Shown here: positions 1 to 40,817 of the stretch, piece by piece
Layout: the number at the start of each line of letters is the position of its first letter
Position numbering within the stretch: the first letter of the stretch is position 1
Notes under the pieces: generated by a model
What the model saw: only the letters and a program-made list of their open reading frames with translations
Database searches by the model: none
Told to the model about the DNA's origin: nothing
Program-made: the position numbers and the translations under genes
NCBI GenBank assembly: GCA_964421575.1
Contig: CAYQXI010000008.1
Span: forward strand, 1-40,817
DNA length: 40,817 nt
Reading direction: 5' to 3'
From: an uncultured Nitrosopumilales archaeon
GTDB taxonomy: Archaea > Thermoproteota > Nitrososphaeria > Nitrososphaerales > JAAOZN01

Positions 1-270
1 CATCATCCCAATTAAGAAGAGGATAAGGTCTAGCTGAGCAAACTCTATCAGATGCGGTATGTCTAGCACCTGAAATATCAAAAGAAGAGCCACACCGGCT
101 AATGCAAACGCGTTGCGGAAGGGCCAGTAAAATAGTGAGCCAGCAATAAAGCTGACAAATATCGTTACCGAAACTAGTTGCTTAAAACTGAGCCCAAGAA
201 TACCAGACACCAACAAAACACAAATAACTATCACGAGATACCCAATTACACCAGCAAATCTCTTAGACAT
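1..270 (-). CDS. Integral membrane permease, N-terminal 90 codons (gene runs off the left edge); possibly ArsB/NhaD/CitMHS-type anion permease
   Basis: Reverse strand reads ATG (268-270), then 90 sense codons with no stop down to position 1: MSKRFAGVIGYLVIVICVLLVSGILGLSFKQL...AQLDLILFLIGMM. Strongly hydrophobic helices. Absent from the ORF track because it is open at the edge. Family assignment is only a general resemblance. Confidence 0.6.
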   Translation of the reverse strand, partial: MSKRFAGVIGYLVIVICVLLVSGILGLSFKQLVSVTIFVSFIAGSLFYWPFRNAFALAGVALLLIFQVLDIPHLIEFAQLDLILFLIGMM

Positions 271-612
271 CTTTTAATCTCGCCCTCTGATTGACCGTAG
301 GTAATATAAGTAAAATTCTTAAAGGTTTCTCTCTACTTATGTGTTCCATAAATTAAAAAGACTTTAACTTGTTAAAATCAGAAAAATCGACGGTAACGCC
401 TTGTTTTAGAACGGTAGAGATGAATAGCATTTCGCCAGGTTCTTTAACGTTTAAAAGAAAGTTTCAAATATGTTTTCGTCACCTTTCGAAGCAAGGAAAT
501 CGCCATTTACAGGAAAAGTTGAAGAGGACGAAACACCAAGTGAGTAGTTTTTGATATAAATTAGGATAAAAATAGGATAAATTTAGATCAAAAAAAGAGA
601 TGGGTTTTTGGG

Positions 613-822
613 TTAGTCGTGGGAGTGTTTGACTGGTGGTTTTAGAATACGGTAAGCGAACTGGTCGTGCATCCAGCGCAAGTATGTTCTTCGCTGCGTT
701 ATTATGTAGTAACGGAACTTTTCAGTCATCACCTGTTGCTTGACCCACTTAACCATCTTAGCTGGGTTTACTTCGAAGATACCGTAGCGGATGTAGACAC
801 GCTCATCTATATATTTCTCCAT
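613..822 (-). CDS. Hypothetical 69-aa protein, translationally coupled downstream of the Fe-S/CCG subunit
   Basis: ATG at 822 is preceded by GGTGA (reverse strand) 7 nt upstream, the same SD used by other operon-internal genes here. That SD overlaps the stop of the upstream gene. No recognisable family. Confidence 0.5.
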   Translation of the reverse strand: MEKYIDERVYIRYGIFEVNPAKMVKWVKQQVMTEKFRYYIITQRRTYLRWMHDQFAYRILKPPVKHSHD

Positions 823-829
823 TGGCCTC

Positions 830-2053
830 TCACCTCAAACCAAGAGAGTCTGCTAATAGCTCAAAGACGTCAATTATCTCGATGTTTAGGTTAGATTTCA
901 CTTTAACCTCGCTAAACTGTTCATTGCAGTGAGGACAGGTTAGAGCCAAGGTAGTGACCTCTAAGTCAAGTGCGCGTCTTAACCTCTTCAATCCAATTCT
1001 ATAGGAGAGGTCTTCGTGGAGTGTCTTGAAGCTACGCACTTCTGAAGCCCCATTACCACAACAATAGTACCACTGGCTTACGTGGTCTTCATCTATGAAC
1101 TCTATTCCCGGGATAGAGTTTAGTATTTCTCTTGGCGAATTCCAAATGCCCGAGACCTTATTTAGCATGCAGGAATCGTGGTAGGTGACTTTCTTCTTTA
1201 CTGGTTTTTCTGGTTTCAGCTTCCCCTCCCTGATTAACTCTGCAACGAAATCTGTCACATATACTACATCAAACGGAGGATCTTCTTTCAGTAATCTTGG
1301 ATACTCCTTGGTTAGGCTGACAAAGACGTGAGGATCCGGTACAATCACCTTCTTTGCTCCTGTTTTCTTAAGAGTCTCCAAGTTGTGTTTCGCATATGCG
1401 ACACCTTTCTCACCTAGGTAATCTAGTTCATATGTAAATACCGGTTTCGGGTCCTTGACTATACCGAAATCAACTCCTGCTTTCTTTAATACGGTTGCTA
1501 CGAGCCTCAGTATATTTGTCATCTGGGTAGCCATGAAATAGTCGACGAATAGTATCACCTCACCAGTTTCTGGGAGATTGAGATCTTTGGCCCATTCCGC
1601 TACGGGTAACTTACCAGCGTCTGTATCGTTAACTACTTTGGTTAAATTATCTATCATCCCATCAGCACCCTTGAACTTGAAGCCTAAATCTATGAGCTCC
1701 TTTCTTGTTTTAGTCACCAAGACGTTGTGTTCATTAGTTATCTTGTAGAAATCTCCTGTGAATAACGTGGTTGGGCAGCGCAGCTGGCACGCGCCACACT
1801 GTAGACAATAAGTAAACGTATCACCAAGTTCACGAAGTTTTGAGTACCCTCTAGCCACGGATAGTAACGAGACATGGAAGCTGTAAGAGCTATGTCCTTC
1901 ATTACCGGTTTCTTGATATACTGGGCAGACTTCCCTACAGAACTTATGCCTACACGCGAACGTAGAGTAGCAATCTACAGCGACCTCCTCAGGGACCCAG
2001 TTGTCCTTCCATCTTTCTTCATACCAAGGCTTATAGGTGTATGCGGTACTCAT
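830..2053 (-). CDS. (Fe-S)-binding oxidoreductase subunit with CCG domains (GlcF / LutA / HdrD-like)
   Basis: Motifs CREVCPVYQ and CLQCGACQLRCP (4Fe-4S ferredoxin type), plus C-terminal cysteine-rich CCG motif YYCCGNGAS. Start moved from the track's 2080 to ATG 2053 (MSTAYTYK...) because GGGGTGA lies 4 nt upstream, and its TGA is the stop of the preceding FAD oxidase gene. Confidence 0.85.
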   Translation of the reverse strand: MSTAYTYKPWYEERWKDNWVPEEVAVDCYSTFACRHKFCREVCPVYQETGNEGHSSYSFHVSLLSVARGYSKLRELGDTFTYCLQCGACQLRCPTTLFTGDFYKITNEHNVLVTKTRKELIDLGFKFKGADGMIDNLTKVVNDTDAGKLPVAEWAKDLNLPETGEVILFVDYFMATQMTNILRLVATVLKKAGVDFGIVKDPKPVFTYELDYLGEKGVAYAKHNLETLKKTGAKKVIVPDPHVFVSLTKEYPRLLKEDPPFDVVYVTDFVAELIREGKLKPEKPVKKKVTYHDSCMLNKVSGIWNSPREILNSIPGIEFIDEDHVSQWYYCCGNGASEVRSFKTLHEDLSYRIGLKRLRRALDLEVTTLALTCPHCNEQFSEVKVKSNLNIEIIDVFELLADSLGLR

Positions 2054-2057
2054 AATC

Positions 2058-3605
2058 TCACCCCTCATAAGCAGAGTCAAGCAGATACTTACCCGGGTTC
2101 ATGATATTGTTTGGATCTAGGTTCCTCTTTATCATCTTCATTACCTCATATACACCCGGATCGAGCTCCTTTCCTACGACCAATTCAACATCACCTGGTC
2201 TCGTACCGCCGTGACAGGCAGAGATAGAGCCTCCAACTTCTAACACGACCTCAGCTATTTTCCTCTTTAGTTCAACCCACTTCTGCCAGAGCTCTTCAGT
2301 TAAGTGGTATTCGTCGATGAAAACGTCGATTTCAGTCAAATAGTCACCCCATTGTTTGAATGGATTGTTATTGTAGTAAAAGCCACCCATATCATCAAAT
2401 ACGTCGTACTTCTGCTTATATTCAGCGACCAACGCATGCCACTTCTCTCTTACGTATGGTATAGCAGAATAGTTGACGGCAGCATCTTCACAATGCCAGC
2501 TGTAAGTACCTACTTGGCCATCTGTATGTCTACCGTGGTAAGCAATGTGATACCTGTCGTGTCTGGATGCCCAGTCACCCTCGGATAGTTCCTCTCCTAG
2601 GTAGATACCGCCATCTTTGGCGGCTATCTCAAATATTCTTTCTGAGGCTCCTTTAACTTCAGCCTCTGTGCCATAGAAGCAGGTCGCTATCACGGCTTTT
2701 ATATGCTCAGGTAGAGGGATGTAGGCTTCATCGTCTCTTCTCAACGCTTCTACCTTCCATTCGTCAAACATTATGTGTGTAGCCATAGTGCGCAGACCCG
2801 ATTTAGCCATCTTTAGAGCATTTTTCCAAGCGTCCATGAATGAACGATAACCGAAGAAGGCTGGGAACTCGACTTCGGGTTTTGGAAACATTTCAAGAGT
2901 AGCTTCTGTAGTGATTCCGAGTGTGCCTTGGTGACCGAAGAATAGGTGCTTTAATGTGTAGCCAGTGGATGATTTGCTTATCTTCCTGCCTCCTCCTTCG
3001 CCTACTGTAATCACTTTACCTGTTGGCAGTACGTGAACAAAGCTTCTCACTAGGTCTCTTATGTGGCCGCTGACTCCGCCAATCAGCGACCAAGCACTTG
3101 TGCCCATATTTCCACCGATTATCGAGCAGGGGTATGAGGCTGGGTCAAAAGGCCACCAGTAGCCGCGTTTGTTCAGCTCTAGGTTTAGGGTATTGTTGCA
3201 TATGCCTGTTTGCACCGTTACACACATGTTTTCTTCGTCTATTTCTAGGATATTCTTCATCCTCTTTATGTCGACGACTATTCCCTTTTTAAGGGGTACA
3301 GCTCCGTCTGCTAAGCCTGTGCCAGCAGCCCTAGGTACGACAGGGATTCTCAGCTCATTTGCTAGTTTAAGGACTTCGGCGACCTCCTCTGTACTGCCGG
3401 GAAGCACTACGACATCTGGTGCGTGATCATCCCACCGATGTAAGGGGAAAGGTGCTGCTGATGCGGCTCTGATGAATCTCTCGTGAGGGAGTGTGAGAAC
3501 ATTTGCGTCTCCTACGATCTTTGCAAGACGTTCGATGACGTACCCGTCGACCTTTCTATAACTCATCACATAGGTCATATTCCCTCGGTCACTTTTCCGA
3601 ACCAC
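2058..3605 (-). CDS. FAD-linked oxidase, GlcD / D-lactate dehydrogenase family
   Basis: FAD-binding PCMH-type N-domain (VVLPGSTEEVAEVLKLANELRIPVVPRAAGTGLADGAVP) and typical C-terminus (SISACHGGTRPG...IKRNLDPNNIMNPGK). Start is ambiguous: GTG 3605 or ATG 3578 (MTYVMSYRK). Confidence 0.9.
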   Translation of the reverse strand: MVRKSDRGNMTYVMSYRKVDGYVIERLAKIVGDANVLTLPHERFIRAASAAPFPLHRWDDHAPDVVVLPGSTEEVAEVLKLANELRIPVVPRAAGTGLADGAVPLKKGIVVDIKRMKNILEIDEENMCVTVQTGICNNTLNLELNKRGYWWPFDPASYPCSIIGGNMGTSAWSLIGGVSGHIRDLVRSFVHVLPTGKVITVGEGGGRKISKSSTGYTLKHLFFGHQGTLGITTEATLEMFPKPEVEFPAFFGYRSFMDAWKNALKMAKSGLRTMATHIMFDEWKVEALRRDDEAYIPLPEHIKAVIATCFYGTEAEVKGASERIFEIAAKDGGIYLGEELSEGDWASRHDRYHIAYHGRHTDGQVGTYSWHCEDAAVNYSAIPYVREKWHALVAEYKQKYDVFDDMGGFYYNNNPFKQWGDYLTEIDVFIDEYHLTEELWQKWVELKRKIAEVVLEVGGSISACHGGTRPGDVELVVGKELDPGVYEVMKMIKRNLDPNNIMNPGKYLLDSAYEG

Positions 3606-3853
3606 CTATTATTTATATCTTTATTCTTTCAGATTCGAGTAAAGCGAATTGCATTAACCCCTTAAAATATTCTTTTTATCATCTATCGGTCTATGGGTCT
3701 CGATTCTTCAATTAGGTTAATAAGCGCTAAGGTGCTTTCTTACCTTGTTACATCCTGTATTATAGCTCAGCTTTTTGTCTAAGGTTGCTCCAAGGGTAAA
3801 GAAGATTGTAAAAATTGTCCGTATTATTTGGAAAAATTACTCTTCTCGCAAAA

Positions 3854-3864
3854 CTTATATATAG
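3854..3864 (+). promoter_or_regulatory. Archaeal BRE/TATA box for the luciferase-like oxidoreductase gene (leaderless or near-leaderless)
   Basis: gcAAAACTTATATATAg is centred about 30 nt upstream of the TTG/ATG at 3889/3892. There is no SD between them. Confidence 0.55.
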
Positions 3865-3888
3865 ACAATATCTACTAATTATACGATC

Positions 3889-4938
3889 TTGATGAGGTTT
3901 AGCGTGGTTATCTTACCCGAATATCCGATACCTACAATTCTTGATTACATAAAGACAGCAGACGAGCTAGGGTTCTATGCCTTTTGGTCGGTTGACGAAG
4001 TTTATCATAAGGATGCTTGGCTCATCTTCGCAGCAGCTGCAGATAAAACGAAGAAAATACGCATGGGACCAGCTGTTACTCATGTGTATCTACGTGAACC
4101 CACGCTGATAGCCCAACAGTTAGCCACGTTAGATGAGCTCACCAATGGTCGTGCTATAGCAGCTATAAGTTTTGGAAATCTTATAATGCTCCAGCAATAT
4201 CATGTTAATTGGCAAGGATGTAGACCACTTGCAAGAACTAAAGAGGCTTTACACGTGATTAGAACACTACTTAGCGAAGGGAAGATTACCTACGATGGGC
4301 AGTTCTTTAAGTATATTGGTCTTTTCACCGCAGCTAGGCCCGTGCAGCAGATTCCACTTTATCTGGGCGCTATGGGTGGACCAAGTTCGTTTAGAATGGC
4401 GGGGGAAATCTCAGACGGTATGATGTGCGCTTTAGGTTATTCACGCGAGTTCTGGCGTGATGCTGTTTCTAACATGCGTTTGGGTGCGCAGAAAGCTGGT
4501 AGAAACCCAGATGATGTTGATGTAGTTGCTTGGGTTGTGTTCTCTGTTTCTAAGAATAGAGAAGCTGCTAAGCAAGTGGCGAAGAGTGTTGTAGGGTTCT
4601 ACATACCATCAATGCCTGAGAGGCAGCTTAAGATGCATGGGATAAAACCAGAGGATGTGAAAGAAATAAATGAGTCGTTCTTAAGAGGTGACGTAGAACG
4701 TGGTATACAGTTAACATCTATGGATCTCGTCGACAAATTATCGGTTTCAGGTTCTCCCGAAGAAATCGTGGAACAGTTAAAGAAGAACTTCGCGGCAGAG
4801 GGTGTAAAACATATCGCAGCAGTCATCATTGACCCATTCATTGTGAAGTTCTTTACCGGCAAGACGGTCGAAGATGTACCAGACTTTAAGGGCCAACTGA
4901 AGTTGATAAGAGACGAAATAATACCCCATTTAGGATAA
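3889..4938 (+). CDS. Luciferase-like (LLM) flavin/F420-dependent oxidoreductase, Mer-like
   Basis: N-terminal TIM-barrel pattern FSVVILPEYPI...ADELGFYAFWSVDEVYHKDAW, ...TLDELTNGRAIAAISFGN, typical of the LLM/methylene-H4MPT reductase superfamily. Cofactor and substrate cannot be read from the sequence. Confidence 0.8.
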   Translation: MMRFSVVILPEYPIPTILDYIKTADELGFYAFWSVDEVYHKDAWLIFAAAADKTKKIRMGPAVTHVYLREPTLIAQQLATLDELTNGRAIAAISFGNLIMLQQYHVNWQGCRPLARTKEALHVIRTLLSEGKITYDGQFFKYIGLFTAARPVQQIPLYLGAMGGPSSFRMAGEISDGMMCALGYSREFWRDAVSNMRLGAQKAGRNPDDVDVVAWVVFSVSKNREAAKQVAKSVVGFYIPSMPERQLKMHGIKPEDVKEINESFLRGDVERGIQLTSMDLVDKLSVSGSPEEIVEQLKKNFAAEGVKHIAAVIIDPFIVKFFTGKTVEDVPDFKGQLKLIRDEIIPHLG

Positions 4939-5024
4939 AAAGGGAGCTGGCTAGGCTAAATTTTTCGCCAGTGAATTGAATTAACAAAGTGAATAGTAAA
5001 AGAAAAGCTACCGAAAGGAAAAAA

Positions 5025-5035
5025 CTTATATAAAG
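5025..5035 (+). promoter_or_regulatory. Archaeal BRE/TATA box for the small-TM / NCS1 permease operon
   Basis: ggAAAAAACTTATATAAAg is centred 27 nt upstream of ATG 5057. The core (AAAACTTATATA) matches the one at 3851-3863. Confidence 0.55.
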
Positions 5036-5056
5036 AGCAAACGTGTAGTCTGGTTT

Positions 5057-5251
5057 ATGAGCTCGCTACCTGCTGGGTTGCAGGAGGAGCTTGAGAGACG
5101 CATAGCTGACTTCGAAAAGAACTTCGAAGCGCAAGTATTTAACAGGACTGATGCGATGATCCCCCGTATAAAAGCCATAGACTACATCGTAGTGGCTATA
5201 ACTGGCATAGTACTCACCATCTATCTGTTTCTAGCCTTAGCACTAGGGTGA
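5057..5251 (+). CDS. Small single-pass membrane protein (64 aa), overlaps the NCS1 permease start
   Basis: Charged N-terminal half, then a hydrophobic helix IDYIVVAITGIVLTIYLFLALALG. Its stop overlaps the GTG start of the permease by 4 nt (GTGA), implying translational coupling. Confidence 0.5.
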   Translation: MSSLPAGLQEELERRIADFEKNFEAQVFNRTDAMIPRIKAIDYIVVAITGIVLTIYLFLALALG

Positions 5252-6672
5252 TTCGGTTGGGCAAAGAGGAAATAGTGAAAGAGGTCTACTTCAGCTTACT
5301 CCCAACCAAACGTAGCGAACGCATCTATGGTTTTGGAGACTTCTTAGCTGTTCAAATCTCGTTCGGAATAGCGGCGTGGTTCTTTCTCGTTGGTGGCTTT
5401 ACTGGTCTATGGGTAAAAGCTTCTCATGCGATTCCGATAGTCTTATTTGGAAACATCGTTCCACTTCTTCTTGCATCGCCAATAGCCATACTCTTCGCAA
5501 GATACGGAACTGAACAGTTTTTGGGCCATAGAGCACTATTTGGGCAAAGAGGCAGTGATGTTTGGGTCATAATATACCTCACCTCTAGTGTAGGCTGGAT
5601 AGCATATGCGGCGTTACTCATGGGTTCAAGCACTTGGAAATTACTTGAAGCTATGGGCGTAAGTGGTATACTTGCTACCGAGAACCCTGGTATGATCTTG
5701 TGGGCTTTCGTAGGTAGTGTTATAGGTGGCTACATCGCTTGGCGAGGACCAGGGTTTCTGAAGTGGGCTCTAAGGATCGCCGCTTCTTTCCTAGTAATCG
5801 TCTTAATCATTCTAATAATAGAGCTTTTTGCAGTCTATGGAGTAGAGAAGATCTTTACAACCCCGCCTCCTGAACCGTTTGAAGACCCTGCTTGGAGCAT
5901 AGCCTCTGCGATAGAAGTAAATGTTGGACTGGGATTTTCGTGGGCCTTCTGGTACGGACAGTGGACTAGATTGGCAAAAACCGAGCGCGCCGCATATCAC
6001 GGCTGTTGGCTTGGTTGGGGCTTACTTGCATCTACAGCTGGTATCTTCTCCGCTTTAACGGCTATACTAGTTGGTTCATTTGACCCCACTGACTGGCTGA
6101 TAGCGTATGGTATTCCTTGGGTCACCATCGTTGGTCTCTTCCTAATATTAGTGGCTAACATTAGCTCCATTGCGTGCCTAATATATCCGATGAGTATAAC
6201 AACCAGAACCAGATGGCCAAGGTTCAGATGGACGCCCATCGTAGTAGTCTTTGTAGTAGCTAGTATAGTGCTGGAAGCAATACCGGGTGTATTCGAGAGC
6301 TACAATAAGTACTTGGCTATAATCTCACTCTTAACCGGTGTATACTCGGGAATAGCGGTAGCTGACTATCTAATAACAAGAGGAACACTAAAACTGCGAG
6401 CACTCTATGATAGGAAACGTGGGTACAGATATTGGCGTGGTTTCAACATCAGTGCCGTTATAGCCACTATAGTTGCGGCGGTCTTCTACCTCACAACACT
6501 GGAACCGATAAGCTGGACAAGCGCAAACGGGTTATTCCCCTATATTACAGCGGGAATACCAGCCTACTTCATAGCATTCGTTATCTACTACGTGCTGACT
6601 AAAAGCAAAGTCTTCGACAGGTTCTATGCGCCTACTTTACTACCCGCTTCAGAAGCGCAAAAGCAGACTTAA
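5248..6672 (+). CDS. NCS1-family permease (purine-cytosine / allantoin / hydantoin / uracil type)
   Basis: 474 aa and about 12 hydrophobic segments. The N-terminal LLPTKRSERIYGFGDFLAVQISFGIAAWFFLVGG matches the NCS1 signature region (L.P....R.w......W........G). Confidence 0.75.
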   Translation: MIRLGKEEIVKEVYFSLLPTKRSERIYGFGDFLAVQISFGIAAWFFLVGGFTGLWVKASHAIPIVLFGNIVPLLLASPIAILFARYGTEQFLGHRALFGQRGSDVWVIIYLTSSVGWIAYAALLMGSSTWKLLEAMGVSGILATENPGMILWAFVGSVIGGYIAWRGPGFLKWALRIAASFLVIVLIILIIELFAVYGVEKIFTTPPPEPFEDPAWSIASAIEVNVGLGFSWAFWYGQWTRLAKTERAAYHGCWLGWGLLASTAGIFSALTAILVGSFDPTDWLIAYGIPWVTIVGLFLILVANISSIACLIYPMSITTRTRWPRFRWTPIVVVFVVASIVLEAIPGVFESYNKYLAIISLLTGVYSGIAVADYLITRGTLKLRALYDRKRGYRYWRGFNISAVIATIVAAVFYLTTLEPISWTSANGLFPYITAGIPAYFIAFVIYYVLTKSKVFDRFYAPTLLPASEAQKQT

Positions 6673-6685
6673 GCTCCTTCCCTAC

Positions 6686-6692
6686 TTTTTTT
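6686..6692 (+). terminator. Oligo-T tract in a convergent intergenic region
   Basis: T7 run 14 nt after the NCS1 stop. Archaeal RNA polymerase terminates at oligo-T. No experimental support. Confidence 0.3.
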
Positions 6693-6805
6693 AAAAAGCA
6701 TAGTCAACAATGAATAGTAACCTACTTTAGCCTTTCACCAAAAAATTTACGCTTTCCCGACACTACTACCTTAATCCCCTGTGATTCCACAACCTATGGT
6801 TGGGC

Positions 6806-7756
6806 TTATTGTTGAAGTGCTGTCTTCTTTAAGTAAGAAATAAGGGCTGGAACAATCTTGTAAAGATCATCAACAATCGAGTAGTCGGCATATTGATGAA
6901 TTGGTGCGTTCTTGTCTTTGTTTATAGCGACCACTACCTTAGATTTATTGAATCCTATTACGTGTTGTATCTGACCGGATATGCCTATCGCCATATATAA
7001 TTTAGGTGATACTATTACGCCTGTTAACCCAATTTGTCGCTCTGTAGGCAACCATTTATAATCCTCAGTCAGTATCCTCGAGCAGCCTATCTCAGCCTTT
7101 AACAAGCCAGCCACTTCCTCTATAAACGATAGATCCTCTTTTTTGGCTAGCCCTCTCCCTACCGAGACTATGCGATCTGCTTTCCTTAAATCTACACCTA
7201 CTTTCTCCAACAGCTTAGCTTCCACTCTAGACACTTTGGATCTTTCCGCTAAAACTTCCATCTCTATTATCTCAGGAATCGGTTGCCCTCCTTCAGGAGG
7301 CGAATATTGGTAGAGCTGATAAGTCGCAACCAAGTAGGGGGCTTTAACCCTATATGTTGCTATTACACCACCCCCTAAAATTGATCTAGCATATCTGATG
7401 ACATCACCATCTACGAATATTTCTGAAACTTCTGGTGCATAGGCAGCACCGGACAACGCAGCGCTAAACGCCGCTATCTCCTTCCCCAATTTAGTTCCAG
7501 GCAGAATCACAATCTTCGGCGCTTCTTTCTTCATCAGTGTTGCAAGAGCTGATGCTTGCTCGAAACTTACGCCATCATTTAACCCCTTTAAAGCTATTAT
7601 TTTACCCCATCCTCGATCTGAAACACCTTCAAGATTCTTTCCAGCTGTGATGAGTAAAGCTGGTTTTTCACCAAATTTGCTAGCAGTATGAATCGCCGGA
7701 GAGAGAACGTGTAATGCTGCTTTTGGCTCTTCTGTGAAAACCCAGACCTTACTCAT
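6806..7756 (-). CDS. etfA: Electron transfer flavoprotein alpha subunit
   Basis: C-terminal ETF-alpha signature LYMAIGISGQIQHVIGFNKSKVVVAINKDKNAPIHQYADYSIVDDLYKIVP. Confidence 0.92.
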   Translation of the reverse strand: MSKVWVFTEEPKAALHVLSPAIHTASKFGEKPALLITAGKNLEGVSDRGWGKIIALKGLNDGVSFEQASALATLMKKEAPKIVILPGTKLGKEIAAFSAALSGAAYAPEVSEIFVDGDVIRYARSILGGGVIATYRVKAPYLVATYQLYQYSPPEGGQPIPEIIEMEVLAERSKVSRVEAKLLEKVGVDLRKADRIVSVGRGLAKKEDLSFIEEVAGLLKAEIGCSRILTEDYKWLPTERQIGLTGVIVSPKLYMAIGISGQIQHVIGFNKSKVVVAINKDKNAPIHQYADYSIVDDLYKIVPALISYLKKTALQQ

Positions 7757-8538
7757 TCCAACACCCCCTCCTTCTTTAGTGCCTCAATTAGTTTCTCTAC
7801 AGCCTCTTCTGGCGTTCCCTCGATTCTGATTCCCTTTCTACTCGCCATCCTAGCAGGCTCTAACTTTTCCAGAACCACAAGATCATCTTCTTTATCGTTA
7901 ACCTCAGACAAACCTAATTCCCCGGGCGTTATGGTCTTAATCTTGGTAAGAGGCACCTTCATTATTTGCATTGTAGTCGGTATCCTTGGTTGATTTATCT
8001 CTCTGGTGACTGAAACTGCTGCGGGGAGAGGGCTTTCTAAAACCTCTACAACATCTTCCAACTTTCTCTCAACCCTTACTTTTCCATCCTCAACTTCCAT
8101 TTTCACAGCCGAGCCAATAAATGGAATACCAAGGTGCACAGCAATAGCTGGTCCAACATATGCTTGATAAAGATCCTCTGAAACTTCCCCCGAAATTATA
8201 AGATCATAAGGACCAAATTTTCTTATAGCGTTGGTTAACGCCATCACGGTTAACATATTATTAAACACATACAAGGAACCTGTTGATACAAGCACCGCCT
8301 CATCAGCGCCCATCGCTACTGCTTCCTTTAAAGTGGTTCTCGCAGCCTCCGAAGGCCCAAGGGATAAAATAGTAACTTTGGCTCCTCTTTTCTCTTTAAT
8401 CCTAACAGCCTCCTCTACCGCATACTTATCATAGTCACTAATCTTCGTCAAAGCACCTCTTAAAACAGGCCCAGTCTTAGGATCTATCCTTAAGGCAGCC
8501 GTATCTACAACGTGCTTAGCAAGAACAATTATGTTCAT
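7753..8538 (-). CDS. etfB: Electron transfer flavoprotein beta subunit
   Basis: MNIIVLAKHVVDTAALRIDP...ISDYDKYAVEEAVRIKE is the canonical EtfB N-terminus. It overlaps etfA by 4 nt. Start set to ATG 8538 (GGTG 6 nt upstream) rather than the track's GTG 8565. Confidence 0.9.
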   Translation of the reverse strand: MNIIVLAKHVVDTAALRIDPKTGPVLRGALTKISDYDKYAVEEAVRIKEKRGAKVTILSLGPSEAARTTLKEAVAMGADEAVLVSTGSLYVFNNMLTVMALTNAIRKFGPYDLIISGEVSEDLYQAYVGPAIAVHLGIPFIGSAVKMEVEDGKVRVERKLEDVVEVLESPLPAAVSVTREINQPRIPTTMQIMKVPLTKIKTITPGELGLSEVNDKEDDLVVLEKLEPARMASRKGIRIEGTPEEAVEKLIEALKKEGVLE

Positions 8539-8744
8539 TGTCTGCACCATCACTCGCCCGTCCACTCCTTCTTAATAAAATTTACGCCGCGGCTAGTATT
8601 ATCCTAAAAACTTATCGAGAACATTTTGCGATTGGCTTCTTTTTGTTAAAAGAAAAACAAATATCATATTCTCACTGAATTCTTTGTTAACACTTGCAAC
8701 TTTTTATGATCTGCCTAAGCCGCGTATATCAAGGAGTAAAAGAG

Positions 8745-10034
8745 CTACTGAGAAACCTCCTTTACGCATTCCTCCAATATATCCAAACCACTATCCAACA
8801 TTTTTTCCGATATAGTAAGTGGGGGATGCAGCCTTACAACATTAGAGTAGAGACCAGCCTTAAGCACCAACAGCCCCTTTTCTCTAGCTCTTTTAATAAC
8901 TTCGCTGGTCGCCTCACTCGCAGCTTCCTTCGTCCCTCTGTTCTTCACAAGCTCCATAGCTTGCATCACACCTAGTCCTCTCACATCACCTATAATCTCA
9001 TACCTCTCTTTCATCTCTTGAAGCCGCTTTTTCATCTTCTCCCCTAAAGCAGCTGCTCTGTCAGGTATTCTGTCCCTTAACATTATGTCTATTACCTTAA
9101 TTGCTGCAGCGCAAGCAACAGGGTTTCCTCCGTAAGTCCCGCCTATTGAACCAGGGACGACCTTACTCATTATATCCTTTCTTCCTATTACCCCAGAAAG
9201 TGGGAGACCATTCGCAATGGCCTTGCCTACAGTCATCAGGTCTGGCTCTACTCCATAATGTTCGCTGCAGAACATTTTCCCGGTTCTTCCGAATCCAGTC
9301 TGAATCTCATCGACTATCAGTAGGATACCGTTATCTTCACATAACTTCTTCAATTCTTTCAAATAATCGATCGGAGCTGGTATGAAGCCTCCCTCGCCTT
9401 GTATAGGCTCTATTATAAAAGCGGCAACCCTATTAGGCGGAACCCGCGTACGGAAGAAGAATTCCTTTACATAATCTAAGCACGCTAAACCACAACTACC
9501 GTATTCTTGCTTAAAGGGGCAACGGTAGCAGTAGGGAAAAGGCACCAACTCTATCCCAGTATTAAATGGTTCAAAACTTATCTTATAGGGTTCGTACTTT
9601 CCTGTAAGTGTAACAGCAAGATAAGTCCTCCCGTGGAAAGAGTTTTCATATGCTACTATATATGGCCTACCGACCTGTTGTCTGGCAATCTTTATCGCAT
9701 TCTCTACGGCTTCAGCACCGCTGTTAGCCAAAAAGACCTGCTTTTCAGACTTGCCAACAGAGATCTTGACCAATTTCTCCGCTAACTCGACATAGGGTTG
9801 ATAGTTTGTAACCATAAAGCAAGTATGCCAGAGCTTCTCTAGCTGAATTTTTACCGCCTCAACAAGTTCTGGATTCACATGACCTAAATTAGTTACACCT
9901 ATGCCGCTCGTAAAATCTAGATATCTTTTACCGGTTGTATCAACAAGAAATTCGTTTTCACCTCTTTCGATCGTTATCGGATGGAGTAGAGATAACCCCT
10001 TACTAACCCACATCTCTCTACTTTCAAGAGACAT
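8745..10034 (-). CDS. Class-III PLP-dependent aminotransferase (4-aminobutyrate / acetylornithine / omega-amino acid type)
   Basis: LIVDEIQTGFGRTGKMFCSEHYGVEPDLMTVGKAIANGLPLS, with the PLP-lysine in TVGK; N-terminal GIGVTNLGH. The substrate cannot be decided by eye. Confidence 0.88.
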   Translation of the reverse strand: MSLESREMWVSKGLSLLHPITIERGENEFLVDTTGKRYLDFTSGIGVTNLGHVNPELVEAVKIQLEKLWHTCFMVTNYQPYVELAEKLVKISVGKSEKQVFLANSGAEAVENAIKIARQQVGRPYIVAYENSFHGRTYLAVTLTGKYEPYKISFEPFNTGIELVPFPYCYRCPFKQEYGSCGLACLDYVKEFFFRTRVPPNRVAAFIIEPIQGEGGFIPAPIDYLKELKKLCEDNGILLIVDEIQTGFGRTGKMFCSEHYGVEPDLMTVGKAIANGLPLSGVIGRKDIMSKVVPGSIGGTYGGNPVACAAAIKVIDIMLRDRIPDRAAALGEKMKKRLQEMKERYEIIGDVRGLGVMQAMELVKNRGTKEAASEATSEVIKRAREKGLLVLKAGLYSNVVRLHPPLTISEKMLDSGLDILEECVKEVSQ

Positions 10035-10613
10035 TTCGCTTCCCCCAACTTTATTTGGATTTCCACTATTTTACTTTTGCGGAGAAAAATAACAGCTTTA
10101 GTCTAAAAGCCTTTGTTGATATAATATAACAACGAACGGAGATAACTGATAAGGCGGTCATAAGCTTTTAGCACACAATTCACTTTCTTGCAAGGTTATC
10201 GCGTAATTAGAAACTTTGAATGGTTTGGTAGTCTGTGCCCTAATCTCCAGACTGGCTTCGTAGACGAGATAAATGTTAGTAAGAACCTCCTTCTACGCGT
10301 GGTTTGAAAGAGAGTTAGGCGCTTCATGAATCGAAAGTTTCCATCGAGGAGGAGGGTTGCTTCAATTTACATTGATTAGTCCTTATGGAGAGAAGTTTGA
10401 AGTTGTGGCTAGAAACCAGAGGTTAGAGGCAATGCGAGAGGTAGAAGAAGGTTCACTTTTGTCTCAGACTTTAAATTACCACTACTCATAATGGTTAAGG
10501 TATATGGTGCTCCCGATACTTGATGCTTTGTGCATCTCAGCCTATTTAGGACTTCTTTTATCCTATCACCAGCATTTGACCTTATTTCTACCTATGCTTT
10601 TTGAGTCTGAATC

Positions 10614-10654
10614 TTGTCTCAGGGTTGTCTTTGCTGGGTTAAGACAGAAGACAA
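10614..10654. repeat. Nested inverted repeat TTGTCT-N5-TTGTCTT-N9-AAGACAG-AAGACAA
   Basis: TTGTCT at 10614-10619 and 10625-10630; AAGACA at 10641-10646 and AAGACAA at 10648-10654. It can fold as a two-stem hairpin (6 + 6-7 bp) or act as four half-sites, about 140-180 bp upstream of the biotin-island start. Confidence 0.5.
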
Positions 10655-10793
10655 TAACCAATTGAATTAGCCCGACAAAAACCTTACATAATAAGACAGA
10701 TTTCGCGCCACACCCTCAAAAATACGAGAAAAGCAAAGCTTTTAAAGGTTAAAGATACACCTTTAGGTATAAAATCAAAGGTGGGAGGTAGAC

Positions 10794-11786
10794 GTGAGTA
10801 AATACAACCCCGTTATCGACATACTACCCCCAAAAGAGGGGGGTTGGCAGAAAAAAATCATTTTCAGAGTTGCTGGAGATGGATGGTTGCAAGTGGAGTA
10901 TGGTGAGGAACAGGTTTTTGACCTCTTAGACACTTTTCGCCTATTTGCAATTATGGACAGGCTTGCGAAGAAGCAGATACCAGGGCTGATCGAATACGGT
11001 AATGGCTTCAGAACGATGATGTATAGATACGATCCGACAAAGATATCGCTTCGTGAGCTATTAAAATACATCAAAGAAGTCGAAGAGGAGGTGGGTGGCA
11101 TCGAAGAGCTTTCTTTCCCATCACGATTAGTAAAGTTACCGATAGTCTTCAAAGATAGTGTCACACGGGCCGCGATTGAAAAGTATGTGAGAGAAATCAG
11201 GCCGAACGCACCAAACGTCGTAAATGGTCATAACTTTGATTACACTGCTATGTATAACGGTCTCTCTCCTGAGGAGCTTAAAGAGAAAATCTTGGGAACA
11301 GAATGGTTCCTCTGCCATCAGCTCTTTTGGCCAGGTGGGACGTATCAATTGCCGATTGACCCAAGATGTGCTATAGAAGCTCCAAAGTATAACCCATCAA
11401 GAACATACACCCCTGAAGGGACTGTCGGTGTCGGAGGATGGTGTATCTATATTTACACGACAGAGTCTCCGGGTGGATATCAACTCCTTGGACGAACTAT
11501 ACCAACATACCAATTGTCGCAAAAACATCCCGCTTTCAAGGAAAAGCCATTCCTTCTAAAGGCATCCGATAGAATTAAATACTTTGAGACAACAGAGGAC
11601 AAATTATTGGAAATCTATAGACTTGTCCACGAAGAAGGTTCGCCGAAATACCAATATGACATAACGGAGGGGACTTTCCGCGTAAAAGATTATATTGATT
11701 TCATAAATAGGGAGGATGTGAAGAGAGAGGTCAAGGAATTTGAAAGAAGGAAAATGGAAGCGCAAAAGACCGTTCCCATACCTTAA
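10794..11786 (+). CDS. pxpB: KipI / PxpB family protein (carboxyltransferase subdomains C-D, 'allophanate hydrolase subunit 1')
   Basis: IIFRVAGDGWLQVEYGEE...GLIEYGNGFRTMMYRYDP and ...GGWCIYIYTTESPGGYQLLGRT (cyclophilin-like subdomain) match the KipI/PxpB pattern. GTG start lies 4 nt after GGTGGGAGGT. The symbol denotes the family, not a proven 5-oxoprolinase role. Confidence 0.85.
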   Translation: MSKYNPVIDILPPKEGGWQKKIIFRVAGDGWLQVEYGEEQVFDLLDTFRLFAIMDRLAKKQIPGLIEYGNGFRTMMYRYDPTKISLRELLKYIKEVEEEVGGIEELSFPSRLVKLPIVFKDSVTRAAIEKYVREIRPNAPNVVNGHNFDYTAMYNGLSPEELKEKILGTEWFLCHQLFWPGGTYQLPIDPRCAIEAPKYNPSRTYTPEGTVGVGGWCIYIYTTESPGGYQLLGRTIPTYQLSQKHPAFKEKPFLLKASDRIKYFETTEDKLLEIYRLVHEEGSPKYQYDITEGTFRVKDYIDFINREDVKREVKEFERRKMEAQKTVPIP

Positions 11787-11798
11787 GAGGTGATGTAG

Positions 11799-12830
11799 AT
11801 GCAGAGTAGTGGAATAGAATATGGGCCGTTGAAGATTAGGCAAGTAGGAATAAGGGTCTATGTTGAGGACTGGCCTGGAAGGTTAGGCTTCTATAAGTAC
11901 GGCTTCCCGGTCTCCGGAGCCGCAGACCATTATGCACATAGAATGGCAAACTTACTCGTCGGAAATCCTGTAACCGAGGCTACCCTAGAAGTGACAGGGG
12001 GATTTTTCGAGGCAGAATTTACGTTCGATACCGTCATAGCAGTGACGGGAGCTAATATGGAGCCTAAGGTAAACGATGATCCTATATTGATGTGGAAATC
12101 TGTGAGAGTTCGCGCAGGAGACGTATTAAAGCTTTCATTAAGTAAGGACGCAGGGTTTAGGGCTTACGTGGCTTTCGCTGGTGGAATCGATGTGCCGTTG
12201 TTTCTAGGTAGCAAGTCTACCTGTGTGTGGGGATCTTATGGCGGCTATAAAGGAAGATCGTTGCAAGCTGGTGACGTCTTAAATATAGGTAAGTTAAACG
12301 AAAAACAACTTGATAGCCTTGAAGGAAAGTATGTCAAGCCGAAGTTTATTCCTAATTACGAAAAGACGTGGGAAGTAGCCATGGTTCCAGGACCAACAGC
12401 GGCCCCCGACTATGTCACTGAAGAGGGAGTGGAAAAGGTGTTCTCCACAGTGTTTAATGTAGATCGCAATAGTGATAGATCTGGTTACAGACTGATAACG
12501 CCCAAGGATATCTTCCCCAAAGAGTGGGCTAGAAAAAGTGGTGGAGTAGCTGGGTTGCACCCCTCGAATATAGTAGACATGGGTTATACCATACCGGGTG
12601 GTCTAAATGTTACAGGCGACATGATAATAATTCTCGGACCTGATGGTCCTTGTGGAGGAGGTTACGTCATCTTGGGAACAGTAGCTTATGCTGATGTGTG
12701 GAAGGTGTTCCAAGCATTTCCAAGGAGAGACTTTATAAGGTTCAGATTTGCCACCCTTGACGAAGCGGAAGAGTTAAGGAGGAAGCAAGAGGCAATGTTC
12801 AACTCTAAAGAAGAAATAATTGGGGGGTGA
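11799..12830 (+). CDS. pxpC: KipA / PxpC family protein (carboxyltransferase subdomains A-B, 'allophanate hydrolase subunit 2')
   Basis: PVSGAADHYAHRMANLLVGNPVTEATLEVTGG...; ...DRSGYRL...; ...IILGPDGPCGGGY. GGTGA SD is 6 nt before the ATG. Confidence 0.85.
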   Translation: MQSSGIEYGPLKIRQVGIRVYVEDWPGRLGFYKYGFPVSGAADHYAHRMANLLVGNPVTEATLEVTGGFFEAEFTFDTVIAVTGANMEPKVNDDPILMWKSVRVRAGDVLKLSLSKDAGFRAYVAFAGGIDVPLFLGSKSTCVWGSYGGYKGRSLQAGDVLNIGKLNEKQLDSLEGKYVKPKFIPNYEKTWEVAMVPGPTAAPDYVTEEGVEKVFSTVFNVDRNSDRSGYRLITPKDIFPKEWARKSGGVAGLHPSNIVDMGYTIPGGLNVTGDMIIILGPDGPCGGGYVILGTVAYADVWKVFQAFPRRDFIRFRFATLDEAEELRRKQEAMFNSKEEIIGG

Positions 12831-12835
12831 GTTAA

Positions 12836-13597
12836 ATGAAAATCGACATAAATGTGGACGCGGGAGAAAGTTTTGGAAGATATAAACTCGGAAATGACGA
12901 GGAAGTGTTGAAATACGCTACTTCTGTAAACAGTGCAACAGGCTTCCACGCAGGTGATCCCAGCGTACTTTGGACTACCATCAAAATCGCTAAAAAATAC
13001 GGCATAGCGGTAGGGGCTCATCCAGGACTGCAAGATCTGAGAGGCTTTGGCAGAAGAAGGATACTCGTTGACCCAGAAGAACTAAAAGCGGATTTGATCT
13101 ACCAGCTAGGGGCTATCGATGGCTTTCTTAAAGTGGAGCAACTGAAACTCCAACATGTAAAACCCCACGGCGCGTTATATGTCATGGCGGAGACCGACGA
13201 AGCTTACGCATCAGCTGTGATAGATGCGGTGAAGGCTTATAACCCGGACCTCATCATTATTACAGAGAGGAATACACTCCTCTGGAACAAATGCAAAGCC
13301 GAGGGAATAAGGGTTGCAAGTGAAGTGTTCGTCGACTTAAAGTATGATGCGCAAGGGAAGATAATAATTGAAAGAGCTAAACAGCCGTGGGATCCAAACG
13401 TCGTTCTAAGACGTGCACTTATGGCGGTAAAGGAGGGGAAGATAGATACCGTTGATGGTAAGTTCATAGAAGTTAAAGCAGATACAATCTGCATACACGG
13501 AGATGCCCCCAACGCGGTTGATGTGATCAAAACTCTGAGAGAGGGGCTTCAGAGAGAAGGGGTAGAAGTGGTGAGGTTATCAGAGATAATTAGGTGA
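12836..13597 (+). CDS. pxpA: LamB/YcsF family lactamase-like protein (PxpA family)
   Basis: MKIDINVDAGESFGRYKLGNDEEVL...SATGFHAGDPSVL...GAHPGLQDLRGFGRR is the LamB/YcsF signature. GGTGA SD is 5 nt before the ATG. Confidence 0.9.
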   Translation: MKIDINVDAGESFGRYKLGNDEEVLKYATSVNSATGFHAGDPSVLWTTIKIAKKYGIAVGAHPGLQDLRGFGRRRILVDPEELKADLIYQLGAIDGFLKVEQLKLQHVKPHGALYVMAETDEAYASAVIDAVKAYNPDLIIITERNTLLWNKCKAEGIRVASEVFVDLKYDAQGKIIIERAKQPWDPNVVLRRALMAVKEGKIDTVDGKFIEVKADTICIHGDAPNAVDVIKTLREGLQREGVEVVRLSEIIR

Positions 13598-13605
13598 GGC
13601 GCTGC

Positions 13606-13818
13606 ATGAAAGTCATAACCGCTCCATTACCCGGCTTAGTGGCTCGCGTTTTAGTGAAGCCTGGAGACAATGTTAAAAATGGTGAAGTAGTAGTAGTGTT
13701 AAACGTTATGAAGACGGAAGTTAATGTGCAAGCAACAGATGAAGGAGTAGTTAATGAGGTCCATGTAAAAGAGTGGGATGAAGTGGATGTAGGCACTCCA
13801 TTAGTGTCCTTATATTAA
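13606..13818 (+). CDS. Stand-alone biotinyl/lipoyl-attachment domain (minimal biotin carboxyl carrier protein, 70 aa)
   Basis: MKVITAPLPGLVARVLVKPGDNVKNGEVVVVLNVMKTEVNVQATDEGVV...V..GTPL has the hammerhead-domain pattern with the candidate biotinyl-lysine in VMKTE. Start set to ATG 13606 (GGTGA 8 nt upstream, overlapping the pxpA stop) rather than GTG 13594. Confidence 0.8.
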   Translation: MKVITAPLPGLVARVLVKPGDNVKNGEVVVVLNVMKTEVNVQATDEGVVNEVHVKEWDEVDVGTPLVSLY

Positions 13819-13852
13819 CTACTACGTGCTCGTGTAGTCAAGGTGATCTTCT

Positions 13853-15211
13853 ATCGAGATAAAAAAACTGCTTATCGCAAATCGAGGAGAAATAGCAGTT
13901 CGCATAATCAGAACGTGCAGAAAGCTGGGCATAAAGACTGTTGCCGTTTATTCTGATGCAGATGCTAATGCTCTTCATGTTAAATTAGCTGATGAAGCCT
14001 TTCACATAGGCCGTTCTCCGCCTCCCTTCAGTTATTTGAACGTGGAGAAAATATGTGAAGTCGTGACGAAATCTAATGCAGACGCAGTTCATCCAGGTTA
14101 CGGGTTTCTTGCCGAAAATGCTTCGTTTGCGGAAGCTGTCGAAAAATTGGGAGTTATTTGGGTAGGTCCTCCTGCGAAAGTGATGAAAAAGATTGAATCA
14201 AAGTGTTTCTGCCGAATGATGGCAAGGGAGGCAGGAGTTCCTATTATACCCGGTTCTCTTGAACCTATAGATGAAAACGGGGCTAGAGAATACCTTGAGA
14301 GATTTGGTCGCATCCTCGTTAAAGCAGATCTGGGAGGCGGCGGAAAAGGGATGAAAATTGTTCGATCACAAGACGAGCTTCAGAGCGTCTATGAATCGGC
14401 ACAGAGGGAAGCGAGCGTAGCCTTTGGGAGACCTTACCTCTATGTCGAGAGGGTACTGGAAAGACCGAGGCATATTGAGGTTCAGATATTAGCTGACAAA
14501 TACGGTAATATAGTGTCTTTAGGGGAGAGGGAGTGTTCCATCCAACGAAGATACCAAAAGATTATTGAGGAGACACCTTCCCCGGTTGTAGATGAAAAGA
14601 CTAGGAAGTACGTTTCAGAACTTGCTATTAAAGTGATGGAGAAGTGCGACTATGTAAATGCTGGCACAGTAGAATTCCTCCGTGATAACGATGGTAACTT
14701 CTACTTCCTTGAAATTAACAAAAGGATTCAAGTAGAGCATCCTGTGACGGAGTGTGTGACTGGTGTAGATTTGATAGAACAACAACTCAAGATAGCCTCA
14801 GGAGAGCCTCTAGAGCTACGCTCGGTCTATAAACTGAATGGACACTCCATGGAATGCAGAATATACGCCGAAGATCCCATGACCTTTCTTCCGTCTCCAG
14901 GGAAAATACTTAGGGTTAAGCTTCCTGAGGGTGAAGGTATAAGAGTAGATCACGCGCTTGAAGATGGAACATACGTTCCTCCATTCTATGATCCATTAAT
15001 TGCTAAGGTTATTGTTCATACGGAAAAACGAGAAGATTCGATTCGCTTGATGAAGAAAGCTTTGCAAGATTTCGAGATAGAAGGAATAAAAACATCGATT
15101 CCATTTCTGTTAAATATACTGGATATCGAGGAATTCCAAAAAGGCGATGTTTACACACAACTTGTCGATCAGCTACAAGAGCTAAAAGATGTATCCAAGA
15201 TAAAAGTCTAG
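13853..15211 (+). CDS. accC: Biotin carboxylase (ATP-grasp), with non-canonical or frameshifted 5' end
   Basis: KKLLIANRGEIAVRIIRTCRKLGIKTVAVYSDAD..., GYGFLAENASFA, GGGGKGMKIV, RHIEVQILAD, EINKRIQVEHPVTE. The track's TTG 14036 would truncate the N-domain. The frame is open back to 13847 but has no ATG/GTG/TTG there. ATC 13853 lies 6 nt after GGTGA (see findings). Confidence 0.85.
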   Translation: MEIKKLLIANRGEIAVRIIRTCRKLGIKTVAVYSDADANALHVKLADEAFHIGRSPPPFSYLNVEKICEVVTKSNADAVHPGYGFLAENASFAEAVEKLGVIWVGPPAKVMKKIESKCFCRMMAREAGVPIIPGSLEPIDENGAREYLERFGRILVKADLGGGGKGMKIVRSQDELQSVYESAQREASVAFGRPYLYVERVLERPRHIEVQILADKYGNIVSLGERECSIQRRYQKIIEETPSPVVDEKTRKYVSELAIKVMEKCDYVNAGTVEFLRDNDGNFYFLEINKRIQVEHPVTECVTGVDLIEQQLKIASGEPLELRSVYKLNGHSMECRIYAEDPMTFLPSPGKILRVKLPEGEGIRVDHALEDGTYVPPFYDPLIAKVIVHTEKREDSIRLMKKALQDFEIEGIKTSIPFLLNILDIEEFQKGDVYTQLVDQLQELKDVSKIKV

Positions 15212-15324
15212 TTGTAGCGAGTTTCCTTTTTAAGATAGCCTTAAGAACTTTTAAACAAAACATTTTAGATGATAATTTTAAATACAGGCTGAAGAAGGAT
15301 ACTACTCCTTAGAGGGCTTAGTGA

Positions 15325-15960
15325 ATGTATGTGAGGCTTGTGATGTGCGCTACTATAGCTGTTCTAGCCGGTATCTTGGCTCAACTGAGCTTCTGGATCG
15401 GACCAATTCCTTATACGTTCCAGAACACTAGCGTTGTTTTAGCAGGGCTCCTCCTAGATGCTCCACATGCCTTTCTTTCGATGGTTCTCTATGTGCTTTT
15501 TGTAGCCCTTGGACTTCCGATGGCAGCTGGGTTTAGGGGCGGAATTTATGTTATTCTAGGCCCTACAGGAGGTTATATCCTTGGATTCATGCTTTCTGCT
15601 CCACTAATGAGCTTGCTAAGAAGGTGGTACCTAAGGTTAAGGGGCAGAAAGCTGGATGAGCTTGGGCTTGCTGACTACCTAGCTCTCCTTCCACTCTCCT
15701 TAATAGCTGTCCTCCCAACTTATGTACTAGGCTTCCTCGTATTCTCATATCACGCTCTTGGCAATGAGCAATTCTTTTCTTGGGCTCAAAATGTGGTAAG
15801 TTCGATAGGGGGAAATGTAAGCGACAGGCTTCTTATACCATTTATTGCTGGTGTGCTCGTGTTCGTGCCCCAGGACCTTTTAATGGATCACGTTATAGCG
15901 CTCGCCTTAGCTAAATACATTTATAAGATTGCGGCGTACAAAGGACTTAAACTGAATTGA
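15325..15960 (+). CDS. bioY: BioY biotin-specific S component of an ECF transporter
   Basis: GPIPYTFQNTSVVLAGLLLDAPHAF...GLPMAAGFRGGIYVILGPTGGYILGFMLSAPLMS matches the BioY core (P.T.Q...v.l.G.llG; GPTGGYL.GF). Confidence 0.88.
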   Translation: MYVRLVMCATIAVLAGILAQLSFWIGPIPYTFQNTSVVLAGLLLDAPHAFLSMVLYVLFVALGLPMAAGFRGGIYVILGPTGGYILGFMLSAPLMSLLRRWYLRLRGRKLDELGLADYLALLPLSLIAVLPTYVLGFLVFSYHALGNEQFFSWAQNVVSSIGGNVSDRLLIPFIAGVLVFVPQDLLMDHVIALALAKYIYKIAAYKGLKLN

Positions 15961-17204
15961 ACGCTATTAACGTTAGCGGACTAAGCGTTTCGATAGACAG
16001 TAATATGGTATTAAAGGAGTTTTCCTTTTCAGTAAGGGAAGGCGAGGTAGCACTTGTCACTGGACCTTCCGGCTCTGGTAAGACCACTCTATTGAAGGTG
16101 TTATCAGGTATTATTCCCAACATATACACGAATTTTTCAATAACAGGTTCTGTAAGGGTCTTTGACCTAAGCCCTTGGCAAGCTACTGAAAAGGGGCTCG
16201 TGGCTTACGTTCCTCAAGACATCTACACCTTTTTCTTAGGCTCAAGAGTCTGCGAGGAGCTGGAGCTTCTGAGGCTTCCACCGAATGGCTTTGTACACCA
16301 CTGTGACAAGTTTTTGGAGGAACTCTCAGATGGAATGCTCTATAAATTCCTCACTTACACAGTTACAAATAGTAGTGCCAAGCTACTTCTGCTTGATGAG
16401 CCAGCCTCGCACCTGGATATGGAGACCCTAACTAATGTGCTGGAATTACTAAGGGCTACTGCTCAAGAAAAAAGAATCACGGTTGTTGTCGCTGACCATA
16501 ACATTGAGGGGGTGATGGGCTATTTTGATGCGATTATTGAGCTTGATAAGGAGGTAGAGAGACACAAGAATTTTGATACATTTACGCCTAGAGGCTTTAA
16601 GGAGTACGGTGTGCAGGAATTCAATGCTTATGCCACTAACCTGAAAATAAACCTTGGCAGAAGAACGCTGTTTAAGAGGCTAAACTTTGCTGTTAGTAAG
16701 GGAGGCGTGTTTGGAGTCTTTGGAAGGAATGGTACAGGTAAAACGACGCTTTTGAAGGTGTTGGCTGGTCTCATTCCTTACGAGTCTGGGGAGCTGCATG
16801 TTGAAAAGCCTATATTCTACATTCCGCAGAAACCCCTGTATTGGTTTTCCACCGGCTCTGTCCGTGAAGAGCTTTCCCTTTACCTGAAGTTATTTGGTAG
16901 AAGGTTAAAGGAGGAGGATGTGCTGGGAATGTTCATTCTACAGCACTTAGCAGATAGAAATCCCTATACGCTTAGCGTCGGAGAGGCAAGAAGACTTGCG
17001 ATGGCTCTTGCTTATATCGCCAGCCCCAAGCTCCTTTTGTTTGATGAACCGTTTCTTGGGCTTGACAGAGAATCTGAGGAAGTTTTCGCAGAGCTTCTCG
17101 AAAGCGTTAAGGAAGGATATGGCTCAGTTATCGTTGCTTCTCATAACAGAATACTTGCAAAATATGTTGATAACTACCTAGAACTCTCTCCAAGCGGCGA
17201 GTGA
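15957..17204 (+). CDS. ECF/ABC transporter ATPase with two fused nucleotide-binding domains (EcfA-EcfA' / BioM-like)
   Basis: Two Walker A motifs (GPSGSGKTT, GRNGTGKTT), two Walker B motifs (LLLLDEPASHLD, LLLFDEPFLGLD), signatures LSDGM and LSVGE, and H-loops ADHN/ASHN. TTG start overlaps the bioY stop. Confidence 0.88.
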   Translation: MNAINVSGLSVSIDSNMVLKEFSFSVREGEVALVTGPSGSGKTTLLKVLSGIIPNIYTNFSITGSVRVFDLSPWQATEKGLVAYVPQDIYTFFLGSRVCEELELLRLPPNGFVHHCDKFLEELSDGMLYKFLTYTVTNSSAKLLLLDEPASHLDMETLTNVLELLRATAQEKRITVVVADHNIEGVMGYFDAIIELDKEVERHKNFDTFTPRGFKEYGVQEFNAYATNLKINLGRRTLFKRLNFAVSKGGVFGVFGRNGTGKTTLLKVLAGLIPYESGELHVEKPIFYIPQKPLYWFSTGSVREELSLYLKLFGRRLKEEDVLGMFILQHLADRNPYTLSVGEARRLAMALAYIASPKLLLFDEPFLGLDRESEEVFAELLESVKEGYGSVIVASHNRILAKYVDNYLELSPSGE

Positions 17205-17210
17205 ATCTCT

Positions 17211-17825
17211 TTGATTAGCCTCTCAAGGTTCTTAAAGGAGCGCCGTAGAAGGATTACTTTTAAGGTATCGCTAGCTCTCTTGCTCACCACATCCCTATTA
17301 GCATTTCTTACACCAGCTAACCTATTACCATTACTTGCTATAGGGGTAACAATTGTGTTCATTTATGTTGCAGGTTTTGAGCAATTAGTACCACTTACAA
17401 AGTACTTCTTGTTGTTTATAATACCTCTGTCAATAGCCTCTATACTTCTTCAAGTAATTGTTGGTGCTATTGATTTTGCATTGATTGTGACTAATTTCAC
17501 TAAAATTTACATACTATACACGGCTTCATTAATCGCGATGAAGAGTTTTTCATCAATAGAGCTCGTATCCTTTTTTCGAAAACTGAAATTTAAACCCTTA
17601 ATAGCAGTACTTTTAGCATTAAAGCTCACATACTACTCTGCTTCAATATTCACGGACTTGGTAAGTGTTTACAAAGTTAATGTGGGGTACCTTGGCAAAA
17701 AAGGTTTTTTATGTAGAGTTATGTTGCTTGTGATGCAGATAAAAGCTTTTGTCCAGCTCTTTACAGTTAAGGCTCTTGAGGTGGGGGAGGCTATGTACAC
17801 CAGATACAAGAAGTTTGTCGGGTGA
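17211..17825 (+). CDS. ecfT: ECF transporter transmembrane T component (EcfT / CbiQ / BioN-like)
   Basis: 204-aa polytopic membrane protein immediately after the ECF ATPase (6-nt gap). The assignment relies mostly on position and hydrophobicity. It is shorter than typical EcfT. Confidence 0.65.
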   Translation: MISLSRFLKERRRRITFKVSLALLLTTSLLAFLTPANLLPLLAIGVTIVFIYVAGFEQLVPLTKYFLLFIIPLSIASILLQVIVGAIDFALIVTNFTKIYILYTASLIAMKSFSSIELVSFFRKLKFKPLIAVLLALKLTYYSASIFTDLVSVYKVNVGYLGKKGFLCRVMLLVMQIKAFVQLFTVKALEVGEAMYTRYKKFVG

Positions 17826-17998
17826 GATTTCTTGATTGAAGATCTGGCGGGAAGCGTTTTAGAAATGTTACTCAACAGCCGAGGTTCCGTCGGCGGAATT
17901 GAGTTAACAAGACTCCAATGGATTTCTGGGGCAAAGATAAATAGGGTAGGTAGAGGTGTAATCTTAGGCTGGGTTATGGGATAGTCCATTACAACGAT

Positions 17999-18787
17999 TT
18001 GATGCACATAAATAAGGTGCTCTCAGTATTGCCTACACGAATGAAGTTTTTTACATATTACTTGAAGGAGTGCCCAAGTAGCCAAGATGTCGCAGAGGCT
18101 CTTGCTCTTGAAGGTGCTCCTGAAGGGACAGTAATTGTATGCGAAGAGATGTGTAGTGGCAGAGGAAGGATGCATAGAAAGTGGTTTGCGAGTAGAGGTG
18201 GTCTTTGGTTTACAGTACTTCTGAGACCGGCTCAGCTCAAGAGCCTTCACGCCCTCTCCCTCGCAGCGGGGCTTTCCGTCGCAAAAGCCTTGAAGAGCGT
18301 CTTCTCCGTGGATGCTAAAGTGAAGTGGCCCAACGATGTGCTAATAGATGGAAAGAAGGTATGTGGGATACTTAGTGAGGCTGGAGCTAAGGCTGATAAG
18401 ATCAATTATCTTCTACTCGGAATAGGAGTGAACGTAAACAACGAGCTACCGGAAGAGCTTAGAGAGTCAGCCGTTGCACTTAAGGATGTTTTAGGTTTTG
18501 AAGTCCCTAGGGCTCCTCTTCTTAAAGAGATTTTGTTAAACATAGATGCCTACTACTACAGGATTACGATAGGTGAGGTTGATAGAGTTGTCAGAGAATG
18601 GAAGGAGTGGAGCTCAACGCTGGGCAAAATCGTGAGGGTATGCGTAATGGGTAGGGTTATAGAGGGAGCGGCAATAGATGTTGATGGAGATGGCGCACTA
18701 CTGTTGGAAACAAGCAGAGGCATGGAGAAAGTGATGGTAGGAGAAGTGGTGTATCTCAGAACGCTTGAAGAGAAGAATGAGCTATAA
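17999..18787 (+). CDS. birA: Biotin--[biotin carboxyl carrier protein] ligase (group I, no HTH domain)
   Basis: CPSSQDVAEALALEGAPEGTVIVCEEMCSGRGRMHRKWFASRGGLWFTVLLRP contains the BPL GRGR.GR.W.S..G motif, followed by KWPNDVLIDGKKVCGIL and GIGVNVN. The true start may be ATG 18041 (MKFFTYYL...). Confidence 0.9.
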   Translation: MMHINKVLSVLPTRMKFFTYYLKECPSSQDVAEALALEGAPEGTVIVCEEMCSGRGRMHRKWFASRGGLWFTVLLRPAQLKSLHALSLAAGLSVAKALKSVFSVDAKVKWPNDVLIDGKKVCGILSEAGAKADKINYLLLGIGVNVNNELPEELRESAVALKDVLGFEVPRAPLLKEILLNIDAYYYRITIGEVDRVVREWKEWSSTLGKIVRVCVMGRVIEGAAIDVDGDGALLLETSRGMEKVMVGEVVYLRTLEEKNEL

Positions 18788-19079
18788 TTTTTTAGAATAT
18801 TCAAAGGAGAGAAAGGGAAGCGCCAGAGTAAAGACTAACGCTTACGTTGTTTGTTAGCATTAATAGTAGATAGAAGAATGCACGACGAGATAAAGATGAA
18901 TGCAAAAAGTTGGAAGTTAAAACATGTTCGCATTAGTGAGGTTTTCTTCCTCAGCACCCTTATATTCGTTATGATCCGGATTAAAACTTCTTTGCCTCTA
19001 AACGCAGATAATGAAAACATGTAATGGTAAAAAAAAGTGGGGGTTATCTTTTGAGAAGGCTGTAAGATTCCTTGTCGCC

Positions 19080-19229
19080 TTAGCCTTGCTCCAAGCCCTT
19101 CTCCAACATCTTCTTTATTCTTTTTATATCGAGTATTACTTTGGGCAGATTCCACGCGGTGTATCCTAGAAGGACCCCCACAGATACTATTACTTCAAGC
19201 AATATGTAAGTAGTGAGTTCAGTTACCAT
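19080..19229 (-). CDS. Small single-pass membrane protein (49 aa) coupled to the sodium:solute symporter
   Basis: Below the track's length cutoff. ATG at 19229 lies 7 nt after GGAGGTGA, whose TGA is the symporter stop. Reads MVTELTTYILLEVIVSVGVLLGYTAWNLPKVILDIKRIKKMLEKGLEQG, stop TAA at 19080-19082. Confidence 0.45.
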   Translation of the reverse strand: MVTELTTYILLEVIVSVGVLLGYTAWNLPKVILDIKRIKKMLEKGLEQG

Positions 19230-19236
19230 GCTTATG

Positions 19237-20703
19237 TCACCTCCGCTTGTACTGCTCTAACACCGAGAAGTCAAAGTGCTCTTTCTTTATTAGGCTTCCT
19301 AGTACGGTTATGCCAAGTCCTATGAAGAAGGCTACGACCATCGAAGGCCCCCAGAGCCCTAGTACTAAGAACATGTATGCGCCCACTGCGAATCCTATTA
19401 TCCCTCCTGCGAATATTGGCCACGAACTAACCCATCCTCTCCACATACTTAGCAAGAAGCCGCCTACAAGCGGAGCCATGTATAGTGGCATGAAGAGCAA
19501 GAGGTATAGTGTGGATATCGGCGTTATGGTTGATAGTATTAGCACTATGGCACATACGGCTACACTTATCCTTGTTACTCGCAGGATCTGTTTATCCGTG
19601 GCATTTTTATTGATGAATTGCTTGTAGAGGTTGTTAGCAATCACTGTGCCCATAGCAAGCAAGGCCTGCCCTACGGTTCCAACGCACGCACTCAGAATTA
19701 CGTACAAGAACAAGACTTGGACCCATGTTGGCGTGAAGAGCCCTATCAAGGTCGGATAGGCCTCTGTGCCTACGGCTACTGCGGGTACTTTACCAGCTGC
19801 TTCTAATATGCGATAGGAGAAGCCAAGAGAAGTGGCTAAGAAGGGCATGAAGAACCACCATATACCTGCATGTAAGAAGCCCCGCCCAGCTGACTTAGAG
19901 GAGTCTGCTGCTAGAGCTACTTGCCAGTAGTCCTGCTGCATCGGTAGTGAAAATAGAGCCCATGCGAGGACAGCGGGGAGGTATAGGATCAAGGCGCTTG
20001 GACTCAATAAGTTAAAGAACTCTGGGCCCAATTTGTCAGAAACGGTTGCAGCGGTCTCTATTACCGCTCCAGGCCCACCTAACGCGGACCAAGTGTATGC
20101 GGCAGTTATGGCGTGGAAGAGCATGGCTAAGTTAGTAAAGGCCCACGTGGCTACCAGAGAACCCCATAGTCCAACGGTGACTATGTATACTAGAGATAGT
20201 ACGGAGCTTAAGAGGACACCGATCTGATAGGCATATGGGATGCCCCCTGAGAGACCAGTATACATGTGCCCTGCAGCGGTCGTTTGGCACATCGCCCCAA
20301 AAAGGCTTGTTAGTAAGGCATAGAGTACCACCAGCACAAGCAGCGGTGCGTTCTTAAATCTCACCTTAAACCAATCGATATATGTTACGGCGAAGGGCAA
20401 TAAAGCTCGGAGCTTACTTGCCCATAGACCGAATATCCACAGACCTGCTGCGTACATTGGATAGATCCACGTACCAGCGATGCCGAAACCATATGCACCT
20501 TCAGCAGAACCCATGACCGAGCTCCCCCATATGTAGAGGGACGTGACGGTGGCACATACCATGGACATCGGCACCAAGTGTTTGGCTACTAGAAAATCTT
20601 CTAGGGTTTTAACGAAGCCAAGTCTTCTGATCACTTGTGTAACGATGACAGGGATGGATATGAATACTACGGTGATTGGTACCAAAATTTCTAACGGCAG
20701 CAT
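19237..20703 (-). CDS. Sodium:solute symporter (SSS) family transporter
   Basis: 488 aa and about 13 hydrophobic segments. N-terminus LEDFLVAKHLVPMSMVCATVTSLYIWGSSVMGSAEGAYGFGIAGTW resembles the SSS entry motif. GGAGGGTAGAGG lies upstream of the ATG. Substrate unknown. Confidence 0.75.
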   Translation of the reverse strand: MLPLEILVPITVVFISIPVIVTQVIRRLGFVKTLEDFLVAKHLVPMSMVCATVTSLYIWGSSVMGSAEGAYGFGIAGTWIYPMYAAGLWIFGLWASKLRALLPFAVTYIDWFKVRFKNAPLLVLVVLYALLTSLFGAMCQTTAAGHMYTGLSGGIPYAYQIGVLLSSVLSLVYIVTVGLWGSLVATWAFTNLAMLFHAITAAYTWSALGGPGAVIETAATVSDKLGPEFFNLLSPSALILYLPAVLAWALFSLPMQQDYWQVALAADSSKSAGRGFLHAGIWWFFMPFLATSLGFSYRILEAAGKVPAVAVGTEAYPTLIGLFTPTWVQVLFLYVILSACVGTVGQALLAMGTVIANNLYKQFINKNATDKQILRVTRISVAVCAIVLILSTITPISTLYLLLFMPLYMAPLVGGFLLSMWRGWVSSWPIFAGGIIGFAVGAYMFLVLGLWGPSMVVAFFIGLGITVLGSLIKKEHFDFSVLEQYKRR

Positions 20704-20934
20704 GTTCCTCTACCCTCCTTTTTAGTAGTTTTTGCAGAATTTTTATGCCTCGCGTTATGTTGTTCGCTCGGCATACCGCTAATCTACGATACTCCCTTTA
20801 ATAAAGGTTTCGGAAAAAGTGGGGTGATTTAATATTACTTTTAAAGTGGGTATAGCACCTCTCTTGTCTAAAATAACACAGATATAATACGGATAGTTTC
20901 TAAGTTTCAGCATAATACGTATCTCCTAAACCTA

Positions 20935-21390
20935 ACGCTCTTACGCGTAACTTTTTATGTTGTTCGTAGAACCCTTTGACGACTATATGGATTCTAGTAA
21001 GCTTCTCTCACCGAAAGGAGTTTACATCGTATTGTAGGACAGGCTCCGCATGGATCTCTTTAAGTCAGAGTACATAATCGATAGTAAATTTTCGGTTTAC
21101 TATCACAGTACTTAAGATTTTACGTATAAGCTCTTCTGCGGTAAGGGCATTCTTAGATGGATAACCCCCTAACAATACCTCGTTTCTATCAATATCTATC
21201 GCAGCATAAACCTAACACTCCAACACGTTAACCTTAACACTTGTTCCATTTAACGCTGTCAGCCTCCTAACCATCCTTAAAGGCTTAACATTAACCTTCC
21301 CGCTAAGTGTCCTAACTCACTCACAAACAGCAGTCTTAGAGACCCTACAGACTTAAAGCACCCCAGCCAGCCCTCCTAAGACTATAAGGG
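20935..21390 (-). pseudogene. Decayed DDE transposase gene, IS6-like (archaeal ISA1214-type) remnant
   Basis: One reverse-strand frame reads ...VCRVSKTAVCE*VRTLSGKVNVKPLRMVRRLTALNGTSVKVNVLEC*VYAAIDIDRNEVLLGGYPSKNALTAEELIRKILSTVIVNRKFTIDYVL*. After a frameshift it reads GERSLLESI*SSKGSTNN. This parallels IS6-type motifs (vyrWv; aiDET.vkv.g; vw.AiD..tr.vl; fGeRN.iErff..lKrR). There are at least 4 in-frame stops and 1 frameshift, and the first catalytic D appears replaced (ALNGT). The family call is from memory. Confidence 0.6.
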
Positions 21391-21613
21391 CGAAATATAG
21401 AATAGCTAAGAATTTTAAGCCTCAATGAAACTTCTTCCTCTTAAAAACACCCAATTCCGATTTAAGAAAAACTCACATTGGGAACACATAACCAAGTTCC
21501 CACCTCCGAAAAACAGCTATCTATTATTCAATAAAAGAAAAAGTAAAGCTCTCCCTACAAAGACTCATCGCTTGCGAAAAGCAAAAATACCTGTATGTTT
21601 CAGCGATTTGCTG

Positions 21614-23623
21614 ATGGTCTTAAACTCGATTGAAATAAAACATTATTTGTTCGTTGAAAACTTAGAAATCTTGATTTATATTCTTATCCCCCTCGTAGCA
21701 CTAATCTTCTTTTTTGGTCTATATCGACACTTTAGGATATGGTTCTATGGATATGGGTTTTTTCGCGCATTGAAAGAGAGGTCTTTAAAAGAGAGGATAG
21801 CGTCTTTAGTTAAGTATGGGATACTGCAAAGAAAAGTAATTAAGAGTTGGATCGGATCTGTTATTCATGTTCCTATATACCTTGGAACGATCATACTTCT
21901 GGTTGGAACGATACTGCGGTTCTTAGAATACGATGTGAGTTACAAATTGTTTGGTTTAAGATTTCTAACCGAGTCCACTTACCTACTATATAAGTTGGCG
22001 CTGAATATAGGTGGGATACTTCTGATTGCAGGGTGTATAATAGCGTGGATTAGGCGAGCCTACAAAAAGGACGAGATACCAACTGTTTTCGGTGATCATC
22101 TGGTTTTATCCTGCTTATTTCTAATTGGCGTAACTGGCTTTTTGCTTAGCGGAATATCCACTTTAAACTATAGGCTAGAATGGGTTGACGGATTTGACTT
22201 TATAGGCTATGCTATAGCGTCGTATATTCAAAACACGGGTCTGGAGGAGACCTTCTTTAATGCTTACCCCTATATCTGGTTATTCCATATGTTGCTTGCA
22301 CTTTTCACTCTAGCGACGATACCGTACACAAAGCTATTCCACTTAGTGGCAGGAGGGCTATTTAATACATTCTTCGCAAGACCAGAACCATTATCAGCCT
22401 TAAAGCGTGTAGAGGATTTAGAGAAAAGGTTGGAAACGGGAACTTACATTGGTGCTGAAAAGGTTGGCGATCTTTCGTGGAAGGAGCGGCTAGATTATGA
22501 TTCCTGTGTTTCGTGTGCTAGATGCCATAATAATTGCCCAGCAAATCTTAGTGGCAAGCCACTATCTCCAATGTACATGATATTGGAAATGCGGAAGGCG
22601 ATGAATGAAGGAGTAGAAGCTAAAGTAATGACCGAGAAGAATACTCCTGAGGTATTTTGGTCCTGCACAACCTGTGGCGCCTGTGTAGAACGGTGTCCGT
22701 TATTACTACATCACGTGGAAAACATAATTGATGTGAGAAGATGGATGATGTCCGTAAATCAAGCGGTGCCTGAAGAACTACTTCAACTATCTTCAAATAT
22801 AAGGAGAGCAATGAATCCATATGGCTTTGACCCCTATAGTAAGACCGAATTTGTTCAAAAACTTGCTGAAGAAAATGGATTGGAGATAGCTGAAGAGGGA
22901 AAGGAATACGACGTCATTTATTGGATTGGTTGTACTACAGCACTTGATCCAACCTTAAGACCTATAGCCTATGCGGTAACAAAGCTTCTGAAGTTAGCGG
23001 GCGTTAAAGCCGCCTTACTTCCGGAGGAAGGGTGCTGCGGAGATCCGGTAAGAAGAATAGGCGATGAACTTCTCTTTAACGAAATTATTTTACAAACCGG
23101 TGAAAGTTTGAGAAGATACAATTTCAAAACATTGCTTGTAGGATGCCCCCACGGTTACAACACCTTTAAGTATGAATATCCGCAATTTGGCTACAACTTT
23201 CACGTAGAGCATTATACTGAGTTCTTTGCTAGACTAATCAAAGAGGGTAGGTTAAAGTTGAAGCCTCAAGAGAGAGTAAGGATGACATATCATGATCCTT
23301 GTTATTTAGCTCGTTGGAATCCGATTAGAAAAGAGCCTCGTTTTATTCTTCAAAACTGTGGGGCAGAGCTTATCGAGATGGATAGAAATAGCGAAAGAAC
23401 ATTCTGTTGCGGGGGTGGGGGCGGAGGAGCCTTCTATGACGTAAAGATTGGGGAAAGAATTAGTAAGGTGAGGATAAACGAGGCAAAGAAGACTGGCGTG
23501 AAGATTGTAGCCGTTTCGTGCCCGTTCTGTAATATGATGCTAAAGTCTGAAGCGCAGACAGTAGACATGGAAGTTAAAGACATAGCAGTCATATTAAGTG
23601 AAGCAACCGAACAACAATCTTAG
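21614..23623 (+). CDS. Membrane-bound HdrE/NarI-like cytochrome b domain fused to HdrD-like Fe-S/CCG domain (DsrMK/HmeCD-type oxidoreductase)
   Basis: N-terminal region has about 5-6 TM helices with conserved His residues (SVIHVP, GDHLVLS, LFHMLLALFTLATIPYTKLFHLVAGG). These are followed by CVSCARCHNNCP and CTTCGACVERCP (2x[4Fe-4S]) and two CCG motifs (EEGCCGDP, FCCGGGGGG). The track start 21425 adds 63 K-rich codons over AT-rich DNA next to the IS remnant, so ATG 21614 is preferred (TTG 21671 is also possible). Confidence 0.8.
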   Translation: MVLNSIEIKHYLFVENLEILIYILIPLVALIFFFGLYRHFRIWFYGYGFFRALKERSLKERIASLVKYGILQRKVIKSWIGSVIHVPIYLGTIILLVGTILRFLEYDVSYKLFGLRFLTESTYLLYKLALNIGGILLIAGCIIAWIRRAYKKDEIPTVFGDHLVLSCLFLIGVTGFLLSGISTLNYRLEWVDGFDFIGYAIASYIQNTGLEETFFNAYPYIWLFHMLLALFTLATIPYTKLFHLVAGGLFNTFFARPEPLSALKRVEDLEKRLETGTYIGAEKVGDLSWKERLDYDSCVSCARCHNNCPANLSGKPLSPMYMILEMRKAMNEGVEAKVMTEKNTPEVFWSCTTCGACVERCPLLLHHVENIIDVRRWMMSVNQAVPEELLQLSSNIRRAMNPYGFDPYSKTEFVQKLAEENGLEIAEEGKEYDVIYWIGCTTALDPTLRPIAYAVTKLLKLAGVKAALLPEEGCCGDPVRRIGDELLFNEIILQTGESLRRYNFKTLLVGCPHGYNTFKYEYPQFGYNFHVEHYTEFFARLIKEGRLKLKPQERVRMTYHDPCYLARWNPIRKEPRFILQNCGAELIEMDRNSERTFCCGGGGGGAFYDVKIGERISKVRINEAKKTGVKIVAVSCPFCNMMLKSEAQTVDMEVKDIAVILSEATEQQS

Positions 23624-23691
23624 TTTCTTTCCTTAATTTAACAACAAACGGCTTCATCCACATCTTTTAAGGCCCAAAGCATTATTTGTTA

Positions 23692-23705
23692 AAGACAATT
23701 GTCTT
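23692..23705. repeat. Perfect 14-bp palindrome AAGACAATTGTCTT, followed by hairpin GGGCTA-AAT-TAGCCC (23708-23722)
   Basis: Read directly. It lies 69 nt after the HdrDE-like stop and 177 nt upstream of the aor ATG. Candidate operator or terminator. Confidence 0.5.
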
Positions 23706-23847
23706 GCGGGCTAAATTAGCCCAGAGCTAAATCCTTTTGATCTGATTTCTGCGCATCTTCTTGCTCCCTACTCGCCCATTATTTTCACATTTTAGATGGT
23801 TGCTTTTGTTCTATCTGCGGTATTGACACATTATTTGAATAAACGTT

Positions 23848-23859
23848 AACTTTTAATAG
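23848..23859 (+). promoter_or_regulatory. Archaeal TATA box for aor (leaderless)
   Basis: AACTTTTAATAG is centred about 28 nt upstream of ATG 23882. There is no SD. Confidence 0.5.
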
Positions 23860-23881
23860 AGGGTTCTAAGGTATGTAGGCT

Positions 23882-25693
23882 ATGTTCGGGTTTAATGGTA
23901 GAGTTCTTAGAGTGGACCTAACAAACGTAAAGTGTAAGGCTGAAGATCTGAGGGCCGATTGGGTTGAGAAGTATATCGGAGGAAGAGGGCTAGGCATAAG
24001 GTATCTCTATGATGAACTTCCTCCAAAGATTGATCCACTTTCCCCCGAAAACAAAATAATAATTGCCACTGGACCGTTAACTGGTACAATAGCACCTCTT
24101 TCTGGCAGATACCCATTAATTACAAAGTCTCCAGAAACTGGAACTATACTGGATAGCTATTGCGGCAGCCATTTTGGTGTTAAGATGAAGTTTGCAGGCT
24201 GGGACCTACTAATAATCCAAGGAAGGGCTTCGAAGCCGACGTGGCTACATATAAGTGAAAAAGGGGCCGAATTTAAAGACGCTACCAAATATTGGGGAAT
24301 GTTCACCCACGATGTGACAGCAGCAATAAGAGAGGAATTGCGTGACGAGGATGCTTCAGTGCTTGCCATAGGACCGGCTGGAGAAAAAATGGCATTGATA
24401 GCAGCGGTAGTAGGCGATGGGGACTGGCTACATGGAAGAGGAGGAGCAGGTGCTGTTATGGGCAGCAAAAACCTGAAGGCGATAGCAGTAGAAGGTTATA
24501 AGAGTACTGTTAAACTGTATGATCCGGACAGATTTAAGCAAAATGTTTCAGAACTTATTTCAAAAAGTGTAAAGACTGATGCGAATATGTGGGCAGCAAC
24601 GGATGGCACCCCGATCATTGTGGATATTTCAAATATGTCGGGTGTACTAGTTACTAAAGACTATACTCAAGGCGTATTTGAATACGCGGAAAACATAAAC
24701 ACTGAAAGAATAAAAGAAAGACTCGCTAAAAGGTATGCTTGTTATTCATGTCCACTTGTCTGCAAGAGAAAAATTAAGGTTAACGATAAGATACTTAAGG
24801 CTCCCGAATATGAGACGTTAGCTCTCGTAGGTTCGAATACTGGGTTAGGGGACTTGAGTGGAGTCGCGGAGATAAATCATCTAGCAGATACGTACGGAAT
24901 GGATACGATCTCACTTGGTAGCATACTCGGCTTCACAATAAGACTCTGTAAAGAAGGCATACTTACAAAGAATGATGTTGGTGGATTAGACTTAGATTGG
25001 GGTAGAACTGACGCTTTAGTTAAGTTAGCAGAGATGATCGGCAAAAGAGAGGGAATAGGAAAGATACTTAGCGAAGGTGTCAGAAGAGCTGCTAAGCAGA
25101 TAGGAAAGGGTGCAGAAAAATTCGTGATGGAAGTGAAAGGATTAGAGTTGCCAGGGTATGAAGCGAGAGGAAGCTGGGGGATGGCGCTAGCTTACGCCAC
25201 CGCAGATAGAGGAGGTTGTCATCTGAGGGCTTGGATGGTTGCAGAAGACGCATTTGTTAAGAAAGACCAGTTCAGCTTTAATGGAAAGCCAGAGGGTGTT
25301 AAGAGGCTTCAAGATTTGAATAGTATTAAATGGTCAGCTACGATCTGTGACTTTTGGGCCTTGGATTACAAGGAGTTAGTTGAGCTATTTAACCCAGCCT
25401 TAGGTAAAAATTACACCGAGGAGGATCTAAAGCTGATTGGTGAGAGGATATGGAACTTATCTAAAATGTTCAACGTAAGGGAAGGCTTTACTAGGAAAGA
25501 CGACTATTTGCCAGCGAGAATATTTACCGAACCTTTAAAGGGAGGGGTCTCTGATGGAAAGTTTGTAATAAAGGAAGAATTTGAAACAGCGCTAACAAAG
25601 TACTATACACTTAGAGGGTGGGATCCCGAGACCAGCATACCCTTACCAGAAACCTTAAAGAGATTAGGGTTAAAAGAGGATCTAAAGCTTTAA
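23882..25693 (+). CDS. aor: Tungsten-containing aldehyde:ferredoxin oxidoreductase family protein
   Basis: MFGFNGRVLRVDLTN...YIGGRGLGIRYLYDE is the canonical AOR N-terminus; also ...RGGAGAVMGSKNLKAIAV, CYSCPLVCKR (cluster cysteines) and DRGGCHLRAW. 603 aa. Confidence 0.92.
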   Translation: MFGFNGRVLRVDLTNVKCKAEDLRADWVEKYIGGRGLGIRYLYDELPPKIDPLSPENKIIIATGPLTGTIAPLSGRYPLITKSPETGTILDSYCGSHFGVKMKFAGWDLLIIQGRASKPTWLHISEKGAEFKDATKYWGMFTHDVTAAIREELRDEDASVLAIGPAGEKMALIAAVVGDGDWLHGRGGAGAVMGSKNLKAIAVEGYKSTVKLYDPDRFKQNVSELISKSVKTDANMWAATDGTPIIVDISNMSGVLVTKDYTQGVFEYAENINTERIKERLAKRYACYSCPLVCKRKIKVNDKILKAPEYETLALVGSNTGLGDLSGVAEINHLADTYGMDTISLGSILGFTIRLCKEGILTKNDVGGLDLDWGRTDALVKLAEMIGKREGIGKILSEGVRRAAKQIGKGAEKFVMEVKGLELPGYEARGSWGMALAYATADRGGCHLRAWMVAEDAFVKKDQFSFNGKPEGVKRLQDLNSIKWSATICDFWALDYKELVELFNPALGKNYTEEDLKLIGERIWNLSKMFNVREGFTRKDDYLPARIFTEPLKGGVSDGKFVIKEEFETALTKYYTLRGWDPETSIPLPETLKRLGLKEDLKL

Positions 25694-25840
25694 CACTTAA
25701 CTCATAAAGAAGACCACCTTTCATAATTAGAAGTTAGTGTAGAGGCTGATTAGAAAACACAAAATAGAAATGTGGATTCTTTAATTATGAGAGATGGAAT
25801 AAAAAAATTTTTAAAGGGGATGTGAAGAAGGAGTATCGGA

Positions 25841-27091
25841 TTGGTAGCTAAACCTAATCCCTTTCAATCGGCATTAAAGCAGTTGGAGATAGCTGCAGAC
25901 CTTTTAAAGATGGACCCTGATATTTATCAGATGCTCAAAGAGCCGAAGAGAATTGTTACAGTTGCTGTGCCTGTGCGTATGGATACTGGTGAAGTAAGAA
26001 CATATATGGGCTACAGGGTTCAGCATAATGATGCGAGAGGACCCTATAAGGGTGGCATAAGATATCACCCAGAAGTTTCGTTAGATGAGGTTAAGGCGTT
26101 AGCTTTCTGGATGACTTGGAAATGTGGTGTAGTGGATGTGCCGTTTGGTGGTGCGAAAGGCGGTGTCGTCTGCAACCCGAAAGGGATGTCGCGTGGAGAG
26201 AAAGAGAGGTTGACTAGAAGATATACCGCTATGATCTCACCTATCATCGGCCCCTACATAGACATCCCAGCACCAGACGTCTACACAGACGCCCAGACCA
26301 TGGCTTGGATAATGGACACATATAGCCAACTTGTAGGACGCCCCGAGCCAGCAGTTGTCACGGGTAAACCTGTTAGTTTAGGTGGCTCAGAGGGGAGGAC
26401 CGAGGCGACCGGATTAGGTGCAGCCATATGTGCGCGTGAGGCAGTTAAGACGCTTGGTCTTGAACTTAAAGATGTTACAGTTGCTATCCAAGGGTTCGGT
26501 AACGTAGGTTCGCACGCAGCTCTAGCCTTGGCAGAGATGGGGTGCAAGATAGTTGCGTTAAGTGATTCACGCGGCGGCGTATTTTCACGGAAAGGGATAA
26601 ACCCCCTTGCAGCTCTCAAGTATAAGGAGGAGACTGGAAGCGTAGTCGGCTTACCTGGATGTGAAGAAATAACCAATGAGGAGCTGTTGGAGCTTGAGTG
26701 CGACATTCTGCTTCCAGCTGCCTTGGAAAACGTCATTACATCCTCTAACGCTGGTAAAATCAAAGCGCGTATAGTGGTTGAAGGTGCTAACGGACCTACT
26801 ACACCCGAAGCTGATACGATATTATATGATAATAAGGTCTTCGTTGTCCCAGATATACTGGCGAATGCTGGTGGTGTGACTGTAAGCTATTTTGAGTGGG
26901 TGCAGAACTTGAATAGAGATCATTGGTCTTTGGCTGAGGTTAAGAGGAAGCTGGAGGAGAAGATGACCTCGGCCTTTAAGACCGTCTACGAGACATCAGT
27001 TAAGCACAATATTGACATGAGGGCTGCTGCGCTTATGGTTGGTGTAGGGAGGGTAGCGGAAGCCATAAAGATGCTTGGGATCTGGCCTTAA
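25841..27091 (+). CDS. gdhA: Glutamate dehydrogenase (Glu/Leu/Phe/Val dehydrogenase family)
   Basis: YRVQHNDARGPYKGGIRYHP...WMTWKCGVVDVPFGGAKGGV contains the catalytic-Lys motif; Rossmann GFGNVGSHAA. TTG start lies 8 nt after GAAGGAG, with a TATA-like ATTTTTAAAGG at 25806-25816. Confidence 0.93.
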   Translation: MVAKPNPFQSALKQLEIAADLLKMDPDIYQMLKEPKRIVTVAVPVRMDTGEVRTYMGYRVQHNDARGPYKGGIRYHPEVSLDEVKALAFWMTWKCGVVDVPFGGAKGGVVCNPKGMSRGEKERLTRRYTAMISPIIGPYIDIPAPDVYTDAQTMAWIMDTYSQLVGRPEPAVVTGKPVSLGGSEGRTEATGLGAAICAREAVKTLGLELKDVTVAIQGFGNVGSHAALALAEMGCKIVALSDSRGGVFSRKGINPLAALKYKEETGSVVGLPGCEEITNEELLELECDILLPAALENVITSSNAGKIKARIVVEGANGPTTPEADTILYDNKVFVVPDILANAGGVTVSYFEWVQNLNRDHWSLAEVKRKLEEKMTSAFKTVYETSVKHNIDMRAAALMVGVGRVAEAIKMLGIWP

Positions 27092-27143
27092 AAGATATAT
27101 GAGTGTTAGTTAAAGGGGTAGGGTGTAGAAGGGTTGTTAAGGA

Positions 27144-27443
27144 TTGCCTCATGAGGGCCCTGACAAGTACGGAAAGTGTTGGCCTAAATGCATATCCTTT
27201 AAGTGCGGCAAAAGAGCGATGCTGATACGGGGACAAACAATCTGGTGCAGTTGGTTAAACGATCTCTGTGCCGGTCCATCCTGCTCCTACGCTTTATGCA
27301 TAAGAAACAAGCTTCTGCCAGACAACAGGTGCGGGCTGGTCGTAAGAAGAATTACGACCGATGTTGTGAAACCAGAGGATTTTAGTCTAAACATAAAGCT
27401 GAGAGGTAAGCTTGCTAAAAAGCTCAATGGCGACATAGTGTAG
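27144..27443 (+). CDS. Cysteine-rich small protein (99 aa), unknown function
   Basis: Eight Cys in the first 63 residues (KCWPKCISFKCGKRAMLIRGQTIWCSWLNDLCAGPSCSYALCIRNKLLPDNRCG), then a basic tail. TTG start. Preferred over the overlapping ORF at 27203-27385, which is compositionally odd. Confidence 0.45.
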   Translation: MPHEGPDKYGKCWPKCISFKCGKRAMLIRGQTIWCSWLNDLCAGPSCSYALCIRNKLLPDNRCGLVVRRITTDVVKPEDFSLNIKLRGKLAKKLNGDIV

Positions 27444-27449
27444 AGGAAG

Positions 27450-28016
27450 TCACTTAATCAACATCTTAACCGCTAGCGCTACAATTCTAGCTGAGAGTAT
27501 GAGCGAGGAGATCGCTTCAGGTATAGCGACTCCACGCCAAGGTAGGAGCCAGATTAATGCGGCCGCGAGAGCCCCAATGAGTGTTAACAAACCAGAGAGC
27601 TTAGACGATTTAAGTAGAAAATGTATGCCTAAAGATAGTAGAGATAGCACGATCAAGACGAAGAATGCGACTGAGACATAGAAGTGTATTCTACCATAGT
27701 TTTCTGGGAAGAGACCTATAAGTGCGAGGAATATTGCTGAGGCGAGTAGTAAAATGCAGCTCAATTTTGCGGTGAAGCCTGTTATGTGGATCATCAAGCC
27801 TATCGAGAAGATGAAGAGTAGGATCCCTGCCGAGATTAATGTGGTGTTGAAGATTATTGCTGATACTCCTTGGACACCCAAGTCACTCAGCGCGTTATCA
27901 AACCAGCTGAAGCCAGGATAGTAGGATATTGCGAGTAGGATGAGGGGGTAAACTGCGATTACACCTACTATACCGCATAAGGCGGCTCCTTTAACAAACC
28001 TTTCTTTTCTCATCAA
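27450..28016 (-). CDS. Polytopic membrane protein, DUF998-like
   Basis: 188 aa with about 6 TM helices. N-terminal YYPGFSWFDNALSDLG resembles the DUF998 motif. Weak assignment. Confidence 0.6.
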   Translation of the reverse strand: MMRKERFVKGAALCGIVGVIAVYPLILLAISYYPGFSWFDNALSDLGVQGVSAIIFNTTLISAGILLFIFSIGLMIHITGFTAKLSCILLLASAIFLALIGLFPENYGRIHFYVSVAFFVLIVLSLLSLGIHFLLKSSKLSGLLTLIGALAAALIWLLPWRGVAIPEAISSLILSARIVALAVKMLIK

Positions 28017-28077
28017 AGTGTTGGTGTCGTTTATTACCTTATATATGAATTGCTCCTAATAAATAAATTAGAGAAGT

Positions 28078-28410
28078 ATGTTCAAGATAGTCTTGGATCA
28101 CGCGCTCCCCCGTAAGTTGAGTTACCTTAGGCTCTATGCTGAGATGGGGGCTGCTAGGCTATACCTCTCCTTTGATAGCGGCAACCTCCAATGGTTCGGC
28201 AAGATAGAAAGGAATAGGAGCTTCTCAAGAACGATGACGGACAAAGAATACTTTGCCCATAGGCTTAAGCACCCCGTTAAAAGGGTGTTGGCTGAGGATG
28301 AAGACGAGATGGTCGTTGAGACGAAGGATGGGGTTGAGGAAAGGTGGCTTAAGCCGAGGTGGCTCCTCAGGGAAGTAAGGATAAAAAGGGCGGGTTTGAG
28401 AGGTAGGTAA
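28078..28410 (+). CDS. Hypothetical charged protein (110 aa), immediately upstream of the polyprenyl synthase
   Basis: Protein-like composition, in contrast to the S/L-rich antisense ORFs. There is a 7-nt gap to the next gene. TATA-like CCTTATATATG at 28037-28047. Confidence 0.5.
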   Translation: MFKIVLDHALPRKLSYLRLYAEMGAARLYLSFDSGNLQWFGKIERNRSFSRTMTDKEYFAHRLKHPVKRVLAEDEDEMVVETKDGVEERWLKPRWLLREVRIKRAGLRGR

Positions 28411-28417
28411 GACGGAG

Positions 28418-29263
28418 ATGCAACAAACCACAAGCACACCAGCAGAACTGTTAGATAAAATAGCCTTTTATGCTAAGATGGTCGATGAAGCTCTTAGTGG
28501 AGAGCTACAGAACTACTTGAACTCTGACTTCTACGAGCCTTTGAAATATGCGTTGGAAGGTGGGAAGCGTATACGGCCGATAATACTTCTTCTATCAAAC
28601 AAGGTTGCTGGTGGTTGTGAGGCGGATGCCCTTAAAGAGGCTGTTGCGGTAGAACTCTTGCACACCGAATCGATCATACATGACGATATTATAGATGACG
28701 AAACCGTAAGGAGGGGCAAGCCGGTCTTCTACCTAATATATGGTTTTAACACATCCCTACTAACAGCAGACTTCGTCTTCGGGATAATCTTGAGCATAGT
28801 CGCTAGATCAAAGAAGAATATAGCTGAAGACCTTGCATCAGCAGCCCTTCAGATGTGTGAAGGCGAGATTATGGAGATGAAGATTGAAGCTGAGAACAGC
28901 GAAGTACCGCTCGATAAGTATCTTCTAATCGTTAGGAAGAAGACAGCAAGTCTATTCGAGGCAGCGGCTAAGATCGGAGCAAAGCTCGCTTCAGCACAAG
29001 GAGAGGTGGTTGAGGCGCTCGCCAGATATGGGCTCAACATAGGTATAGCGTACCAGATCCAAGACGACATCCTAGATTGGAACAACGGCTCTAAGATCGC
29101 CAGAAGAGTAAAGGTGAGCGAAGGCGATGCGAGGAAGATTCTTGCTGAAATCGCCTCGAGATACGCCAACGAGGCGAAGACGAACCTTAGGGATCTTCCT
29201 GACTGCGAAGCCAAGCAGATATTATATGAGATAGCGGACTTCGCTGTGAACCGCTTAAGCTGA
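28418..29263 (+). CDS. trans-Polyprenyl diphosphate synthase (IdsA/GGPPS family, chain length uncertain)
   Basis: First Asp-rich motif LLHTESIIHDDIIDDETVRRG and second motif AYQIQDDILD. 281 aa. Confidence 0.9.
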   Translation: MQQTTSTPAELLDKIAFYAKMVDEALSGELQNYLNSDFYEPLKYALEGGKRIRPIILLLSNKVAGGCEADALKEAVAVELLHTESIIHDDIIDDETVRRGKPVFYLIYGFNTSLLTADFVFGIILSIVARSKKNIAEDLASAALQMCEGEIMEMKIEAENSEVPLDKYLLIVRKKTASLFEAAAKIGAKLASAQGEVVEALARYGLNIGIAYQIQDDILDWNNGSKIARRVKVSEGDARKILAEIASRYANEAKTNLRDLPDCEAKQILYEIADFAVNRLS

Positions 29264-29265
29264 TC

Positions 29266-30735
29266 TCAACCTAAGGCCAAAACCGCGGCTTTAGCAAGAT
29301 CATATATCAGAGAAGGATAGATCCCTACAACGATTATTATGGCTGTAGCCACTAAGAGCACAGCAGATATTACAGGCGGCTCACTGATCTTACCCTGCTC
29401 CATGGAGCCGGTTGGTTCATCGATATACATCCGCTTGATCACCCAAGCATAATAGCCGAGTGAGAGGGCACTGTTCAAGACACCCGCTAAAGCGAGCCAA
29501 GCCATCTCACCTTGGATGGCTGCTGCGAAGAGCACAAGCTTACTCCAGAAGCCGTTCAGAGGAGGTATCCCAGCCAAAGCAAGAAGGGAAACCGCTAGTG
29601 CAAATGAGGTTATGGGCATCCTCCGCCAAAGTGAGGCGAATGAGTCGAGGCTAACTCTACCGGTGGTGCGGTCTACAGCGGCAACGGCCAAGAAAGCTGA
29701 GGACTGCATAATCGCGTGGTTAAAGACGTGGAATAGAACCCCTATTAGAGCTAGGGTCTTAGCGGGCTCTGTAGCAACGGCGAACCCGATGAGGATGTAG
29801 CCTGCTTGTGCTATGCTTGAGTAGGCGAGCATTCTGGGAACTGAACGCTGTGTAAGAGCTGCCACGTTACCTAGCGTCATTGTTGCTAGGGCTAGTATGG
29901 CGAAAGCGGTCGTCCAGTTCACGCTAAGGAATGGGAGGGCTACTACAAACACTCTTATCGCAACTACGAAACCAGCCTTCTTGGTACCAGCTGAGAGGAA
30001 AGCGCTTATGGTGGTTGGTGCGCCTTCGTAGGCGTCTGGTATCCACATGTGGAAAGGTACTACCGACATCTTTAACCCGAATCCCGCTATGAAGAGTGCC
30101 AGTGTCAGGAGGGTTAGCGGGTCTAGGTGGATTGCTGAGGTTTGCAAGGCTTGGAGCACAGCGATCAAGTTTGTGGTGCCCGTTAGTCCATAGGTTAATG
30201 AGATGGCGTAAAGAAGGATACCTGAGGAGAAGGCGCCGAGGAGGAAGTATTTTATCGCGGCTTCGTTCGAGAATGGGTTATCCTTCTTAAGACCGGTAAG
30301 CACATACGTGGGTATACCCATCAGTTCCCAAGCGACCACGATCATAAGTAGGTCTGCGGCGAAGGATAGTAGAACCATGCCTAGTGTTGAGAAGAGTAGG
30401 AGAGAGAAGTATACGGCTAGATTACGGTCACTCCACATGTAGTTTTTAGAGGAGAGGATAACGAGGAGTGAGACGATCTGGACTGTGAGTGCGAAGAAGT
30501 ATGATAAGGGGTCTACGTGAAATAGGTTTGTGTAACTTGGCTTAGGCTCGAAGAGTAGGTAGATCGAGAGGTTAAGTAGAGTGATGGCTAGTGAGGCTGC
30601 GAGGACCACTAAAGAGGCGTAGAATGCTAGGCTCTGCCTTATAGTAGCCCGTTTAGAGAGGCTGAGTGAAGCTACAAACAAACTACCTACTGTGAAGATA
30701 ACAGCATAATCTACTATCACTATATCTGCGCTCAT
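29266..30735 (-). CDS. nuoN: NADH:quinone oxidoreductase (complex I-like) subunit N
   Basis: VAWELMGIPTYVLTGLKKDNPFSNEAAIKYFLLGAFSSGILLYAISLTYGLTGT and HMWIPDAYEGAPTTISAFLS. Last gene of the operon. Confidence 0.9.
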   Translation of the reverse strand: MSADIVIVDYAVIFTVGSLFVASLSLSKRATIRQSLAFYASLVVLAASLAITLLNLSIYLLFEPKPSYTNLFHVDPLSYFFALTVQIVSLLVILSSKNYMWSDRNLAVYFSLLLFSTLGMVLLSFAADLLMIVVAWELMGIPTYVLTGLKKDNPFSNEAAIKYFLLGAFSSGILLYAISLTYGLTGTTNLIAVLQALQTSAIHLDPLTLLTLALFIAGFGLKMSVVPFHMWIPDAYEGAPTTISAFLSAGTKKAGFVVAIRVFVVALPFLSVNWTTAFAILALATMTLGNVAALTQRSVPRMLAYSSIAQAGYILIGFAVATEPAKTLALIGVLFHVFNHAIMQSSAFLAVAAVDRTTGRVSLDSFASLWRRMPITSFALAVSLLALAGIPPLNGFWSKLVLFAAAIQGEMAWLALAGVLNSALSLGYYAWVIKRMYIDEPTGSMEQGKISEPPVISAVLLVATAIIIVVGIYPSLIYDLAKAAVLALG

Positions 30736-32232
30736 CTACCCACCACCCGCAGCCTGATAGAGCGAAAGGGAAAGCGGATCTACAATCCCGAGTAGAAGTG
30801 AGGGGAAGATTAGTAGTAAGAAGAGGGGGACAAGATAGAGGAGGAGCCCAATCATAGCCCTATTATGCATATCGTGGTAGTGAATATGCTCTGGTAATGG
30901 ACTTAGGACCGTCCTCTTAATCATCCACAAGAAGTACGCTACCGTAAGTAGGGGTATCAAGACCGTTAGAGCATACCATCTGTTAACAGAGATGGCGCCT
31001 AAGATAACCATCCACTCGCTGAGAAAGCTACTATACATAGGCACACCCATACCAGCAAGTGAGCCTAAGATGAGGACTAACGCAGTCTTCGGCATACCAA
31101 CCCTCAAACCCTTCAACTCATCGATGTTTCTTGTGCCGGCTTGCTCGTGGATGTAGCCTGAGAGCATGAAGAGTATTCCTATTGCTGCTGCGTGGTTAAA
31201 CATCTGAAAGACCGCTCCAGAGATACCGTAGACAGCACCTTGAGCGGTTAAGGCAGATATACCGGCGAAGCTGCCTAGCAGAACGAAGCCCATGTGGTTT
31301 ATGCTGGTTAGGGCGATCATCCTCTTTAAGTCCCTCTGAACCATCGCTACCAGCGCTCCGTAGAACATGGTGAGGATGCCGAAGGCTATGAAGATCCAAG
31401 CGTATTGCTTGGATGCCTCAGCTAATAGGCCTAGGTTGACTCTTATGAAGCCGTATCCGCCCATCTTTAGGAGGAGACCGGCTAGGAAGACGCTTATCGG
31501 TGCTGGTGCTTCGACGTGTGCGTCTGGGAGCCAAGTGTGGAAGGGCACTACGGGCAGTTTAACCCCGAAGCCTATGAAGGCTGCAGCTGAAGCTAGGAGT
31601 TGAACCCAGAAGGGGATCTTACCAATCAGCTCTGGTATATTGAAGGTGTTTGGTGTTGTGAATAGGTAGATGAGTATGAAGCCTAGAAGCATAATCACAC
31701 TCCCCACGAATGTGAAGATTAGGAACTTCATGGCAGCATACTTACGCCTAGGTCCACCCCAGACACCTATGAAGAAGAACATCGGGATCAACACGATCTC
31801 CCAGAAGACGTAGAAGAGTATGAGGTTGAGTGAGCAGAAGACACCTATTATGCTTCCCTCAAATAGGAGGATGAGGAAGTAGTAGATAGGCTTCTTCTCC
31901 GTTATGAGATCCCAAGAGCCGAGCACCACAAGAACAGAGAGAAGGGATGAGATCAGTATCAGTGACGCACTCAAACCATCCACACCCAGATAGTAGTCTA
32001 CGCCGAAGCCGCCTAACCAGCTGTAAGGCCCTTCTACGAAACGGAAGGAAGCGCCCTCTTTTGAAACATAGAGTGAACCGTACATGCAGAGGGAGAGTGC
32101 GAAGACTACGATAGTTATCACGAGGGAAGCCAGCTCGGCGAGCCGCTCTCTTAATCTTCCGAGCAGATAGACCGGTATCGAACCTATGATGGGTATGAAG
32201 ATCATTAAACTAAGTAAGGGTATATCCAACAT
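30736..32232 (-). CDS. nuoM: Complex I-like subunit M (canonical)
   Basis: LFYVFWEIVLIPMFFFIGVWGGPRRKYAAMKFLIFTFVGSVIML and FHTWLPDAHVEAPAPISVFLAG. Confidence 0.9.
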   Translation of the reverse strand: MLDIPLLSLMIFIPIIGSIPVYLLGRLRERLAELASLVITIVVFALSLCMYGSLYVSKEGASFRFVEGPYSWLGGFGVDYYLGVDGLSASLILISSLLSVLVVLGSWDLITEKKPIYYFLILLFEGSIIGVFCSLNLILFYVFWEIVLIPMFFFIGVWGGPRRKYAAMKFLIFTFVGSVIMLLGFILIYLFTTPNTFNIPELIGKIPFWVQLLASAAAFIGFGVKLPVVPFHTWLPDAHVEAPAPISVFLAGLLLKMGGYGFIRVNLGLLAEASKQYAWIFIAFGILTMFYGALVAMVQRDLKRMIALTSINHMGFVLLGSFAGISALTAQGAVYGISGAVFQMFNHAAAIGILFMLSGYIHEQAGTRNIDELKGLRVGMPKTALVLILGSLAGMGVPMYSSFLSEWMVILGAISVNRWYALTVLIPLLTVAYFLWMIKRTVLSPLPEHIHYHDMHNRAMIGLLLYLVPLFLLLIFPSLLLGIVDPLSLSLYQAAGGG

Positions 32233-32235
32233 CCA

Positions 32236-34374
32236 TCACCTCAACAGCAGAGAGGGGTTCAGAATTAGGATGATCGACACAACCACCACACCTATCGTGA
32301 AGACGAGCAGATAGTTCTGCGTAACACCGGTCTGGATCCGTCTACTGACTCTAGAGAAGATGGTGCTTACGTAGGCTAAGCCGTTTATGAAGCCATCTAC
32401 AATATATTTGTCGAACCAGTTCCCAGCCTTCGATGAAACTATGGAGGCTATGGCTGCTGCGTCACTCCACTTATCTATTACGCCTAACTCTAAGCCTCTC
32501 CAGACTACACGCGCAAACTTAGCCAAGCCGTCTACGAAGATGGCGTAGTAGAGTGTGTTAAGATACCACCTATTCTCTAGGAAGATGTAAAGCGCTCTTA
32601 ACACACTGCTTGAGTTCACGATCTTAGCCGGATCAGCACGCCGCGCTACATAGATATAGTAGCCTAAAGGTAAACCAACCGCCAAAGCAGCTAAAGATCC
32701 TCCTAACGCTACTGGGTTGATCTCAAACCCTTTATGTGCTACCTTAAAACCATACTCGTGCAGATAGTGCTCTAATGATTCGTGCAGATAGGTTTCCATA
32801 AATGGGCCTACTATTCCTATTGCTAGGGATGCTACCGCTAGTATTGTATATGGTATCCACATAACCTTAGGTGCTTCACCGAGGTGGTGCTCAGCTTCAC
32901 TATGTGAGCTATGCTTATGCTCAAGCTCCTTAAGATACTTGCTCTTTTCACCAAAGAAGGCTAAGCCGATCATCCTAAAGGTGTAGAACACTGTCAACAT
33001 AGCGGTTACAACAGCTAAAGCAAAGAGGATAGGGGCGCATGGTGTAGAAGCCTCCCAAACCGCAGCCAGAACAGCGTCCTTACTCCAAAAGCCGCTCAGA
33101 GGTGGTATACCGGCTAAGGAGGCTGAGGCTAGGAGCATAGAGAAGAAGGTGATCGGCATAATATTTCTTAGACCACCCATATCAGTAAGATACTTGCTTC
33201 CACAAGCGTGGATGAGCGCACCAGCAGCCATGAAGAGCGAAGCCTTAAAGATCGCGTGGCTCATTAGGTGGAAGAAAGCTGCTGTGAAACCACCTGCAAA
33301 GGCTGTGCTCTCGCTGACCAAGCCAGCAGCACCTAAAGCAAGCATCATATAGCCGATCTGTGAGACCGTTGAGTAGGCTAAGACCTTCTTTATCTCCCTA
33401 CCCACCACGGCTTGAGTGGCTGCTAAGAAGGCTGTGAAGGCACCTATCCAAGCGACCACCTCGAAGAACAGAGGTACTGCGTTTACTGCTTGGAAGGCTG
33501 TGTAGAAGATTGGGCCTACTCTTGCGACCAGAAAGACACCAGCCTTCACCATGGTTGCTGCGTGTATGAGGGCTGAGACAGAAGTGGGGCCAGCCATAGC
33601 GTCTGGGAGCCATTCTTGTAGCGGGAACTGGGCTGACTTGCCTACCGCTCCTCCGAAGATCAGTATGGTTACTGGTATGAGGAGCCCTGCTGAGGCTAGG
33701 CTGCTCGCCCACTCTGTGTGTTCGGCGAGCTGCGTGAAGCTGAAGGTGTGCGAGTAGGTGTAGAGTATTAGTAGTCCTATTAGGAAGGCTGAGTCACCGA
33801 CCCTTGTGGTTATGAAGGCTTTCATGCCTGCGTGGCTCGGCGAGTAGGCTTGCTCACGCCCCCACGCCTTCCTTCCACCTTCCTCAACAGGCGTCCCGAC
33901 CCAATACTTCTTCTCGTCACTATGCCAGAAGCCGATGAGCGCATAGGAGCAGAGCCCTACACCCTCCCAGCCGAAGAATAGTTGAAGTAGGTTATCTGAG
34001 AGGACTATGAGCTGCATGTTGCCTATGAAGAAGTTCATGAAGAACCAGTATCTTGTCAGATTTGGTTCGCCCTTCATGTAGCCGAGGCTGTAGACCATGA
34101 TGAGGAAGCTGATCCAGCCCACTACGTTAGCCATCGTTACGCTGAGTGGGTCTGCTAAGACACCAGCCTTGATACCTATGGAAGGTATCCATTCAACCGT
34201 GCTGTGGATGACTTCCTTAGATGGGATCATTAGGGCTGCTGAAACCGCTGATGCTAAGGAGAAGAGCACAGCAAGGTAGTCTCTAAACCTATCACCGATC
34301 TTAGCGGAGACGGGCGTTAGAATCGCGCCGACTATCGGCAGAATCCAAACAAGCCAAGGTAGAGCTTCATTCAA
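32236..34374 (-). CDS. nuoL: Complex I-like subunit L, long form (712 aa)
   Basis: LLQLFFGWEGVGLCSYALIGFW, FPLQEWLPDAMAGPTSVSALIHAATMVKAGV, and a C-terminal amphipathic region ending in a final TM helix (RRIQTGVTQNYLLVFTIGVVVV). Confidence 0.9.
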   Translation of the reverse strand: MNEALPWLVWILPIVGAILTPVSAKIGDRFRDYLAVLFSLASAVSAALMIPSKEVIHSTVEWIPSIGIKAGVLADPLSVTMANVVGWISFLIMVYSLGYMKGEPNLTRYWFFMNFFIGNMQLIVLSDNLLQLFFGWEGVGLCSYALIGFWHSDEKKYWVGTPVEEGGRKAWGREQAYSPSHAGMKAFITTRVGDSAFLIGLLILYTYSHTFSFTQLAEHTEWASSLASAGLLIPVTILIFGGAVGKSAQFPLQEWLPDAMAGPTSVSALIHAATMVKAGVFLVARVGPIFYTAFQAVNAVPLFFEVVAWIGAFTAFLAATQAVVGREIKKVLAYSTVSQIGYMMLALGAAGLVSESTAFAGGFTAAFFHLMSHAIFKASLFMAAGALIHACGSKYLTDMGGLRNIMPITFFSMLLASASLAGIPPLSGFWSKDAVLAAVWEASTPCAPILFALAVVTAMLTVFYTFRMIGLAFFGEKSKYLKELEHKHSSHSEAEHHLGEAPKVMWIPYTILAVASLAIGIVGPFMETYLHESLEHYLHEYGFKVAHKGFEINPVALGGSLAALAVGLPLGYYIYVARRADPAKIVNSSSVLRALYIFLENRWYLNTLYYAIFVDGLAKFARVVWRGLELGVIDKWSDAAAIASIVSSKAGNWFDKYIVDGFINGLAYVSTIFSRVSRRIQTGVTQNYLLVFTIGVVVVSIILILNPSLLLR

Positions 34375-34380
34375 CTCAAA

Positions 34381-35925
34381 TCACCCTCCTAGAAGAATCT
34401 TCACAGCCGGGAAGAGGCGCTCTGTGAACAGAGCTGGGTAAACTCCGATGAGCAGCCCAACAAAGGCCAAGAATAGTAGAGGTATGGTGACCGTAGGAGG
34501 CGCCTCCCTTACCTCTTGCAGATTCTCGGGCAATCTCCCGAAGAATATTCTCTTCATCGTCCAAAGCGAGTAGCCGGCTGTTAGAGGCGTTGCGAGGAGC
34601 GCTATGGCGCTCACAATCAGTTTCGCTAGGTCTCCCCGCTCTAAGGCACCTGCGAAGGAACCGTAGAAGATCATCCACTCTGACTGGAAGCCGTTGGTTG
34701 GTGGTATGCCCATTATGGTTAGGAAGCCTAGCATGGCTGCTGTAGCTGTTATAGGAAGCTTTCGCGCCAAGCCGCCCATCTTGCTTATACTTCTTAACCC
34801 GTGCGCTTGCAAGATTATGCTTCCCGCTGTCATGAAGAGGATAGCCTTGCCTGTGCCGTGGCTGACATACTGTAGCACAGAGCCTGAGAGACCTATGTAG
34901 AAGGCTGATGCTATGCCGAAGATTATGTAGCCCATTTGGCTGACGCTTGAGTACGCTAAGAGCCTCTTCACATCATCCTGCATAAGTGCCATGAAGCCTC
35001 CGTAGATGATTGTAACCAGACCCCAGATGCTTATGGCGAAAAAGATGTATTCGTATGCTGAGGGGAGTAGGTATAGTAGGATTCTTATGTAGGCGTAGCC
35101 TCCTATGCCGATCATAGCTGGCGAAAGCAGAGCGCTGATTGGTGTTGGTGCTTCAGCGTGCGCATAGGGGAGCCAGATGTGCAGACCAAATGAGGCGAGC
35201 TTCACGAAGAGCCCAACCGTTATGAGGATGGCTATCGCTTGAATGTATCCGAAGGGGATGGCTAAGGTATCGATATTCTTCCCCAACCCCCCCGATGGTA
35301 GGAGGCTGACCATATCGAAGGTCAGAGGCCTACCGCTATACCAAGATGAGAGGAAGGCTGTGGTCAAGATTCCAGCTAAGAGTAGTAGTGCACCTATGTG
35401 GGTCCAGAGGAAGTACATTAGAGAGATCTTTGCTCTATCTCCGTAGCCAAACTCCGCAATCAAAAGGTAGGATGGGATAAGCATAATCTCGAAGAATATG
35501 TAGAATTGGATGAGGTTAGTAGCCAGAACCGTACCGAGCATACCAGCTGCGTAAGTGAGGTATAATAGGTGGTAGATTCCGTGCTTTGCGTTCGCTGCGT
35601 GCTCATCTTTGACCTCTTCTTCGATTCGATGCTTCATATAGGGTATGGAGTAGACCGCCAGCACCGTTGAGAGAAGATAGATCGTTATCGCAAAGGGTAG
35701 GCTTAGACCATCTAATCTAAGCCCAAATAATCCGAAGGGTTGCCAAGAGTAGAGTTCAAAGTAGTCTGGGCTGATGGAAGCTGAGTAAATGAGGAGGAGG
35801 GTAGAGTAGGCTAAGATCGCAAAGGAAAGCCAACCAACCCTACTTCCAACCCTCCTCCCGATCAAATAGACGATTGGTGAAAGGACGATAGGCAAGAACA
35901 CAGCTTGGAGCAGAGGATTTATCAT
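34381..35925 (-). CDS. Second, divergent NuoM/MrpD-like antiporter subunit
   Basis: LIQFYIFFEIMLIPSYLLIAEFGYGDRAKISLMYFLWTHIGALLL and LHIWLPYAHAEAPTPISALLS follow the NuoM pattern but diverge from the canonical copy (AEFGYGDR vs GVWGGPRR). Sits between nuoK and nuoL. Confidence 0.85.
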   Translation of the reverse strand: MINPLLQAVFLPIVLSPIVYLIGRRVGSRVGWLSFAILAYSTLLLIYSASISPDYFELYSWQPFGLFGLRLDGLSLPFAITIYLLSTVLAVYSIPYMKHRIEEEVKDEHAANAKHGIYHLLYLTYAAGMLGTVLATNLIQFYIFFEIMLIPSYLLIAEFGYGDRAKISLMYFLWTHIGALLLLAGILTTAFLSSWYSGRPLTFDMVSLLPSGGLGKNIDTLAIPFGYIQAIAILITVGLFVKLASFGLHIWLPYAHAEAPTPISALLSPAMIGIGGYAYIRILLYLLPSAYEYIFFAISIWGLVTIIYGGFMALMQDDVKRLLAYSSVSQMGYIIFGIASAFYIGLSGSVLQYVSHGTGKAILFMTAGSIILQAHGLRSISKMGGLARKLPITATAAMLGFLTIMGIPPTNGFQSEWMIFYGSFAGALERGDLAKLIVSAIALLATPLTAGYSLWTMKRIFFGRLPENLQEVREAPPTVTIPLLFLAFVGLLIGVYPALFTERLFPAVKILLGG

Positions 35926-35927
35926 AT

Positions 35928-36236
35928 CTACCCCCTCAACCCCTTAATTTCAGACACATCAACATCCTTCCTCAACCTAAAGACTGCCAAGATTATCGCC
36001 AACCCAACGGCTGCCTCAGCTGCCGCCAAGGCTATAGAGAACATAGCTAAAGAGTGACCGGTAACTGATGTTGGGTGGAGATAGCGTGTGAAGGCTACGA
36101 AGTTTAGGTTAGCTGCGTTTATCAGAATCTCAATCGCAAAGAGCATCCTCAACGCATTCTTCTTCGTAACAAGCCCGTAGACACCTATGGCGAAGAGCAC
36201 AACGGAGACGAACAAGTAGTTTACAAGCGGCTCCAA
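35928..36236 (-). CDS. nuoK: Complex I-like subunit K
   Basis: LFAIGVYGLVTKKNALRMLFAIEILINAANLNFVAF. Start set to TTG 36236 (GGAGAGG 7 nt upstream), 1 nt after the nuoJ stop, rather than GTG 36272, which overlaps nuoJ. Confidence 0.85.
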   Translation of the reverse strand: MEPLVNYLFVSVVLFAIGVYGLVTKKNALRMLFAIEILINAANLNFVAFTRYLHPTSVTGHSLAMFSIALAAAEAAVGLAIILAVFRLRKDVDVSEIKGLRG

Positions 36237-36237
36237 A

Positions 36238-36726
36238 TCAATCCCTCTCCAACTTAGCCAAAACCACAGCACCTATTACAGCAGAGGCTAAGACGAGCGC
36301 CAAGGTGATGAAGGCGAGCCAATATTCTGTGAGGATCTGCGCACCTATGAGTGTAAAGGGCGCCTGTTCAACTGAAGGAATAACAGTTGCTATTGTTGAA
36401 GCGTAGACGAGGTAGCCTAAGCCTAAAGCGACTACAATCGCAACTAACACACCAGCCGCTCTATGCACACCCTCCTTCGCTTTAAGCCACTGCTCCCTTC
36501 GCACAAGCATAACCGTGAAGAGAATAAGGACAGCGATCGCCCCAACGTATACTGTAAGCTGGAACATTGCCAAGAAGACCGCATCCAACAGAGCGAAGAA
36601 GCCTGCAATCCCAACGAATGATAGGGCTAATGCGATGGCACCGTAAACGACCTCTTTAGCCTCCAAAGCCAATATTGCTGAGATTACGGTTATGACGGCA
36701 AGCACAGCAAACGCAACATCAACCAA
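36238..36726 (-). CDS. nuoJ: Complex I-like subunit J
   Basis: 162 aa. VVYGAIALALSFVGIAGFFALLDAVFLAMFQLTVYVGAIAVLILFTVML matches the NuoJ core. Confidence 0.85.
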   Translation of the reverse strand: MVDVAFAVLAVITVISAILALEAKEVVYGAIALALSFVGIAGFFALLDAVFLAMFQLTVYVGAIAVLILFTVMLVRREQWLKAKEGVHRAAGVLVAIVVALGLGYLVYASTIATVIPSVEQAPFTLIGAQILTEYWLAFITLALVLASAVIGAVVLAKLERD

Positions 36727-36743
36727 CCCTCATCACCACACCC

Positions 36744-37889
36744 CTATAGCTTAAAGCCTCCTAAGACAGCGGCTGCTGCTACAACCAGATTTATGAGGGC
36801 GAGTATGAAGTATACTGCCCAGCTCTGCCTTAGAAGTAGATCTATTCTTAACCTTGGGAAGACACCTCTAGGTATGAGTAGAAAGGTCGTGACGATGAAT
36901 GTTTTAAATATGAACCAGAACTCTGGGGGTAGAGGCTGAGGACCTAACCAGCCACCTAAGAAGAGTGTGGTAAAGAGCGCTGAGAGTACATAGAGTTTTA
37001 TGTAAACAGCTATACCCAATATCAACCCAAAGTTCATACCACCGTACTCCGTCAACCACCCTGAAACCAGCTCGGGCTCGGCTTCAGGTAGATCAAAAGG
37101 TATCCGCTCAAGCTCAGCCAAAGAGCAGATGTAGAAGGTTAAAGCGGATATCGGGGCTAGCAGAGCAAACCAGATGCTCGACTGCTTCTCCACGATATCA
37201 ATCAGGTTCAGCGAGCCAGCAAAAACCACAGGTGCGAGCACAGAGAGTATAAGTGGGATCTCGTAGGCAACCATCTGGTGCAGCGCTCTTAGCCCTCCGA
37301 GCATAGGGTATCTGCTGTTAGAAGACCAAGCAGCCATCAAAGCAGTTATAGGAAAGAAGCCTAGCACAGCGAAGATAACCAAAACACCGACATCAGACCG
37401 CGCTATCACCCACCTTTCGGTAACAGGTATAACAGCGATAGCAGCGGTAGCGATCGTCACAGTGAGTAGGGGTGCGGCTATGAAGAAGAAACGGTCAACC
37501 ACCCTCGGGATAACCAGCTCCTTGAAGAGAAGCTTCAGGACGTCTGCGATGGGTTGGAGGATACCTTCGAACTTCCCCGCATATAAGGGGCCTACGCGGA
37601 GCTGTATTTTAGCTAGGAGTTTCCTCTCCCATAAACCGGCTATAGCAGCATACAACGCCACAAACGTGAACCCGGGAAATACCACTATCCTAAAGAAGTC
37701 TGTATCCATAAGAGCAAAGGTAAAGGCTATCGCTTCTTGAGGATTGATAAGCATAGAAGGTGTTAGAGGAAAGCTAGGACCGATAAAGTAGTAGGCTGCT
37801 AAGATCGCAATCAACCCTAAGACAAGAATAACTATTATTAACGCCACTATTCTGATTAAAAAGCTTGTAAGCGTTCTAATTATGGGCAT
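36744..37889 (-). CDS. nuoH: Complex I-like subunit H (with about a 50-aa N-terminal TM extension)
   Basis: WERKLLAKIQLRVGPLYAGKFEGILQPIADVLKLLFKE is the NuoH signature; also ...SRYPMLGGLRALHQMVAYEIPL and LAELERIPFDLPEAEPELVSG. Confidence 0.9.
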   Translation of the reverse strand: MPIIRTLTSFLIRIVALIIVILVLGLIAILAAYYFIGPSFPLTPSMLINPQEAIAFTFALMDTDFFRIVVFPGFTFVALYAAIAGLWERKLLAKIQLRVGPLYAGKFEGILQPIADVLKLLFKELVIPRVVDRFFFIAAPLLTVTIATAAIAVIPVTERWVIARSDVGVLVIFAVLGFFPITALMAAWSSNSRYPMLGGLRALHQMVAYEIPLILSVLAPVVFAGSLNLIDIVEKQSSIWFALLAPISALTFYICSLAELERIPFDLPEAEPELVSGWLTEYGGMNFGLILGIAVYIKLYVLSALFTTLFLGGWLGPQPLPPEFWFIFKTFIVTTFLLIPRGVFPRLRIDLLLRQSWAVYFILALINLVVAAAAVLGGFKL

Positions 37890-37937
37890 AACACCACCTC
37901 TAAACTAAAGATAAGAGGGGAAGGGAGGCGGATTTGT

Positions 37938-38297
37938 TCACCATAGCTCACGCCTCGCAGCGTGATAAAGCGTAAAACCTAACGGGATAAGCAAAATGCC
38001 AATAAACAGAATTACTGCTAAGAAACCGCTCAGCCCAACGGTGTATAGAGAGATACCCCAAGCGAAGAGAAACATAGACATCACGTCGAAGGCTACGAAC
38101 ATAAGCAGATAGGCGTAGTACTGCATCATCAAGGAGAACTTACCTCCGCCACTTGGGACTTGACCGCATTCATACTGCGTTTCCTTTGGCTTATTGGGGT
38201 TCTTAGGTGCAATTAATATTGGTATTATAAGAAAAGGAACAGAAGCTGCAAACGCAAAACCAGCGGTTAGTAAAATCAATAGTAGATCCGAGGCCAT
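37938..38297 (-). CDS. nuoA: Complex I-like subunit A
   Basis: QYECGQVPSGGGKFSLMMQYYAYLLMFVAFDVMSMFLFAW. Start set to ATG 38297 (GGTGGGAGGA 10 nt upstream). TATA-like TTAAATAT lies further upstream. Confidence 0.88.
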   Translation of the reverse strand: MASDLLLILLTAGFAFAASVPFLIIPILIAPKNPNKPKETQYECGQVPSGGGKFSLMMQYYAYLLMFVAFDVMSMFLFAWGISLYTVGLSGFLAVILFIGILLIPLGFTLYHAARRELW

Positions 38298-38390
38298 GCC
38301 CCTCAAATCCTCCCACCAAAACCATATTTAAGGCTTGACATTCGCTATTGGCAGAAAGGGTTTTATCCAAGCAGCACGGAGGTAAGCTTG

Positions 38391-38672
38391 ATGCCCACAC
38401 ACCTCTCTAAGAAAGGTGATTTGCTTGAAGTTCGCTTCGTAGACGAAGATATAGCGCTAGCAGATATACTACACCATGAGCTTCTAAAGGACGAGAAGGT
38501 GGTATTTGCCGGGGTCGCTCCAAGCCACCCCTTATTGGCTGAAAACAAGCTAATTATCCAAAGTAAAGGAGAGCCTACTAAAGACTTGTTGGCGAGCGTA
38601 GAGAGAGCTCTCTCAACAATAAAAGAGATGTTGGATAAGACCGAATCTATTCTAAAGAAGCGAGGTGTGTGA
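38391..38672 (+). CDS. rpoL: DNA-directed RNA polymerase subunit L (Rpo11)
   Basis: LEVRFVDEDIALADILHHELLKDEKVVFAGVAPSHPLLAENKLIIQSKGEPTKDL follows the Rpo11/RpoL pattern (E.HT..N.L...L......V.fAgY...HPl). Confidence 0.8.
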   Translation: MPTHLSKKGDLLEVRFVDEDIALADILHHELLKDEKVVFAGVAPSHPLLAENKLIIQSKGEPTKDLLASVERALSTIKEMLDKTESILKKRGV

Positions 38673-38674
38673 AG

Positions 38675-39019
38675 ATGAGGTTCTGCCCAAAGTGCGGAAC
38701 CAAGCTCAGATATAGGCAAGTGAAGACCGAGGGGAAGAGTGAACCCGCGTTAGCGTGTGATAAATGCGGCTACTGGGAACCTATAGCGAAGAGCGCCACA
38801 AAACCCGTACTAAAGGAGTCAGAAGGAGAAGGTGTGATTAAAGTCGTTGGCGATGAGGAGCTGGAGATCAAGACGATGCCTACCACAACGATAGAGTGCC
38901 CCAGATGCCACAATAATGAAGCATACTGGTGGTTTCTGCAAACAAGGGGTGGTGACGAACCCACCACACAGTTCTACCGATGCACAAAGTGTGAATATAC
39001 TTGGAGGCTCTACGCTTAG
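38675..39019 (+). CDS. tfs: Transcription factor S (TFIIS-type; RNA polymerase subunit M-like)
   Basis: N-terminal Zn ribbon MRFCPKCGTKL...CDKCGY and C-terminal TFIIS ribbon CPRCHNNEAYWWFLQTRGGDEPTTQFYRCTKCEYTW. GAGGTG lies 6 nt before the ATG. Confidence 0.9.
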   Translation: MRFCPKCGTKLRYRQVKTEGKSEPALACDKCGYWEPIAKSATKPVLKESEGEGVIKVVGDEELEIKTMPTTTIECPRCHNNEAYWWFLQTRGGDEPTTQFYRCTKCEYTWRLYA

Positions 39020-39507
39020 AGCTGTAGATCTCCGAACCGCTTTATGTAGGGTATTAGCCCACCCACCTCTAAAATCTTCTTCATCGTATCAGGCAGAGGG
39101 GGGAAGCGTATCTCCAAGCCTTTCGTATGGTTAACCACAACTCCTGCTGAAAGATCGAGCGAAAGGAGATCACCATCATCTATCAAAGAAGTGTCACAGA
39201 TCACAGCTGGGAGACCTATGTTTATGGCGTTTCTATAGAAGATTCTGGCGAACGATTTAGCCACCACCGCTTCTACACCAACGAGCTTTATTATGGTTGG
39301 CGCGTGCTCTCTGCTTGAACCAGACCCGAAGTTAACACCAGCAACCACAAAGTCGCCCTTCTTCACATTCAAGGGGAAATCTGGTCTAGCATCCTCAAGC
39401 ACGTGCTTAGCCAACTCCTCTAGGTTGGAGCGGAGATGGAAGTATCTACCCGGCGCTATATGGTCTGTAGTTATATTATCCCCAAACTTCCACGCTCTAC
39501 CAGTCAA
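39016..39507 (-). CDS. leuD: Aconitase-family small subunit (3-isopropylmalate dehydratase LeuD / homoaconitase HacB type)
   Basis: GRAWKFGDNITTDHIAPGRY...GDFVVAGVNFGSGSSREHAP...FARIFYRNAINIGLP. TTG start directly follows the large-subunit stop. Confidence 0.88.
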   Translation of the reverse strand: MTGRAWKFGDNITTDHIAPGRYFHLRSNLEELAKHVLEDARPDFPLNVKKGDFVVAGVNFGSGSSREHAPTIIKLVGVEAVVAKSFARIFYRNAINIGLPAVICDTSLIDDGDLLSLDLSAGVVVNHTKGLEIRFPPLPDTMKKILEVGGLIPYIKRFGDLQL

Positions 39508-40761
39508 CTACATCACATCCCTGGGGTCTGTTATCCTACCATTTAAGGCGGTTGCGGCTGCTGTGGCCGGTGAACCTAGGTAGGTGTATGCAGCTGGATT
39601 TCCCGTTCTACCCAAGAAGTTTCGATTGGTCGTTGTGAAAATAACTTCTCCATCAGCAGGGACACCTCCTAGAGCGCCGAAGCATAAGCCGCATCCAGGT
39701 GGGGTTATTACCGCACCCGCTTCGATCAGCGTTCTTAATGTGCCGTCAGCCATCGCTTTGACATAGATCTCTTTTGAGGCTGGTGTGACTATCAATCTGG
39801 TCTCCGGATGGATCTGCTTACCCTTTAGTATCGAGGCTGCTATATGTAGGTCTTCGAGCCTTGCGTTGGTACAGCTGCCTATGAAGACTATATCCACCTT
39901 AACCCCCTTGACTTCGCTTACCGGCTTGACGTTATCTACAGAATGTGGGCAAGCAATCTGTGGTTCAAGTGCTGTGGCATCTATCTTGATGACACGCTCA
40001 TAGGATGCGTCGTCGTCGCTTCTGATCTCTCTGAACTCTTCAATCCTACCCCGCTCAGCCAAGTACCTCTTTGTAACATTATCAGATGGTACTAATCCGA
40101 CTTTAGCACCAGCCTCAACCACCATGTTACATAGAACCAACCGCTCAGACATTGAAAGCGAATCTATAGTCTCACCTACGAATTCGAGCGCCTTATAGTT
40201 TGCACCATCTGCACCAAGCAAGCCTATGAGGTAAAGTATAATGTCCTTCGCATATACGCCTTTTTGGAGAGAACCATTTACCTCAACTCTGAAAGTTTCA
40301 GGCACACGGAACCAAGTCTTACCGAGCGCAGCAGCTACAGCTACATCTGTAGCACCCATGCCTGTTGCGAACGCTGCTAGCGCACCAGCTGTAACTGTAT
40401 GTGAATCTGTGCCTACTATGATCTGACCCGGTGAAGCGTAGTATTCTGCTATGAGTTGGTGGCATATACCTGAACCAGCTTCATGGAATCTGCAGCCCGT
40501 TTCAGCAGCAAACCTTCTCAAGGTGCTCTGCTCATTCGAGATCTCTTTTCTGGGGCTTGGGACAACGTGGTCGATGAAGATTATTGTGCGCTTGGGGTTA
40601 TGGGGCTTTGATACACCAAGCTCTTTAAGTTGTTTTATTAGTAGTGGTCCGCTTGCGTCGTGTGTAAACACATAATCTACTTTTACAACCGCTACTTCAC
40701 CCGCAGATACGCTGCGGGCAGCATGCTCACTTAGAATCTTTTCAGCTATCGTCTTACCCAA
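39508..40761 (-). CDS. leuC: Aconitase-family large subunit (LeuC / HacA type)
   Basis: MGKTIAEKILSEHA..., VDYVFTHDASGP, GTDSHTVTAGALAAFATGMGATDVA, IGSCTNARLEDL, PGCGLCFG (Fe-S cysteines). Confidence 0.92.
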   Translation of the reverse strand: MGKTIAEKILSEHAARSVSAGEVAVVKVDYVFTHDASGPLLIKQLKELGVSKPHNPKRTIIFIDHVVPSPRKEISNEQSTLRRFAAETGCRFHEAGSGICHQLIAEYYASPGQIIVGTDSHTVTAGALAAFATGMGATDVAVAAALGKTWFRVPETFRVEVNGSLQKGVYAKDIILYLIGLLGADGANYKALEFVGETIDSLSMSERLVLCNMVVEAGAKVGLVPSDNVTKRYLAERGRIEEFREIRSDDDASYERVIKIDATALEPQIACPHSVDNVKPVSEVKGVKVDIVFIGSCTNARLEDLHIAASILKGKQIHPETRLIVTPASKEIYVKAMADGTLRTLIEAGAVITPPGCGLCFGALGGVPADGEVIFTTTNRNFLGRTGNPAAYTYLGSPATAAATALNGRITDPRDVM

Positions 40762-40817
40762 CGCGCTAACCCCGACCCTTTAACCATATTATGTTAGTAA
40801 CCAGCACAAGAGAGATT

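Follow-up and report, generated by a model that had tools for sequence, protein, structure and literature searches.

Gene content of the locus

The window, by which we mean the whole 40,817-nucleotide stretch analysed here from an uncultured Nitrosopumilales archaeon, contains nine co-directional genes on the forward strand, and profile searches gave strong family matches for eight of the nine. Coordinates and strand agree with an earlier note on this DNA, and the same nine-gene arrangement was present in three independent assemblies (ERZ27289264, ERZ27289263 and SRR7540018). The class-III aminotransferase, glutamate dehydrogenase (GDH), SSS transporter and NCS1 transporter reported as neighbours were all located in the window. 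The features are as follows.

5248-6672: NCS1 transporter (profile match)
8745-10034, - strand: GabT-like class-III aminotransferase, transcribed away from the cluster (PF00202, 439 bits)
10794-11786, + strand: KipI-like CT_C_D protein, carboxyltransferase subdomains C-D (PF02682, 124.5 bits)
11799-12830, + strand: KipA-like CT_A_B protein, carboxyltransferase subdomains A-B (PF02626, 264 bits)
12836-13597, + strand: LamB/YcsF (PxpA-family) hydrolase (PF03746 LamB_YcsF, 283 bits)
13606-13818, + strand: minimal biotin carboxyl carrier protein, 70 aa (PF00364 Biotin_lipoyl, 61.7 bits)
13853-15211, + strand: biotin carboxylase (BC), ATP-grasp (Biotin_carb_N, CPSase_L_D2, Biotin_carb_C)
15325-15960, + strand: BioY, biotin-specific S component (PF02632, 88.3 bits)
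15957-17204, + strand: fused double ABC ATPase, putative ECF A-A' module (two ABC_tran domains)
17211-17825, + strand: 204-aa helical membrane protein, putative divergent ECF T component (position, weak fold match)
17999-18787, + strand: BirA biotin protein ligase, no HTH domain (PF03099, PF02237)
19237-20703, - strand: SSF (SSS) transporter (profile match)
23882-25693, + strand: aldehyde:ferredoxin oxidoreductase, AFOR (AFOR_N 254 bits, AFOR_C 429 bits)
25841-27091, + strand: GDH (ELFV_dehydrog domains)

Each of the first five genes is preceded by a GGTG(A) Shine-Dalgarno sequence, as had been described. Profile searches of the window ORFs detected no AccA/AccD/PccB-type (crotonase-type) carboxyltransferase, in line with the earlier note, and this family was not among the 25 commonest in the flanks of 26 related loci. 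Searches of the full-text literature found no paper that characterises the cluster; the earlier note knew of no characterised substrate for BC-linked Kip/LamB clusters.

Biotin carboxylase and carrier protein

The BC and the carrier protein look functional as judged from their sequences. BC scored approximately 580 bits against AccC models and retains all 12 of the E. coli AccC catalytic residues checked. The BC frame has a stop at 13844-46 and, from there to a TTG at 14036, contains no ATG, GTG or TTG; BC probably starts at a non-canonical ATC codon at 13853; a GGTGA sequence lies 6 nt upstream of this ATC while none is found ahead of the TTG. The BC sequence was identical in the three other contigs compared, and the closest relative (locus L004) has GTG at a site where the window has GAG. 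The reported spacing of 34 nt or less across the first five genes holds only if the ATC start is used.

The 70-aa carrier ORF has an alternative opening at GTG 13594, which would give 74 aa, and its biotin-site lysine lies within the motif NVMKTE. A signature PGLVARV...N[VC]MK[TN]E...KEWDE is common to 20 of the 23 aligned in-cluster carriers of the split loci described below, whereas fused enzymes of the urea carboxylase (UC) type carry E[AS]MKME. The MK lysine is retained, and the clade-specific signature implies that the carrier co-evolved with the split carboxyltransferase.

Relationship of the carboxyltransferase subunits to urea carboxylase and PxpBC

The closest known systems include the carboxylase part of urea carboxylase/urea amidolyase (K. 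lactis structures 3VA7 and 5I8I; TIGR02712) and the related bacterial guanidine carboxylases, in which a carboxyltransferase with four subdomains (A-B, C-D) likewise works with a BC and a carrier of biotin. In the window these are four separate polypeptides, whereas UC is one chain of approximately 1200 aa. Both window subunits scored two to five times higher against UC than against Pxp proteins in HMM and PDB comparisons. The KipI-like protein (330 aa, the long UC-type form) matched TIGR02712 with 229.8 bits (model positions 796-1099) but PxpB with only 47.4 bits (equivalog cut-off 145.55), and among PDB entries it matched 3VA7 with 165 bits versus 35-55 bits for PH0987, KipI and YbgJ. Corresponding values for the KipA-like protein were 307.7 bits for TIGR02712 against 145 bits for PxpC (NF045499, cut-off 500), and 207 bits for 3VA7 and 5I8I against 105 bits for E. 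coli YbgK (5DUD). Identity to UC-type enzymes is 31% for the KipI-like and 41% for the KipA-like protein, the latter being 31.6% identical to E. coli PxpC. The KipI-like protein shares with UC an insertion of approximately 21 aa and a DPR..PKYNPxR motif, in which PxpB has Arg at the site of the Lys.

In a neighbour-joining tree the window and 26 related loci formed a monophyletic group of split enzymes (bootstraps 46/50 and 50/50), outside the Pxp clade and sister to the fused UC-type enzymes. The assignment of KipI and KipA to the UC type of carboxyltransferase made in the earlier note is thereby borne out. The split proteins are nevertheless distinct from their sister group, as every one of them lacks, by deletion, the LGxGDVYLG Asp that 100% of the fused UC-type enzymes carry, and approximately 70 further fused-conserved positions differ in split KipI.

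The PxpABC system (E. coli YbgJKL, 5DUD; B. subtilis KipI/KipA/YcsF) likewise groups members of the KipI, KipA and LamB families in an operon. Pxp-type KipI proteins are shorter (218 aa) and 24%-26% identical to the window protein, and the Pxp mechanism is taken to be a phosphorylation in which biotin has no part, whereas the window cluster has a dedicated BC and carrier. In its substrate-pocket loop (F-W-P-G-G) the KipI-like protein resembles PxpB (F-x-P-G) and UC differs, and several other positions also match E. coli PxpB rather than UC. The chemistry may thus be nearer to Pxp-type lactam hydrolysis than the earlier note assumed.

LamB and other gene partners

To compare gene partners we used 27 split loci (the window and the 26 related loci) and 139 loci with fused enzymes. 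LamB was present in 25/27 split and 0/139 fused loci, the GabT-like aminotransferase in 11/27 and 0/139, and AFOR in 5/27 and 0/139, counts which overstate the evidence since the loci are not phylogenetically independent. The window LamB scored 297.6 bits against the PxpA subfamily model NF003814 (cut-off 226) and is 34% identical to E. coli PxpA. LamB never occurred among the closest neighbours of 61 fused genes, which included DUF1989 in 37 ORFs, an amidase in 29 and, in 23, the C-terminal domain of allophanate hydrolase. Conversely, neither allophanate hydrolase nor DUF1989 was among the 25 commonest families in the surveyed split-locus flanks or was detected among the scanned window ORFs. 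The hydrolase partner therefore tracks the carboxyltransferase type, which fits a logic in which a substrate is carboxylated and the carboxylated product is then hydrolysed.

The five-gene adjacency, whose conservation the earlier note set as a check, is kept from Thermoproteota/Nitrososphaerota-type archaea to Bacillota and Streptomyces. Four loci (L013, L015, L020 and L021) showed no BC within their flanks, and locus L007 has only KipI and KipA, beside BirA.

After LamB, the aminotransferase is the most informative conserved partner. The window copy scored 486.7 bits against TIGR00700 (GABAtrnsam), just under the cut-off of 506.65, and copies within bacterial clusters clear it (556 and 530 bits); the best PDB match of the window protein was E. 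coli GabT (1SF2, 367 bits). The aminotransferase family of the window copy also includes racemases and other transaminases. In loci L092 and L094 a single co-directional run comprises SBP, ABC ATPase, permease, LamB, GabT, KipI, KipA, BCCP, BC and AFOR. In locus L175, AFOR with the adjoining GabT and an AsnC regulator are transcribed away from KipI, KipA, LamB, BCCP, a membrane protein of 194 aa, BC and BioY. From such arrangements we infer an association of AFOR with the window cluster. Of the neighbours which had been taken as a hint to metabolism, the aminotransferase recurs as given above; the NCS1 transporter is found near the cluster in the window only, the SSS transporter in one further split locus (L008), and GDH in no other split locus, so that its link to the cluster is weak.

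Biotin supply genes

BioY or BirA adjoins the cluster again in archaeal relatives, with different arrangements, which upholds the suggested link to biotin supply. BioY adjoins or is near the cluster in L007, L008 and L098/L175, and one Streptomyces locus adjoins bioB/bioD. Neither gene lies beside the cluster in L004 (94% identical) or in archaeon HR01 (L001). Like BioMNY/ECF biotin transporters with BirA, the window has BioY, two ABC domains, a small membrane protein and BirA, but its ATPase is a single fused protein and its T component is short (204 aa) and has no CbiQ/EcfT sequence match. The fused ATPase scored 133 bits against ECF_ATPase_2 (TIGR04521), under the cut-off of 330, and L008 has an orthologous arrangement.

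The 204-aa membrane protein gave no Pfam or NCBIfam match even at E=10, and a search of 1.84 billion representatives yielded only 16 homologues. In a fold search with its AF2 model (pLDDT 83.9) the top four PDB matches were all ECF T components, although weak (E 0.24-1.5, TM 0.41-0.50). Its naming as EcfT is thus favoured by position and a weak fold match and not by a sequence family match. BirA scored 186 bits against TIGR00121 (cut-off 83); in the gene calls of other assemblies it begins at the site matching 18041 and is 248 aa long. BioY, the ABC ATPase and the putative T component would import biotin, which BirA would attach to the carrier.

Proposed function and alternatives

The earlier interpretation of a split UC-type enzyme is partly supported. 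We propose, with a probability of roughly 0.55, that the products of the first five genes make up a biotin-dependent, multi-subunit member of the UC family which, with a LamB/PxpA hydrolase, opens a lactam. The pairing with LamB and the frequent GABA-type aminotransferase suggest that this is probably an opening of a stable ring amide driven by ATP, bicarbonate and biotin. What the analysis shows directly is the gene content and family membership, the clades, the residue patterns and the conserved neighbourhoods; from these we infer the chemistry at every step, the substrate and that the subunits associate physically. Biotin on the 70-aa carrier would be carboxylated by BC at the expense of ATP and bicarbonate, and a KipI-like/KipA-like heterodimer would act as the carboxyltransferase, passing the carboxyl group to the nitrogen within a lactam or cyclic amide ring. 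LamB would hydrolyse the activated N-carboxy-lactam and the resulting carbamate would lose CO2, so that overall ATP would drive a lactam hydrolysis which is otherwise unfavourable. Hydrolysis of a gamma-lactam needs an energy input, as an equilibrium ratio [Glu]/[5-oxoproline] of approximately 0.035 indicates (PMC13274462). The product would probably be a GABA-type omega-amino acid, which the divergent aminotransferase could transaminate; AFOR could oxidise the resulting semialdehyde and GDH could regenerate 2-oxoglutarate from the glutamate made by the aminotransferase. The simplest candidate substrate is 2-pyrrolidone, with 5-oxoproline, giving glutamate, as the main alternative. LamB was named for lactam (2-pyrrolidinone) utilisation in Aspergillus nidulans. 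The proposal is also favoured by the mycobacterial Pxp-type pair MSMEG_0435-0436, described below, which binds carrier biotin in a pose that would suit carboxyl transfer. In the accepted view of PxpABC, PxpBC phosphorylates 5-oxoproline with ATP and without biotin, so LamB could act on a different intermediate here.

A self-contained 5-oxoprolinase, in which the PxpABC substrate is handled with its own BC and carrier and the aminotransferase link is secondary, is possible but on balance doubtful. 5-Oxoproline arises fast from Glu and Gln at high temperature, GDH lies nearby, and the pocket loop and other positions shared with E. coli PxpB rather than UC are as this explanation would have them. 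LamB clears the PxpA model, the KipA-like protein, at 234 bits, is above the 230.2 cut-off of the '5-oxoprolinase/urea amidolyase family' domain model, and pxpABC is conserved in Thermococci (PMC9258230). However, the PxpB and PxpC cut-offs are widely missed, and a glutamate product needs neither a GabT-type transaminase nor AFOR, yet in several bacteria the operon itself contains both. That the cluster is a genuine split carboxylase for urea or guanidine appears very improbable. The top HMM and PDB matches are to urea carboxylase, and homologues are labelled 'urea carboxylase' or 'allophanate hydrolase subunit' in some sources, but LamB, and not the allophanate hydrolase or DUF1989 that most commonly adjoin fused genes, is the partner detected in the surveyed flanks of the split loci, and the deleted Asp and other altered KipI positions also argue against it.

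The KipI/KipA pair could instead have a regulatory and not a catalytic role, binding the carrier in its biotinylated form and restraining a carboxylase that has its real carboxyltransferase, of PccB/AccD type, encoded elsewhere, as proposed for MSMEG_0435-0436. This KipA/KipI-family pair physically binds biotinyl-BCCP; the mycobacterial proteins bind carrier-domain biotin in a pose fit for carboxyl transfer, sequester it and lower propionyl-CoA carboxylase activity, and have no urea carboxylase activity (PMC13012033). The five split loci noted above with no adjacent BC would suit such a role. The mycobacterial proteins, however, belong with the short Pxp proteins, match the window proteins with 104 and 36 bits, and borrow the carrier domain of AccA3. 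A regulatory role is made unlikely by a five-gene operon that has its own distinctive carrier and is kept in both archaea and bacteria, by the near-constant LamB, by the recurring catabolic partners, and by the lack of any crotonase-type carboxyltransferase among the window matches and the 25 commonest flank families.

The net reaction of the preferred lactam-opening enzyme, ATP-driven lactam hydrolysis, would be the same as that of the hydantoinase A/B ATP-dependent lactamases (OplAB 5-oxoprolinase and caprolactamase), which have unrelated folds and work without biotin. HyuA/HyuB genes lie near the cluster in 5/27 split loci.

Gene content of the biotin cluster and its surroundings

The nine co-directional genes recognized in the earlier note were all confirmed on the + strand between 10794 and 18787, and each was assigned to a family by Pfam/NCBIfam with the exception of a 204-aa membrane protein. 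These genes and the neighbours relevant to the analysis are as follows.

8745-10034, divergent from the cluster, GabT-like aminotransferase
10794-11786, +, KipI-like protein, CT_C_D (PF02682)
11799-12830, +, KipA-like protein, CT_A_B (PF02626)
12836-13597, +, LamB/YcsF
13606-13818, +, biotinyl domain protein (carrier, BCCP), 70 aa
13853-15211, +, biotin carboxylase (BC)
15325-15960, +, BioY S component (PF02632, 88.3 bits, cut-off 25)
15957-17204, +, protein with two ABC ATPase domains
17211-17825, +, 204-aa membrane protein, no family match
17999-18787, +, BirA (TIGR00121, 186.3 bits, cut-off 83.1; PF03099 and PF02237)
23882-25693, aldehyde:ferredoxin oxidoreductase (AFOR)
25841-27091, glutamate dehydrogenase

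The gene order of the cluster was identical in three independent assemblies. A GGTG(A) Shine-Dalgarno sequence was found upstream of each of the first five genes, as had been proposed, and the absence of a crotonase-fold carboxyltransferase (AccA/AccD, PccB) held for the whole window. The class-III aminotransferase and glutamate dehydrogenase described as neighbours were also located.

The 760 nt that separate the cluster from the divergent aminotransferase gene (10035-10793) contained no ORF >53 aa and may hold promoters or an operator. This gap occupies the position of an AsnC regulator gene in the archaeal relative L175 (77% identical), and tblastn of the window revealed no remnant of the relatives' AsnC regulator, small ORFs or membrane proteins. 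No Rfam match was obtained in the whole window at the gathering threshold, or in the gap at E<=1. A promoter (sigma-70)/terminator scan gave results no better than those from shuffled sequence, the sigma-70 model being inapplicable to archaea. GC content was approx. 0.42-0.45 in positions 1-26000, which include the biotin cluster, versus 0.475-0.50 in positions 26000-40817, where complex I-type genes (29266-37889) and an aconitase-family gene are found. Genes for an FAD-linked oxidase with a CCG/Fe-S protein and for ETF alpha and beta flank the cluster region (830-3605 and 6806-8565), and ETF and CCG protein genes also adjoin the cluster in the closest relative, L004, which is 94% identical (L004 4117-7723).

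The carboxyltransferase pair

Both carboxyltransferase subdomains, A-B and C-D, are present. The KipI-like protein scored 229.8 bits with the urea carboxylase (UC) model TIGR02712 compared to 47.4 bits with the PxpB model TIGR00370 (cut-off 145.55), and 165 bits with the K. lactis UC PDB entry compared to 35-55 bits with PDB entries of the PxpABC 5-oxoprolinase (Pxp) type. For the KipA-like protein the UC model gave 307.7 bits versus 145.1 bits for PxpC NF045499 (cut-off 500), and the K. lactis UC gave 207 bits versus approx. 105 bits for Pxp-type entries. Alignments to the K. lactis enzyme spanned residues 480-804 and 820-1118. These scores bear out the earlier proposal that the pair is homologous to the UC carboxyltransferase. 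The KipA-like protein also passed the broader domain model TIGR00724 (234, cut-off 230.2), and the TIGR02712 equivalog cut-off of 1303.85, which applies to a single chain of approx. 1200 aa, was missed by the four separate genes (229.8, 307.7, 496.7 and 41.5 bits).

Genome and metagenome scans and exact-protein look-ups gave 166 related loci, of which 27 were split as in the window and 139 were fused, with BC, carboxyltransferase and carrier in one protein of approx. 1200 aa. Two collection scans returned mostly fused UC-type genes, since the search patterns were common to both types, and 21 new split loci; a word-indexed KipI search returned 90 clusters, a figure which is not a measure of family size. 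When the phylogeny proposed in the earlier note was built as neighbour-joining trees rooted on E. coli PxpC and PxpB, the split proteins formed a clade of their own (46/50 and 50/50 bootstraps), made up of an archaeal and a bacterial branch, and the fused proteins were likewise monophyletic (50/50 bootstraps). The split module is known from archaea, Bacillota and Streptomyces; named relatives are Nitrososphaerota, Caldarchaeum, archaeon HR01, Thermofilaceae and Bathyarchaeota among the archaea, and Peptococcaceae, Pelotomaculum, Desulfofundulus, Clostridium kluyveri and Streptomyces.

An insertion of approx. 21 aa and a DPR..PKYNPxR motif are common to the split proteins and UC, and, counting along the alignment, we place the PKYNPxR Lys at K. 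lactis K1605 and a Tyr further downstream at Y1628. The Asp of the LGxGDVYLG loop (K. lactis D1584 by our count) was present in 100% of 129 fused sequences; all 26 split sequences, like E. coli PxpB, have a gap in this column. Fan et al. (2012) reportedly assigned this Asp a role in urea binding or catalysis, and functional roles to K1605 and Y1628 as well. The same loop reads F-W-P-G-G in split proteins and F-Q-P-G-F in E. coli PxpB. Since the insertion and KYNPxR follow UC and the FxPG loop follows PxpB, the split family is UC-like overall but with a probable substrate loop that is Pxp-like.

Carrier protein and biotin carboxylase

The carrier motif in the window is NVMKTE, and the biotinyl-Lys, the predicted biotinylation site, was kept in all split carriers. 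A signature PGLVARV...N[VC]MK[TN]E...KEWDE was found in 20 of the 23 aligned in-cluster split carriers (window, L001, L002, L004, L008, L010-L014, L090-L096, L098, L100 and L101), as against the canonical E[AS]MKME of the fused enzymes. This clade-specific signature argues for a split-type carrier which is dedicated to, and would have co-evolved with, this carboxyltransferase. Among the split loci, L015, L020 and L021 had canonical-type carriers, and the same three loci have no adjacent BC. The analysis marks the system out as a third branch of the UC carboxyltransferase family beside the urea and guanidine carboxylases, and its diagnostic set is split subunits, deletion of the Asp that is invariant in fused enzymes, a KEWDE carrier and a LamB partner (25/27 loci).

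All 12 E. coli AccC catalytic residues that we checked (K116, K159, E201, H209, K238, E276, E288, N290, R292, Q294, E296 and R338) were kept in the window BC and in every other split BC, and the enzyme is predicted from these residues to be catalytically competent. The BC gene of the earlier description was found at 13853-15211, but it has no canonical start: following the stop codon at 13844-46 there is no ATG, GTG or TTG in frame before TTG 14036. The BC N-terminal domain requires the 61 codons upstream of this TTG, and those codons are conserved. The GTG used by the 94%-identical relative is GAG in the window. GGTGA lies 6 nt upstream of ATC 13853, and none precedes TTG 14036. Assembly error was ruled out as the cause, as three other contigs with the same protein, from three read sets, were identical to the window in the start region. 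On the combined grounds of the absent canonical codon, the need for the upstream codons, the agreement of the contigs and the GGTGA placement, initiation is probably at a near-cognate ATC 13853 or ATA 13859. Automatic gene callers cut the protein to 389-391 aa.

Conserved neighbours of split and fused loci

The LamB of the window belongs to the PxpA subfamily (NF003814, 297.6 bits, cut-off 226) and missed the equivalog models (e.g., 266 vs 392). Gene-neighbourhood conservation was checked as had been suggested, and the cluster partners recur across split loci, archaeal ones included.

Neighbours of split and fused loci (split; fused)
LamB: 25/27; 0/139
GabT-like aminotransferase: 11/27; 0/139
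DUF1097 membrane protein: 6/27; 0/139
AFOR: 5/27; 0/139
Hydantoinase A/B: 5/27; 0/139
BioY: 4/27; 0/139
BirA: 4/27; 1/139

By our own arithmetic the aminotransferase enrichment has p of approx. 3e-10, a figure that overstates the evidence because the loci are related. In a control with the nearest neighbours of 61 fused genes, 37 ORFs matched DUF1989, 29 matched amidase and 23 matched the allophanate hydrolase C-terminal domain, and LamB was absent. The choice of downstream hydrolase therefore goes with the type of carboxyltransferase, LamB being confined to split loci versus DUF1989 and amidase at fused ones. The window ORFs scanned included neither allophanate hydrolase nor the carboxyguanidine deiminase DUF1989, and both were missing from the 25 commonest families flanking 26 related split loci.

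The best solved relative of the window aminotransferase is E. coli GabT. Bacterial copies passed the GABA transaminase equivalog cut-off and the window copy was slightly under it. Assignment of the window protein as BioA was rejected, as GabT models and structures matched best and BioA structures scored much lower. In loci L092 and L094 a single co-directional run encodes SBP, ABC ATPase, permease, LamB, GabT, KipI, KipA, BCCP, BC and AFOR. In L175, AFOR, GabT and the AsnC regulator lie divergently on one side, and KipI, KipA, LamB, BCCP, a membrane protein, BC and BioY on the other.

The hydantoinase A/B genes (ATP-dependent oxoprolinase/caprolactamase family) lie no more than a few kb from the split cluster (archaeon HR01 locus L001 8168-12189; L004 1-4020; L007 143-4155; L091 10415-14076; L013), so that two unrelated ATP-dependent lactamase-type systems adjoin. 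The DUF1097 small membrane proteins are found in or after the cluster of Bacillota (L002 13389-13895, L011, L014, L015, L021 and L100). One archaeal lineage encodes an unrelated protein of 194 aa between BCCP and BC (L175 13046-13630, equivalent to L098 12038-12622), with a weak paralogue in the window (approx. 38118-38288, - strand); its identification as DUF1097 was rejected. These small cluster membrane proteins may be substrate permeases. The Caldarchaeum sp. locus L007 has KipI and KipA only (8075-11005), with unrelated ORFs in place of LamB, BCCP and BC, and keeps BirA, BioY, a GabT-like aminotransferase, a HIBADH-type dehydrogenase and hydantoinase A/B nearby; rearrangement or dispersal of the system may account for this locus.

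Comparison with known systems and proposed function

In contrast to UC, the system is split, lacks the Asp and has no allophanate hydrolase neighbour, and for these reasons it does not belong to the UC equivalog. It is also outside the PxpB and PxpC equivalogs, as the window proteins score far below those cut-offs. The split system combines UC features and Pxp features.

The proposed chemistry is modelled on that of UC with allophanate hydrolase: BC, carrier and KipI-KipA would act as one unit to N-carboxylate a cyclic amide, after which LamB would open the ring so activated and the resulting carbamate would lose CO2. An input of energy is plausible because gamma-lactam hydrolysis is unfavourable, the [Glu]/[5-oxoproline] ratio at equilibrium being approx. 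0.035 (PMC13274462). The conservation of GabT-type and aldehyde-oxidizing partners suggests an omega-amino acid product, e.g., 2-pyrrolidone converted to GABA and on to succinate. The main alternative is conversion of 5-oxoproline to glutamate. Together the conserved partners point to ATP/bicarbonate/biotin-driven lactam opening which would feed a route with a GABA-type transaminase and an aldehyde oxidoreductase.

Independent support for biotin handling by this protein family comes from a cryo-EM study in which mycobacterial KipA/KipI homologues bound carrier-domain biotin "positioned to participate in a carboxylation reaction" and had no urea carboxylase activity (PMC13012033). A wider reading, which we consider unlikely, is that carboxylation-driven lactam hydrolysis is general to the LamB/KipI/KipA (Pxp) superfamily, such that "biotin-independent" PxpABC would be cryptically biotin-dependent, borrowing carboxybiotin from the BC and carrier of the cell, and the self-contained split cluster would represent the enzyme in its complete form. 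This would explain the ATP coupling of Pxp, none of whose three subunits has, to our knowledge, a recognized ATP-binding fold. The mycobacterial structure hints at such borrowing.

At the annotation level the system is a "known unknown", now with diagnostic features and a pathway hypothesis. Close homologues already carry the NCBI name "biotin-dependent carboxyltransferase family protein", and member names are inconsistent ("allophanate hydrolase subunit", "kinase A inhibitor", "urea carboxylase", "5-oxoprolinase subunit C family"). The P. aeruginosa operon PA0492-0496, whose genes continue to be listed as hypothetical or "probable", includes a biotin-requiring enzyme and an acyl-CoA carboxylase subunit, both labelled probable. 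LamB and KipI/KipA homologues also belong to this operon. In a Lactiplantibacillus genome paper, extra BC and carrier genes and pxpB/pxpC-like genes were handled as unrelated features. In agreement with the earlier statement that the substrate of such clusters is uncharacterized, the full-text literature searched contained no characterization of a BC-linked Kip/LamB cluster. Settling the function would correct these names, extend biotin enzymology to a new class of substrate, possibly explain ATP use by Pxp-type oxoprolinases, and give archaea that scavenge biotin a biotin-dependent role besides CO2 fixation.

Biotin supply

The proposed linkage of the cluster to biotin logistics recurs elsewhere but is not universal. 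BioY, ATPase, T component and BirA lie 2.4 kb upstream of the cluster in L008; BirA is divergent from KipI and BioY is 4 kb away in L007; BioY immediately follows BC in L098 and L175; BirA follows LamB in L014; and the Streptomyces locus adjoins bioB and bioD. The link is missing in L004 and in archaeon HR01. The Streptomyces ochraceiscleroticus locus (L174 1343-13043) has LamB, BCCP, BC, CT_C_D and CT_A_B, then a PucR regulator gene and another CT_C_D/CT_A_B pair, with bioB and bioD-like genes beyond a gap of approx. 1.4 kb, so the link extends to a bacterium which makes its own biotin.

The fused ATPase of the window, with two ABC_tran domains, scored 133 bits with TIGR04521, below the cut-off of 330. 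The gene at 17211-17825, previously called EcfT, did not sustain that name by sequence, as it matched neither EcfT/CbiQ nor any other family. Its structure model (pLDDT 83.9) had ECF T components as all of its top four PDB fold matches, which were weak (E 0.24-1.5, TM 0.41-0.50). Among 1.84 billion proteins its family had 16 representatives at E<=1e-3, with an invariant C-terminal motif E..(Y/F/I)(T/C/S/I)R.

Follow-up and report, generated by a model that had tools for sequence, protein, structure and literature searches.

Complex I genes sorted into a membrane-arm operon and a separate Q-module cluster in an uncultured Nitrososphaeria archaeon

Background

A nuo operon in the genome of an uncultured archaeon of the Nitrososphaeria (Thaumarchaeota) encodes only membrane subunits of complex I. 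This raises the question of where the quinone-reducing Q-module (NuoB, NuoC, NuoD and NuoI) is encoded, and whether the membrane arm works with the usual partner or with another one. A sequence-only reading of the locus had put forward two answers, that the Q-module must be encoded elsewhere or that the membrane arm docks a non-canonical peripheral module. To address this question we analysed the window, which is the whole stretch of 40,817 nucleotides containing the operon, together with the genome to which it belongs and the genomes of its relatives. The genome is a MAG of 1.44 Mb in 124 contigs, with a completeness of 98.8% and an estimated contamination of 7.3%; no match to amoA was found in it.

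Results

Pfam analysis showed that eight co-directional genes on the minus strand, nuoA-H-J-K-M-L-M2-N, lie nearly contiguously at positions 29266-38297, and the intergenic gaps from nuoA to nuoN are 48, 17, 1, 2, 6, 3 and 0 bp. None of the eight is nuoB, nuoC, nuoD or nuoI, and every gap is too short to fit one of these genes. On these points the sequence-only reading was borne out. The first gene, nuoA (37938..38297), encodes 119 aa matching Oxidored_q4 (E=3.7e-21); its ATG start at 38297 is conserved in congeners, where the protein begins with 'MGSDLL' in place of 'MASDLL'. It is followed by nuoH (36744..37889; 381 aa; NADHdh, E=5.5e-97), which occurs as a single copy in the genome, and by nuoJ (36238..36726; 162 aa; Oxidored_q3, E=2.9e-27). 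For nuoK (35928..36236; about 102 aa; Oxidored_q2, E=5.3e-26) the longest ORF extends to 36272, and alignments with relatives start at residue 13; the likely start is the TTG at 36236, located 1 bp past the nuoJ stop. The remaining four genes all encode Proton_antipo_M proteins: nuoM (34381..35925), which is the canonical orthologue; nuoL (32236..34374; 712 aa), which carries Proton_antipo_N as well and has an extended lateral helix; nuoM2 (30736..32232), an extra fourth antiporter-like subunit; and nuoN (29266..30735; 489 aa; E=1.6e-72), which clusters with the NuoN of relatives. The top match of NuoL among solved structures is NdhF/NuoL.

Upstream of nuoA and divergent from it is rpoL (38388..38672, plus strand; RNA_pol_L_2, E=1.1e-12), as had been noticed from the sequence, and the next gene is TFS/RpoM (38669-39019). 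rpoL is only the context of the operon and stands outside the complex. A conserved 118-aa minus-strand ORF at 38363-38719 was considered as an accessory subunit and rejected, as it is an antisense shadow of rpoL. A putative TATA box, TTAAATAT, is located on the minus strand at 38324..38331, 27-34 nt 5' of the nuoA ATG, and may serve as the promoter of the operon; 'aagccTTAAATATgg' upstream of nuoA is kept in the genomes G001, G003 and G004.

The genes lacking from the operon were found elsewhere in the genome, on contig C61, in agreement with the first of the two answers given above. There, nuoB (9184-9822), nuoI (9827-10324) and nuoCD (10321-12057), in which C and D are fused, were identified by Pfam as a tight cluster. 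All the 11 core subunits (NuoA/B/C/D/H/I/J/K/L/M/N) are encoded in the genome, and NuoF was not found in it. When every subunit was searched by tblastn against the whole 1.44-Mb genome, each nuo gene proved to be present in one copy and no paralogue of NuoB, NuoD or NuoH was detected; PF00346 matches are confined to C61. Two weak matches were discarded. A NuoB-like match on contig C55 is the small subunit of an Mvh-type hydrogenase in an Hdr/Hyp cluster and represents no second complex I-type module, and a NuoI-like match in the window (22334-22717) corresponds to the ferredoxin domain of a membrane Fe-S oxidoreductase of the NarI/CCG type. The presence of the Q-module on a second contig of this genome argues for a lineage-specific operon split and not for a new enzyme.

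The four Cys ligands of cluster N2 in NuoB (ACCSVE, GACAISGG and PGCPP) and the two CxxCxxCxxxC motifs of NuoI (CTGCQLCSFMC and CVFCGLCVDSC) are intact. The NiFe-binding Cys motifs are absent from NuoCD, in which 'QHPGSGH' is present and the C-terminus reads '...VEADR'. The canonical quinone-site Tyr is also absent from NuoCD, which has Val at the position of Tyr87 of T. thermophilus Nqo4, and the equivalent of Nqo4 His38 is displaced by one residue ('HPGSGH'). We considered the missing Tyr as a sign of an altered Q-module and dropped it, because the same departure at Tyr and His recurred in every one of the 50-odd NuoD sequences examined from Thaumarchaeota and Acidilobus; the loss is thus a trait of the archaeal type and unlinked to the split.

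NuoL carries a 26-residue insertion in its HL helix (32413..32490, minus strand; about residues 629-654). In the alignment this insertion is present in 13 out of 13 NuoL proteins from two-M loci, our own included, and in 0 of 11 from one-M loci; PMC9040806 describes it as a signature of 2M complexes. The phylogenetic tree placed the nuoM2 product, encoded between nuoL and nuoN, in a separate clade (support 100/100) that is restricted to 2M loci, and grouped the product of the nuoM beside nuoK with the only NuoM present in one-M Thaumarchaeota and in Acidilobus. The order K-M-L-N is standard among these archaea. The gene beside nuoK, which had been labelled nuoM' in the sequence-only reading, is actually the canonical nuoM, and the additional copy lies between nuoL and nuoN. 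M2 retains the proton-pathway residues TM5 Glu, TM7 Lys, TM8 Lys and TM12 Glu. Judged from its genes, the enzyme is the known 2M-type complex I that lacks NuoEFG.

The same two nuo loci are present in three congeners (G001, G003 and G010), which are separate species with independent assemblies, and the flanks at both loci match in the two congeners where they are available. In the genus, nuoA..N lie between AcnLS-TFS-rpoL and GGPS, and nuoB-I-CD between NTP-PGI-GalT and MFS-GuaA. The two loci diverge in parallel (84-93% vs 90-96% in G003; 78-92% vs 83-87% in G001). In G001, a genome of 6 contigs, they sit on separate contigs with a distance of at least about 128 kb between them. Outside the genus the layouts vary: in family f8, too, the two clusters are on separate contigs, family f2 (e.g. 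L056) has them adjacent and divergent with about 80-130 bp between them, in family f3 only nuoB and nuoI are gone from the operon, and an intact A-B-C-D-H-I-J-K-M-L-(M)-N operon is found in most of the order's remaining families. PMC10833072, on non-AOA Nitrososphaeria, contains no discussion of nuo gene order. The NuoD, NuoH and concatenated trees all gave ((((own,G003),G001),f8),f2), with bootstrap values of 82-100% on this topology and 100% for the whole clade. Since NuoD and NuoH yield the same clade, both halves have been inherited together.

These results largely agree with what the sequence-only reading had expected of a simple operon split, namely a Q-module block elsewhere and relatives, here in the same order, with an intact operon. 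When the sequences upstream of nuoA and nuoB were compared in four genomes, no operator-like motif common to both was found. The two regions carry separate conserved TATA-like boxes, TTAAATAT for nuoA and ATATATA for nuoB; the promoters have only these generic boxes in common, which counts against the reading that both units serve one complex.

Discussion

We consider it very probable that the archaeon makes one complete complex I of the 2M type that lacks NuoEFG and is specified by two unlinked gene units, of which the window holds the membrane arm. This explanation draws on gene content, copy number, synteny, shared descent and the 2M signatures as observed above. A canonical nuoABCDHIJKMLM2N operon would have been re-sorted by arm in the ancestor of families f1, f8 and f2; in f2, the earliest-branching of them, the units still stand back to back with a short divergent promoter region in common, and they would later have drifted apart (f8, f1). 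The series from the intact operon through f3 and f2 to f8/f1, in this presumed order of steps, suggests how an operon could re-sort along the modular boundaries of the enzyme. The products of both units may assemble into one L-shaped enzyme, in which electrons would pass from the two NuoI clusters to N2 of NuoB and on to quinone at the NuoCD/NuoB/NuoH interface. Because NuoF is absent, the electron donor is probably ferredoxin. Proton pumping, at a presumed stoichiometry, would fall to the four antiporter-like subunits, which the lengthened NuoL helix would hold in place. Co-regulation and physical association of the two arms are what we infer from sequence.

The membrane arm might instead dock a non-canonical peripheral module, or act alone as an Mrp-like cation/proton antiporter, with NuoB-I-CD serving another function. 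The two gene sets are indeed unlinked and have separate promoters, an Hdr/Mvh-type hydrogenase cluster is present elsewhere in the genome, and marine actinomycetes possess additional, membrane-only nuoAHJKLMN operons that have no known partner (PMC6676996). We nevertheless regard this as highly unlikely, and the non-canonical partner proposed from the sequence is not upheld: every nuo gene is single-copy, the 98.8%-complete genome offers no second NuoB, NuoD or NuoH homologue as part of another module, and the Mvh-type small subunit is part of a cytosolic cluster linked to Hdr and is not of the membrane-docking group-4 type. Moreover, the genome retains NuoH and NuoA, which contribute the docking site and quinone channel and diverge in step with NuoB/I/CD, the trees of the two halves are congruent, and the clusters are adjacent and divergent in a relative (f2).

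It is slightly less probable still that the split 2M cluster with its fused nuoCD came by horizontal transfer from a donor of the Chloroflexi type in which it was already so arranged. The subunits all share 45-69% identity with canonical thaumarchaeal homologues and are nested among them, in trees that took in no Chloroflexi sequences; the gene orders differ, being B-I-CD and K-M-L-M2-N here and B-CD-I and L-M1-M2-N as reported for Chloroflexi; and the rearranged layouts of relatives, with B and I removed in f3 and adjacent clusters in f2, could be intermediates. A fragmented and partly contaminated MAG might also suggest an artefact of assembly or binning, with the operon really intact or C61 derived from another organism. 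This is extremely improbable. Gaps of 0-48 bp cannot accommodate the missing genes, the identical layout in the three independent congener assemblies, one of them in 6 contigs, shows that the arrangement is not an assembly artefact, and the synteny and identity levels of C61 agree with those of C8, the contig of the window. The explanation by one complex encoded in two units is therefore the one that we retain.

A 2M complex I that lacks NuoEFG is already known from Thaumarchaeota (PMC7300363), and for the heterotrophic marine Thaumarchaeota the same paper describes it as 'clade 2' of Chadwick et al. 2018. Like the enzyme predicted here, it has a second NuoM, the 26-residue NuoL HL insertion, no NuoEFG and the order K-M-L-M2-N, and the proteins of loci L017 and L019-L023 are 45-67% identical to the present ones. 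These genomes, however, have a single contiguous A-B-C-D-H-I-J-K-M-L-M2-N, whereas here nuoB, nuoI and the fused nuoCD have moved out. According to PMC7117926, which cites Chadwick et al. 2018, Chloroflexi 2M complexes of the Anaerolinea type have nuoB/C/D/I apart from the membrane operon and a fused nuoCD. Uncoupling of the two arms at the gene level is thus less unusual than had been claimed. The separated genes and the fusion are common to both systems, but the Chloroflexi layout is bacterial, with nuoLM1M2N and nuoB-CD-I. Since the present proteins are thaumarchaeal by descent, the resemblance is most likely convergent. A membrane-arm-only cluster, in the order A-H-J-K-L-M-N, is also found in the marine actinomycetes Salinispora, Streptomyces and Kocuria (PMC6676996), where it accompanies a full nuoA-N operon as an additional copy; here it is the sole copy, with a single-copy Q-module elsewhere.

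Group 4 membrane-bound [NiFe] hydrogenases, Mbx and Ech are distinguished by NiFe-binding CxxC motifs at both termini of the large subunit and by a paralogous NuoB/D/H set; NuoCD has no such motifs, and no such paralogues were found in this genome. NDH-1 of cyanobacteria and plastids is, like the present enzyme, an 11-subunit-type complex I without NuoEFG and with dispersed gene groups, the ndh genes being scattered across several loci. Unlike the units described here, its groupings (ndhCKJ, ndhAIGE, ndhH and ndhD/F/B) are not cleanly sorted by arm, and it uses subunits specific to oxygenic phototrophs and for ferredoxin docking, which were not found in this genome.

Conclusions

The analysis removes a false lead, as the complex I membrane arm needs no new partner, and the current understanding of complex I is unchanged. 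That the sorting by arm into two separately promoted units is adaptive and not neutral drift seems to us improbable. Were it so, the pumping arm and the Fe-S/quinone module could be produced at unequal levels or at separate times, for instance under iron or oxygen limitation, a free membrane arm could serve as an Mrp-like antiporter, and the like sorting with fused nuoCD in Chloroflexi 2M complexes would, as a case of convergence, speak for such a link. The gene-order series within one archaeal order, which parallels the Chloroflexi 2M arrangement, is of modest value; it could provide a small natural experiment on whether the assembly of complex I is affected by operon structure.

Two loci for one probable complex I

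The eight closely packed nuo genes at 29266-38297, on the minus strand of the window, were assigned by Pfam to NuoA, NuoH, NuoJ, NuoK and four Proton_antipo_M proteins, one of which (712 aa) carries an additional NuoL-type N-terminal domain. The gaps between them are 48, 17, 1, 2, 6, 3 and 0 bp, taking the conserved ATG at 38297 as the nuoA start and the TTG at 36236 as the nuoK start. Upstream of nuoA lies the divergent rpoL (38388-38672, plus strand, RNA_pol_L_2), and TFS/RpoM is next after it. The sequence-only reading had described a membrane-only nuo operon, and its gene set, gap sizes, divergent rpoL and lack of space for nuoB, C, D or I among the eight genes were all borne out. The G+C content of the window is ~42-45% in 1-26000 and 48-50% over 26000-40817 (the GDH-nuo-aconitase part).

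That reading left two options: a Q-module (NuoB/C/D/I) encoded elsewhere, or a different peripheral partner for the membrane arm. The window is contig C8 of a genome of 1.44 Mb and 124 contigs. A NuoD-family search of the whole genome gave a match on contig C61 only, and the first option held: nuoB (9184-9822), nuoI (9827-10324) and a fused nuoCD (10321-12057; locus L003) are located there, nuoB and nuoI 4 bp apart and nuoI and nuoCD overlapping by 4 bp, with a GalT-like gene upstream and an MFS transporter downstream. Whole-genome tblastn found each of the eleven Nuo proteins exactly once and no paralogues of NuoB, NuoD or NuoH; no NuoF was found in the genome. All four N2-cluster cysteines are present in NuoB and both CxxCxxCxxxC motifs in NuoI, and NuoCD has no NiFe-type cysteine motifs. 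The genome thus encodes the full gene set of a single complex I lacking NuoEFG, sorted by arm into two pieces; a different partner for the membrane arm, as the second option had it, is very unlikely.

The congeners (family f1) bear on whether the split is an assembly artefact, which has a negligible probability. Both loci are present in G001 and G003 with flanks identical to those in the genome studied, AcnL-AcnS-TFS-rpoL and GGPS around nuoA..N, and NTP-PGI-GalT and MFS-GuaA around nuoB-I-CD, and amino-acid identities to that genome run parallel for both halves. The two loci of G001 (6 contigs) are on different contigs, at least ~128 kb apart; in the third congener, G002, nuoH and nuoB-I-CD are on separate, short contigs. 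Trees of NuoD (peripheral arm), NuoH (membrane arm) and concatenated NuoH+D+J+K+M, all limited to archaeal sequences, recovered the same clade, ((((own,G003),G001),f8),f2), nested among thaumarchaeal sequences. The whole clade has 100% support in all three, and support at every internal node is 100% with the concatenated data and 82-100% for NuoD or NuoH alone; family f3 is its sister in the NuoH tree (95%). This congruence indicates that both halves were inherited together, and transfer of the split 2M cluster from a Chloroflexi-type source is most improbable.

A conserved TATA-like box precedes the start codon of each of the two nuo units by ~27-36 nt, and it is highly probable that a single complex I would be assembled from two unlinked transcription units.

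Gene orders in relatives

Family f8 (G010) has A-H-J-K-M and I-CD in the same arrangement as the genome studied. In family f2 (L056), nuoN-M2-L-M-K-J-H-A is on one strand and nuoB-I-CD on the other, ~80-130 bp away. The arm-sorted layout arose once, and the adjacent, divergent state of f2 is plausibly an intermediate before unlinking in f8 and f1, an order of steps that we infer. Within this taxonomic order, family f3 has yet another layout, the third (L014 7019-12298, L068 2850-3434 and L069 6066-6560), with a tight A-C-D-H-J-K-M operon and nuoB and nuoI each solitary on other contigs, in a genome (G005) only 75% complete. Family f10 has another split, A-B-C-D and, 45 kb off, H-I-J-K-M-L-M2-N. 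The remaining thaumarchaeal loci long enough to judge are all canonical, A-B-C-D-H-I-J-K-M-L-(M2)-N.

In the f10 genome G012 (L059 8210-9808 and L060 4604-6283), insertions of ~1.1-1.2 kb, perhaps inteins or inserted elements, interrupt nuoI and nuoB; the two halves of each gene align well on either side. G001 carries a degraded second nuoH (contig C1 ~363042-364372; L067 8043-9373) in three stop-containing fragments of 35-47% identity, alongside a nuoI-like piece at the contig end. These pieces, which have no counterpart in the genome studied, may be a remnant of another NuoH-containing complex.

Comparison with known systems

A split thaumarchaeal complex I is not a new system, and our literature search found no paper that describes an arm-sorted nuo layout in Thaumarchaeota. 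Chloroflexi 2M complexes are reported to have nuoB/C/D/I apart from the membrane operon and a fused nuoCD (PMC7117926, citing Chadwick et al. 2018), and marine actinomycetes have membrane-only nuoAHJKLMN operons as extra copies (PMC6676996). The present case differs from these in its archaeal host, in its own orders B-I-CD and K-M-L-M2-N, and in having relatives with other rearranged layouts that are possible intermediates.

2M type and subunit features

In NuoL of the genome studied and all two-M relatives, the lateral HL helix carries a 26-residue block that has been described as the signature of 2M complex I (PMC9040806); it is absent in every one-M relative. An earlier report of the 2M form exists for Thaumarchaeota (PMC7300363). 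The sequence-only reading had taken the copy adjoining nuoK (34381-35925) as the extra NuoM, but the tree of M/N-type subunits reverses these labels: that copy has as its orthologue the sole NuoM in one-M Thaumarchaeota and Acidilobus, and the one between nuoL and nuoN (30736-32232) falls in a separate, 2M-only clade. The Glu/Lys/Lys/Glu set is complete in this M2. The canonical NuoM orthologue (homologues in L007-L061) lacks the central TM8 lysine, with 'MIGIGGY' against 'LLKMGGY' in M2, which retains it; the lysine is missing from every aligned orthologue, 11/11 thaumarchaeal and one from Acidilobus. In NuoD of L003 and of L004-L057, Val/Ile aligns with the quinone-binding Tyr87 of T. thermophilus Nqo4, and 'HPGSGH' replaces 'HPxxHG'; both departures are universal among the thaumarchaeal and Acidilobus sequences examined.

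Host metabolism and electron supply

The genome studied and its near relatives lack AmoA, which was detected in two genomes of the order used as positive controls; ammonia oxidation by this organism is therefore unlikely. The remaining genes of the window are compatible with a heterotrophic way of life. They encode ETF, aldehyde:ferredoxin oxidoreductase (AOR, 23882-25693), biotin functions, a PxpABC-like carboxyltransferase of the 5-oxoprolinase type and a glycolate-oxidase-like FAD-linked oxidase with its CCG/Fe-S partner. An alternative electron route into the quinone pool may be formed by EtfAB (6806-8565, minus strand) and a membrane Fe-S oxidoreductase of 732 aa (21425-23623, plus strand), which has a NarI-like TM domain, 2x[4Fe-4S] and CCG domains.

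Contig C55 (~246-8000) encodes an Mvh-type [NiFe]-hydrogenase small subunit, MvhD, HdrA, HdrB, HdrC, a maturation protease, HypB, HypA and HypE; the large subunit would fall past the contig end. The cluster points to an H2:heterodisulfide/ferredoxin module, here in a Nitrososphaeria genome that lacks amoA. Because NuoF is absent, ferredoxin would be the probable electron donor to complex I, and reduced ferredoxin could come from the AOR and from the Hdr/Mvh cluster.
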